This document shows positions 1-64,000 of a DNA stretch of 64,000 nucleotides, one piece after another. The notes under the pieces were generated by a model. It searched no databases. It saw nothing but the letters and a program-made list of their open reading frames with translations, and was not told the DNA's origin. This DNA comes from Gordius albopunctatus (lineage: Eukaryota), in the NCBI GenBank assembly GCA_964276515.1, contig OZ193909.1, positions 17,422,001 to 17,486,000 of the forward strand, written 5' to 3'. Position numbers and translations under genes: made by a program. Position 1 is the stretch's first letter, and the number at the start of each line of letters is the position of its first letter.

Positions 1-156
1 TTTCTAATACAAAAACTTTCGCTTCAACAAAATCCGCCCAAAAATTTCGTATGACAGTTATCATTTAATCCAAGCAGAAATTTCGTTTTAAATTTTTACT
101 CCTTGAACGCATTACAAAAATTTGAAGTTAGTGTGACAAATTCCGGCCCTCCCGCA

Positions 157-3100
157 ATGTCAACCAAAATTAGTGACATTTCAATAATGCTTTTTATCCA
201 CATATTCCTCCTGATCATTATTCCCTGTTTCTCAATCCGTAAGTCTCGTTTTAATTCTCTATATTATTGCGCTATTTTTGCCATAAAAATTTATTATTAT
301 TAGTATATATATAATGTTGTAAAAATGGCTGAGTTTTGTTTAGTCGACCTTTGGATTTAGTCGACTAAACATAAATAGACGACCAAAGGTTGGATGGAGT
401 CTTTTTTTTCTTAGTGGACCTCTAGGCTTAGTTGAAATTTGAAAGATAGACCAGAGTGGACCGTTAGTCTTAGTTAAACCAAAGGTAGACCACACAAAAC
501 CCCAACCGCTTGTTACTCCAATACTAATATACAACACACATAAATATAATGTAACATATTTTTTATTGAGTTATTTACGACGGTTTTGAACGTTAAAATG
601 AGTTTAATTTTGATTGCAAATTTTTGAAGGAAAATTTTGTTTTTAGAAATAATAACACGTTTTTGGGCCTCATTCTTTTTAACCTACAAAGCCCCACATA
701 CGTGACTTTTGTGGCGGCATGAGAAAACAGCAGGGTTTTTAAAAATAAACCAAATTTATTATTTCCTATTTACACAGCATGCATAAATTGTCACACTTTT
801 TGCATTGAAAGTAAAAACTCAACTTTTAGTTGATATGAAGCCCACCTGAACGTTATTTTTTGACCCTTTTTTCAAAGCTGATCTAGCTTATGAAAGTTCA
901 TGGGAGTAGCTAGCATTATAACTAGAGGCGGGGGGAGGGGGGAATAATGATTTAATAAAAAAAAATTCCAATAGCTGTTTGTCACACGAAGGTGGTCAGC
1001 TTCCTTAGATATTTGGATAAGGGGTGATGCTCGGCTATCCAAGCCTGACAGCCGTGGTGACGATGTGATTTTTAATCTTTTTTGAAATAAGTGCCAGAGG
1101 CGGGATTGAACCTGCGAGCTCTTGTTTTAGAGACTAAACCTATGCCACCACGCCCCGGAATAATGATTTAATGAGGGACAAAATGACAATTTTTAGCAAT
1201 TTTAGCCATATTTCTAATAAATTTCAAAGGATTTTTGGATTTAGAGGGGGCAGTCGCCCCTCCGATCCTCCCTCTCGTTAGTTTTCCATTATGACAACCT
1301 CTTCATACATAAAATATTTTTTAAATTAAGGGTACGGGGGAACTAGTCTTATATGTTTATAATCCAGTTTTATGAGGAGAACTAGTGTTTTAAAAAGGCG
1401 GGGTTTTGTCAAATCGACCTTCAATTTTAGTGGACTAAACATAGTCTTATATCTACTTTTAGTCTACTATAACCACAAATCGACCTAACAGAACCCAGCC
1501 TATTTACAAGAACAATGTAATTAAACTACAAAAACTTAATTTTTTTACCAAACTTAGTGTGTGTGTGTGTTTCTCTTGTGTCGCCTTTTTGTAGATATGA
1601 CAAATGGCATTGTGTAGGTGGGATATAAATGTCACCATCATGAACCATGATAATTCAATTAAATGGCTGGGAGTGGCTCAATTAGTATTCTAAATGCGAA
1701 CGTTCTTCCATCCTAATTTTAGCAGGGCTAAAGGAAGAGCATTTAAATAGGGAAACTTTCATTCTTGGCCCTCCCGGGTAAATAAAACGCTGGCTGGCCT
1801 TGTATGGTCAGGTCCGATTTGTCACGTATGACAAAAATGAGTTGTAGTCAAATCTCTTAATTTACTACTTTTTTATTAATTTTTGTTTCTAATTTAATTT
1901 ATTTGGTTAGTGCGACAACATAACCCTTATAATATTTTAATTTTCTTAATAGTAAATGATTTTGCATTCTAAATTAAATATTTATAATTTATTTCAACTT
2001 ACAAAATATGATTCTTTTAAATCTATTTAAGCTGAAATATATATAAAACTCAGAGTTTATGTTTCAATTAGCATATTTAGATGATAAATTAAGGGTTGAA
2101 TATGACCCAGTTTCATATTATATAAATTAATGATATTAAAATTTATTTATAATGTTTGACATTTTTTCTATAGTTAAACGAGAAGAATATACTCAAAAGG
2201 GTTCACATTTTTGAGAAAAATAATTGATTATATTAGAAAATAAATAATACTAAAAACATTTTTTTGAAATTATAAATAAATTATATTTTATTTTCTATTA
2301 ATTATAACAAAGGTCGGGAATATAGGATTCAGAAAAAGACATTAACCAAAGATAACAACACTTACCCTATTAATACTCCGCCGTATGGAACTTTTAGGCA
2401 ACAAAAACAACATATGAAGTTAAAAAAAAATATCAATTGGAGACCTAGACATAACATATCATCCAATGTAAACCAATCTTACTCGTTCAATTTAATTCTA
2501 ATGTTTTTAATATAATTATAATTAAACATAATTATTTTTTTTATTTAAAATTTTATAATATAAATTTTGATTTTCTAACAATTTAAACGATATATATGCA
2601 TGTGAAGTCGCATTTTTTGTGGTTTTGATTTTAATGTATTTAAGTAATTTAGCCTCGATATTTAAGACATTTCTCTATAAAGTTGATAATTTTTATTTTT
2701 AGGGTTTTTAGGAAAAATCTCATTATATAAATTATGATTATTTTAAAATATATAATTTTAAAATTCAGAAATTTGAATGGCACAACGGTGTCAAATTAAT
2801 GATTTTGGATGAAAAAGACAAAGAAATTATATTGCAAACGCATAATTTGATTCGATCTTCGGTATTTCCTGCCGCTCAAGACATGATGGAAATCGTAAAA
2901 AACATAAAATTTTAATGTTGAAACAAAAAAATAATTAATTGAAAAATAATAAAATATTTAAAATATAATTATTAAACTTAAACTTAATTTTTATAAATAA
3001 AATCAATAATTTTGATATAATAGGAATGGGATTATGAAGCTCAAAGATTGGCAGAAAACTGGGCTAAATCTTGTTTATTAACTCACGATACTTTGGCCCA

Positions 3101-4750
3101 AAGAACACCTAAAGGTAAAATTTAAAGATAAAAATCTTATATTAATTCGACTTTTGAAATGATTTACATGGGCGTAGCTAGGGGGGGGGGCAGGGAAGAG
3201 CGGCTGCCCCCTCTAAATTAAAAAAATTTGTTAAAATTTATTAAAATTAGGGGTAAAATTTTAAAAAATGTTTATTTTGCCCCTCCCTTAATCATTATCG
3301 CTCCCCTCTAATTCCAATACTGAATACGCCCATGGTGATATATATTTGCAAATAGAATTTATTACCACAAAATTACTAAAACCAACTTCGAATACAAACT
3401 TTTATACTATTTTCATTAAATTTTTACATATTTTTTTGTATGATTTTAAACTAATTTTTTTTGCACTATTAGAATTCGAGAATTTGGGATGTGGTCAAAA
3501 TATAGCGCATACCTCACATTCGGGTGGATGGCAGGATTTAATACACGCTTGGGAACAAGAGAAATATGATTTTACTTATGGGGGCCCACAGCGTAGGCAT
3601 CCTAATCAGAGAAAAACACCTGTCGTAGGACATTACCTTCAAGTTAGTTTATAAAATTTTAATTTTTAACTAATAAAATAATTTTTTTTAAATGCAATTA
3701 CTTGTAAATTAACTAACATTCGAGAAAATAAGGTTTGAATATATATATATTATATATATAATTTGTCTAGCAATATAAATTTGCGATAAATAATTTTAAA
3801 AAAGAATTTAAAGTTAAGTTTTGACATTTTATAGCTAGTTTGGAGTACAACGCGTAAAGTTGGATGCGCTCTCGCTATTTGTCCATCACACCCTAAAAAT
3901 CTCTACTTTCACTGGGTTTGCAATTATTGTCCCAGGTAAACATTACATTTACTTTAAAAGTAAATTAAATATTTTGAAAATATTTATAGATTTAAAATTA
4001 TTTTTACAGAGGTTTTATAACGAATGAATTAGACTATCCTTACACCGCCGGGACTAAGACACAAAATTGTGGTAAATGCCTGAACGGTGGCCAATGCGTT
4101 ACCCGGGGCCCCTTTGCTGGAAAACTTTACAAAAGATGCGGTAATTACAGCGAATACATTCAATCAGTGGCCTAGCGAAGGCAGTGGTGTTTAATCCCTT
4201 TGGGGGATCATAGGCAGACCTAAGGTTAAGGTCGACCAAACAAATCCCAGCCCTTTTTACACCACTACCGAGGGCTCTGCCCATTTATAATATTGCTCAA
4301 TCTTATGTAAATTGTCAATAGATTATTTGTCAAGTATTTGGTTTTAAGGCAGGCAGAAATTCATAGATTTTAAGACAAAACAATTTTGCCATTATTTGCA
4401 ATTCAATTAAAGGTCGGGTGAGAAGAGACGAGACGATTATGGGTCTTAATAGGTTAATATAACTATTTTTATCCTATTTTTATCTTTTTATATATTAAAG
4501 GGAGATATTATAGAGACCGGGTTTCACATAGTTTGATTAGGGCATCACCATTTCAAAGATTTCGTTAGGTTTTTAATATTTATTGCTTTATATAAATACC
4601 AATTTATATGTACTTTTAGAGAGCATGTGTCAAAACAATTACGAACATTGCAACAGGTACAGAACAGGATGCTTGGCCGGAATTCGATATGGTAGGTATG
4701 TAGTTAAAAATTGTCCTCGTCAATGCCATCTAGGATGTCGTGATTTGTAA
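157..4750 (+). CDS. Secreted CAP/SCP-family (CRISP-like) protein: signal peptide, N-terminal extension, CAP domain, Cys-rich hinge, C-terminal ShKT-like domain; about 9 exons
   Basis: Phase-compatible GT-AG exons: 157-238 (MSTKISDISIMLFIHIFLLIIIPCFSI, donor GTAAGT), 2173-2200, 2312-2467, 2769-2894 (HNLIRSSVFPAAQDMMEI), 3024-3114 (WDYEAQRLAENWAKSC), 3473-3642 (CGQNIA...W...GHYLQ), 3835-3935 (LVWSTTRKVGCA...WVCNYCP), 4010-4140, 4620-4750 (CQNNYEHCNRYRTGC...VKNCPRQCHLGC*). CAP motifs are clear. The first three exons are less certain. Confidence 0.88.
957..1156 (-). mobile_element. tRNA-derived SINE-like insertion with 16-bp target-site duplication
   Basis: GGAATAATGATTTAAT is duplicated at 941-956 and 1157-1172. 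The minus strand starts GGGGCGTGGTGGCATAGG (A-box-like), has the B-box GGTTCAATCCC and ends in a T-run. It sits inside a G/C-run MITE (about 899-1280). Confidence 0.75.
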
Positions 4751-5690
4751 GTCACACTACCTATTATATCATCATATTTATGAATGATAAAATATGTAAA
4801 CGCAATAAAACATCGTTTAGCTATCAAACGAAGCCTATAACCTACAAAATCCATTAACGTGACTTTGGACCAGTTTCGAATATCAAACCTCGAGAACGAT
4901 TGCCAAAATCATAGGCAACTACAGTTATTAGTCGAATAAAGTGCATTTAGTACATTTAAGAAATGTGATTGTGCTACCCTGTATGAATGCTTACACCATC
5001 TACCTGCTGTATCTATACTTTCTGACTACTATTTATTTAATGACATTTATGATATATACGTTATTTTTATATTTAAAATGAAAAATAGATTGTGCTATTT
5101 ATACCGGAGTTATAGAAATAAAAAATATTTATTCAAATACATTTTGAGTATCTACAATCATAATTACGACAACGACGTAAGAGACAACATAGACAAATAC
5201 AAATACTGCAAGATAAATGTAGCTGTATCGAACTCGCACGGCTTTAATAATCTTTAACGCATGTGTCTTTGAGCAAATATCACTAATTTTAGAGATATTA
5301 ATTTATATTAAAAATTCTAAAGTTTCTATGAATTTAAATAGCGCTTAATTTATCATAAAACACATTAAATTATTAATTAATTAATTCTATATTTGTGTAA
5401 TTATTTAATATATAGAATTCAGAAAAAATGTAATTACAGTATATTAAATATAAATACTCCCAATCCAATAGAAGTAATAAAATATGCATGATATAAAGTA
5501 AACAATTTGGAGCCTTGTTTAACAAGTGTTAATAATTTTAATAGCAATATTTATAGTCCCTAATTAGATTATTGTCAACCTTGATAATAATTTATTATCC
5601 AAAGAGAGAACATTTTATTTTAATTATAATACATATTTTCTGAAGATGAAAATAAAAAATGTCAAAAATTACAAATATTTGGAAAACATT

Positions 5691-5857
5691 TGTAGGATAT
5701 AAAATACGAGCTGACAAGATATGATGTAACTTCTATATTCCTTGTGCCACGCGTTGTATCGAAATGCCGTTTTTACCGATTTATTATTACTTTCTTTTTT
5801 TCCGCTTACATATCGCAATAACAACATATCGCAATCATATCAGAATTGAATATTATA
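5691..5857 (+). repeat. 5' LTR of gypsy element 1
   Basis: Matches 9978-10125 with several substitutions and a short internal duplication (ACATATCGCAAT twice). Confidence 0.9.
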
Positions 5858-8800
5858 TCAATCATAATGACTAAAACAAATAAAGCATCCCAAAGTGGTG
5901 AAACCGACGTGATGGAGCAATTTTAGAAACTTCCCGATTTCGACGCTGATAATTCCAGAGCTTGGTTCGCAAAGATAGAAACATTATTTCGTTTACGCAA
6001 AGTAAGCATACTTCAAATAAGTTGCCCCTGCTACTCGAGGCATTACCTCAAAACGTTTGTACAGAAGTACAAGATCTTTTCGAGGAGATTACCAAAGACG
6101 ATGCCTTCGAACGTATCCACTAGCAATAATTTGTCGTACTTCAAACTCTGACCAGCAGCAATTAAATCTTTTAAATAATCTGGAATTAGGAGACCGTTCA
6201 TCATCACATCTACCGCAACAGATGAAACAACTGATTCGAAATTATACCATAGACGATGAGATTTTAAAGCGAAAGTGGCTTAATAAATTGCCTAGTAATT
6301 TTACCAACATTCTCGCAGTTTTCGCTACTGAGCAATTGTACGTCAAAATTAGCTGAAACGGCCGATGGGATCGCCGAGGCAAATCAAGGCAACACCATGA
6401 GATTTCTAGTCTAAAAGAGATGGTGGAAAAATTATCACTGGAATTCCAGAAACTAACGGCGAATTCTGCCAGGTCCCCTATTTGGCAGCTGCTCCCCCCC
6501 TATAACTCACGTTGCTCTCTGGCCCCTAACGATAATAACGCCAGCGACGTGTGCTGGTACCACAAAAATTTTAAAAGCAACGCAAAAAAAGTACCCCTTC
6601 CAGTTCATTCACGTCCCGTTTTTTGACAAACGCCTAGACCAGCCGGGAAAGGCGACGCCCGAGCTCGGTCATATTCACTGCAGTCGCCTATTTTACATCA
6701 TCGACAAACTTTTCAGGCACCGTTGGCTCGCCGATACCGGCGCGGACATCAGCGTCCTTCCACCTAAATCAAATCAACGTTCCCTACCTGCCCTATTTAA
6801 ATTACAAGCTGCCAACAACAGCTGTATCAAAACCTACGGTCAAATTCCTTTATCACTTGATCTCGGTTTGCAAAAAACATTCAGATGGATATTTACGATC
6901 GCAGACGTTAGAACAGCCATTTTAGGGGCGGATTTCCTCGATTTCTTCAATATCACAGTAGATTTAAGACAAACAGCGACAATATCAAATGGTGTACCCA
7001 CCTCAACAACATCTTTAAAAATTCAGTCTTGCTCCCAACCGTCAGAGAATGAATTCGCAAGTTTATTAAAGGAATTCCCTGAAATTTATACCCCCCCCCT
7101 AATTACAAGGTTAACGTAAAGCATCACGTCGTCCATCACATAAACACCCAAGGCTCACCTGCTTACGCCAAGCCTAGGCGCCTAGACCCCGTTATTGAAA
7201 ATAGCTAAACAAGAATTTACGCATATGCTGGAATTGGGTATAATCCAACCTTCGGACAGTTCCTGGGCATCCCCTGTGCATATGGTCCCAAAAAAAGTAC
7301 CCGGAGATTGGCAACCATGCGGTGATTACAGAGTCCTTAACACTCAAACTGTACCAGATCGATACCCTCTCCCACACCTCCACGACTTTTCACTCAACCT
7401 GGCCGGCACAACAATCTACAGCAAGATAGATCTCGTTCGAGCCTACCACCGAATTCCCGTTGCGTCCGAAGACATCAAAAAGACAGCAATTACCACACCC
7501 TTCGGGCTATTTGAATATTCACGTATGCCTTTTGGGCTGCGCAACTCCGCCCAAACCTTCCAACGCTTCATCGACCAAGCCTTTCGAGGCCTGAACTTTA
7601 CATTTGCCTATCTAGATGATATCTTATGCAAGCTCATCAACCACCCAACACTTAGAGCATCTCCGTCAAGTGTTCCAACGCCTACGTAAGCTCGATCTCA
7701 AGATTAACGTAAGCTAATGCGAATGGGGGCAACCTGCAATTAATTTCCTTGGCCACCATGTATCGCCACAAGGTCCAACCCCGGTACCAGAACAAGAATT
7801 TCGCCACCCCGTGCACTATGACACAACTACGTCGTTTCGTGGGAATGTTAAATTTTTACAGGCGTTTTATACCCAACTGTGCACTCCTTTTGCAACCACT
7901 GACGGATATGCTCAATGACTCAAAAGGACCCCTCGTTTTAACGCAAGACGCACATGATGCGTGCAACAAGACTAAGGAAGCGCTTGATGAGGTCACAACC
8001 CTGAATCACCTAGTAGAAAGCGCCACTCTCTCATTAACAACCGACGCGCCAAACACCGCCGTCGGCGCCGCCCTAAACCAAACAATAAATGGAGAAAGTA
8101 GTCCCCTGTCATTTTTTTCGCTGAAATTAAATAAGGCCTAGAGGCGCTACAGCACATTTCGTAGGGAATTACTTGCTATTTACCTCTATATAAAACATTA
8201 TCGACATGTTTTAGAAGGGTGAGACTTCACAGTTTACACAGATTACAAGCCTCTGACCTGTGCTTTAACTAGTAAATCGGACAAATACTCACCACGGGAA
8301 ATACGACTGCTAGATTACATAACACAATTTACATCCGATATTCAGTTCATCAAAGGGAAGACTAATACTGTGGCAGACGCTCTTTCGCGAACAGGGATAG
8401 ACTCCATACAACTTACAAATACCACAATAACGGAAAGGATAGCTATGTCACAAGAGCGGGAACAATGCACTACTGAAGAGCTTGGATCCCTTAAATTGGA
8501 GCAATGTTCAATTCCAGGTACGAGTTTAATAACCCTTACCTGCGATACATCCACCACAATTCCGAGACCCTTAGTACCTAAGAGCCTACGACGCGAATTT
8601 TTTGAGCACCTACATTGTCTGTCGCATCCAGCCTCCCGGTCAACATTAAAACTGATTTCCAAACGTTTCGTCTGGCCTGGAATAAATAAAGAGGTACAAG
8701 ATTGGACAAAAAAATGCGTCCCATGGCAAAAATGCAAGGTTAATAGACACACCATCACAGTCCCAGCCACTTTCGCGGAACCGGACGCACTATCACGTGG

Positions 8801-9070
8801 ACCTCGTGGGCCCATTACCGCCTTCTAATGGACACATCTACATTTTCACCGCAGTCGATCGTTTTACCAGGTGGCCCATGGCAACCCCAGTTAAGGATGC
8901 ATCAGCTGAAACTGTAGTCCGAACATTTTTGATGCATTGGATAGCTAACTACGGAGTACCCACTACTACATTAACCACAGACCGAGGGCCCCAATTCCAA
9001 TCTGCCCTATTTAAACACTTATCTGTTTTATTAGGTTACCATCATATAACCACTACAGCTTACCATCCAC

Positions 9071-9272
9071 TAGAGTTATTAAATTGCTAACTTTCTTCAA
9101 CTCCAGCTACCATCTGCTCGAATTTCTGCTCGTCCCTCGAGCATTTTTTTATGCTAATGCTCTGCCTAGGGCACCAAAAGCGAGCACATATTGTGCTAAC
9201 GCGCATATTAAGCAACTCAGTGTGCGTGCTCGCGTCTGGAGTTTGAAGAAAGTTAGCAATTTAACAACTCTA
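9071..9272. mobile_element. hAT-type MITE (202 bp) inserted in the integrase of gypsy element 1
   Basis: TIRs of about 36 bp (TAGAGTTATTAAATTGCTAACTTTCTTCAA.../...TTGAAGAAAGTTAGCAATTTAACAACTCTA) and a perfect 8-bp TSD CCATCCAC (9063-9070, 9273-9280). It splits TTAYHP|QANGMVER. Confidence 0.93.
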
Positions 9273-9977
9273 CCATCCACAAGCCAATGGTATGGTAGAG
9301 CGATTCCATCGATAGCTAAAATGTTTGATTACCGCCAAAGGAGACACTACCAATTGGTCTGATCGAATTCCCCTTGTACTCCTAGGTATCCGATGCACCG
9401 TCAAGGAAGACTTATCCTGTTCGAGCGCTGAGCTGGTATACGGTACCTCTTTGAGACTGTCAGGAGATTTTTTGCAACCTTCAAAGGGCGACATAAATGT
9501 CGCGGATTACATCCAACGACTTTGAAAGCAGTTTGATCACGTTCGTTTCACACCCACCAGACCATCAAATATCAAACAACAGATTACCAACAAATTAGTG
9601 ACAGACACTCACGTGTTTGTAAGAGTTGACCGGCTTCAGAAATCTTTAGTCCCTCCGTACGAAGGCCCTTACAAGGTGATCGAAAGGCATTCTAAATATT
9701 TTGTCATAGACCACAATGGAAAAAAGACACCGTATCAATTTATCGCTTAAAGCCAGCCTTCCTTGAACCGAGATCCGATTTCCCCAAATCCATGTCCCTC
9801 CCCTCCAAGCCAACCATACAACCCGCTGTGTTCACTCCTCCCAAAGCAAACAATTCTTCATCTCCACCAACCAAAATCACTCCTACACCAATTACCACCA
9901 AGTTCGGCCGTTATGTCCATTGGCCCAAGAAGTTTTGCAATTTTATGTAACGCTCCACGTCTACGAAGGGGACTATT

Positions 9978-10125
9978 TGTAGGATATAAAATAGGAGTTG
10001 ACAAGATATGATGTAGCTTCTATATTCCTTGTGTCACGCGTTGCATCGAAATGCCATTTTTACCGATTTATTATTACTTTCTTTTTCGCTTACATATCGC
10101 AATCGTATCACAATTGAATATTATA
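9978..10125 (+). repeat. 3' LTR of gypsy element 1
   Basis: Matches 5691-5857 and is preceded by a polypurine tract. Confidence 0.9.
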
Positions 10126-10397
10126 CGTTTTCTTTTTCGCTCTTCATAATCAAATCTTCGTCCATGCTCTTTTCTAAACCTTTCAATGTATTCGTTTTGA
10201 GGCTAAAAAATCATAGAATTATAAATTTTTAATATTTACCATTAGCACATGAAACGAATAAGGGTCTTACGACAAAAAACAAAATTTTACAAAAATGTCA
10301 TAACAATCCTATATAATGTGAAAGGTAATGAAAATGGCAAAACAAATGTTTAATGTGATTTATGACTTCAGAGGTTTACCATCAGTTCTGACTTAAC

Positions 10398-13300
10398 TAG
10401 TGATGCGGAAAAACCGAGAAAAATCTCGGTCTTGGAAAAATGGAGTCGAGATCGAGACGAGAGCTTTGTTTTCGAGACGATACCAGATTTTTTCGGCGGG
10501 ATCTCGACTTTTTATTGATCGTTAGATTTTAGTAAATTATTCTGTGTTTTTATTTGCATGATTTACATTTAAGGTATTAAGTGTAAATCAATATATAATG
10601 GAATATATTTGATATTAAAAAAATTGCGAAGTGTTGCAAATATTATACCTTTTTGCAAACAATTACAATTTGGCAATTATTACCTAAGTATGGTTGACTT
10701 TTAGGGTATGTGAATAATTGTATAATATATTTATCACATATTTATATCCATAGCATTATAAAATATTACAAAAGTTTAGCCTTAGAATGAGTTCTGATAG
10801 AAAAGTAAATATTACTAAAGCATATTTGAATTTCTCAGTTACTCAACCTGCATGATGCGGTAATTATAAATTTGAACCTTAATAAGACATTAAGTGAATA
10901 AATTTAGTGAGAGGGGAGGAATATAATTTATTACACGATAAAAGGAACAATGATACGAAACGTTTATATAGCAATAGATAACGATAACATTCAAATGAAA
11001 GTTGATTCTGTGTGTGTATTCTTTCTATTTTCACCTTGTACGTATTATAACCAAATCTCTCGTCAAAAATGCCAGGTGAAGTAATTGTGTGTTTGTTCAC
11101 TTTAGACTTTTGACATTTTATGCATTCTTTTGTCCAATTCCGAATATCTTCATTCATCGAGGGCCACACAAAGCTGCGAGTAATTAGTCTTTGAGTTGCT
11201 CGAATCCCGGGATGTGAAAGAGAGTGAAAGTGATCGAATAAATACTTTCTTAGTTTTGTTGGTATAAGTGGTCGAGGTGAACCTGTCTATATGTCGCAAA
11301 GAATGTCTTCTTGACAACCAGGGCTTTTTAATTTTACGAGATGTAAAGATTTTGTGTTGAGCAATAACTCAGTATCATTCATTTGGTTCAAAACTATTTG
11401 ACTCTCATTAGGAAAAATAGATAAAGTTAAAGAAGTTATGTCTGGTCGAGATAATGTGTCCGCTGTAATATTACTATTACCTTTTATAAAGCGAATGTCA
11501 GTGCTGAATTGAGAGAAATAATCTAAATGTCGGATTTCTCTGGGTGAATAACGATCAATTTTGCCTGGAAAGCATAAATTAAAGGTTTAGGATCCGTAAT
11601 CCCTCTAGTATGTGTTTGAAATGTTTAATCGCCAGAAACATAGTTAGTAATTCTCGACCAAACGTACTATAGCGTGTTTGAGCTGCTGATAATTTTTGAA
11701 AAAAAGGCTAATGGTTCTTGTTTGTTATTGCTTACCTGATGCAAAACTCCCCCAACTGCTATGTGTTAACCAACTGTTTGATTTCAAAAACCCTAAATTG
11801 GTTTCTTTAATTATACTTTGTTTTAAGAGATTAAATGAATTCATTTCTGCCTCCGTTATTTTAATATCTTTCTCATCATTGTTTAATAAGTCGGTAAGTG
11901 GTTTCGAAATTGAAGCACAATTTGGTATAAAACGTCATAAAAATTCACCATACCTAAAAAACGTTACAAACTCTTCATTTTTGGAAAATCCCTAATTGCA
12001 TCAATTTTGTTTGACAAGAGGCGTATGCCATTTTGATCGACATGATGACCGAGAAAGTTTGATGATTTTACTCCCAAAAAACATTTTGATAGATTTATAC
12101 GAATCCCGTATGTTTGTAATCTTTTAAAAACTGTTGATAGGTGTAATTTGTGTTCATGTTCTGTGGAACTGGTGATAAGTATATCATCGATGTAAGCATA
12201 CACAAAATCCAAACCATTAAAAATGTCATCTATGAGGCGCTGAAATGTTTGTGCTGCGTTCCGCACTCCGAACGGCATTCTTACAAATTCAAAAAGCCCA
12301 AAAGGTGTTGTGATTGCGGTCTTCGGGATGTCCTCTGGTGCCATCGGAATTTCATGGTAAGCGGTCTTTTTGCGTAATTAAGCATTCTAAAATCTCCACA
12401 TGGACGCCATGTCCATGGGGTCTCTTTTGGTACCATGTGTAAGGGGGATGACCATTTACTATGTGAGAGTCTTATTATGCCTAATCTACTCATCTCTTAA
12501 AATTATTTTTTTGCTATTTTAAATTTTTCGGGGTTTAAACGTCGTGGAGAACAATGTATCGCTGGTCCTTTTGTTATTATATGGTGTTGGGTATTATGTT
12601 TCATTTTGTTATTAAAATCTGGTGTCTTTGTAATATCAGGAAATTGTTTTAATATAGAGTAAAAATCCTTATCCTGTGGAATTGGGCTGTTTATAGATGA
12701 CATTGCGGAGTTGGTTATATTCGATAATTTTAGAGAATAATTTTGTGGATTAACTATGCGTTTATTTTTAATATCAATTATTAAACCAAAGTGTGGGTCT
12801 GGGTAGAGCAGATAAAACTTCTGTTAGTTCTTTAGGTTATGCATCAGTGGAGTGTTTTTTTGAGTTATGAATGTTATTAACATAATTAGTTTTTTGGCCA
12901 GCACGATGCGGTCGACTGTTTCAGCCAATTTCTCCAGTGCAGTATCTTCAGTAAACGAGACTAATATGGGAATGAGTTCACAAGGCAATTTGTTGAGCCA
13001 GAGTTCCTTTAGAATCTTTTGGTCTAGAACGTATGTTCCCACTAAACTCTTCATGTATCGTAAAAGCTGCGATGGGGATCTATCCCCTAAATCCACTGCC
13101 GTTAGAAATTCCATCAATCTTAATTCATCTGATTCGCCGACCCTCTTGATAAGTACTTGTTTGAGTTTCTGAAATGGTTGATCAGGTGGGATATTAATGA
13201 TTAAAACCTCCACCTCTTCAGCGATTTCGGGTGGTAACGTTTTAAGAATGTAACCAAATTTTTATTTTTCGGAGGTAATTCTTCTTGCCTGGAATTTGGC

Positions 13301-15311
13301 CTCTGCCTGGGCCAGCCAAATTCTGACATTTCTGCGATAAAATGTGGGTATTTTCAGCTGTGTAGTTGCTTCAAATTCCTGTCTAGTTTCCATTTGAATG
13401 AATAATATTTAGAAAAAAAATTATTGTTTGTGAGCGATAACTAATTAATCTCCGAGATTGTTGAGGGGAAAAAAAACGGGGTCACCATTTTTAGTGAGAG
13501 GGGAGGAATATAATTTATTACATGATAAAAGGAACAATGATACGAATCTTATAAAAGAGTGAGTTTATATAGCATTAGATAACGATAACATTCAAATGAA
13601 AGTTGATTGTGTGTGTGTATTCTTTCTATTTTCACCTTGTACGTATTACAACCAAATCTCTTCCAAGGTAACTGTAATTTGTTTCCCTACACACATATAT
13701 GCATTACTTTTCACATTACAAGCTGGGTTTGCAGGTGCACTCAAATTACTATAATTTCTATAATTGTGCAATATAAAATAAATACACGAACCTATATTGT
13801 ATTCGATAAATAACTATTTAATGCCAAAGTTAGTTGGGATTGGAAGGTAATTATTTGTGAGAGCTATCCCGTATAGCATAGTATATGCATATTCCAACAC
13901 TTTATTTATCAAAATTTATAAACATATAGATGGCGTCATCGAGTAATATACATGTTTAACAATTAATTAAATTTTTATATAAAAAAATCTTAATTTTTTT
14001 AAAATAATAACTAAAAACTTTTTTTTCTTCATTTAAAATTGTAAATATTTAAAAAGTTTGATGCATCTTGAAAAAGGAAAATAGTTAAAGTAAAATAAAA
14101 ATTTATTCTTAAATTTATCGCATAAAACAAGAGATTTTTATCAGGTTAACCTGAGGTCAGCCTGGGTTTCAGGTTGGGGATAAAATTGACCTGAAGGTTT
14201 TTCAGGTTGATTTTCGGGATCAACCTCAAGCTAAGGTTCGGCGAACCTAAAACCGACCTGAGGTTTGACCTCGGGAAAACCTGACCTAGGTTTTGATCAT
14301 CACTAATGGTAATATTAATTGACTTAGCCAGGGTTAATAACTGGTTTCAATTGTGCAACTAAGTCAACTATAAGCGAACTTATAATTTTCTCAGTCTATT
14401 TAGAGTTGACAACACAGTAAATTTGATACAAATATTATAGTTTGCTAGAACCATAAAATTTAATTTTTTATACTTCAAATTTATTTTTAGTTTGCACTTT
14501 CCATAGAAATATTTTCTTTATGAATTAATTAATATCTATATATTCTCAATGATATGTCGTGTCCCGATCTTTAAAAAGTTTGTGTATTAAAGTTTTTTAA
14601 AAATATGAAAGTTTGCCATTTGGATTTTTTAACACTTATTTAATATTTTTAATAAAACAAGAACGATTTTTATTCCGTATATAGTTTGTTTTTTTAATTC
14701 GAGACGAGATCGCAACACTAGATTTAAAAAACTCCTGGTAATCTCATGATTTAATATAATGCCTTTGAACACAATGGGCAGACAGACAAGTCGCTGGGGT
14801 TCTATAAAGATTTGTAGACGTTGTAGCCGAATTTACATACTTTTTTTGGATTAATTAACCACAGATTCACGAGAATTCAAGATGCTTTGGAAGTATTTAG
14901 TACATCATCAAAACTCATTTTAAGTCTATGTGTTTATATTATTATATATACTGCTAAAGGTTTAAGTATGGAATAAATATAATAAAAATGTAGTTTCATC
15001 TCTTAAGGGCCCACTCATATTTTATTCAACGAGCTAAAATTATTAAAATATTAATTATACGCGGCTATACCTGTGTATGGTAAATTACCCAATATCGAAA
15101 ATATTCCAATTATATTAATTTACTAACATTCTAAATGTGAATCACAAAATAAAAAATGCATTAATAAAATTACTATATTATGATGATCAATTAAGAATTT
15201 TTAAAGTCGAGATCTCGCCGATAAAATCTCTGATCGTCTCGATCACTACCCAATTTTTTATAGTCTCGTCTCATCTCTTCGAGATTTTTATTCCATTTAC
15301 CGCATAATTAG
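10398..15311. mobile_element. Non-autonomous DNA element of the CGAGACGAGA-repeat family, split by later insertions (gypsy element 2 and another MITE)
   Basis: Left end TAGTGATGCGGAAAAACCGAGAAAAATCTC. The right part (about 15050-15311) matches 51440-51751, which ends TTCCGCATCACTA. Subterminal GAGAC/GTCTC repeats. Boundaries are approximate. Confidence 0.5.
10905..13720 (-). mobile_element. Internally deleted, decayed Ty3/gypsy element 2 (same broad clade as element 1)
   Basis: LTR copies at about 13491-13720 and 10905-11058 (the latter truncated). PBS TGGTGACCCCG (minus strand, about 13477-13487) is complementary to the tRNA-Trp 3' end. Gag (LKELWLNKLP), RT (SKWSSPLHMVPK, YIDDIL), RH and the IN zinc finger are present. 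The end of gag, most of PR and the IN core plus PPT are deleted. Confidence 0.92.
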
Positions 15312-15436
15312 GTTTAATTAGGCCCGAAGAGAAGTTTTAATATATGTATTTACAACAAGGTCATCCACGTTCTTTAGAATTTTTTTATAAATCCTGTAAT
15401 TATCCCACGTGCGCTTACCCCACGCATCTTTACCAA

Positions 15437-16240
15437 ATCTTCTTCTTCTTTATCAGTTATTTGGTCCCACATTGGTGGGGTTTGTTTTGATAAATTTCTT
15501 CCATCTTGACCGGGTGAGTGCCATGTCTTGACTAATCTCTTTAGCTTCCATAACTTTATCGACTTGCCCTTTCCACGTGACACGGGGTCGTCCTCTTCCT
15601 CTCTTCCCCGGTACATACATGTCCAGTACTTTTCTATTTACGTCATCCGTATCCCTCATTAGTATATGACCATACCACCTTAGCCGATTTTCGTTAATCA
15701 TGTCCGCCATAGGTTGAATACCCATTTTTGTCATGAAAAAGTCATTCGTCATATGGTCGAGCTTAGTATACCCCAAGCTCCACCTCATCATTCTCATCTC
15801 TGTGGCTTGTAATAGCTTTAATTCCGTGGTGTTTAATGCCCATGTTTCACTTCCATAGAGTAACACCGGTCTTACGATGGATTTGTAAGCTTTGCTCTTC
15901 AACCATATTGGCATTTTCTTGTCACACAAAACACAGGATATACTTCGCCATTTAAGCCATCCTTTTTGGATCCGGGCATTGACCTCTGTTGTGCAACCTC
16001 CCTCTTGATGTAGCATCGAGCCGAGGTATGTGAACCTGTCTACTTTTGGGTACTTTAGATGGTCATCCAGCGATGGGGTGCCTGTACCGTTCATTTCCAT
16101 GTATACCGTTTTTATATCGTTGACCTTTAAACCATATCCAGCTAAGCGCTTTGACCATTTTTCGGCTTCTTCGAATACTTTGTTTCCTCGCATAGTACTA
16201 TATCATCGGCATATCTAATACACCATGGCGAAGGCTTTTA
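15437..16240 (-). mobile_element. 5'-truncated non-LTR retrotransposon (RTE-like LINE), C-terminal half of RT
   Basis: PWCIRYADDIVL near 16195-16230, then a frameshift into ORF 15453-16193 (FTYLGS, RPVLLYGSETW, RLRWYGHILMR, GKRGRGRPR). A very short 3' end with a (GAA)n tail at 15437-15452. Confidence 0.92.
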
Positions 16241-16312
16241 TAAATTCGCGCGCCTACCCATTCTTTTTTATTTAGCTCGGATTAAATGCTTTAATTACTT
16301 TTTGATGTGTAT

Positions 16313-16715
16313 CAGAGGTCAGATTTGTTAGAATTTTTCTGCCCGAACCAGGCCCGATTTTAGAATTAATCTGCCCGCCCGAACCCTTCTGTGTCCGCCC
16401 GGCAATGCCCGAATTATCCCGGCTGCCCGGCCCAAAGTGGTGTGTTTTAAAATTTTTAGCACTACTATCGTTATATTTTTTTAAACTTTTTATCTTAATT
16501 TTTGGATTTTTTTAAAATGAGAACTAGGATTAACAAACATTGTGAAATCCATTTTGGAAAGTGGCAAAATATACACAAAAACAATATAATACATTATTTT
16601 AAAAACGAAATTGAGCCCGAATTGCCTGAATCTTGTTATGGTGCCCGCCCGAAAGTTAAAATTTACAACCTTTCCCGGCGCCGGGCGGGTTCGGGCCAGG
16701 CAAATCTGGTCTCTG
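16313..16715. mobile_element. hAT-type MITE with GC-rich subterminal GCCCG repeats
   Basis: TIRs CAGAGGTCAGATTTG / CAAATCTGGTCTCTG and a perfect 8-bp TSD ATGTGTAT. Confidence 0.9.
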
Positions 16716-17236
16716 ATGTGTATATTTTATAAAATGCGGATCTCTTAAGATCAATGTGTACCATCTGCGCGTGCGCCTCTTACACTATTTTAAACATGGA
16801 CTTTTCCGAGTTATTCATCACTCATATATTTTTATAATATTGGAATATATTTCGCGGAATGAATAAACGTTACAATAATTATCGCTTAAAATATTCAATT
16901 AAAATTAATTAATAAATCTGCTTTATTCTACCGTAATCGTTGGCTAAGAAAATATTGCGTCCATACAGCGCTCGGACATATTACTTAGGTAGACCTCTAA
17001 AATTTGTAAAGGGCTTTAAATTAAATTTTCAATAAAATAAGTAAGGTCCATTATGAAGACCAAAGCGATATATATTGTGTACATTTGATGAGCGCATCTC
17101 GTGCTTTTTAAATAAAACATCATAGACAATAATTTATTGTAGAATCAACAGCTTTAGGTCATCATAGCAGCATACAGTAGAATATACGAGATCTGTCTAA
17201 ATGTAGTCGTTTCCAACAAAACGAAATTGATATGCA

Positions 17237-20200
17237 TTAAACGTTTTTGATAACTATAGTGGCTTTTGCGGTGATTGTAGTTATGCTGTGGTGGCTTGAT
17301 AATATCAATTGCTGGTCTTTATCCCGATTTTTATTAGAGCCGATTTGATTCAGTTCAATAGGCGATTCCATTTTCGTCGTGGCACTTGCGCTTTCAGCTG
17401 GCAAAGATTCATTTCCGGCGGAAATGTGAGTTGCGTTTAATAATATAATTGGGTCCGGACTTATGCTATCTTCTGAGGTAGTGATCAAAGACGGAGATTC
17501 TTCTAAACAAATATAAAATAAATAAATCTCACTTATTTATCTTTCGATTGATTAGTTACAATAATTGCGGTACTAACTAAAAGTAAATCAATGGCGTTCT
17601 TTCTGCATGGGTAATTCGAAACTTAACCAAACCCAATAATGGGTAAATTAAAATGTTTGGATTTAACTTGAATTGGGATGATACACACAAATAACCATAT
17701 CACCAAAAGTTTAATTTTTTGTAACTAAAATAGGCTATTGCTTCCATACTTTAAGGAATTTTCTCTAAAATAGATGATTTCAAATTTTCTTATAAATTTA
17801 AATGACTGTTTTGGCAGGTGTAGTAGATGCGTTGTTTAACCACCCGCACTTATGATTGATGTTTTTATGCTCTCTAGTTATGTGGTTTTTTCACTTTGAT
17901 CCTCTAAATACACAGGCTTTTCTTTTTAATAAAATGATTCGAAATATTTTCTTACAACAGATTAAAACGTCTGCGCAAAAGTGTTTAGATTTTTACATTA
18001 TCCATTACCTTATTCTTAAATGATATTTTTTCCATGCATTTTCGAAAGGGATAGTGTTAATTTAATAAACACATCACTAACTAACTATTCACAAAGGCCG
18101 CCTCACCCGAAATGGTTGACAAAGAATTGTCCGACTGTATAAATGCGTGTCCACGCTTATCCTGGCCATAATATCTTTTGTGAGCTCCGTTGTGTCGACG
18201 AGAATTTATTTTGGGGTGTGTAGCAACGGGCAAAAAGTCTCTTTGCTGTTGTTGATAGTTTTGCAATGGTCCGTGGGGACAAGAGTGCGCTCCGTGATGA
18301 TAGTATACCATGGGTTGCTGTTGGTTCAAAGAGTTTATGTTGGGGCAGTGTATGTAATCTTTAAAGTTCACATTGCTTTCGGTGTTAAGCTGGTCAGGGT
18401 TTGTGGTCTCTATCGCTTCCTGAGAGCGGGGTTGGTCCAAAGTTAAATGGCTAGCTTGGTCTTTAAGAGTTACCTAAAGGGTCAATAATAATTAATTGTT
18501 ATACAGGAAAATTTCGTAAATTCTAATAGGCATTTGTTGGATAAGTAATAGCTTTTTGAAGATGATAATAACCCCTAATAGGAGTGGCGCAATTAAATTA
18601 AAAGTATACCCTAATTAGCGTCATCTAAAGGCAGTTTTAAATAAAGGCTAAATTTATTAATTAATTTCACATACATGAAGAATCTGAAATAATAGCTTTG
18701 ATATTTAAATAACTTTAATAGGAGTGTAGAAATTAGTGGGTATTACCATGGGTTTGCCCGGTAAAAAGTTGAGAATCAGTGGACAAATCATCGTGATTGT
18801 TATCGTGGTTACGACGGAGTTGATCATAAAACTCTTTGTGACGAGCCTGCACAAAAACGAAATAATTAAAAGAAAATATAGTCATATTCAAATAATAGTG
18901 ACCACTTCATTAATGTGTGCAAAGACTATTAACACTTAAAAATTTATTATGTTTAGTTTATTAAAACCATTTTTAAATTTCTAAAGGCATACGACAAACG
19001 AATATTTAGCTTTAAAAACTTTTATGTTTTAAACAATTTTACCGGATCCAATTTACGATTATGTGCAATATTAGGGCTTACTTTGGTATTAGTTCGAAGT
19101 CGGAAAAATGCATGCAAAGGACGCATATAGCGTAACCGCCCATCACGGATAATGTGTAGGGCACAGCTATACCGTACAGAGTATTAAGGCGGGTCAACTT
19201 GTTTCCCACCAAAGTTGGGTACATCTACATAAACCGAATCAATGAGTAAATTTACACGAAATCCATTATTTAGCAAGCTTATTGCCGTAGCTACGTTTTA
19301 AATAGGGGCAAGGGGAAGCAAACCAATGAACTTCAAATACTTTAACTATAATTTTATTGAGCGAAATAGGGGCCCTAAGGCTTGAGCCTGAGAAATTGAA
19401 TAAAAATGGTTGGGGCTTCATTTGTATATACTATTGTAAAACTCAGTAGGGTCACCCTACACAAACTTATCTCTAGTCTTGTTTGTCCCAGAGACCAGAT
19501 TTGCCCGGCCGGGTCGGGCAACTATCATAAATTTTAACTTTCGGGCGGGCACCATAACAAGATTCGGGCTAAATTTTGTTTTTAAATAATGTATTATATT
19601 GTTTTTGTGTATATTTTGTCACTTTTTAATTTATTTTATGTTTGTTAATCCTAGTTTTCATTTTTAAAAAAATCAAAAATAACTATATTAGTGATAAAAA
19701 TTTTGAAACACACCATTTCGGACCGGGCAGTTCGGATAATTCGGGCATTGCCGGGCGGACACATAGAAGGGTTCGAGCGGGCAGATTAATTATAAAATCG
19801 GGCCGGGCCGTGTTCGGGCAGAAAAATTCTAACAAATCTGACCTCTGGTTTGTCCCACCCAATTATGTGATTGATTGTGGTGCTTGCATCTAGTCAATTT
19901 TTTACGTTCATATCGCTGCAATTCCTGACTTACTAAAAACGTCTAGTTGTTTGGATAATTTTAAAAAACGCGTCAGCTAATTGTTAATGATGGTGCAAAA
20001 TAGAGTCAACAAATTTAGTGCTAAATTGACTATTAGCAACCACCGATTCGTTTTCTAGGTTCCTAACCAACTTAAAATTTAATGTAAACACCGAAAATTC
20101 ACGGAAGCATATTACAATAGCCAAAACTAATGAAATATTACTAAAGTCGACATGAAACTTTATTCATCATTTAACAAAAAGCAATGGTAATAGCACAGTT

Positions 20201-23200
20201 GAGAATATTACTTTATAACACTGAATTAACCAGGAAACTGTTTGCAGATTCTGGTAGTTTTTTACGCTGAACACAAATATATTTTTAGCTTTTCCCCTAT
20301 ACGTCAAGTTTTTGAGATGTTTGCTGTCAAAGTCGCTAAAAACAGCGATTTGAGCGTTTTTCAAACGTAAATAACTTGCAAATTAATCGGCAACATTTTA
20401 GTTTAATAAATTTAATTTATGTTTACAGCGAAAAACTCTCCCAAAATCTGCAACCAGTTCACCGGTTGATTTTTCTTCTTGAACCGTGTAAAAGGAACCC
20501 TATAAATTTCCCCAATCGATTTGCTTAATATATATTACTCTGTAAGGCTGGTATCAAACCAAATGCCCATGGACGTAGGCAGCATTCAAATTAGAGGGGT
20601 GCAATAAAGATTTGGAGGGGGGGGGTGCGAATTGATTATTTTCTTTGAATTCAGACTATAATTTAAATAAATTTTTGGATTTAGAGGGGAGCAGCCGCCC
20701 CTCCCTGCCCCCCCCCCTGGGTACGCTCATACCAATCAATGTCCGCTCTACAAGAGCAACAGGCTTAGAGTCCTACCTGAAACATATTGGTGTACAGCGA
20801 GGACATGTGAACGGTCCACAACAAGGCGCACAGTAGTTGATAATGGTTAAGCCCGTGCCCAACGGAAGTTTCATAGTTGGCCGGGAAATCATTCAAGTAG
20901 TGAGGTGCGTTGGTTAACGAATGTAAAAGCGCTTTAAAGTCCCGCACAGAGCCTAAAGCCAAGGTAGAGGCCAAATTAATGGCGCCCAAAACGATGGTTA
21001 TGCTCGCCGTGTGAGTTATGTAACTCGAGCCCAAGCAAAGGGTGGCGGTTATGAAATAAAGGAACAAATAGATGGCGCAAACGGTAAATATCCACGTTGT
21101 GAATCGGTCGAAATGGTGTAAGAGTGAAATGGGCGTTCCGATCAGAGTTGACGAGGGAGGCACGTTGCCCTCCTCCGACTCCTTCCATAGCTCCGCGGGG
21201 TCCTGTAAAAATTTCAACATGGCCGCCGTTTTATGCAAAGCGCCCAAGGAGCGTAAGTTCAAGCCTTTCACGAATAGAGGCATGGTGGTGGACGTGAGTT
21301 TCTTGGATTTGGGAACTAATGATGTAACAATTCGGAGATAAAATTGTGGGTTAAATTATAACTTGTGTCAAATATGTCTACTCGACCAGAAAACTTGAGG
21401 GAAATATTCTAGATTGGAAAAAAACTATGAGCTTTATAAAGGATGGAGTAGGCATTAAATGACTTCATTTAGAAAATAAATTATGTTTCGAAAACTCAGT
21501 TCTGGCATATCCACCTAGACAACTTAACTTAAGCTTGTACTACTCAAATCGATCATAATGATTTTTAGGCCTTTAAAAACATCTTAAATTTTAATAATTT
21601 CATGTAACTTTTTTGGTGAATATCTCTTTTAATCAAGGAAAAAAAATTATTCAACTATATTTTAAATTTGCATATCACGTTAAATATTGTATTTCATTTT
21701 AAGAGGACAAATAAGAATTATTAATACCGTTGAATTCTAATTCGTACGGGTCAAATGTCCACTTTTGAGGCGATGGCCTGAGGTTAGCTTGAGATTCGTA
21801 GTAAAACAAAGGGTCATTACTAGCCCAAGCCGTGAGGTAATAGTAAAAGCCCTGAGGATTAATAATTCCATCCTTGTCAACTAAATACGTGAAGCCCTCT
21901 TCGCGTCCCTAAAATTTCATGAATTAGTGTAAATAAATTTGTTCTCATTTTCCCAACCGGTTTCAAATCAACCTTACAAACTCAGTGAAAATATCACTTT
22001 CACAAAAATATTTCTTCAAATAATTAATTTGCGTTATCAAGGAGTGCCTCGAAACCTAATATTTTATTTAAAAAATGACACGATTTCCATACACGGATCA
22101 ATGCCATCCGTTTAGTTATAGCGCGTTTTTAATATTTTTTAGTCGTGTATGTAATTTTTTATACCATTTTTCTAATCTATGCGAAAATATATAAAATTAA
22201 TAAGCTGGCAAAAAAAATTCAAAAATATGGCTTTAATGCATTCTACAAAATGAAAGCAATGAATTTCTGGGTGTCTTAAAGGTAATACGTGTTGAAATGG
22301 GTATAATTCGTGGCGATTTCCAAATAGCCTATAGGTTTGGTGCAATAGCGCGTGCCCTAGTATGGCTTTGTTGGATGCGTTAACGTGGACTATGGCTTCT
22401 AATCGATCGTTAAGCACGATTCTACCTTGTTGAAGATCTCCGGAATAGGCATTTTGTAAATCTTGCAGCCAATTTCTAAGAACAAATAGTGCTAAAAATG
22501 CCTTAAAATGATAGCACTCGGGTAAATAATGTAAAAAAGTTGTTTGAGTTATTTCGTGATGATGAGGTATATCATTGCCATACATTTGTGTATGTTGTCT
22601 TGGTTAGTCGAGCTCTAGTTTTAACAACCCTTCAGTCCATTCTTGAGCTAAAGGCAAATGAAACGAACCCTATATTAGGGAAAAGGGGGGGGAGAGAAAG
22701 ACTTTTAAAAATGGATGGAAATTTACAAAATGCACTAGCTATCGACAACAAAAATGGCTATTAAATTTGATTTTAATCGCTATGCAAGTTATGGGCAAAC
22801 TTTCGGTTGCCCTGTTCTGCCCAACATGTATTAACTGCTATGCAATCTGCAAAATACACATTTGCCTTCGCATATATATAGTTTGATTAAATTTAGATGA
22901 ATTTTGATACATGTCTCACCCAAAAATGTATAATTTTGCGTTATACCTAATATTTAGTTACATTATTATGGACTTGTAGGTGGGTTTTAGGGAAAATTTA
23001 AGGGTAAAAACATGGATTTGAGTAAGGGAAGATTTTCGATACCTAAAATTGCTGAGCCAAAAGGTGATATCGCCACAACCTTGTCCTCGTCGTCTTAAGC
23101 GTTTGGAAGAGGTATTAGCCCCGCGCGGTTGTCGGTGAGCTACGACTTGGGGTAGTTGAGACAATGAGTTACACAAGGCGTAAAGATCTTTTTGCCTGTG

Positions 23201-26200
23201 GGGGTAGGACACTGCTGAGCTTGACAAGTCATCGGAGATGAAGGAGTATATTTGTTGTGCGTCGAAATGCTTGGCACGAACGAAATGTGTAGCGTAGCAA
23301 CGGCTATGGGTCGGATAAAACAGTGATAAATCCAAGGCTAAAGGGGCTTTGCCTTTCATAAAGGCTTCTTCAGATGGTTTTCCTAAAGAACCGCCCTTTA
23401 GCTTAGGGACGGTCGTGAGGGGGACTATTAAATTACAACTCACGAGTAGGGCAAATGTAGTTGCTAGTAGTAAAATTGAAATGCTGAGCGGGGTCAGTTT
23501 GAGCCCCGGTTCTATGGTATTGTTATCGCGCGCACTTTTATTCTCTCTCGCCAGGTCTACGCTTCTGAAAGCCCCGTCCGGTGACAAGAGGAGTGCCGTG
23601 AAAGTGTGTCGGTTCCAGTGGGAGCAACAATAGACAGATTTGGGGTATTGGTTGGAAGAAGGGTCGGGAAATAGGCAGAGATCTAAATTGGAGAAGCTCA
23701 AAGAATTATCTCGCGTTTTGGCTGCGTCGTAGAGCGGCTGTATGATGTCGGGGTAGGAATTCTTGACACTTTTACCAACACTCCCACTACAAAAATTCAG
23801 AGAAATTGTATAGGGTTGAAACAGCACACACACACAGAGAGAGATACCGATTTTAAAGTAATACTCATTTCATTTTCAGTTCTCGCGTTTGTTAATCAAA
23901 TACACGTTTTTTGGAAATAAAGAGTGAGTGTCGGGTTGTAGTAATTGAGAAACGCTAGGGCTTGGATGAGGGGAGCAACTGTCATAACATTCTAATCTTA
24001 TATATAAACACAATTATGGTCAAAATTTCATACATTCTCCTCATTTACTTCCATCCTAAATCATTGATAAAACTTTCCCATCATCTCACCCATTCGAGTC
24101 CCGAGAGCCCGTGCAAATTTAAGGCCTTAACTTTCTATGCGGCATTGAAAAGGGAGGAACGTTTATAAAATTTACCCTTTGCTTCGTTCAGTTTTGTGGT
24201 GGTAATAAGCCCATAATGTGGCGGGCAAGAAGAGAAGCACGGATATTTGATTGAGCATCAAAAGTAGAACGCCCTGAAAATATTAAATAATAAGGCATTA
24301 TATATATATTATATATATCAGGTGACATAGGCCTAGCCAGGGGGTGGCAGGGAGAGTGGGTTGCCCCGCCCCCTAAATCCTTTAAATCTTAATTTATTTC
24401 AAGCCGAAGTTTCAAAAATAATCATTTTGCCCTCCTTAGATCTTGGCTACGCTCATGTAAGGTGACTTTAAGTAAAAGTTTTCCCACCATAACAATTATA
24501 ACTTCAAGGCTGCGCTTTAATGGTAATATATTCTTGATTTTATAAAAGCTTGAAGTATCTTAATTGATTTTCATCAAATTATAAATTATTTGGTGAGGGT
24601 CTTATTGACTTCAATAAATTAATAGATATAAAGGCAATTTGAAATGATAATAAATCTAACCGAACATCCAAAGGAGCGTATGGCTTTGACTGGAATTAAG
24701 CTGATGCACGAGAGACCGATGAGTTTAGTTAAAAACATGACTGCCATGGATGGCCCACACAGAGTCAACCACAATGAGGTGAAATTCTGCAATAGAAAAA
24801 CCATAGAAAACGATGGAATGTGTATGTTCACTTTAGACTTGCTTAAAAAAATTCTATTTACATACAAAGTTGTGAGAGAATTCAAATAGATATTTTTACA
24901 GGTAAATAAGGCAATCAAAACAAAATGCGAAATTTTGGGCTTAAAAAATTTATTGAAGTCAATTCAAGGCGACGTACTTGGGTGTAAATTGTCCCTTCTT
25001 TGCTGGAGCTTTTTAAATAGAGAAGTTTAGAGGCCATGAAAATGATGTTTTCCAATCCTTGAGCAAACACGAAAAAGGGCATAATCTATGTTGCAATAGA
25101 ATAAATGCAAATCATAGTCAGTCACAGGCCTAGCTAAGATTTGGTTTGGGGGCGAAAAAAACAGTTTCTTTCTCATTATTTTCAAAAAAGCATATAATTT
25201 TTTAATCCAAATTTGACATGTTTTAAATATTTAAAACCGATTGGCACTTAATTATCATGTAAGGTAGTGTTAATATAATTAAACTGTCTTTTCCAATGCT
25301 TCCAAATGAACTATTGGTGAGAGGATTTTGACAACATTAACGGGTCATCCTTTTTTAAATTGTACGATATACATGATGTAAGCATAGTACACAATAGCTA
25401 AAAAACGCTGTAAAGATAGGAAAGGTAGCGCTTACCTCTGAGTGGAGAAGGTTGACTTTAAACCTTAAAAGATTAACAATTCCCAGGCTGGCTAATAGCG
25501 TGGTAGAATTCAGGAATACACCGATCAGGGCATACATCAAGCTCTCCGGCATGCTACGTAAGGTCAACCAAACTAGCACGGTTAGATAAACAATCTAAAC
25601 AAAACAAAACATTACCACATTTATTATAAAATATCTCCAATTTTAAAATAACTCCTGTTTTTATATTGTTAAAGAAGAATAAGGAAAAAATCGGAATCTG
25701 GTGCAAAATGTAATATGTGCAAAATGTAATAATGTAATATTCGCATTTTAGAAATTGAGACCGGTTTTCACGCATATTCAAACGCGTGTAATATGTATTA
25801 TGTACTAAAAAACTACGTAATAAAAGGATACTATAATTGTTAATTGAAACAAAATAAGTTATATCAAAATGTATAATACTATTTTATAAATAAATACATA
25901 TTATCAAATAAATCACTAAATCTAACCATAACCCTTGCCTATATTACATTTTGCACAGAAGTGAAAAATCGAAATAGTAATACAATGTTCTTTAATCATT
26001 TAAAAGCTTTCCTAAAACATATATTTCAATCTCTTATACCCATAATAAATGAATTTAAAACATTTATAATTGGAGAAAAGGGTGAATTACACACTTACAC
26101 AAGCTATAATCATGGATGCCATTCTTCGCAAAGGCCAAGGCAGCGCTCCGGTTTCTAGGTAAAAAGTGTTTTCGGCCATGGGATAAATCCGCGTTTTCCC

Positions 26201-29200
26201 CAAGAGCTCCGTAAATTCTTGAATCCTGTTTTCTCTACCAAATGCATCCGAACCCTGTAAGTAACAACAAACCCTTATAATTTGCCCCTTACACAAGCAC
26301 AAAATTATGAACACAACTTAGTTTAAATCAATCAACGTCTAGCTAGGCATGGGGGGGGGGGGGGCAAACCCAAAATCCTTCCTTTTCACCAACTTCCGCA
26401 TTATTGTTGTGGTTTGCTTTTCAAATTTCCACCAAGACTAAAGGTCGACTAAACCCAGGGTCGGCCTAAAATTGCGTGTTTGATTATAACCGAGGAAAAA
26501 AAAGATATTAATAACCCCTTTCAGGAGTGCCCCAATTAAAATAAAAGTACGCCGCTGTAATTAGCGTCATTAGAGACTAATTTGACTATATATATATCCC
26601 CATCTTTTTTAGCATTAGTACCTCCTTGGAATTGTTATGTATCAACCCAAATTATTATTATTAGATTCCTCCAAACCCCTAATAAAATATTGGTAAAATT
26701 CCTGGTTGCATAGAGAGTCTTGATAAATGCTACCTGCAATAATTTGTAGAGGTCTAGATTAGAAAGGGTGCCCAGTGATGTTCCTTGGAATGCAGGGTCC
26801 GAGGCCAAAGCCTGGAATTTGGCTTGCCAAGCGGCTAAAATTTCGCGCGCCGTTTGGCAGGTCCATTGGTTATAAGCTAAGGATGATATTTTGGAAGTGG
26901 ATTCCCAGTAATGGAATAGATCCTCTTCCGACATTAGTTGAATCGTTGTTTGCAAAGCCCTTCTATATTATGTTGTTTGCTTAAATTAATTTTGTAATCG
27001 ATGATAATTAAAGAGTGCTTTGTATTGCGTAATTGTGACAATATCCTTATTGATTATTGTCATATATGTCACATATGGATTCGTTGAAGACGAGCAACGA
27101 GAGGCGCGGCATTGACCAGTTGCGGGACGATAGCAAGTGAGAGACAAAATAGATCTAGGAAGAGTAACGGGAAGGACGCAAAGGAGAATAACAACTGGCG
27201 CGGGACACACAAAGAGAGTATTATCAGAGGCAATAACAACTGGTGCAAGACACGAGAAGAAAAGAAGTGTATCCGAATAAAAGGGAACATCGGCGCACAG
27301 ACAATATCAATTAATAAATTTTCTTGAATATAAATCGTTTGTGGCATAATTTTTACTTGAAATAAAATATTTATCGGAAGTACGATTTATTCGAGGACGA
27401 ATTATTCTCTGATCTAATTTTGGACTTACGATTTAGTCACGGACATAATAATTATTATTATCAATATGTACCACTTGCGAAGGGACTATAATTAGATAGG
27501 TCTCTAATGATTGCGTTTTTTTAATATATATATTTGATCTTTAAGCAAAACGTTCCTAAGAATGGAAAAAGTATATGAAAATTACTGCAAAAACAACCTC
27601 GCGTTTTGAGGGTTCATTATTTAAGTCATAATTCAACTACGATTGCAATTCTTTGGCGATTTTATGAGGGGTTTTAAATCCCAAACAGCCTTTAAAGAAA
27701 GGCTATTTTTTGTTTTTTAAGGCTGCAAATAATAGTAAGATGCAAGGCTCGAGATTTTAATGCTTCAAGTTTTTCACACGACACAATTTGGAATGTCCCT
27801 TTAAAAACTAAATTTTAAAATAGACAATTCAAATTAGTTATAACGCGTTTTTTTAGTATACCATTTAATAAATTTACAGGCGTTAAAAAATTTGAATTGA
27901 GAAATATTAGCTCCAATTACTTTTATGGGTTAAAAAACCCATTGAGCAATATAATATTTAAACAGCCCCCGAACCACAAAACTATAAAGCGCAGTCTTTA
28001 CTATCATATTAAAAAATTACATTTTCCGTTTTGGGCCAAGCTTTTGGTCGGTCGGGATCTGGTGGTCTACGATCAAATCTTTGGGCCATCTCATCACTTT
28101 CTCGTACATACCGGTACAGCCCGTCGATAAAATAGGTTCGAGATTCAATGTCTGTAATACATGAAAGCACGATTTGAAAATATTTTAAAAATCAGCTATG
28201 GAACAAGGAGAGACTAATAAATCGAGTGTTCATCTCTTATATATTCCCGCATCAAAAGTGTCCCCAAAAACGACCGCCATTTTTATAAGTGAAGTAGAGT
28301 TTGTTTTGTATAGCGATGGATTGCATTGGACAATATTCATTGACCTTATAACATGAAACAACAACCCATTTTAATCATAGCAATTTTAAAAATTTATCAA
28401 ACCATATAAATCGGACAAAATTCATGTTTCACTTATCAAAATGGCTGCCAAAATGGGGTACACTTTTTAAAAGGGAATGAGCAGTCTATTAGTCTGTGGG
28501 AACAAGTGTCACCATGTGCATAGCCAGGATTGGAACTAATAATTTTAAAATTTTTGTCATAAATATCTAAGATTTTGAAGAAATTGTGGATTAGTAATCT
28601 TTAATATTCACCATATATATCCACAATTTATCTCTAAATATTTGTTGTATACTAATTTATTGTTTCATAAATATCTAAGATTTTGAAGAAATTGTGGATT
28701 AGTAATCTTTAATATTCACCATATATATCCACAATTTATCTCTAAATATTTGTTGTATACTAATTTATTGTTAAGGTTATTATACAAAACTTATAAGTTA
28801 TGATCTTATTTGATTTTCACTTTAGCCCCCCCCCCCCCCCAAATCAAAAACCTGCGTACGCCCGTGCTCTATATCAAGAATTATGCCTTCGATAAAGCTT
28901 AATCTAATTTTAGAAATTAAAATCTTTTTCCAAGGAGAGAAAACTTTAATTATTTTATATTGAACATTGTAATTCCGATCATCATCTTTTAAGAGTTTAT
29001 AATCCCATTTTAATGGTGGGGTCTTTACAGAAAACGTTAATTATTTCATTTTCAAGAATGTAATTCCGATCATCTTTTAAGAGTTTATAATCCCTTCGAT
29101 CATCTTTTAGGAGTTTATAAGGGGGGGGGGCTTTAAAATCAATTTTACGCTGTTCAGTTTTGCTGGGCATTTGGGGTCTTTCCAATTGAGACAAGGTTTC

Positions 29201-32200
29201 TTGACGTATCCACCATTAAGTCCAGCCTAAACAAATATTATTTTATTTGTCAATAGCGATACACAAAAATTTTAAAAGTGCAAGTTTTTTATACCAAAAT
29301 TGCGAATATAAATTAAAACGATTGAAGGCCGTCTCACTTTACTCATGAATTCGTCCAATTGATCTAGATTAATGTGAATCGAACTTGATTGAATCTTCCG
29401 AACCAGGTCGCCAGGGTACAAGGATTCGAAACTTAGATCCATAGATTGCCCATCTGGAAGACTGCAATTTTCAATGAAAAAACGTTGCTTCACATTTACG
29501 AGTAAGAGCGTACGATATCTTTCTTAAAATATATTTCATAATGTTCACAAGCGTTTCTCTAGAGTCTACCGCCCTACTCTATGTGTACGTTGATTTATAA
29601 AATTGATAACGAGCTTCACCGCTTCTAATGTCAAGCATACAATTTTAGTAAGGAGAAAAATCTAGGTTTGCTGACGTAACCTTATAGCATAGGTTAGGTT
29701 TTCTAAGAACCTCCGAGCTCTCATCACGCGCCTATCTTTAAAGCGAAGTACTAGCTGCAAATAAAGCAAAAACATTTAGACGAATATTTTCCTATAATTC
29801 CCTTTTATACAATGCCTACAAAAAGTGATAAAATGTAGAAGTCCAACTTGAAGGTTTTTGTGCATCCCCCAAGTAATATTAAGGTCGGACAGTCAGACGC
29901 GACATCGAACAATATACATAATTTAGGGATTGTCCGCGATAATAATTGTGTTAGATGGCCGCCTTACGGTAATTGATTTATAGTTTGTTTGTGAATTTTG
30001 GCTCCCTCCCAGAAGCAGTCCAGGGGCGTAACGATCGAACACGGGGTCAGGTGGTCGGCCAACTATCGAAATCATGAGTAATAATTAAAAATACAACTAC
30101 TTCAAAGTATTTGCGTGCGGGTAATTTCGCGAATTTCAAAGTTAATAAACTCTCGTGATATTGTACCTTCTGAGATAGGTAAGACATTTTGGGGATGTTG
30201 GGCCTGTAGCAAATATCCCTCAAAGTCCATTTCCTAATAATTGTACAATTAAAATAGGATTTACACAAATTTTAGACATAATTTAATGTGTAATTGATAA
30301 AAGATTATGATGATACTTAAATCTTTGTCGTCGTCAGAAGCTAAATATTAGTGACAACCTTTGGTTAAACTAACTCTGGCCTATTTTGCGAAACGACCAA
30401 GTCTAGAGGTCATCTAAGAAAGGGTTGACCAAACAAAAGTCAGCCCTGTTTACAACACTACTAGATGTCTAGATTTTATAAAGTGCCAGTCCACGTGTAT
30501 TTTTAATAAAATCTACCAAGCCACCGTGGTTTAGTTTGCTTTAAGCATGCCCAAGTCAGCACGCTCAATTTCAATTTATTCGTATTCATCCTCATCTATT
30601 ACCATATTTTTACAGTTAGCGCTTCACTCTATTACATAAACTTATCAAAATTTTACAAAGTTTTTCATACCTATACATATATAAAGTAAAGTCTATGTAT
30701 GTATGATGTGTGTAAGGGCTAAATTCTGAAACTACCGGAACTTTACCCGTAGGTTCCCAGGGCGGCCAGGGGTAAAATAGCTTTTTCAGAATCCTAAAAT
30801 TCCTTTTAGTTTTAAAAAATGGCTTAATTCTAAAACTACCGCCCCGATTCGCGCGAAAATTTAGCCGTAGGTGCCCAGGACGGCCAGGGGTAAAGTAGCT
30901 TTTAATACCTTTTAGTTTTAAAAATATCGGACATTTCCCGGCCAGATTAATTTATAGCATCATATACAATAATGACGTCATATATACAAGGCTGAAGTTT
31001 TATCGAATTAGATATTTAAAAGTATAATAAAAATGTTACAGTCTACGGTCAAAATTATTGGGGTTTAACAAACTATTTAAATTAAATAAATAATATTTAA
31101 ATTATTATCACGTGGTCGATCATAGAAGCATATTTTTAATAATTATCCATCCTTTAATTAATTAATTATTTTATTATATTAAAGAAAATTGTATTTTAAA
31201 TAAATCAGCTAACTAGGAAAATAAAATAATGGTATTATTGTATAATAAGTAACATCATTAATCAGCAATTTTTTCAAAAACATTTAATTTTAGTGGGATT
31301 TGATGACTAAAACAGAATTGGCATTTAGTTTGTCTTATTATATGTATACTAAAAATAGTGGGTTCATAAAATGCATGACGTGATATTATTCGTGCTCTAA
31401 ATAAATATTATGGATATTTTATTTATTTGAATTATTATTTCATCTTTAGGTTATACTTATTTAACCACTTAAGGACTTGAGCCAAAGCAACGCTTGGCCG
31501 GGCACAGCTAGTTAATTATAAAAAAATGAATGAACAAAGAAATCTTCCCTTACGGCAACTTTCTATGAATCCCTTAAACAGTCTAATTTACGAAATGACC
31601 ATGACCAATTTAGCGTCTGCCTTCGAGGGCTAATAAATAATTTTAAATTAAAACTCAAATCGAGATTCGCAAGCTAGTTTGTACGTAGTAAATTACGTAC
31701 GTATCGTGGACTTCGACTTCGATGGTGGTAGCCAGTTGCACGACCCGCAAATGTTGCAAAAGTTTGAAACGATCCAGCTGATCGTCGCCATCTTGTTCCG
31801 TCGCAGGGGGTGGCGGCCATGTTTGAATGAGAGAATGTTGACTGACCCCGCTCGCGCTGATTGGCTGACCGTCATTTACATCCGCCGTGAGCTGGCTCGC
31901 GGTTAGTCCATTTTTCGGCGTGACCAGCCTTCGCCCTCCTCCGATTGGCCACGTGGGATCTACATTACGTGGCGTAGCAATTTATTAGTCGTGATGCGAC
32001 TCAATTTGGCGGCCATATTAAAAAAAACAAGAATAAAATTTATAGGCACAAAGTCCTCTCACCTATCTTCCCTTCGCTATTCTCAAACATCGAGAGCTAT
32101 AATTTCGAAGGAAATTAATAACTTTTGTTTTGCAAGATAAATATTATCAAATTTTTAGGCTAAACTAAGCGTTGAGAATAACTTTTTTAAATTAAAACAC

Positions 32201-35200
32201 CACTGTTAGGGTTTAAATCATAAAGATATGTCCAAGCCACTTTTTGTAGTATTTTTGATCTCTAACCTTAAATCAATAAAATTTTTGACCGGAAGAGGGG
32301 GAGTATGTATAGAGCCCTGCCGGGCCGTGCTTCGAGCAGAATTAATAAAACAATCGGGCCTCGGGTCGGGCCTGATGAGGCCGCCCGCCTTAAGGCCCGA
32401 GCCCGGCCCGATATGACTAAGGCAAACTAATCTTTTATAAAATATGATTTAAACAAACTCAACTCGATATTAAAAAATTATTCAGCTTTTTCCCCTTATT
32501 TATAATATTTTGACCTAAATTGCAAATCTTATTCTAGTATTTAAATAAATTCATAGTAGCTATTACTTTAGAAATTAAATAAGGAAATTTTTTAAAAGGT
32601 TTTTTATTTGGAACTGTTAGATAAAAAATATTTTATAAAGTTAAATTTCCAATTTTAAATTATTGGCTGAATAAATTGTAGCGAGTGAAAATTAAAATTT
32701 TATTTCAAACTTATCCTAGTTGTAAATTACGATTAATAACAATTTAATGCATTATGTATTTATATGGTAAATGAAATTTTCGAAAATTTTGGTCGGGCTG
32801 AGATCGGGCCGGGTTCGGGCAGAAAAAAAAGAATTATGTATAAAAAGAGGTAAAGTTAGACCCTTTAGACCACACACAACACAAAACCTTATTTAACAAA
32901 CTCCTTTATAACTGGCGTATCACCCTTTGTTCCAAATAGAATTCCCAGCTGTTTTTAAAAAAAACCCATTATAACTACTCACTCACTATGAGAATAAAAA
33001 TTAGCTAATTAAGAGCACTCATTAAAATAGAATCTTAAGGGTAATATCCACGGGGTAGCCAGGGGCTGGGTGGCAAGGAGGGGCAGGGCCGGCGGCCCTA
33101 CTCTAAATTTAAAATTCTTCAAAATTTAATATAATTATATGGGTAAAATTAAACAAAAACTATCATTATGCCCCCTCCCCCCATACAATCCTGAGATTAC
33201 GCCTGTTTTGAGCTATAATATTAAATCAATTTCGACATTTAACTTGATAAACTTCCTCCTCTCCTTCGTTGTTATTTAGTAGTATGCTGCTAGGTTTGTA
33301 AAAGCAACTGGCAAATCACGAATTTAATTTTAAAATACTTTCTTTGCGTTTATTAATTTACATATTATTTTTCATTTTAACGGTTTGTAATGTAAAATAT
33401 TGATTAGTTTTTTTTGACAAAAATTAGATTATTATAAGCTTTGGCAGGTGTTTTGCCAAGGATTGGACGGGCTAAAACTTAGAATTCTAATAAAAATTTC
33501 TATTCCTCCTGAAATTTTTTTAATTTATTTTTCAGGTGCTAGGAATTAAATTAAGAGCCCTGCAATTGGTTCATATTTTTGATCGCAACACAATTGTGTT
33601 GTAGAAACGTCTGCATTTTGTTTGGTCGCGAGACCTTTAATTTTAGTCAGCTAAACATAAATAGAGCAAAGGCTTGACGCATAGGCTAATAAAACCATAG
33701 ACTACCGAACAGCTGATAGTTTTCCACCAAATATAGCAAGCGCCATTTTGTGGGAAATTGCAACCAAACATTAGAATTCAGCACAATTTATTGTTCTGAT
33801 TTACTTATTTGTTTTAATTTATAAATTAAGCTAATAGTATTATTTACTTTCTTGAATATTATATCGTGGAGAAGTATAAAAATACCTGTTATTGAGTTTT
33901 TCCTCAAAGATGGCAGCTATTTTGGTGTCTGAATGATTTTAATAGTGAGAATCAGGTGTTCGGCAGTCTAAGGTTTAATAAGTTTGACCAAAATAATCAG
34001 CTGTTTTCACAACTCTACTACACAATTAGGATGATTACTTTTATATCCGAGAAAATGATTAGGTATTATATGGTGTTTTACGTTGAAATTGTAACGATGC
34101 TTACAAAAATACTATTAGGCATTATTACTATTGCGCCATGATGTAGTAAATTGTGAGAGGGACGCTACAAAATCAGTTGGCTTAAATATTTAGATAAAAA
34201 TTAATTGATGAAAGTGAGATTGATTTAGGTAGGGGCAAATCAATTTTATAGCAATTTTAGCCAAAATATATTAAATTATAAAGATTTTTAGAGGGGCGGG
34301 CGTGTAGCCAGGATTTTCTCAAAGGGGTGGGGGTGGGGGGAAATTCAAAAAAAATTTCGACACTTTTATTCATAATGTAACAAAAATAAACTTCGCGTAC
34401 AATACACCAGCTTTGGAAAAATCTCTTATCTCAGAGCATTTACTATCATCGCTTTTATACCTTAAAAAAGGAGATGGACTTTATGCAAGTTATTCAACTG
34501 GCACAAAATATCATCATTTAGGTAAAATTGAATAATGGCGGAAACAAAAGCAAAATTATATGTGTTTGATCTGAAAAAATTCTCAAGTTGGTAATAAGCA
34601 AAATTATACAGTCACTCAATCTGTTTACTTGCCATTTTTTAGTACAGCTAAATGAACGGTGTTTAGATAAACAAAAACAAGTTTTTCATAATTTACAATC
34701 CATGGTGGAAAATTATAATGGTGGGGGTGGGTGCAAGCTTTTAGGTGAAAATTAAATTGGGAAAATTTAATGAATACATTAGAGACCTGCAACGGGTCTA
34801 TTTTGCTTGGTCGACCCGCCCGCTTAAAAAATTTCTAGGCCCGGCCCGCTGAAAAAAGAAAAATTTGGCCCCGGCCCGGCCCCAAACAATTCTTGCCAAA
34901 CCCAGGCCCGTAGAAATTTTTTTTGCAAATTTTTAAACGATTGTTATTTTTTTATTAAAAAGTTAATTCAATTTTCAGTAATATATGTTACAAACATCAA
35001 TAATAATCATGTAAAAACAATACATCGTTAATTATTTCCGGTCTTAATCGGGTTCTTCTCTCTTCTAATAAGCGACCAGCCGTCAAGTCTTACTTATAAA
35101 GTATCAATTCAAATTTCGCAGTAAAGGAAAAGTAAGTGTTTGTGTTGCGTATTAGGACACAAAAAAAATAAATTTAAATTAATAAAAGAACAGTTTATAT

Positions 35201-36116
35201 ATAAGAAGTTTGTCTTTGTTTAAGTTCTAATTATTTTAAAGTATTTATTACTACACAAATAAAAAATTAGCTATTTTGCAACGAGCTTTTAACGGTCCTA
35301 GCTAAATCTAGGCCCGGCCCGCTTGATTTGTTGGCCCGCCCAAGCCTGGCCCGTTATTTTTTTTAAAGTCCAAAGCCCGCCCATACCCGGCCCGCGGACC
35401 GGGCCGTGCAGGTCTCTAGTATACATTATGTTTCCAGGATTTTATAAGTGTCTCAAAATCTTTTATGCAACAACCCATTTAATCTAATTTTATGAATCCC
35501 AAAAAATTTCAAATTTCGCCCACTTGACTACGCGCCTGTATAGGGGTGTAGCCCCCTCCCTCCCTGGCTACGCACATGATATCTAACGTCATATTTTAAA
35601 ATAGTTAAATTCATTTACCGTAAATCCAAAGGCTTGAGAATGGTGCAATTTTCCATTGCTTGAGGAAGAAAGCTAAGGTTAAGGGGGTGAATAGGAGAAT
35701 CCAAACGAATAGATAAGTAACGTAAGTTCGTTTTATACTTGTGCCCAACTTCCTAAACTGACTTTCTAGGGAATTGTGGCGTCTTAAACTCCGCAAATTC
35801 CAATGTACTAACGTAGGCCCCTCCAAATTTAATTCCTAACACAATTCAAGATTACTTTTTTTGCTAATCATTTATTATTTTTATAAAATACTGTGAAGAT
35901 GAAATAAAAAAAGTTAAAAATTATAAATATTTGGAAAAGATTGTGGTATATGGCGATTGAATTATTACAGATAGTTATGACTTGTCATTTTAAACTTTGA
36001 AATGGTTTAAAATGACATTTGTATGATAAATAATATACTCGAATGTGTTTGAGAATGAGCCCACTTCTATTCCATATCGTTTTGTGAAGTATGTTTTGGC
36101 AATCCATTTCTTTCAT
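17237..36116 (-). CDS. ptc: Patched (Hedgehog receptor family, 12-TM RND/SSD protein), divergent, about 23 coding exons
   Basis: Collinear Patched signatures on spliceable exons: 36116-36039 ([18 protein letters not shown]), 35835-35619 (TM1...SLWIY), 31959-31701 (SLIQT...[12 protein letters not shown]), 30233-~30167 (WTLRDICY), 30062-~29969 ([19 protein letters not shown]), 29226-29149 (GYVKKPCLN), ~28151-28021 ([18 protein letters not shown]), ~26962-26733 (ALQTTIQLM...LAAWQAKF), SSD exons ~26255-24176, ~23787-23043 (FWLSNFR), ~22477 ([10 protein letters not shown]), ~21908-21728 ([25 protein letters not shown]), TM8-12 exons ~21340-18747, and tail exons 18474-~18106 and ~17502-17237 ending [11 protein letters not shown] (resembles the C-terminal motif of Ptc/PTCH1). 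Some boundaries are approximate. Confidence 0.93.
19489..19847. mobile_element. hAT-type MITE, same family as 16313-16715, opposite orientation, intronic in patched
   Basis: CAGAGACCAGATTTG...CAAATCTGACCTCTG with a perfect TSD GTTTGTCC (19481-19488, 19848-19855). Confidence 0.9.
28557..28772. repeat. Tandem duplication, 2 x 108 bp, intronic
   Basis: TCATAAATATCTAAGATTTTG...TAATTTATTGTT starts at 28557 and again at 28665. No differences seen by eye. Confidence 0.9.
30670..31511 (+). mobile_element. Non-autonomous Helitron derivative, intronic in patched
   Basis: 5' end CCTATACATATATAAAG (TC start apparently mutated) followed by (GTAT)n. The 3' end has the hairpin GCCAAAGCAACGCTTGGC then CTAG|T. 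Internal duplication of about 100 bp at 30717-30925. Confidence 0.7.
34780..35418. mobile_element. hAT-type MITE nested in another MITE (about 34297-35538), itself inside a third
   Basis: TAGAGACCTGCA...TGCAGGTCTCTA with TSD GAATACAT/GTATACAT. The outer element CGGGCGTGTAGC...GACTACGCGCCTG has TSD TAGAGGGG/TATAGGGG. Confidence 0.8.
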
Positions 36117-39100
36117 ATGATTTGTAAGAATTAGAATAATTTAGAGATATTTTTGCCTGAGAGTAACTAAGGGGAAGGGTGGGGTTTGTAATAAAAATCA
36201 ATTTTTAAATTTCTCTATTATATTCCATCATAAATCTCATGGCGTAGTAGGAGGTCCTAACAAAGCCTGTGGTGGTATATCATGCTAAATTATAAAATTT
36301 AATCTATAAATATAAAATGTGTGGGAGGCGGATTATAGTAGAAAAAAATAAAGTATAAGTTTTGCTATTATACAAACGCGCAGAGTATTCTCTCTCATTC
36401 ATTCATTCATTACTCTCCCGTTTGCTTGCCTTTCAAAAGTCTCTCTCTCTCAATACTATTGCTGCTGGGTGGTCTTCCTTTTATTCCCTTAGCATAATCA
36501 AGTCTGACGCCAGCCAACTAAACATCATAATGGAAAATTGACCCTTAACGATCGATGCATTGAAATTATTAGTGATTTATTATATTGATCAGTATCGACA
36601 GTTTCCGATAACTCCAATCAGCTGTTAAATTTTTAAGTACATTTTAGGTTGAGGCATCGTTTTTAATAGTTTTACATACAACAAACAAACATATACCTTT
36701 CTCTCTTATAAAATGGATGACGAAAATAGCCTAAAGGCTAAGGCACCCCTTCCCTTTAAATGCATCGCGTGATGGTCTGTTGTTAAAAGATGAATGAGTA
36801 ATAGTAGTGTAATCTTGCCTGCCCCACCCCCTTCGCCTCCTTCCTTATAGACTATGTCTGGCTGGGGGGTCAGATAGACCCTTGCTGCCCCTCCACTACT
36901 TAGTCAAAGGCGTTTTTATATAAAACACATGTATGTGGTTGTATGTATTATTATTTTCCATCTTTATTTTTTGCTAATTAAACCTTGGTACCCAGTAGCA
37001 TTAGAATTAGAGGGGGGGGGGTAAAATGGAAATTTGGGCCATAATTTTACGAAAATACAAAGATTTTTGATTCTTATTCAAAAAGAAAGCTGATCATTTC
37101 GAAAGCCAAGCAAATCTAATTGAGAACCATTACCCTAACTCCATAAGACATCAAGTATTTTTCATTAGCTTTCGATCTGATAAGCTTTCTTTTTGAATAG
37201 AAACGAGATTTTTTTGGATTTAGAGGGGGGGCAGCCGCCCCCTGGCTACCCACATGCTTCCCTTTTAGCACAATTTAAAAACGCGTTTTGTCTTGTTGAA
37301 TAATGAATATAGGCTTTTTGTTCTAAAAATATCAGTTTGTAAAATGATTTTTAAATCTATAATTTTTGGTGCAAGTTTTTTTCGTTTAATTTCAACCAAA
37401 ATGATTCTAATCTCAACATATTTTGATTTTAATTTTTCAAAACAATTTCAGATTTGATCAGAAAAAAATAACTTCAACTATAAATAACATTGGCTGAAAT
37501 TTTTATGGTAACATCTGTGTGTCAGGGCTAGTAGATACTTAAATATTCTTTTGCAAATCTTGCAAAATAAAAGTTCATAGGCTTTATAAAGATTGATTTA
37601 TAGCCTATTTTCTACCACATTTAAAGGATTTTAGTTTTCAAATAGCCAAAATTTATAATTTATTCTAAAAGGAGGAGAGCTTTGCTTTCAATGGGCCTAC
37701 CAGATGTTATAATTATACAATGTATATATCCTTAAATTATGCATGCATTATATAAGATTGTATTGTATGTAATAGAAGGAATTTTTTCCAAGAAAAACAT
37801 AAATGATTTTGGGGAATTTTTTTTATTATTGTACCTAGAGATATACTTATATATATGTCTGTGCCTTACTTAGACCACCTATGTTGTTTACTTATCGTCA
37901 TAATATCCATAAATTAGCCGATGCGGCTGCCCGCTCTATATCCAAAATTTTGTTGAAATTTATTAAAATTATGGCTAAAATTTTTAAAAATGTTCATTTT
38001 GCCCCCCCCCTTCTAATTCCAATGCTGCCTACGCCCATGATGCCCTACCCCACATCATAAGAGGGATTAAATGCCCCCCCCCCAAATTAGACAAAAAACT
38101 GGGCGTGCCCCCCCCCCTAAATGAAGGAAAAAAAATTTTCCTATGCAAAAACACTTAAAAATTATATTTTGCCCATCCCTAATCCAAAACCTTGCTGCGC
38201 CCATGAGCTGATATTAACACTGAATTGCCCTGGTCAGGTGTATTCAAAATAAAAAGCAGAATTTTTGAGGTTAATAATTTATATTGAATGACCAGGAAAA
38301 CAAAAAAAAAAACAGAATTAGCCCAGTAATTGTGTATCTATGTAAAGGATAATTTATTGAAATTTTTTAAAATTGACTGAAATATTCGATAAAATTTAAA
38401 ATAAAAAGTTAGACTTAATTTTCCCAGTCGACCGAACTACATTTCGGCATTTGAGACATAGAACTGGTTTGAACTATGGACCAAAGACCAGAAAAGCCCG
38501 TCCGGCACGGCCCACGGGTCGGGCAAACTATCGTAAAATTAAACTTTCGGGTTGAGCCAGGCGGGCATTATAAGATTTTTATTAAAGAGTAATATTTTGT
38601 TTTCTCACTTATTGTTTAATATTTATTAATTGTAGGTTTTATCCAACAAAAAATCCTGAATAATTTTTACGAGTATTTAACAAGATTAATGGTAATTTCG
38701 GGGCGAGCTGTCCGGGCAGCTCTAATGATTCGGTCATAGCCGGACGGACATTTAGAAGGGTTCAAGCGGGCCCGGGTAGGAACTTTAGGTAGAAAACAGG
38801 ACAAACAAATGAGATCTCTGCTATGTATATCTATTTTTTCACACAAGAGAAAAAAGACGACAAATGCATAAAGTATTTGAACATAATTTTCCAGTATTCT
38901 ACTTGCAGGTGCAACCACTTAAACATGCAACATTTGCACTCTAAATTTACAATGCCAGGATTTCATACTTTATTGAAAAATTAACATTTAATTATTCGGA
39001 TACAGGCAGCGGCATGTGAAGCGGAGGGGTCATAAAAATCAAGCATTAATAGTGAGGTTAAATATTATGATAACGCGAAAAGAGTTTATTCAATCGTGGG

Positions 39101-39988
39101 TTAAAGAATAAAAAATTTTAATCCATTAAGTAATAACTTTTAAAAAGGCGGCAACATGTTCCATATATAATGGAGAAATACAAAATATAAAGGATTGCCG
39201 TATGGAACGAAATATATTGAAAATTAGTCTTTTTTGCTAAAGCGGAGGTGTAACAATATAAACCTAAATCTATAATGTGTACCCTATAGAACTGACATTA
39301 ATTTTGGGTGCAGTTTTACAATTAGCGGTATATATTGTGAAAATTATATATTATAGATACACAAGAGATTGTATTAAAATGTAGTACTCCAATTCGACAT
39401 CATTTTATGATAATGGGAATAAGTACAAGTTAGAGAACATTGTAATTTGTACTTTGAAGTATAAGTGGCTGCCCAAGAAGGGTTTTCAGATAGTAATTAA
39501 AGGATAAAAGATTAATTTGTAATATAACTTGTTTTCACAAAAACGTATTTAACTACAAATTTGACAGCTCATACATGTCCTTTTCCAGCCAGGTTTTCAT
39601 TTCTCAATATTTCCTATAAATAATAATCCAGTGAAATTACAATTTTTGGGGTAAAGGGAACCCATTAAAACGAAATTATATCATACAAAAAGGGTAGCGT
39701 AAATATAAAATTTTTTGAGCCATTCAAGGTGGATGACGTTATCGGTGATAGTCAGACAAACCTATCATGCATTATAAATAGTATGAAGCAAACAATTATG
39801 TGCATGGGTAGAAGGGTGAGTAATAATTGGGGGGGGGGGGGGCGAGTAGTGCTGTGAAAAGGGGTGGGTGGTTTTGTTTAGGCGACCTTTGGTTTTAGTG
39901 GACTAAACATAAAACGGAGCAAAGATTTTTTGGTGTCTGTTAAGCCACCCCCTTTTACAGCAGTAGTAGAGTGCTGAGGAGCAGCTAT

Positions 39989-42900
39989 TTAATGATTTGG
40001 GCCGGCCATCGAGGTTGGCTGCTGGTAGTAGGGTGAGTTGCCGGGGGGCGGGGGGCCAGGCATCCTGGCGTAGGGGTTAGAAGCAGGATTAGACATCGGG
40101 GGCGCGCCAGGATTAAATTGCTGCTGACCGTAAGACGAGGGCGGGCCTCCTGCCGAGAAGGGCGGAGGGGGTGCCTGTTGATGCTGTTGTTGATAGTGCT
40201 GTTGGTGTTGCTGCGAAGCGCTAGAAGTGGCCGGGTTGAAACCGCCAGTAAATTGCTGTTGTTGTGGTGCTTGCTGCTGCTGTTGTGTCATTTGTCCTTG
40301 GTGGTAGGGGTGGGGTGGCTGTGCCATCATCATGCCGCTAGAAGAAGAGCTGGGAGGAGCGGCTGCCGGTGGTGGAGGACCGCCGGCGGGTTTGAAGGTT
40401 GGTTCGTTCTGGCAAACAAAAAATGAATTGTTAAGGTCACGGGCGTAGCTAGGGGGTGGCAAGGAGGGGCGGCTGGGACCCCCCCCCCTTAAAATCCAAA
40501 AATTCTTCAAAATTTAATATAATTATGGCTAAAATGACTAAAACTGATCGTTTTGCCCCTCAATAAATATGCCCACGAATAAGGTTATCCGAATAAGGAG
40601 GTGTTAAAAATAACGAGCTCCAAAAAGAACAAGTGTCTTAAATAGATGATAGGGAAGTATTTGCATTTAAAAAAGTAACTTTGCAACCTATAAGCGAAAC
40701 GAATCCAGACGGAGATAGTCCATTTCTACAGGGGTGTCGAAGGGGGCAAAATAGACCCCCAATATCTCATGGCACCATAAAAATAGTCATAATTAGGCAT
40801 TTAATAAGCCTAAAGTCGCGTCGAGGCAGTATTAAGTTGGAGCGAAAAGATCATAAACATCGTGCAATTTTAAACGTTTACAAATGATTTAATATCTTAT
40901 TGATTTCTAATAAAGCCTGGCTAACAAAGTGATGAAGTTGGATGAATTTCACAAAGCCAAAATTTCGTAAGCCGACTAATCCCGAAAAAAGGATAAATAA
41001 TAAATTAAAATTATAAAATGAATCATACAGTTAAAAGTTTAGACACGAGGTAGCTTTATCATCTTTGTTTTATCAACTAACCACCAATAAAGAGTAAAAT
41101 ATTTTATCTGTAAGGCTAAAAAATAACAAATTACCACTTACAATATTGTAGCATACCAATTAATACACATGATTAAATCTTTGAGCAACGTCTAAAAATA
41201 TTAATATAAAACTATGAAAACTTCAATGAAAAAGTAAGACTATGCGTATATAGTAAGTTAAAGCTGTTCAAAAAATGACTACCTAGGGCCGGCCCCCTTA
41301 TAGAATCTACAATGAAGAATGAGTTGAAAGGACAATATTTGTTTTATACCGTATATTTAGGGGGACCCGGGGGTGGCATAGAGGTGACGGGTGGTTGTTG
41401 GGGGTAAGAAGCCGTGGAGGGTGGATAGTAAGAACCAAGCCCAGGGCCGCCGGCCTGCGAAATTGGCTGTTGATTAATAGAGCTCGGCGGGCCGCACAAG
41501 GGGGGCCTGGGTGTGGCTTGGGGAGGCAGCATTTGTTTTAGGGAACCAGCAGCCGCAGTAGGCATGGAAGAAGGTGGTGGTGGTTGTTGGTTGCCTGGCC
41601 CCGACCCCGCTCCTAGGCCCGGGCTCTGACGATTAGCTTGAAAGCTCCATTGCGGAGGGGCTTGGTACTGTTTATGTAGATAATCCTCTTCTCTCTAAAA
41701 GAGAGAAAAAGTGTTTTTAATTATATATATACGAGGCAGCAGCTTCTAAAAGTTGACGTCCTTATAGGTATAGCCCTGCAAAATGGAATTTATTCAGCTC
41801 GAGCCCGGCCCGACTTTTTAAAATATAATTTTATAACAAAAAATTAATCAGAATACTTATCCGGCACTTTTCATTCAACATAAAAATATTTCATCTCCTC
41901 TAAATAGCCTACTCAACAAATGAATTAGTGAAAGTTTTAAAAAAATCTTTTAGCTAGAATTTGCCTCGGGCCGGACTTAGACGTCGGGTTGACCCAACAG
42001 ACCCTAGCCGAGCCCGAGGCCCGATTTAAATTTAATTCTTGACCCGAGATTCGGACGGCCCGTGTAGGGTTTTAGTGCTAGGTCATTCGTAACATTCGAG
42101 TGATAAGGCGCGAGTATATGTAGAGCCCTGCACGGGCCGCCCGAAGCCCGACCCGATCGGGTTTCGGGCTGGGCTCGGACAGAATTTTATAAAATAATCG
42201 GGCCTCTGGCTCGGGTCAGGCCTGATGAGGCGGCCCGACCCGAGGGCCGAACCCGGCCCGAATTGAATTAAAGCAAATAATGTTTTATAAAATATGATTT
42301 AAACAAACTCAACTTGATATTAAATAATTTTCTTCCTACACCATATAATATAGCTCCCAAACTTGAGCTTTTTCCCCTGTCTATTATAATTTAACTGGCC
42401 TGAATATAAATATTATATATTCATGGTTGCTGTTAGAACTTAAGAAATAAGATAGGTAAATATTTTTAAAAAAGTTTTAATATGGAACTGTTAAATAAAA
42501 TATATTTTTTAAGTTATGGTTTTAGTTTTAAAGCTAAGAAAATTGATTTTCTTTATTTTAAACTTATCCTATTTGTAAATTATTTTATTATACAAGAGTT
42601 ATATCTTCCAGAATAAATATATCAAGCTATTATCCCATGAAAAATGGTGAGAAAGGGAAAAACTTAAATATGTCAAGAACATATATATGGTCATGGTGGA
42701 ACTACGTTGTAATTTTATTAAATTTAATTCACATATAATATGAGAAGACAACACGTTATCGCTACTTAAAATAAACTTCCTTCGAGATGCTGCTATAAAA
42801 GTAACGTTCACTTAAAATAACGTTTCAGGTTACTCTTAATGAAGAATATTAAGGCAAAAAGGCAGATATTCCCCACTTTGAATGGTATATCCCCCTTAGT

Positions 42901-45682
42901 CTAAAGTGTTGGAAAAACGGGTAGTACTAACGAGACTCGCGCTCGACTCTGCCCTGATTCTCAAGTTTTGACTAAGCTTAGAACAGGTTGAATTAACCTC
43001 AGATCCACCAAACAAAACGCAGCCGTTTGTAAAACAACAGCCCTAGAAATTTCCTCGGAGCAAATTTAGCATCATTACCGGCGGTGGGGCCGGATCCATA
43101 ATTACCAAAGGATCGAAGGGGGGCCATAGGCGGGTATGCTGAACGCTAGGCATTATCTGAGGCGGAGCTCCCTTATTATCGAGCGTTTCCTCGCTCGGGT
43201 CGTTTGGTCGCGGTGGGATCTCCGACCGGGGGTAGGACTGTGTAGATGACCATTGTTTGTGCTGCTCCAGTTCGGGTACTTTTGGAGCGCCACTCGAATC
43301 CGATCCTCTGTTGGGCACTGCTAAAGAAGTTTTATAAATGCACGATTTAATGCAATTCAAGAAAACTCCGAGATGAGGCCTCTTAGATGGTAAGCCTTAA
43401 AGTTTAACTTGGAAGTTGACTGGTTGCCTTCGCATTTCGGAATAAAACCAGAGAATTTAGCTAAAGACTTCAAAATATATCGTGTAAAAGATTTAAACGC
43501 ACAATCTATGATACGAAATGAATGGCCTAAAAAGGGAAGTCTCCAGTTCGATTCAGTAAATAAATTTCGCGAACTCCACCTTTTGACTCTAATTTTACCA
43601 AAATATATCCAGTAAACATAGAAATGAAAACAGTGTTATAGAAAAGGTCAATCAATGTCTTTTAGAAAAGTATATGAGGCAAAAGTATTTTTTAAAAATA
43701 TGCCATAAGTCTATAACGCTCAAATCTTGCATCCAATTAGCAAGGCAAATATATCAATTAATGAAATTCTAAACTTTTTCGAATTATTCGTCGCAACGCT
43801 AATTAATATTTCTTCCCTGCTCAATAACTTACTATGCTTACTCACTAGACTTGTATAATAGGTACAAAAGAGCTGCGACGGGTCTGTTTAAATCAGTCTG
43901 CCCGCGCGTTATAAAAATTTATAACCCCGAGCCGGGCTCGTCAACAAATTAATTTATAGGCCCGGGCCGGCTCGCTGATTTCCAAGCCGGTATTCAAACA
44001 TTTTTTATCTTTTCCTTATTCGTCCATCTTATGTGTGATAAATGAGATAAAGGTGCCAAAAGGTGGTTTTTAAACGTTTTTGAATTCCCACACCATTTTA
44101 AATTCACTTTTACTATTAATTGCTATGCAATACTGTGTGGACCACTTTTTGATCTACAGAATCATAGCTTAGTTTTTCGTGTTTCACCTTAGCTTTTAGT
44201 TTATCCGCGTTAATGTAAGCCCCGTTCCTAGCATTAAAATTTCTCCGATTTCGTGTGGGAAAACGAGTACATAGCCGCTCATGCAACGTTTACAAACACA
44301 TCAAACTCTCCCTCCACTTAATCTCACTCGTTCTCTTCCACTTCCGCCCCCATATCTAGCCAGGTACACAAGATGACTGACTAATAATAAGTCTTCTCTG
44401 GTTACATCACTACTTACCACCACTTTGCGAATCTTTAGAAGGGGGCCCTGGTCTGGTGAGGAGATTATTGATGACGGATGAACCAGAGGGCGGGGCTCGA
44501 GATGCCCCACCGAGGAAAGTTTCACTTTCTTCCGTCCGACCCTCTACCTCTTCCCGCGGACGATCTTTGCGGAGCAAGGCGTAGGGATCGAATTCTTTCG
44601 ACGTAGTCGTCTTGTTTATAACGTTCGCCGAGGGGCCGGTGATCAGCTGTTTTTTGTCCAAAGTGGATGGGCCATTGGGGATAGGGCCACTCTTGTCTAC
44701 ACTCCGTCATATATATAATAAAGTAAATTTAAAGGTAATAATTCATATCACTTATAAACAAATGAATTCAAACTGGTTTTAATGAGCAACATGCTAGAAA
44801 TAATTGTCGTTATACAATATATGTTTAAAATTAGGGTACCAAAGATATGTCATAGCTACAAATTATCTTTCCTATCAATCAAAGAATCACTGTAAAACTT
44901 TATTGTTTAGATTAAATGATAAATCTTGTACAATTTCTAGCTTCTTTATTAATAAATTTGTAACTAATATTACTTTTAATTTAAATTGAAATGATGTAAA
45001 TCCACAACTTAGCAGTTTGATAAACAAGAAAAAATTGAATCTCCAAAATAAATTGTTGTAAAAATGTTTTATATTTTGATAAATATGTATATTTCAAAAA
45101 AATCAGGGATAATTATTTACAAATAAAACAATCTAATAACTATTACCCTTAATTTCCAATGAATTTGATTTGCCTTTAATTTCATCATCTTTTTTGTATT
45201 CAAGACTGTCCAGTAAATGATTTATTCTGTCCCGTATGCCTTGTAACTCATAACGTATTTTTTTAACTTCAGAAGTTTCAATACAGAATTCTTTTCCATG
45301 CACTATAAATTTTATGAAAGTTTAAATATAATTGATATGTATTAATAACCCTTACCAAACACTGTAATTTTCAAAATTGAGCCTGCTTCTAGGGCTGTAT
45401 TAAGATCCAAATTATCATTCAACGTTATTAAATCTCCATCTGTAAAAAAAATTATATTAAATTTTTTAAATAAAGGCAACCTTCGTCCTTATACTTTATA
45501 GTTAATTCATCATCCTTAGTAATGAATTTTTTAAATAATCTCTGTAACATAATAATTAATTCATCATAGGTTAAATCATCATTATGTATGGACAGCTTTT
45601 TAATTTCATCCCCAAGTTGAGCCTTAATAGTTGTCTTTCCAACTAATTCAGTTTTGCTAACTGGTTCTTCTGTAGATACCAT
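39989..45682 (-). CDS. TFG: Protein TFG (PB1 domain, coiled coil, long P/Q-rich tail); 7 coding exons
   Basis: Phase-consistent exons 45682-45481 (KTTIKAQLGDEIKKLSIHNDDLTYDELIIMLQRLF...IKYKDE), 45439-45356 (DGDLITL), 45302-45147 (EVKKIRYELQGIRDRINHLLDSLE), 44696-44418 (FDP motif), 43320-43079, 41694-41350, 40408-39989 (P/Q-rich, NPYAR near the C-terminus). Confidence 0.93.
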
Positions 45683-45810
45683 TCCTGATTATTAAAATTA
45701 ACATGTCACCTTATATCGCTTACCTAATGTGGTTTTGTTTACGTATCACGTTTTTAGATTTCAAGTGACAGAGTTATAATCCACGTGGAGAGCGGACTAG
45801 GCAATCTGTA

Positions 45811-46803
45811 GCGTTGCGTCCATTACCTCGCGACGTTAATTGACCAATCACAAACACCTCGAGGACACACTAAATTTAATTGTTTATTCAATTAATGCGC
45901 GATTATATAAACGCACTTATTTTTCTCAAAAGACACTTGCTCTTGTTTTTGGATAAATAATAAAACTATCCCGAAATTGGTGACCCCGTTCGGGGGAGCC
46001 ATATATTTTTTTTAAAAACTCCCCCTGAATACGCCCTTAAATATTAGGCACTATTTTTGGCAATCCAGCATCCACGATCGAGCTGCAACAAAACTTCAAC
46101 CTCTTAACACCTCTAGCAATACGTGTCCGACTGCTGTGACAAGTTGCCTACCTACCTGTGTGTTTCTACGAAGAAAAACATGATGTTCTACTACACCTCT
46201 ACATACACAACAACAACGTCTTCCGAACGCCCGTCCACTGCTGCGCATGGCCCTAATCACAAAACCCATCTCAACATCAACACTACATGGCCTCTTGCAA
46301 CGAGCAAAGACTACGTTCGGCAAAACAATGACACCTACTACCAACGTTCTCACCACCGCTTACCGGTTTAGTTGATGACCGATTGCAATTCCACTGTAGA
46401 TACCTCTGCCCGCGGCATGGATCTTATTAATATATTGGATAGCATCACAACAACATACACGCAACTCACACCTCGGTCACCTCACTAACAACCACGGTAG
46501 GCGGAGACAAAACTGGCTGGTAGTACGAACATCCTTTACACATACTTTACATCAACCAAAATTTTTTTTCAATTTTAAGTAACGCTCCACGTCTACGATT
46601 GGAAGAAAAGTAAGTCAGTAAAAAGAGTTTTAAACTCCTTTTATATACTCGTGAATTAATTGAATAAATCAATCAAGTTTAGTGGTGTCTCCGCGAGGTA
46701 TAAATAAATCAATTTAGTGGTGTCTCCGCCAGGTATGCTTGATTGGTCAATTAACGTCGTGAAGTAGTAAGGTAATGTAAATGAGACAATTAATTGACGC
46801 AAC
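45811..46803 (+). mobile_element. Short non-coding LTR-retroelement remnant with an LTR-like segment repeated in inverted orientation
   Basis: PBS TGGTGACCCCG at 45978. 46570-46598 matches the pre-PPT segment of gypsy element 1 (9938-9966) at 28/29 nt. About 45811-45910 is an imperfect inverted copy of about 46640-46803. Confidence 0.65.
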
Positions 46804-48197
46804 ATGTCTAAGTAACTTTTATAAGTACATATACATACATATTAAATTTTTGCCTAAAATAAAGGCAATAGTGTTTTTTTATCGACAAAATCTATCAAAT
46901 TAAATTCTAAGTTCACAGAGTCGGGATAGTATATTAAAAGTTTAAATCTATACAAGACAAGTTTATTATACAGTATAGTTTTATTATTATATAGAATATA
47001 TACTCTTAAAGAATTTAGACTTACTTTTTTAAATAACTAAATTCACAGGATCAAATGTTAAATTGCTGCACTATGCCTAAAAATTAAAGCTAAAATATTA
47101 AAATGAGTTTTGTATTTAAACCCCAAGTGTTATCTCCGTGCAGTGTGACCAGGGGGTGGCAGGGAGAGACGGTTGTTTCACCCTAAGCCCAATTTTTTTA
47201 AGATTCAATATAATTATGGCTTAAATAAAAAAAATCTATTATTTTGCTCCTCCCTAAAGCATTATTGCCCCCCTATAGTTACAACCCTGGATTTGCACAT
47301 ATCTCCGCCAAGCGCGTAGGGAAGGGGGGGGGGTTTTCGGGTTTGAACCACCCCCCCCTCCTCCTGGATATTATTTTTTTTCAAAACACAACACAAAATT
47401 ATTGAATTAAGTCGACAAGTTAATAAATTTTGAATTTCGGAATTTGTATTATTGATTAAAAGCTTCCAAAAAGTTCCGCGCCTTATTATGAAGCGATATT
47501 CCATTTATACATACTTCCCTAAAAAGAGTAACATTTGCATTTCTGAGGAGAAAGATACAAATATTCAATTAAGGACATCCAACTTTTGGCTGTCTTTGTA
47601 CATGCTAAATCAAATTTTCTCTTACACTATTAATCTTAGCAATTATTTGCAAAGGATTAATATAGACCTTTCTCAGGCCATAAATGCAGCCGAAAATGCG
47701 TTTATACAGATTCAACATTTGCGGGAAAATTCCCAAGAAGAATTTAGAACAATCTACAATGATGTCTTGTCACTAGGAGATATATATTATTTCAAAATTA
47801 CTATTCCTAGGAGAGCCTCACGACAAACACTTCGTTTAAACATTGAAACATCTTGTCCAGAAACTTATTACAGAGTTTCGTTGTATAACTCCTTTTTAGA
47901 TGCGGTTTTGGTGGAACTTGATGAAAGGTTTCTAAAAAAACAAGCAAATACTGTTGGGATTTGATTCCCTTCTAATTAAGTCCCCTGTCATGCTCTCAAC
48001 AGAGATATTAAATAACTTTCTTCAATTGGCAAATTTTTATGAAGATGATCTTGACGGCTCTCAAGAACAATTCAAATCGGATATTAAATTGTGGTATCAG
48101 TCGTTCAAGGACTGTGAATTAGAGAATTTGCCTACCGATGCATTGGAAACATTAACCAATCATGCGTCCAAATTAAAATTACATCCAAATATAAAAA

Positions 48198-50039
48198 CTC
48201 GGGCCTTCGGCCCTCGTGGGAAGGGGGAAGGGGAGGGAAGGGGGAAGGGGAGGAGGGGAAGGAAGGGGGAACTCATCTACACTCCGTATAAATGTATCAT
48301 ATTTGCTATGCAATTTATGGAAATACTTACGTGAATATTGCAAAACGAAGGTTGGAAGCACTAAATAAGTGTATATGCCAAATATCATAAAGGGGGAGAA
48401 AGGGAGCGAAGGGGAAGCTTTATGGTTAGTTAAATTCTACGGGAGTTGTATTACCAAAAAGTCATAATAGCAATGGTAGGAACAGGAACAATCATAATAG
48501 TCAAAAAAACGAAAAAAAAATTTCGATTCACATTTTGGCCAATGGTCATTTTTTTCTATTGGTCAGCAGCCAGGACACGGTAAAAGTGGATATAAATTCA
48601 TAACAGTCAAAAAAAACGAAAAAAAAGTTTTCGAATCACATTTTGGCCAATGGTTATTTTATTCCATTGGTCAGCAGCCAGCGGACGGCCAAAAAGTCAT
48701 AATAGCAATGGTAGGAACAGGAACAATCATAATAGTAAAAAAAAACGGAAAAAATAATTTCGATTCACATTTTGGCCAAAGGTCATTTTTTCCATTGGTC
48801 AGCAGCCAGGACACGGTAAAAGTGGATATAAATTCATAATAGTCAAAAAAAACGAAAAAAAAGTTTTCGAATCACATTTTGGCCAATGGTTATTTTATTC
48901 CATTGGTCAGCAGCCAGCGGACGGCCAAAAAGTCATAATAGCAATGGTAGGAACAGGAACAATCATAATAGTCAAAAAAAACGGAAAAAATAATTTCGAT
49001 TCACATTTTGGCCAATGGTCATTTTTTTCTATTGGTCAGCAACCAGGACACGGTAAAAGTGGATATAAATTCATAACAGTCAAAAAAAAACGAAAAAAAA
49101 ATTTTCGAATCACATTTTGGCCAATGGTCATTTTATTCCATTGGTCAGCAGCCAGCGGACGGCCAAAAAGTCATAATAGCAATGGTAGGAACAGGAACAA
49201 TCATAATATTCAAAAAAAACGGAAAAATAAACTCGGATACACATTTTGGCCAATGGTCATTTTTTTCATTGGTCAGCAGCCAGCGGACGGCCAAAAAGTC
49301 TTATTATCATTGATAGTAACAAGAACAATCATAAGAGTCAAAAAAAACTCCGGGATTCTAACCCAAAAACTAGATAAATTGCATAGCAATTATTAAAAAG
49401 TATAGGGTAATTATCAATGTTAACCTATTCAAAAACGAACAAAAAATTTTGATTTATTTGGCCAATGGTAATTTTTTTCAATTATCAATGTTAACTTATT
49501 CAAAAAGGAAAAACGAAAAATTAGGATTTATTTGGCCAATGTTCATTTTTTCATTGGTCAGTAGCCAGCGGACGGTCAAAAAGTCATATTATCAATGGTA
49601 TTAACAAGAACAAAATATTAAATTAATTAAAAAAATAAAAATTTTGCCCTCTCCGGGATTCGAACCCACATTAAATAGAGGCATAAGCCTTTGGAGGGGA
49701 ACAGGGAACCATATAAATAGAGCCATAGGCCCTTGTAGGGGAGGGCATAGGGTAATTATCAATGTTAAACTATTCAAAAACGAAAAATTAAAAATTTCGA
49801 TTTATCTGGCCAGTGGTCATTTTTTCATTGGTCATTAGCCTGCGGACGGTCAAAAAGTCATATTATCAATGGTATTAACAAGAAAAAAATATTAATTTAA
49901 TTAAAAAAAAAAAAAAATTTGTCCTCTCCGGGTCTCGAACCCGCAACCTCCAGGTCGGGAAGCTGGTGTAAATAACTTGGTGGACGGACGGACGGACGGA
50001 CGGACAACCAAAAACGAGCCCATAAATTGCATAGCAATT
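48198..50039 (-). mobile_element. Helentron/DINE-1-like non-autonomous element with central tandem repeats
   Basis: Perfect 18-bp subterminal inverted repeats (48303-48320 TTGCTATGCAATTTATGG and 50020-50037), a (GTCC)n microsatellite near the 5' end (49982-50005), and a terminal hairpin GGGCC-TTC-GGCCC (about 48201-48213). It is inserted in an A/T run without a TSD. Confidence 0.8.
48455..49900. repeat. Higher-order tandem array: units of about 236 bp, each with two related subunits, about 3.5 clean copies then degenerate copies
   Basis: AAAAAGTCATAATAGCAATGGTAGGAACAGGAACAATC recurs at about 48456, 48691, 48927 and 49165. TTTTGGCCAATGGT...ATTGGTCAGCAGCCAG occurs twice per unit. Confidence 0.92.
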
Positions 50040-50702
50040 AAAACATTATACCATACAACATGCTCTAATGAGAGATGTTTTTCAGCTTTAAAAAGACTAA
50101 AAACTTACCTCAGGAACACAATGGGACAAGAAAGGTAAATTAAATGGTTTTACTAATTTTTAATTTAGGCTTACTGGATTAACCTTGTTAAATGTACATA
50201 TACAATATACCCCCAAAACAGAAGATATTATTAATGCATTTTTATCTAAAAAACGTCGATATTAATTGTTTATAGTTTTTAAATATTTTGTTATATTATA
50301 ATTTATTTTTGTTGTATTTTTACTTTACTTTCAATAATATATGTCGAAAATAAAATTACTTCCAAAAAAAATATGGCTTCAAAAATTTTAAACCCCCCCC
50401 CCCTCTAGCAAATCCTGGCTACGCCCTTGGTCTCCGCCCACTAATTTTATGTTCGTATTATAGCTTTAATAATTTGAGGAACGTTAATTGAGTATAAAGG
50501 AATAAAAAGTATAACCATTGGGTAAAATTATCGGATATAAAAAACAGTATGCACAAATTAAACAGCAATTAATTTATAGGAAAGAGGTATTATCGAGGGT
50601 AGTTTCGGTATGTAGGAATTAAAATACAGGTTTATTGTGTGAAAAACAATTTAATGTTTTAATGCATCAAATAACTCAAAGTTTGATGTGTGTAATAAAT
50701 AA

Positions 50703-51751
50703 AGTTGCGATCTCGTCTCGGTCTCGAAAGCAAAATCTCGTCTCGTCTCGGGTGCAATTATTAAAATCTCGATCTCGTCTCGACTTTTAAAAATAATTAT
50801 ACCATTTAATATTTTTCTGACTCTTATAAATTATTATATAAGATATAAATTGGTCATAATGGATCCAATTTTTTATTTCAAACCCCAAAACACAAGCTAG
50901 ATGGGTATCTTAAGGCAGGAAGCATTATTGGAGGTGTTATATATACTACTTGCCTCGAAGGTATAAAGTTGCTAAACAATGACTTTCATTTCCTGGCTAA
51001 GGCTCAATAAAAGGATAAAATTTAATAATACCATCTTATTTTAACTTAATAAATTTATTGAGATCTTATATAATATGATCAAAATAATGACAAAAGTGCA
51101 AGAGTAAACCTTTGAAGATATTATTAATAACAAGTAATTATCTGAACATTGTGAATATAATAAAATAGGCATTTTTGTTGGAAGAACATAACAGTTTTGA
51201 GATCTTACGTTAATTGCACATATATAACTTAAAATATAAAATTTTCTTTAAAGCACAATTTACACTTCTCCATTTTATTTGATTCATCCTTGAATACTGT
51301 TAAATGTTTGAGCAGCTTGCTCTTTTTTGTTTTGGAGGATGAACTTTTTGCGCATAAACACATTATAGGTCTAAATAATTTTATATTATATAAGCTATAC
51401 AAATAAGTAACAAATACCCAAATACCCTAAGAGCTACTAACACTATGTCTATTAAGATTATATTACAAGTTTGAAATTTGCGGGAAGCAGATAATTAGGT
51501 GCGTAAGTAATTACTATCAAAAGTTTCAAAATCATATTAATTTGCATTAAATACCATAAATTTAAATCTCATAAAATAAAAATTCTTATTTAGCTAAATG
51601 AAGACTTAATAGATAAAAATTAAAGTCGAGATCTCGCCAAAAAAATTTCGTCTCGTCTCGAGGTCAAAATTCTCGTCTCGATCTCGACTCAATTTTTTTC
51701 GGAACGAGACGAGATGAGACAGAGATTTTTCTCGGTTTTTCCGCATCACTA
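50703..51751. mobile_element. Non-autonomous DNA element of the CGAGACGAGA-repeat family
   Basis: Subterminal TCTCG/CGAGA arrays. Shares blocks with 53610-54237 and with 10398-10500 and 15050-15311. Confidence 0.7.
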
Positions 51752-53324
51752 GTAATAAATCATAGTATAATGTGTCTCTCTTCCTCGCTCATCACCCAAG
51801 CGTTTTTTATAATACCCACTAGAGATCTGCAACGAGCCCTTTTTAAAATGTCGGCCCGCCTGTATTCACTTTGAAAACTTTCAGGCCCGCCCGAACCTGT
51901 CCGTAACTTTTTTTGTCCACTTCGGGCTCGTCCCTACCCGTTTTAAAAACATTCAAGCCCGCCCGGTTCCGTCAGTATTTATTTTCGTAGACTTCAGGGC
52001 TGGCCCTCAAGATGGGCTCGTTAGGCCCGGTTCATTAATAAATTTATTATTTATGGAGAATGTATTGCGATTTACAATAATTTATAGTTAGAGGTGTTAA
52101 GCAACTAATTACATGTAACTAGTTCCTGAAATAATTCCTTTATCAAAGATAGTAACTCTAATTAGTTTTTTAAAGGGGAACTGTGGCGGAGTTAGTTACG
52201 TTTTTTTAATGCCTGTTCAATTAAGTTATAATTACATTCTATAAACTTAAAAATCAAGTGCGTCTGTCACACATTAAATTTAGTGGCAGCTAGCAATATA
52301 AATAAAAATTTGTTAAAAGAATATGATTTAGCATTTCCTATATGTCATCAATAACTAAGTGCCAAAATATAGGGATATTCATAGAAGATATACCATGCTT
52401 TTAAACTTATTTTTGGGAATTATTATGTACTATACTTACTAGATGAAATAGTGTGTTTGGTTCATAAAAAGGATTTTCAATAATATATCAGAAAAGTTGT
52501 CACAATTTTATTTGCCATGCGATGAACTAAATTTAGTAAGGTTTCTTAAAAGTGATTTTGATTCTATTGCAAATCAAAATTTTATAAATATTTAATCAAA
52601 TAGATTGTTTTTTAACTTCTGTTTTTTTATTAAATGAAACTATAAACAACTATAAAAATCATATGCGAGGTAAACATTCGAAAATTGCGATAGCGTTGAA
52701 ATGACAAATAATGATTCCGGTTTGTTTATAGTTTCATTTAATAAAAAAATAGGAGTTAAAAATTAGATTGTTTTAATAATAAAGGTATAGGAGTCCTTAC
52801 CTAACTCTATTGAATTTTTAGAGCAATTTAAGCCCTTACGTTTTATTAAAATAAAGTAATATCAACCATATTTGGCAATCTTAGCCGGGTTACTGTCATA
52901 AATTGAGAATTTCGGGCAAGCTAGGGCGGGCACCATAACAATATTCGGGCTCAATAAGATTTTATTTTTATGTTTATTTGTCACTTATATGATTGGAAAA
53001 TAGATACTGATCGTATATCCCCCCCCCTCCCTACCAACAGAAAAAAATTGCGAATTAATACAAAATATGGTTGGAAAATACAACGTGATTACTGTTGAAA
53101 TTTTGATAAATTATCATATCGGATGGTACAGTTATAACAGCTCTAATAATTCGGGCATGACCTCATGAACACTTAGAATAGTTCGGGCGAGCCATTCGGA
53201 CTGAGCCTAGTTCCTGCAAAGAAATTTAAACAAAGATAACGTCTGGTGTCAACCTTTTAAAAAGCTATTTAGATGGATTAAAAAGGTACAATTTTGTACC
53301 TATTATTTAATTTCCACAACAAAT

Positions 53325-53608
53325 TATTTGCTTAGTATTTTATTCAAATTGCTAAGTATTTTTAGCGTCATTGCTAAGTATTTATTTATTTGCTAATTAT
53401 TTAATTCATTTGCTAAGTTTTTAAATTAATGATAAGTTTTAAATTCAAATGCTAAGTATTTTATTCATTTGCTAAGTATTTAAAAAAAATTTTCTAATTG
53501 TTTTGGTAAGTATTTTATATATTTGCTAACTATTTTATTTGTTTGCTAAGTATTTTAATGTTTTGCTAAGTATTTAAATTATTGCTAAGTATTTAAATTA
53601 TTGATAAG
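53325..53608. repeat. Degenerate minisatellite of about 21 bp (TTGCTAAGTATTT core)
   Basis: The core recurs about a dozen times at regular spacing. Confidence 0.85.
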
Positions 53609-53609
53609 T

Positions 53610-54237
53610 GTAGTGTTGCGATCTCGTATCGTCTCAGTCTCGAAAGTAAAATCTCGTCTCGTCTCGGGTGCAATTATTAAAATATCGATCTCGTCTCGTC
53701 TCGGCATAGAAAAATCTCGACCTCGTCTCGTTTCGTCTTTTAAAAACAATCATACCATATATTTTTTTCTGACTCTTATAAATTATTATATAAGATATAA
53801 TCGTTTTTATATAAGATGTCAATAAATTCATTATGTTAAAATATGATGATATTATTAAACTTTATACTTTTATTGAGCCTGAGCCAGGAAATAAAGTTAT
53901 TAATTAGCAACTTTATACCTTCGAGTCAAGTAGTATATTACACCTATATTAATGATTCCTACCTTAAGTTACTCATCTAGCTTGTGTTTTGGGGTTTGAG
54001 AAAAAATTGGTTTCATTATGACCAATTTATATCTTACATACTAATTTATAAGAGCTAGAAAAAAAATATATTTGGTATAATTATTTTTAAAAGTCGAGAC
54101 GAGACGAGAATTCTCGGCTAGACGAGACGAGATTGAGATTTTTCTAGGCCGAGACGAGATCGAGATTTTAATAATCGCACCCAAGACTAGACGAGATTTT
54201 TCTTTCGAGACCGTGACGAGACGAGATCGAAACACTA
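53610..54237. mobile_element. MITE with long imperfect TIRs (CGAGACGAGA family)
   Basis: TAGTGTTGCGATCTCGT...ACGAGATCGAAACACTA. The arms of about 180 bp are inverted copies. Confidence 0.8.
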
Positions 54238-55888
54238 GAAAATACTTGGCTCTATCGTTTTAAATTGGTTAAATAAAAAGATTAGATATAATTTATTTAA
54301 TAATACAATTAAAATAGTATGGTAAATATAAAGCTCGTTGTTGCGTTTGCAGTGCTATATTTGATGGGTAAATTTGGAATATTTTATCAATATTTTTGAG
54401 GGTTTTGAATTAATTACCAAAAAGAGTTTGCCAAAGTTAAAAATTAATCAAATATATATCTCGATGAAATCGTTGAATCACGAACAATTCGTTATAAATA
54501 AAAGAATATCTATAAAAACAGAGCTTATAAAAGAATAAAGTGTTGGTATTACTTACCTCAATGAAAGACGAAATAATGGCTATTTTGGGATGAAATTTGA
54601 GATAAAAAATACCATGAAAGAAAGAGAGGAAGACCAAAACAAACGTTTAAGCAATTTATCTATGAATTTAAATATATATTCAAATAAAAGGACCATTGAA
54701 AATAAATACTCAAACTGAACATCAGAGAATGTGATAAAAAGTAATAGCAAAACAGAATGAAGTTATCCATCAAATTATATCTGTAGCCTGTAGGATTACA
54801 TTACTCCAAGAAAAAATACCTTACATTCCTATCACCCCCGGATGTTATATTTTGGATTTTTTTTGTTGCGTTTTTAAATTAAGTTATTAATATCATATAA
54901 TAAAATCGATTTGTATTAGAAATGTGTAGAGGGTATTTAAAAAGAGTAAATATTAAAATATCATTTTACACTTTCATTTATAAACTAATGTCATTATTCT
55001 CTAAATCTTTACCATAAGGAAAATTGTTATTTTTCCAAAACCTCCAGTTTTTTAGATAAACGAGGCCTAAGTTGCAAAAAATGCCCATTTTAACCTTGTT
55101 AAGGTTATATCTCAGAGGTATTTTGTATTTATATTAAAAAATTTTAATATATTCCAGTAGATTAAAGTTTCTTCCATAGGTTCACTATTTTATTTTTTGT
55201 TTAACCACTATATTTTAATTTATTTGCATTTACGTGAACCCCTTCACCTTATTAAAATCGTCCACACTATACCCGGAAAATAGAGTACATTATACTACAT
55301 ACTACATGCGTGATGTTTACTAACACGTTACTCTCTCTCTTTCGCCTTTTCTTTCACTAATGGGGCGGAAAGTGGAGGAGAAAAAAAACATACTTAATGT
55401 ACTCTAATGTTCTCCATTTTCTAGGCAGAGTGGGACAAATTTTGATAAGGAGAAGGTGTTTACGTAAACGCAATATATTCATATATAGGGGTAAAAACTT
55501 TAGTCTATAAGAATATAGTAATATTTTTTTGTATAAATTAAAATTGCCATGGGTATAAAGCCTTAAAAAAGTTAAAATAGGCTTTTTCTGCACCTTTGAG
55601 ATCTTCAAAATGTAAGACTTTGGGAAAAACTAAAAAAAAACATATTATTATTTTATTCCTATCAGAAATATTGGTCTGATTGGGATAGAATCACAAAGTC
55701 AATATCCGTAGACCTAATTATCATACTTAACTTTATTTAATCAATATAAAACTGCTAGGCTTAAGTTTTAATTTTAAACTTATGCATTGCTCTCATAATA
55801 GCCTTATAACCAACTTCGTCATTGATAAAAATCGCTGTAAAAATAATCAGCTGTCAAAGTACCTTTAAGTCACATAATAATATAAAAT

Positions 55889-56772
55889 ATGATATCCAAG
55901 TTGCAAATAGTAAATATTTTTACAAATATATATGAATAATTAATTTATAGCGTGCACTTTCTACAAGTCCAAATTGCTTAAATATAATTAAGGTGAGTGT
56001 TGGTTTACATTATATACATAATTTTAGCCTGCTCTTCAATTATATGGCTTAAATGGGAGATATGCACATGCTTTATATTCTGCGGCATATAAAGAAAAAA
56101 AATTAGAAATGGTCGAAAAAGAATTAAAAACAATAACACAAAAATTTGGTACAGATATAAAATTTTCGAGTATTATCAACAATCCATTGATTCCTCGCAA
56201 ACCAAAAAAAGAATATATTGTGGAGTGTTTGAAAAAAATGAACTTTTCTAACATTGCCACTAGCTTTTTTAGTAATTCTATGTATGTATTAATATATAAT
56301 ATAGGTTTAATTGTTGAAAATGGAAGGTACAATAAAATTCCGTCTATATTAAGGGCGTATGAACGCATTATGGAGTCACACAGAGGTGAAGTAGCTGCTG
56401 AAATTGTTACTGCTAAGGTAAACTATATTATATGATTTTTCGCAAACTAATTTTAAGTGCAAGGCTATATAATAACATATATATTATTTTAAAAATTTTT
56501 ATAGCCTTTAGAGAAAGATACTCTTAAAGAAGTTGAAACAGCTTTACAATCTCTAATTAAGAAAGGGGAAATACTTAAACTCACCACTAAAGTATTTTTT
56601 TATTATAATAAAATCTTTTGTCTATCAATTAATACTATGTTTATTTAATTCAAATTAGGTTGATCCAGGAATTATAGGAGGCATGATAGTTCGAGTTGGA
56701 GATAAGCATGTGGATATGTCAATGGCAACTAAATTGAATTTATTTAAAAATACCTTAATGCACCCTGTTTAG
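55889..56772 (+). CDS. ATP5PO: Mitochondrial ATP synthase subunit O (OSCP); 6 exons
   Basis: Exons 55889-55909, 55951-55992, 56028-56271 (PALQLYGLNGRYAHALYSAA), 56305-56417 (LIVENGR...HRGEVAAEIVTAK), 56505-56591, 56659-56772 (VDPGIIGGMIVRVGDKHVDMSMATK). All introns are GT-AG and phases are consistent. Confidence 0.96.
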
Positions 56773-59700
56773 TATTATTTATAATTTTTATATCGTTTTA
56801 AAAAATTTTATTGCTATGTAATTGTGCATTTTCAATCAAAACAATGGATAGTAGTCTACCTAATTTGCTAAAACTTTTAGAAATTTCTTTTAGAGCAAAA
56901 GTTGAGTGCATATTTTCTGTTGAAAAACACTTTTTTTGAGTTTAGTTTCTGAGCCATGTCAGACCACTTAATCAATCTACCACCTATTAAAAAATTTAAA
57001 CCTCATTGCATAGGCTGAATTATCTTTCTCCTTGCATATCACCTAATTTTATCATAGGAACATTTTACACACCACGTTTAAAATAGTAACTCCAATGTTA
57101 AAGGGCTCAAGATAATGTTTTTTAATTTCTGGCCCAACTTGTGACCAAGCTAGGCTTAACACCTATTTTTAATCCCAACTTTTAAGCAAGCTTTACATTT
57201 AGAAGTTTATAGAAAAAAAGAATGAAATTGTTATTATAAGAAGTAAAGGATTAAGAATTCAATTTATCTTGCTACGATTTAAATATTTTAAAACATAAAG
57301 GTTTATATATGATAGCTTCTTAGAATTGTAAAAAGATTCTTACGATTTTAAAAATGTGTTGGTTATAAGAAGTATGGGCTAGTGTTTGAAATGTTTAATA
57401 TAAACCCTGTACAAACACTGCTGGATAATTTATGAAAGTATTTTTAGGATAGTATATTAGCTAAGGCTTGCTTTGGACTTCGGGTTGGCCTATCAGGGTC
57501 GACTCAAACCTAAGATCTAAATATATTAATTTTCGTCCGTCCCTGGCCCCAAATCCTCTTTCTACCCCCCGCGCAGGACTCTAGCCTAGCCCTGAGGACT
57601 TTAGTGTAAATGTAGATAAATCCGTTTTAAACAATTAATCTTTCAAACTGTCAATAATAATTTAAGTTAATTGTGTATAGTTGTCGTTATTTTATTTAGG
57701 GGTTATAATATTTGAACAATACTTGCCTCTCAAAAACGTCCTCTGTTTTTTTATAATCGATGTTAATTTGTTAAAATTAGGAAATTTGACAATAATATAA
57801 AATAAAACATATATAACGAAATGCTTCTAATAAGGAAAATAAACTATTCTAATACAAAATTATATTTGCAAGATTTCCTGAGGGGGTGGGCCGTTCATAA
57901 AATTTTCATGAATAATACTATTAAACAAAAATTTATTAAGGTTACTAACTGACCCGGCAAACGCTGTTTTGCTATATACATTATTTCTAGAAAATACTAT
58001 AGGTGGTGATCATATAATGAGCGAATAAAATATAATTGGCCTATGGGAAATAATTCGCGAACTTAATGTAGGAAGAATTAACACGCTAACTAAATACAGA
58101 ACATAAATACATAAAGCAAAGTACTTAATATTATTCAATATAAACGTTAAATACGAATAACCGTTAAAATTGTATTTTTTGGGGCCTTTAATGCAAAATC
58201 ACTGACTTCCTTAAGAAATATATGAATTTGTGGTTTGCTTCAAATTTTTATTTAATTTGTAAATTGCCACAGGTTTTTTTTAGTAAAGATGCTAAAAACA
58301 TTTTTTGGTCCTACCGCAAAATCACGATTCTGGCAAATGGCCGTTTTCGGACTTCAATCAAAACCTCAACCCGCCCTTAAAATCCTTTTATTTTTGCGCC
58401 TGAACATATTTTCGCGCGTCCAGCTTTTCACTTATTTGGGCAAACTACAATTCTGCTTATATCAGTTTTGTATTCATACGAGGATAATATTTTTCTATTT
58501 TTTATTTTAGAATATATATCCGAGCGGTGATTTGGGTGGATTACGAGGTGGGGGGATAGGGCCGGCTTAAATATATACTTATTTTTATTTTACATGGTCG
58601 GTTATTTTATTTTATTCATTATAAAAAAAACTAAGAGAAGAAAAAATCGCGTTATCAAGATCAATGACGCATGCAATCATAATATCAGGGGGAGAAATAA
58701 CAAATACGTATAAGCGCGTGGGGGGGGGGGGAATAACATACGCGTAAATAAAATCAAGTGTAAAGGAAACGTACCGCCTTTGAAGTGGTAGGGTTCAGTA
58801 CTATGTATATAATCAGTACACAGATGTTGGATCAAAAGAATCTTGTAATGAATGAACTTTTAAATAAACATGGGGGGTGGGACAAATCTTCGGATATGAC
58901 ACCTTTCCTTTTTCAAAAAAAATTTAGGACCAGAGGTAGACAAAAGAATAATTGATATAATGTAATTGGATGGTTTTTATCAACAACGTTCTGATTATGG
59001 GTTTACAATATTAAGAGTAAAAATAACAAAAAATATTGTACTAACATGTGTAACCTTCAATAAAATCATATGGTCTTCTCCTTTGAAGAATTAAGTATTC
59101 GTGTAAAATCATGTGGTCTTCTCCTTTGCAGCATTAAGAATCCATGGCAAACGGGATATATTTATAATTACCTCATTTATGACTTGTGGGAATAATCCGC
59201 GTGTTATTTAATGTTCGCGGTATACTTTGATCTTAATTAAAATTATTTTATTAATGTTAATGTAAAAGGGTTAACGAACGGTTCCGCAATCCTTGTAATT
59301 AAAAAAAAGGAATTGGTCAAAAGAAGACACTTTTACCGCAGGTTAACCCAGACGCGGAAGTGGCTAATTCTCTTTGACGCTCTCTTTTTTTAATTACTTT
59401 TACTTTTTATTTTTAACTCAGCCACATCTGTTACTAATCTTTGCAGCCCCGTCTGAAGATTTGCTAATTCAATCAAGCCGACCACCCTGGGGAGATCCAA
59501 CAGCTATAAAAGCGAAAATCTCACTTCACTAAAAAAGTCCTCGTAAATTTGTCCCCAGTCCTCGTAAATTTTTCCCCAGTCCTTCGAAGTTTTCCCCTAA
59601 CTTTGTATTTTCCCCAAAAACCTTATAATTGTTTCCAATCCCTACGCCTTCGCTCTTTTACTATAATATTATTGAATTTTGTAATTTAATCTTCGCGAAT

Positions 59701-59786
59701 ATTAATCTGTCTTTATCGTTGTAAATAAATTCGCATCTTTCTTTTTACTTAATTTTTTTTCGCCTTAGACCGCCGTCCATTAAATT

Positions 59787-59797
59787 TGGTGTCAGAA
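59787..59797 (+). promoter_or_regulatory. Primer-binding site (tRNA-Leu type)
   Basis: TGGTGTCAGAA is complementary to the 3' end ...TTCTGACACCA of tRNA-Leu(CAA/CAG). Confidence 0.8.
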
Positions 59798-60372
59798 TCG
59801 CCCTCTTCTTAAAAAAAAGGAATCGTAAGTAAAAATAATTTTTTTAGTAAAAGATTTTTATTTGAATGTTGGTTTAAATAATTATAATTGAATATAAGGT
59901 CTGATCGAATATTTCTGTTGTAAAATATTGGAATAGATTTGATCATATAATGTTCGGTTGTAAAATATTATATTGAAGTTATTAGGAGGTGAATATTTCT
60001 ATTTATGCATAATAATGGATAAAGGGTTTTTATGTTTGATAATTTTACTTTTAATCGTGATACTTATATTAAATAATTATTATATACGTCTATGTTTAAT
60101 AAAATGGTTACTGTATACATTATGATAATTAATTTATTTGAAAACTCTTGTTTGATTTACTTAATTAATTTTTGATTAAACGAAAACTTTTGTTTAGATT
60201 ACTTAATTAAGCTTGGTTTTAATTAAATTGCTTTATTTAATTAAATTTGATTTTCTATTTAAATTATTTAGTTTATTTAATTTAAATTGCTGTTTGATTG
60301 AATTTGATTTCTATTTAAATTATTTAGTTTAATTAATTTAAATATAGTTCTGATTGCATTTGGTAATTTATA

Positions 60373-60876
60373 ATGTTTGGTTTTTACACGCCGCCGTCAA
60401 TTGGTATCAATTTTTTTAATTATTTGTGCGCAGATAAATTACTTGTATATATATCAATTTTAAGCATATTAGTTTTATTTGTCTTATATAAATTAAAGAA
60501 AATAGAAAAAGTTTTTGTACTTAAGGCTAATTTTAAATCTAATATAAGATGTTATGGATGTGGGCAACGGGGACATCTCAAAAGGGATTGTGACAATAAA
60601 TATTTTAAAAGGGGGAATACGGGAAATTGCAGATATATTTCGGAAAATTTTGCACAACGGGGTCCGAGAGAAAATTTTAATAATTATGCGCAACCCCATA
60701 GACCCTACACTGACTATAGATTTAACCAGAAAAACGTTCCAAGTTTTAACGCACCCACCACTTCGAATAATTACGACAACACAAAAGAGGTTGGGGACGG
60801 TAAATTTTGTTATAAGTGTAGAGGACACGTCAATCACGCGCAAACAGTTGCTAATGGGCAAACTGTGTTTGATTGA
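60373..60876 (+). CDS. gag: Atypical short Gag-position ORF (167 aa): predicted TM helix plus CCHC zinc knuckle, no recognisable capsid domain
   Basis: LLVYISILSILVLFVLY followed by KLKKIEK, then CYGCGQRGHLKRDC (CX2CX4HX4C), an N/Y/R-rich region and a degenerate CYKCRGHVNH. Confidence 0.8.
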   Translation: MFGFYTPPSIGINFFNYLCADKLLVYISILSILVLFVLYKLKKIEKVFVLKANFKSNIRCYGCGQRGHLKRDCDNKYFKRGNTGNCRYISENFAQRGPRENFNNYAQPHRPYTDYRFNQKNVPSFNAPTTSNNYDNTKEVGDGKFCYKCRGHVNHAQTVANGQTVFD

Positions 60877-63800
60877 CTAGCGCAAGATAATTCAAATTAC
60901 ATTGATATGCGCAAGGTAGATATAAATAAAGTTTTAAATTCCTCAGCTTCACCTTTAGTGATAGTAAATGTCGATAATTTTAAGCTAACATTTATATTAG
61001 ATACTGGCGCCGCAATATCCATTATTAGTTTTAAAACATTTAAAAAATTTTGGCCGGATCGAAATTTTGAAACTGCTAATATAATTGCTAAGCAACTTGA
61101 TAATACTTTAATAACTGTTTTAGGTAAAATTAATGTTTTGGTTAAAGTGGCAGAATTTGTAGTCGAATTGGATTTATTTATTATTAAAGAGAACGTAGAT
61201 AACATAATGGGCTGGTCCTGGATTAGGATAATTGGGCCCAAAATTCAATGGTGGGGATTATGTAATAAAAGTAATGCTCGCAAAATTTTGAAAGTTGATG
61301 TTAAGTCCATGGTGATGTCGAAGGCGTTGTCAGGTAGTTCACAGTGCAGGGATTTCACACCCGTTTTTCATTCTGAGTTAGAGCGCATAGCTCATAAATC
61401 AGATAACTCGGGAGGTCCCGTCTGCCAAGAACAACCCATTTTTCAGGCCGATTTAAAGTGCGGGGTACCTTTGGTACCCACATGCCATAAATTAGCTAAT
61501 TTGGAGGCAAAGTCTGATTTGGTCACAACATGGCACACCAAGATTGATAATATAAAAAACCAATTCTCTAAAATTTTTGAACCTGGTTTAGGATGTTTAA
61601 ATGACGAAATATTTTCGGTTAGAGTTGATTTAAATGCCATTCCTAAATTTTGTTCTGCCAGACGCGTACCTTTTATTTTAAAAAATAAGGTCGACGAGGT
61701 AATTAAAACATGGTTAAAGGATAATGTAATTGAACCTATTGGCTATTCGGAATGGGCCACACCTTTAGTACCTGTCAGGAAGACTGACGGTACAATTAGG
61801 GTTTGTGCTGATTATAGAATCACGGTAAACAAATGTATTATTGAGGTAAAATACCCCTTACCTAGGTTAGAAATTATTTTTGCTAAATTAATAGGCGCTA
61901 AATTTTTCTCAAAAATTGACCTTGCCAATGCTTATTTGCAGTTACAGGTAGATGAAAAGTCATCGCGGCTCCTAACAATTAATACCGAGGCCGGACTTTT
62001 TAAATTTAAAAGGCTACCTTTTGGCTTAAGCATTTCAGCTGCTATTTTTCAGCGTGCTATGGCGTCGATTTTTAGTAATTTAGACGGTATAATATTTTAT
62101 TTGGACGATATATTAATAACGGGACGAACGAGAGATGAGCATGATTTGCGTCTTGTTCAGGTCTTGAATTTAATTAGTCTAAAAGATTTAAAAGTTTCAG
62201 CTAAAAAATGTGTTTTTGGGACTGAACAAATTAGCTATTTAGGACATATTTTAAATAATGGTAATATTCAACCAAAGTATGACAAGATAGAAGCCATTAA
62301 AAATGTTAAGTTGCCTACTAATAAAAAGGAACTATCGTCATTTATGGGTTTAATGAATTATTATAGTAAATTTATAAATAATTACACTGAATATGCTGGA
62401 CCATTATACGAACTGACAAAAAAAGACGTCATATTTAAATGGAGTAAAAGTGATATTGAAAAATTTGATTTTTTGAAAAATATCTTGCTTAAAAAACCCA
62501 TTTTAAGATGTTTTGATCCTAACAAACAACATATATTAAGGGTCGATGCGTCTAATATTGGTATTGGAGGCGCATTATGTCAGGTCGAGGATGGTATGGA
62601 GCATCCAATTTTGTATTTTTCGCGTAAATTAAATAAAACAGAGGTCGGATATTCGGTTATAGAACGCGAGGCATTAGCGATGATTTACGGTTTACAGCGA
62701 TGTCGCGAATATTTAATTGGCAAATCGTTTACTGTGATCACCGATCATAAGCCGCTTGTTGCTTTATTTAAAAAGGCGAACGCCGAACTATTAATGTCTC
62801 CTAGATTACAACGTTGGCTTGTAATGTTGGGTAATTTTACATTAACCCTAAAATACGGCAAGGGAGAGGATAATCATTTGGCTGATGTACTATCGCGTTT
62901 GGGCGCAGATAACATTGAGGCCGAAGATTTACCTTTGTCTTGTGATATTATAGGAGGACATGTAATCAATTCTTTGAATATTTTAGATTTAAATGATATT
63001 GTTAATGAAAGTAACAGGGACCCTGAAATATGTAAAGTAAAGAATATTTTGGCGGGCTTAGACGATAAAATTAATGTACCTATTCCTTTTAAACATATTT
63101 TGAACGAATTATATTTAGAAGATAATGTTCTTAAAAAGCATGAAAGGTTAGTGGTACCGATTAAGCTTCGTCAGGAAGTGCTAAAAATAGTACATCAGGG
63201 ACACTGTGGAATGGTTAAAATGAAAAGCTTGGCTAGACAATATGTCTGGTGGCCGCAGTTAACTAAAGATATCCAAAAATTCGTTAGGCAGTGTGAGCTT
63301 TGTAAGCTTGATGCACCGATGCCGCGTAGAAATAAAAAATCTAAGTGGCCTCGTCCTAAATTTCCATGGGAGCGTATACACATAGATTTTTTTGAATTAG
63401 ATAAAAAACGGTACATATTAATAGTAGATGCATTTTCCGGTTGGACGGAATTTAGAATTATATCAAATATATCTAGTAGAGTAACAATTACAATTTTGAG
63501 GGAATTGATAGGAAATTATGGGTTTCCAGAAATAATTGTTACGGATAATGGTAAAGCTTTTGTTAGCAACGAGTTTAAACAATTTTGTTTAAAATATAAA
63601 ATTAATCATATTTTAACTCCACCGTACCATCCAAGCTCTAATGGGCAGGTAGAAAGGTATGTAGGTATTGTTAAAAAATGGTTAAAAATAGCTAAAGTAA
63701 CGAAGGACGGAACGTGGTTATCTAAACTTTATCACAATATGTCACCACGGTATCCTAATCGTGCTCCGGTTAGCTATGAGTTTTTGAATCGTAAATTAAG

Positions 63801-64000
63801 GTACCCACCCGATTTGTTAAAGTTCACTGAACACCAAACATCGCCCAGTATTAGTGTGCCAAAGTTTAAGGTAAACCAAAGAGTTTGGTATCGAAACTAT
63901 TTGGGGAAACCTAAATGGGTGTTAGGTGTAATTATTGAACAATTAGGGACAAAAGTTTATAAAGTTAAGGACTCAAATGAAAATAAATTTGAAATTAGGC
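60877..64000 (+). CDS. pol: Pol polyprotein PR-RT-RNase H-integrase, uninterrupted to the window end (over 1040 codons), in frame with gag
   Basis: Manual translation shows no stop. Motifs: FILDTGAAISII (PR, about 60991), SEWATPLVPV, RLPFGL, YLDDI (62098), VDASNIGIGG/TDHKPL/ADVLSR (RH), HQGH...CELC, IHIDF/VTDNG/NGQVER (IN DDE). It is absent from the ORF track because it has no stop inside the window. Confidence 0.97.

Follow-up and report, generated by a model that had tools for sequence, protein, structure and literature searches.

A short Gag with a predicted signal anchor and no visible capsid precedes an open pol in a Ty3/gypsy element of Gordius albopunctatus

The locus described here raises the question of whether a Ty3/gypsy retrotransposon can make a Gag that carries a membrane anchor and a zinc knuckle in place of a capsid and is read through into an intact Pol, or whether a damaged copy only gives this appearance. 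The stretch analyzed, referred to below as the window, comprises 64,000 nt of the horsehair worm Gordius albopunctatus (assembly GCA_964276515.1, contig OZ193909.1, positions 17,422,001-17,486,000 of the forward strand). One copy of the capsid-less gypsy element was analyzed, and the window ends inside its integrase. An earlier note, made from the letters of the sequence, had drawn attention to a 167-aa ORF with a hydrophobic run, a basic patch and a CCHC knuckle; its coordinates, its length and the positions of these three parts were reproduced in our analysis. The features of the element are collected in Table 1.

Table 1. Features of the element, numbered from the first letter of the window
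Feature	Position	Strand	Basis
Probable 5' LTR, start uncertain	59262..59786	+	Sequence, repeats, position before primer site
Primer-binding-site-like motif, 11 nt	59787..59797	+	Sequence; TGG begins at 59787
AT-rich leader, 18% GC, possible intron	59825..60347	+	GTAAGT donor at 59825, AG acceptor candidate at 60347; splicing inferred
uORF, 36 codons, hydrophobic (KD19 2.77)	60015..60125	+	Sequence, hydropathy
Short gag ORF, 167 aa, single Met	60373..60876	+	ORF list, sequence
Predicted signal anchor (residues 23-39) and basic patch (residues 40-46)	60439..60510	+	Hydropathy, charge counts
Canonical CCHC zinc knuckle, residues 60-73	60550..60591	+	Pfam PF00098, E 5.9e-5
Incomplete second knuckle-like motif, residues 146-155, final Cys missing	60808..60837	+	Sequence
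In-frame TGA followed by CTAG, candidate readthrough signal	60874..60880	+	Sequence context
pol: protease (Asp at 61000), long linker, RT, RNase H, integrase; open to window end	60877..63999	+	Pfam, ORF

The segment taken as the 5' LTR is probably an LTR, judging from its place ahead of the primer site; it contained a TATA-like box (59505-59511), an AATAAA (59724-59729) and a 21-nt tandem repeat (59536-59597). At its presumed end (59780-59786), the usual terminal CA at 2-nt spacing was absent, and the nearest CA was located 7 nt upstream. The primer-site-like motif may match tRNA-Leu, and no tRNA gene was found within the 64-kb window, which also contained neither a second copy nor a solo LTR of the element. 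Elsewhere, the window held a complex tandem array of 108-, 128- and 236-nt units (48454-49915) and two pairs of long inverted arms separated by about 3 kb (16313-19847 and 50711-54237), which resemble non-autonomous DNA transposons. By eye, we assume that 15453-16202 (- strand) is the C-terminal part of an RTE-like LINE reverse transcriptase and that the fragments at 47434-48334 (+ strand) resemble a hAT-family transposase.

The order of the pol domains (PR-RT-RH-IN) and the gypsy-type RT place the element among the Ty3/gypsy retrotransposons. The earlier note had called pol fully open; this holds for the visible part, which runs through 1041 codons, and does not extend further, because pol is cut by the window end. 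Among the 120 Pol matches listed, the best were two proteins of Gordionus sp. m RMFG-2023, and the nearest relatives outside Gordionus were approximately 37-43% identical, many of them named K02A2.6-like; the label "Mag" for these matches is our own assignment from motifs. The Gordionus proteins CAK9291465.1, CAK9296000.1, CAK9303637.1 and XP_065315624.1, along with others, grouped with the element Pol at identities of 42-45%. In an RT-RH tree without outgroup, built from 45 of the 90 usable cores, the element Pol and two Gordionus proteins formed a clade with support of 100/100 on a long, separate stem, their nearest relatives being Mag-like. We also ran a whole-library HMMER search with gag, an X at the stop and the protease as the query; it returned 381 matches, of which 150 were listed, and Gordionus was the organism in five of the ten further matches that were looked up. 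A protease tree of 22 rows united the element Pol with nine models (99/97, with a long-branch warning). Neither a capsid nor a knuckle was fused to the protease in any of the nine, and seven of them began no more than 28 residues from the catalytic Asp. The other two, both Gordionus models, had long upstream parts of 91 and 142 residues with neither a hydrophobic run nor a knuckle. This pattern fits a gag and a pol that may be split across the lineage, although these protein matches do not inform on the gag genes of the lineage. A capsid match was present in 45 of the 77 other listed matches having a knuckle before the protease, and many of the rest were short.

The element Pol departed from 11 of 89 Mag-conserved columns, compared with 13 and 14 of 89 in its Gordionus relatives, and is thus not visibly decaying. 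The spacing between protease and RT was 250 residues in the element versus 160-190 residues in Mag-like elements. The linker responsible (window 61250-61540, + strand) exceeded that of Mag-like elements by about 80 residues and was Cys-rich; a long linker was also present in the Gordionus relatives, including CAK9291465.1, and CAK9303637.1 contained tandem Trp-Pro-Arg-rich repeats. Judged from these alignments and trees, the element is a Ty3/gypsy retrotransposon of a Mag-related branch that was seen in the present searches otherwise in Gordionus alone. The available text of two nematomorph genome preprints reports repeat content and gypsy abundance and contains no description of element structure.

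In the 167-aa Gag, Pfam recognized the CCHC knuckle alone, at residues 59-75 and above the zf-CCHC cut-off, which agrees with the knuckle near residue 60 in the earlier note. Residues 23-39 were uncharged, ended in Tyr and gave the best 19-residue Kyte-Doolittle mean (KD19) of 2.49, at residue 23, while residues 40-46 were basic; Lys and Arg accounted for 1 of the 15 residues before the run and 5 of the 15 after it. The layout of hydrophobic run, basic patch and positive-inside charge pattern is therefore that of a predicted signal anchor, as had been proposed. The Gag knuckle aligned with the second Mag knuckle in hhalign, and for the second knuckle-like motif a weak alternative placement on the first Mag knuckle was obtained (probability 1.4). 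A single-sequence structure model contained one helix, at residues 8-50, with low overall confidence (mean pLDDT 46), and a fold search with this low-confidence model yielded no match at E 0.001.

Searches for relatives of this Gag were mostly empty. Gag alone gave 26 candidates among proteins and none at E 10; the gag-protease region found no relative among 2527 candidate proteins shorter than 664 aa; three exact look-ups found none; an atlas search produced weak knuckle leads alone, all below 0.9; and viral contigs contained no relative. Metagenome contigs supplied 15 loci, and the best of them, L001 (37%), the one locus at which the Gag type was examined, has a conventional capsid Gag. No homologue of Gag residues 1-53 was found in protein searches, including the 150 listed of the 381 HMMER matches, in every one of which the best aligned stretch began at query residue 54 or beyond.

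The room available for a capsid was compared with that in 77 of the 120 listed relatives, chosen for an initial Met and a length of 1290-1430 aa. Their first knuckle lay at residues 96-263 (median 211), compared with residue 60 in the element, and their protease Asp, located in 68 of the 77, had a median position of 310, compared with residue 210. Between the primer site (59787) and the protease, the longest other stop-to-stop frame on the + strand was 53 codons, leaving the 167-aa ORF as the only sizeable one with gag features, as the earlier note had it. A capsid profile built from the first 300 residues of the 77 relatives, searched against all six frames of the window, matched only the knuckle. 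The gags of the window's other two gypsy elements went undetected by this profile too, and so it detects Mag-type capsids only; the lack of room is a stronger argument for the absence of a capsid than the profile. The suggestion that residues 1-59 are the diverged first part of a Mag capsid was rejected (hhalign probability against the profile 0.1); they were not reported by a profile restricted to the capsid, even though 655 of 1000 shuffles were. No gag remnant was found in the AT-rich leader, which had 18% GC, tandem repeats, no + strand frame above 53 codons and no profile match, again in agreement with the earlier reading. The capsid that normally precedes the nucleocapsid in Ty3/gypsy Gags was not found in the visible part, and the sequence evidence supports the absence of a capsid gene from the visible element.

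The two other gypsy elements, both broken and of another lineage, lie at 5688-10086 (+ strand) and 10962-13661 (- strand) and have short LTR pairs of 112 nt (95%) and 99 nt (97%). That both have a conventional type of gag, as the earlier note stated, was borne out by a DUF7041 match for one and, by eye, by similar fragments for the other.

Mag Gags contain a capsid and usually two knuckles, according to the available text of PMC2577118. The element shares the PR-RT-RH-IN order with Mag/K02A2.6-like elements and differs from Mag in its missing capsid, its one complete knuckle in place of two CCHC arrays, its hydrophobic N-terminus and its 586-nt leader. In addition, all 77 full-length relatives run Gag into Pol in one frame, whereas the element has a stop before pol. 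The distance from the primer site to the first knuckle was 763 nt in the element versus 682 nt in the conventional Mag locus L001. An old, in-place decay of the capsid region would fit these distances, and a long leader combined with a clean deletion fits them too. Microhomology or repeats marking a deletion junction were sought and rejected, as short AT-rich matches occurred at chance level alone.

Several signals bear on how such a Gag might be expressed. From 59510 to 59824 there was no ATG, compared with 3.5 expected. All eight upstream ATGs fell within 59866-60122, inside the leader, which also contained 42- and 56-nt tandem repeats, and none followed before 60373. The GTAAGT at 59825 is one of 12 on the + strand of the 64-kb window, and the acceptor candidate resembles those of the neighboring host gene. 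The leader may be an intron on these grounds, and ATG 60373 would then be the first start. The uORF in the leader could be a chance product or a second small membrane ORF. The host gene, encoding the ATP synthase OSCP subunit (55888-56773, + strand), has short AT-rich introns, one of which, by eye, is apparently 33 nt long and readable in frame.

A single in-frame TGA separates gag from pol, which continues in the same frame. Of the 972 TGA triplets on the + strand of the window, 14 stand in a TGA-CTA context, and TGA-CTA-G occurred once. The available text of PMC3159437 gives UGA-CUA as a type II readthrough motif, and the stop has the CUA of the UGA-CUA or UGA-CGG context that characterizes this type. 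The earlier proposal of readthrough into Pol is therefore supported by sequence context. As in MuLV and Tca2, one in-frame stop lies between gag and pol of the element, and its UGA-CUA context is that of alphavirus type II readthrough; no 3' RNA structure was detected after the stop (z -0.38 on one single 153-nt stretch; Rfam, 0 matches). For the gag UGA of Tca2, the part of PMC2194720 available states that the flanking sequence did not direct readthrough.

Taken as it stands, the ORF may be a real capsid-less Gag that joins an anchor to a nucleocapsid and is read through into Pol, a reading we favor tentatively and place somewhat short of probable. The sequence of events that we infer from expression to membrane insertion and replication would begin at the LTR promoter, with a transcript whose 5' end is free of ATGs. 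The AT-rich leader and its eight upstream ATGs would likely be spliced out or scanned past, and translation would start at ATG 60373. The anchor would insert with the N-terminus lumenal and the knuckle cytosolic, following the positive-inside pattern, and the knuckle would keep RNA of the element bound at the membrane. Readthrough of the UGA-CUA by a minority of ribosomes would make a membrane-tethered Gag-Pol, from which the protease could free RT/RNase H and integrase. Reverse transcription may then occur either inside the borrowed capsid of a related element or in a capsid-free, membrane-bound ribonucleoprotein.

A precedent for the first route is BARE-2 of barley, described in the available text of PMC4350172 as a Gag-less, Pol-bearing non-autonomous copia element that is mobile with the Gag of a helper. 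Pol is kept and the capsid is absent in both; BARE-2, however, is a plant copia element that makes no Gag, whereas the present element keeps a short knuckle Gag with a predicted anchor ahead of Pol. A borrowed helper capsid seems somewhat more likely to us than replication on the bare membrane. The two other gypsy elements of the window were considered as helpers and rejected, being broken and sharing only about 27% Pol identity with the element. Quite improbable, in our estimate, is the fullest version, an old horsehair-worm lineage without a capsid, in which an anchor and a knuckle would make up Gag, readthrough would tether Gag-Pol, reverse transcription would take place on membranes or in vesicles and vesicles would possibly pass from cell to cell; such reverse transcription would be like the replication complexes of positive-strand RNA viruses.

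Against the preferred reading of a functional anchor-nucleocapsid Gag, the best surviving alternative is one young copy with an in-frame deletion of the capsid, in which the N-terminal segment would be real coding sequence of the parent and the capsid-less state a dead end. We consider this rather unlikely. The parent would have had either a Gag with both anchor and capsid or a separate small membrane ORF upstream, like sORF2 of MDG1 elements, that became fused to the knuckle. A deletion of this kind would account jointly for the ATG, the open frame, the positive-inside pattern and the intact pol, and the sharp GC step at the knuckle (19% to 40% at 60556) fits a junction. In the available text of bioRxiv 2025.03.14.642691, about 8,400 consensus sequences of arthropod gypsy elements include 105 with small transmembrane ORFs ahead of gag, and sORF2 of the MDG1 group is a separate, N-myristoylated ORF of 63-107 aa beside a capsid-bearing Gag. 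The 167-aa ORF shares with such sORF2/FAST-like ORFs a short ectodomain, a single predicted helix with Tyr at its end, a polybasic patch and the upstream position. We screened it for 60-210 aa in length, one hydrophobic segment, an ectodomain of 10-50 aa, a tail shorter than 150 aa and at least three K/R after the helix; by hydropathy only, it showed 167 aa, a 22-aa ectodomain, a 128-aa tail and five K/R. It differs in being fused to a zinc knuckle and in frame with pol rather than a separate ORF, and it lacks the N-myristoylation motif MGxxxS/T, its second residue being Phe. What counts against the deletion, besides this missing motif, is that none of the nine models of the protease clade bears a capsid, although separate gag ORFs would escape those searches, and that a comparable hydrophobic run was found in only one of the 77 Mag Gags, apparently an over-extended model.

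A second alternative, which we regard as unlikely, is that the capsid is encoded beyond the visible part, after pol or through a spliced transcript, or is too diverged or too split by micro-introns for detection. The window does stop inside integrase, the branch leading to the lineage is long, gag types other than Mag would escape the capsid profile and introns of the host are seemingly as short as about 33 nt by eye. Against this alternative stand the low GC content of the leader, its tandem repeats, its short frames and a codon score of non-coding character. Furthermore, we know of no gypsy element with a capsid after pol.

The remaining alternative, raised in the earlier note, is a copy that lost its capsid and had T-rich leader DNA joined to its knuckle, so that the anchor would be a functionless product of chance. 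DNA of this kind often yields hydrophobic open frames. Of the open 59-codon frames in simulated leader-like sequence, 67 of 103 and 24 of 37 (about 65%) reached a KD19 of at least 1.8, and 9 of 103 and 7 of 37 reached at least 2.49; among AT-rich frames of the window itself, 8 of 38 reached at least 1.8, and the 36-codon uORF exceeds the Gag run in hydrophobicity. The hydrophobicity of Gag by itself is therefore weak evidence, lying within chance. Residues 1-59 were also leader-like in composition and codon choice, with an uninformative codon score of -0.3 bits that falls where the range for blocks of pol (-1.7 to 16.9) overlaps that for blocks of the leader (-5.0 to 2.7), and residues 1-53 are the part without a homologue.

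The combination of features was much rarer than hydrophobicity. An ATG followed by an in-frame hydrophobic run arose in 0.3-0.7% of simulated junctions, and in 0.06-0.12% at the observed strength; it would arise at 18 of 566 real leader positions, a number that is due to the uORF. An ATG-started open frame of at least 59 codons arose in 0.01-0.04% of simulated junctions and at none of the 566 real leader positions. An uncharged hydrophobic run with positive-inside bias was present in 25 of 3178 and 9 of 1168 simulated open 59-codon frames, and chance is expected to give a 59-codon extension that starts with ATG, is positive-inside and shares the frame of the knuckle in less than 1% of cases, by criteria chosen afterwards. 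As the chance criteria were set after the sequence had been seen and the finding was selected from a very large scan, a coding origin of the segment is favored and unproven. The junction simulations thus speak against an anchor arising by pure chance, and we hold the chance fusion to be very doubtful.

No report of a capsid-less or signal-anchored LTR Gag was found in the literature searched, with most subscription papers and Repbase lying outside the search. If the element is a single deleted copy, what remains of interest is a new Gordionus-like branch with a gag-UGA-pol arrangement. A helper-dependent family, or a parent with both anchor and capsid, would likewise be undescribed in the literature searched. 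If the element does represent a capsid-free replicating family, LTR-type reverse transcription and integration would be possible at a membrane or inside a shell borrowed from another element, and such a family would allow the need for a capsid to be tested directly.
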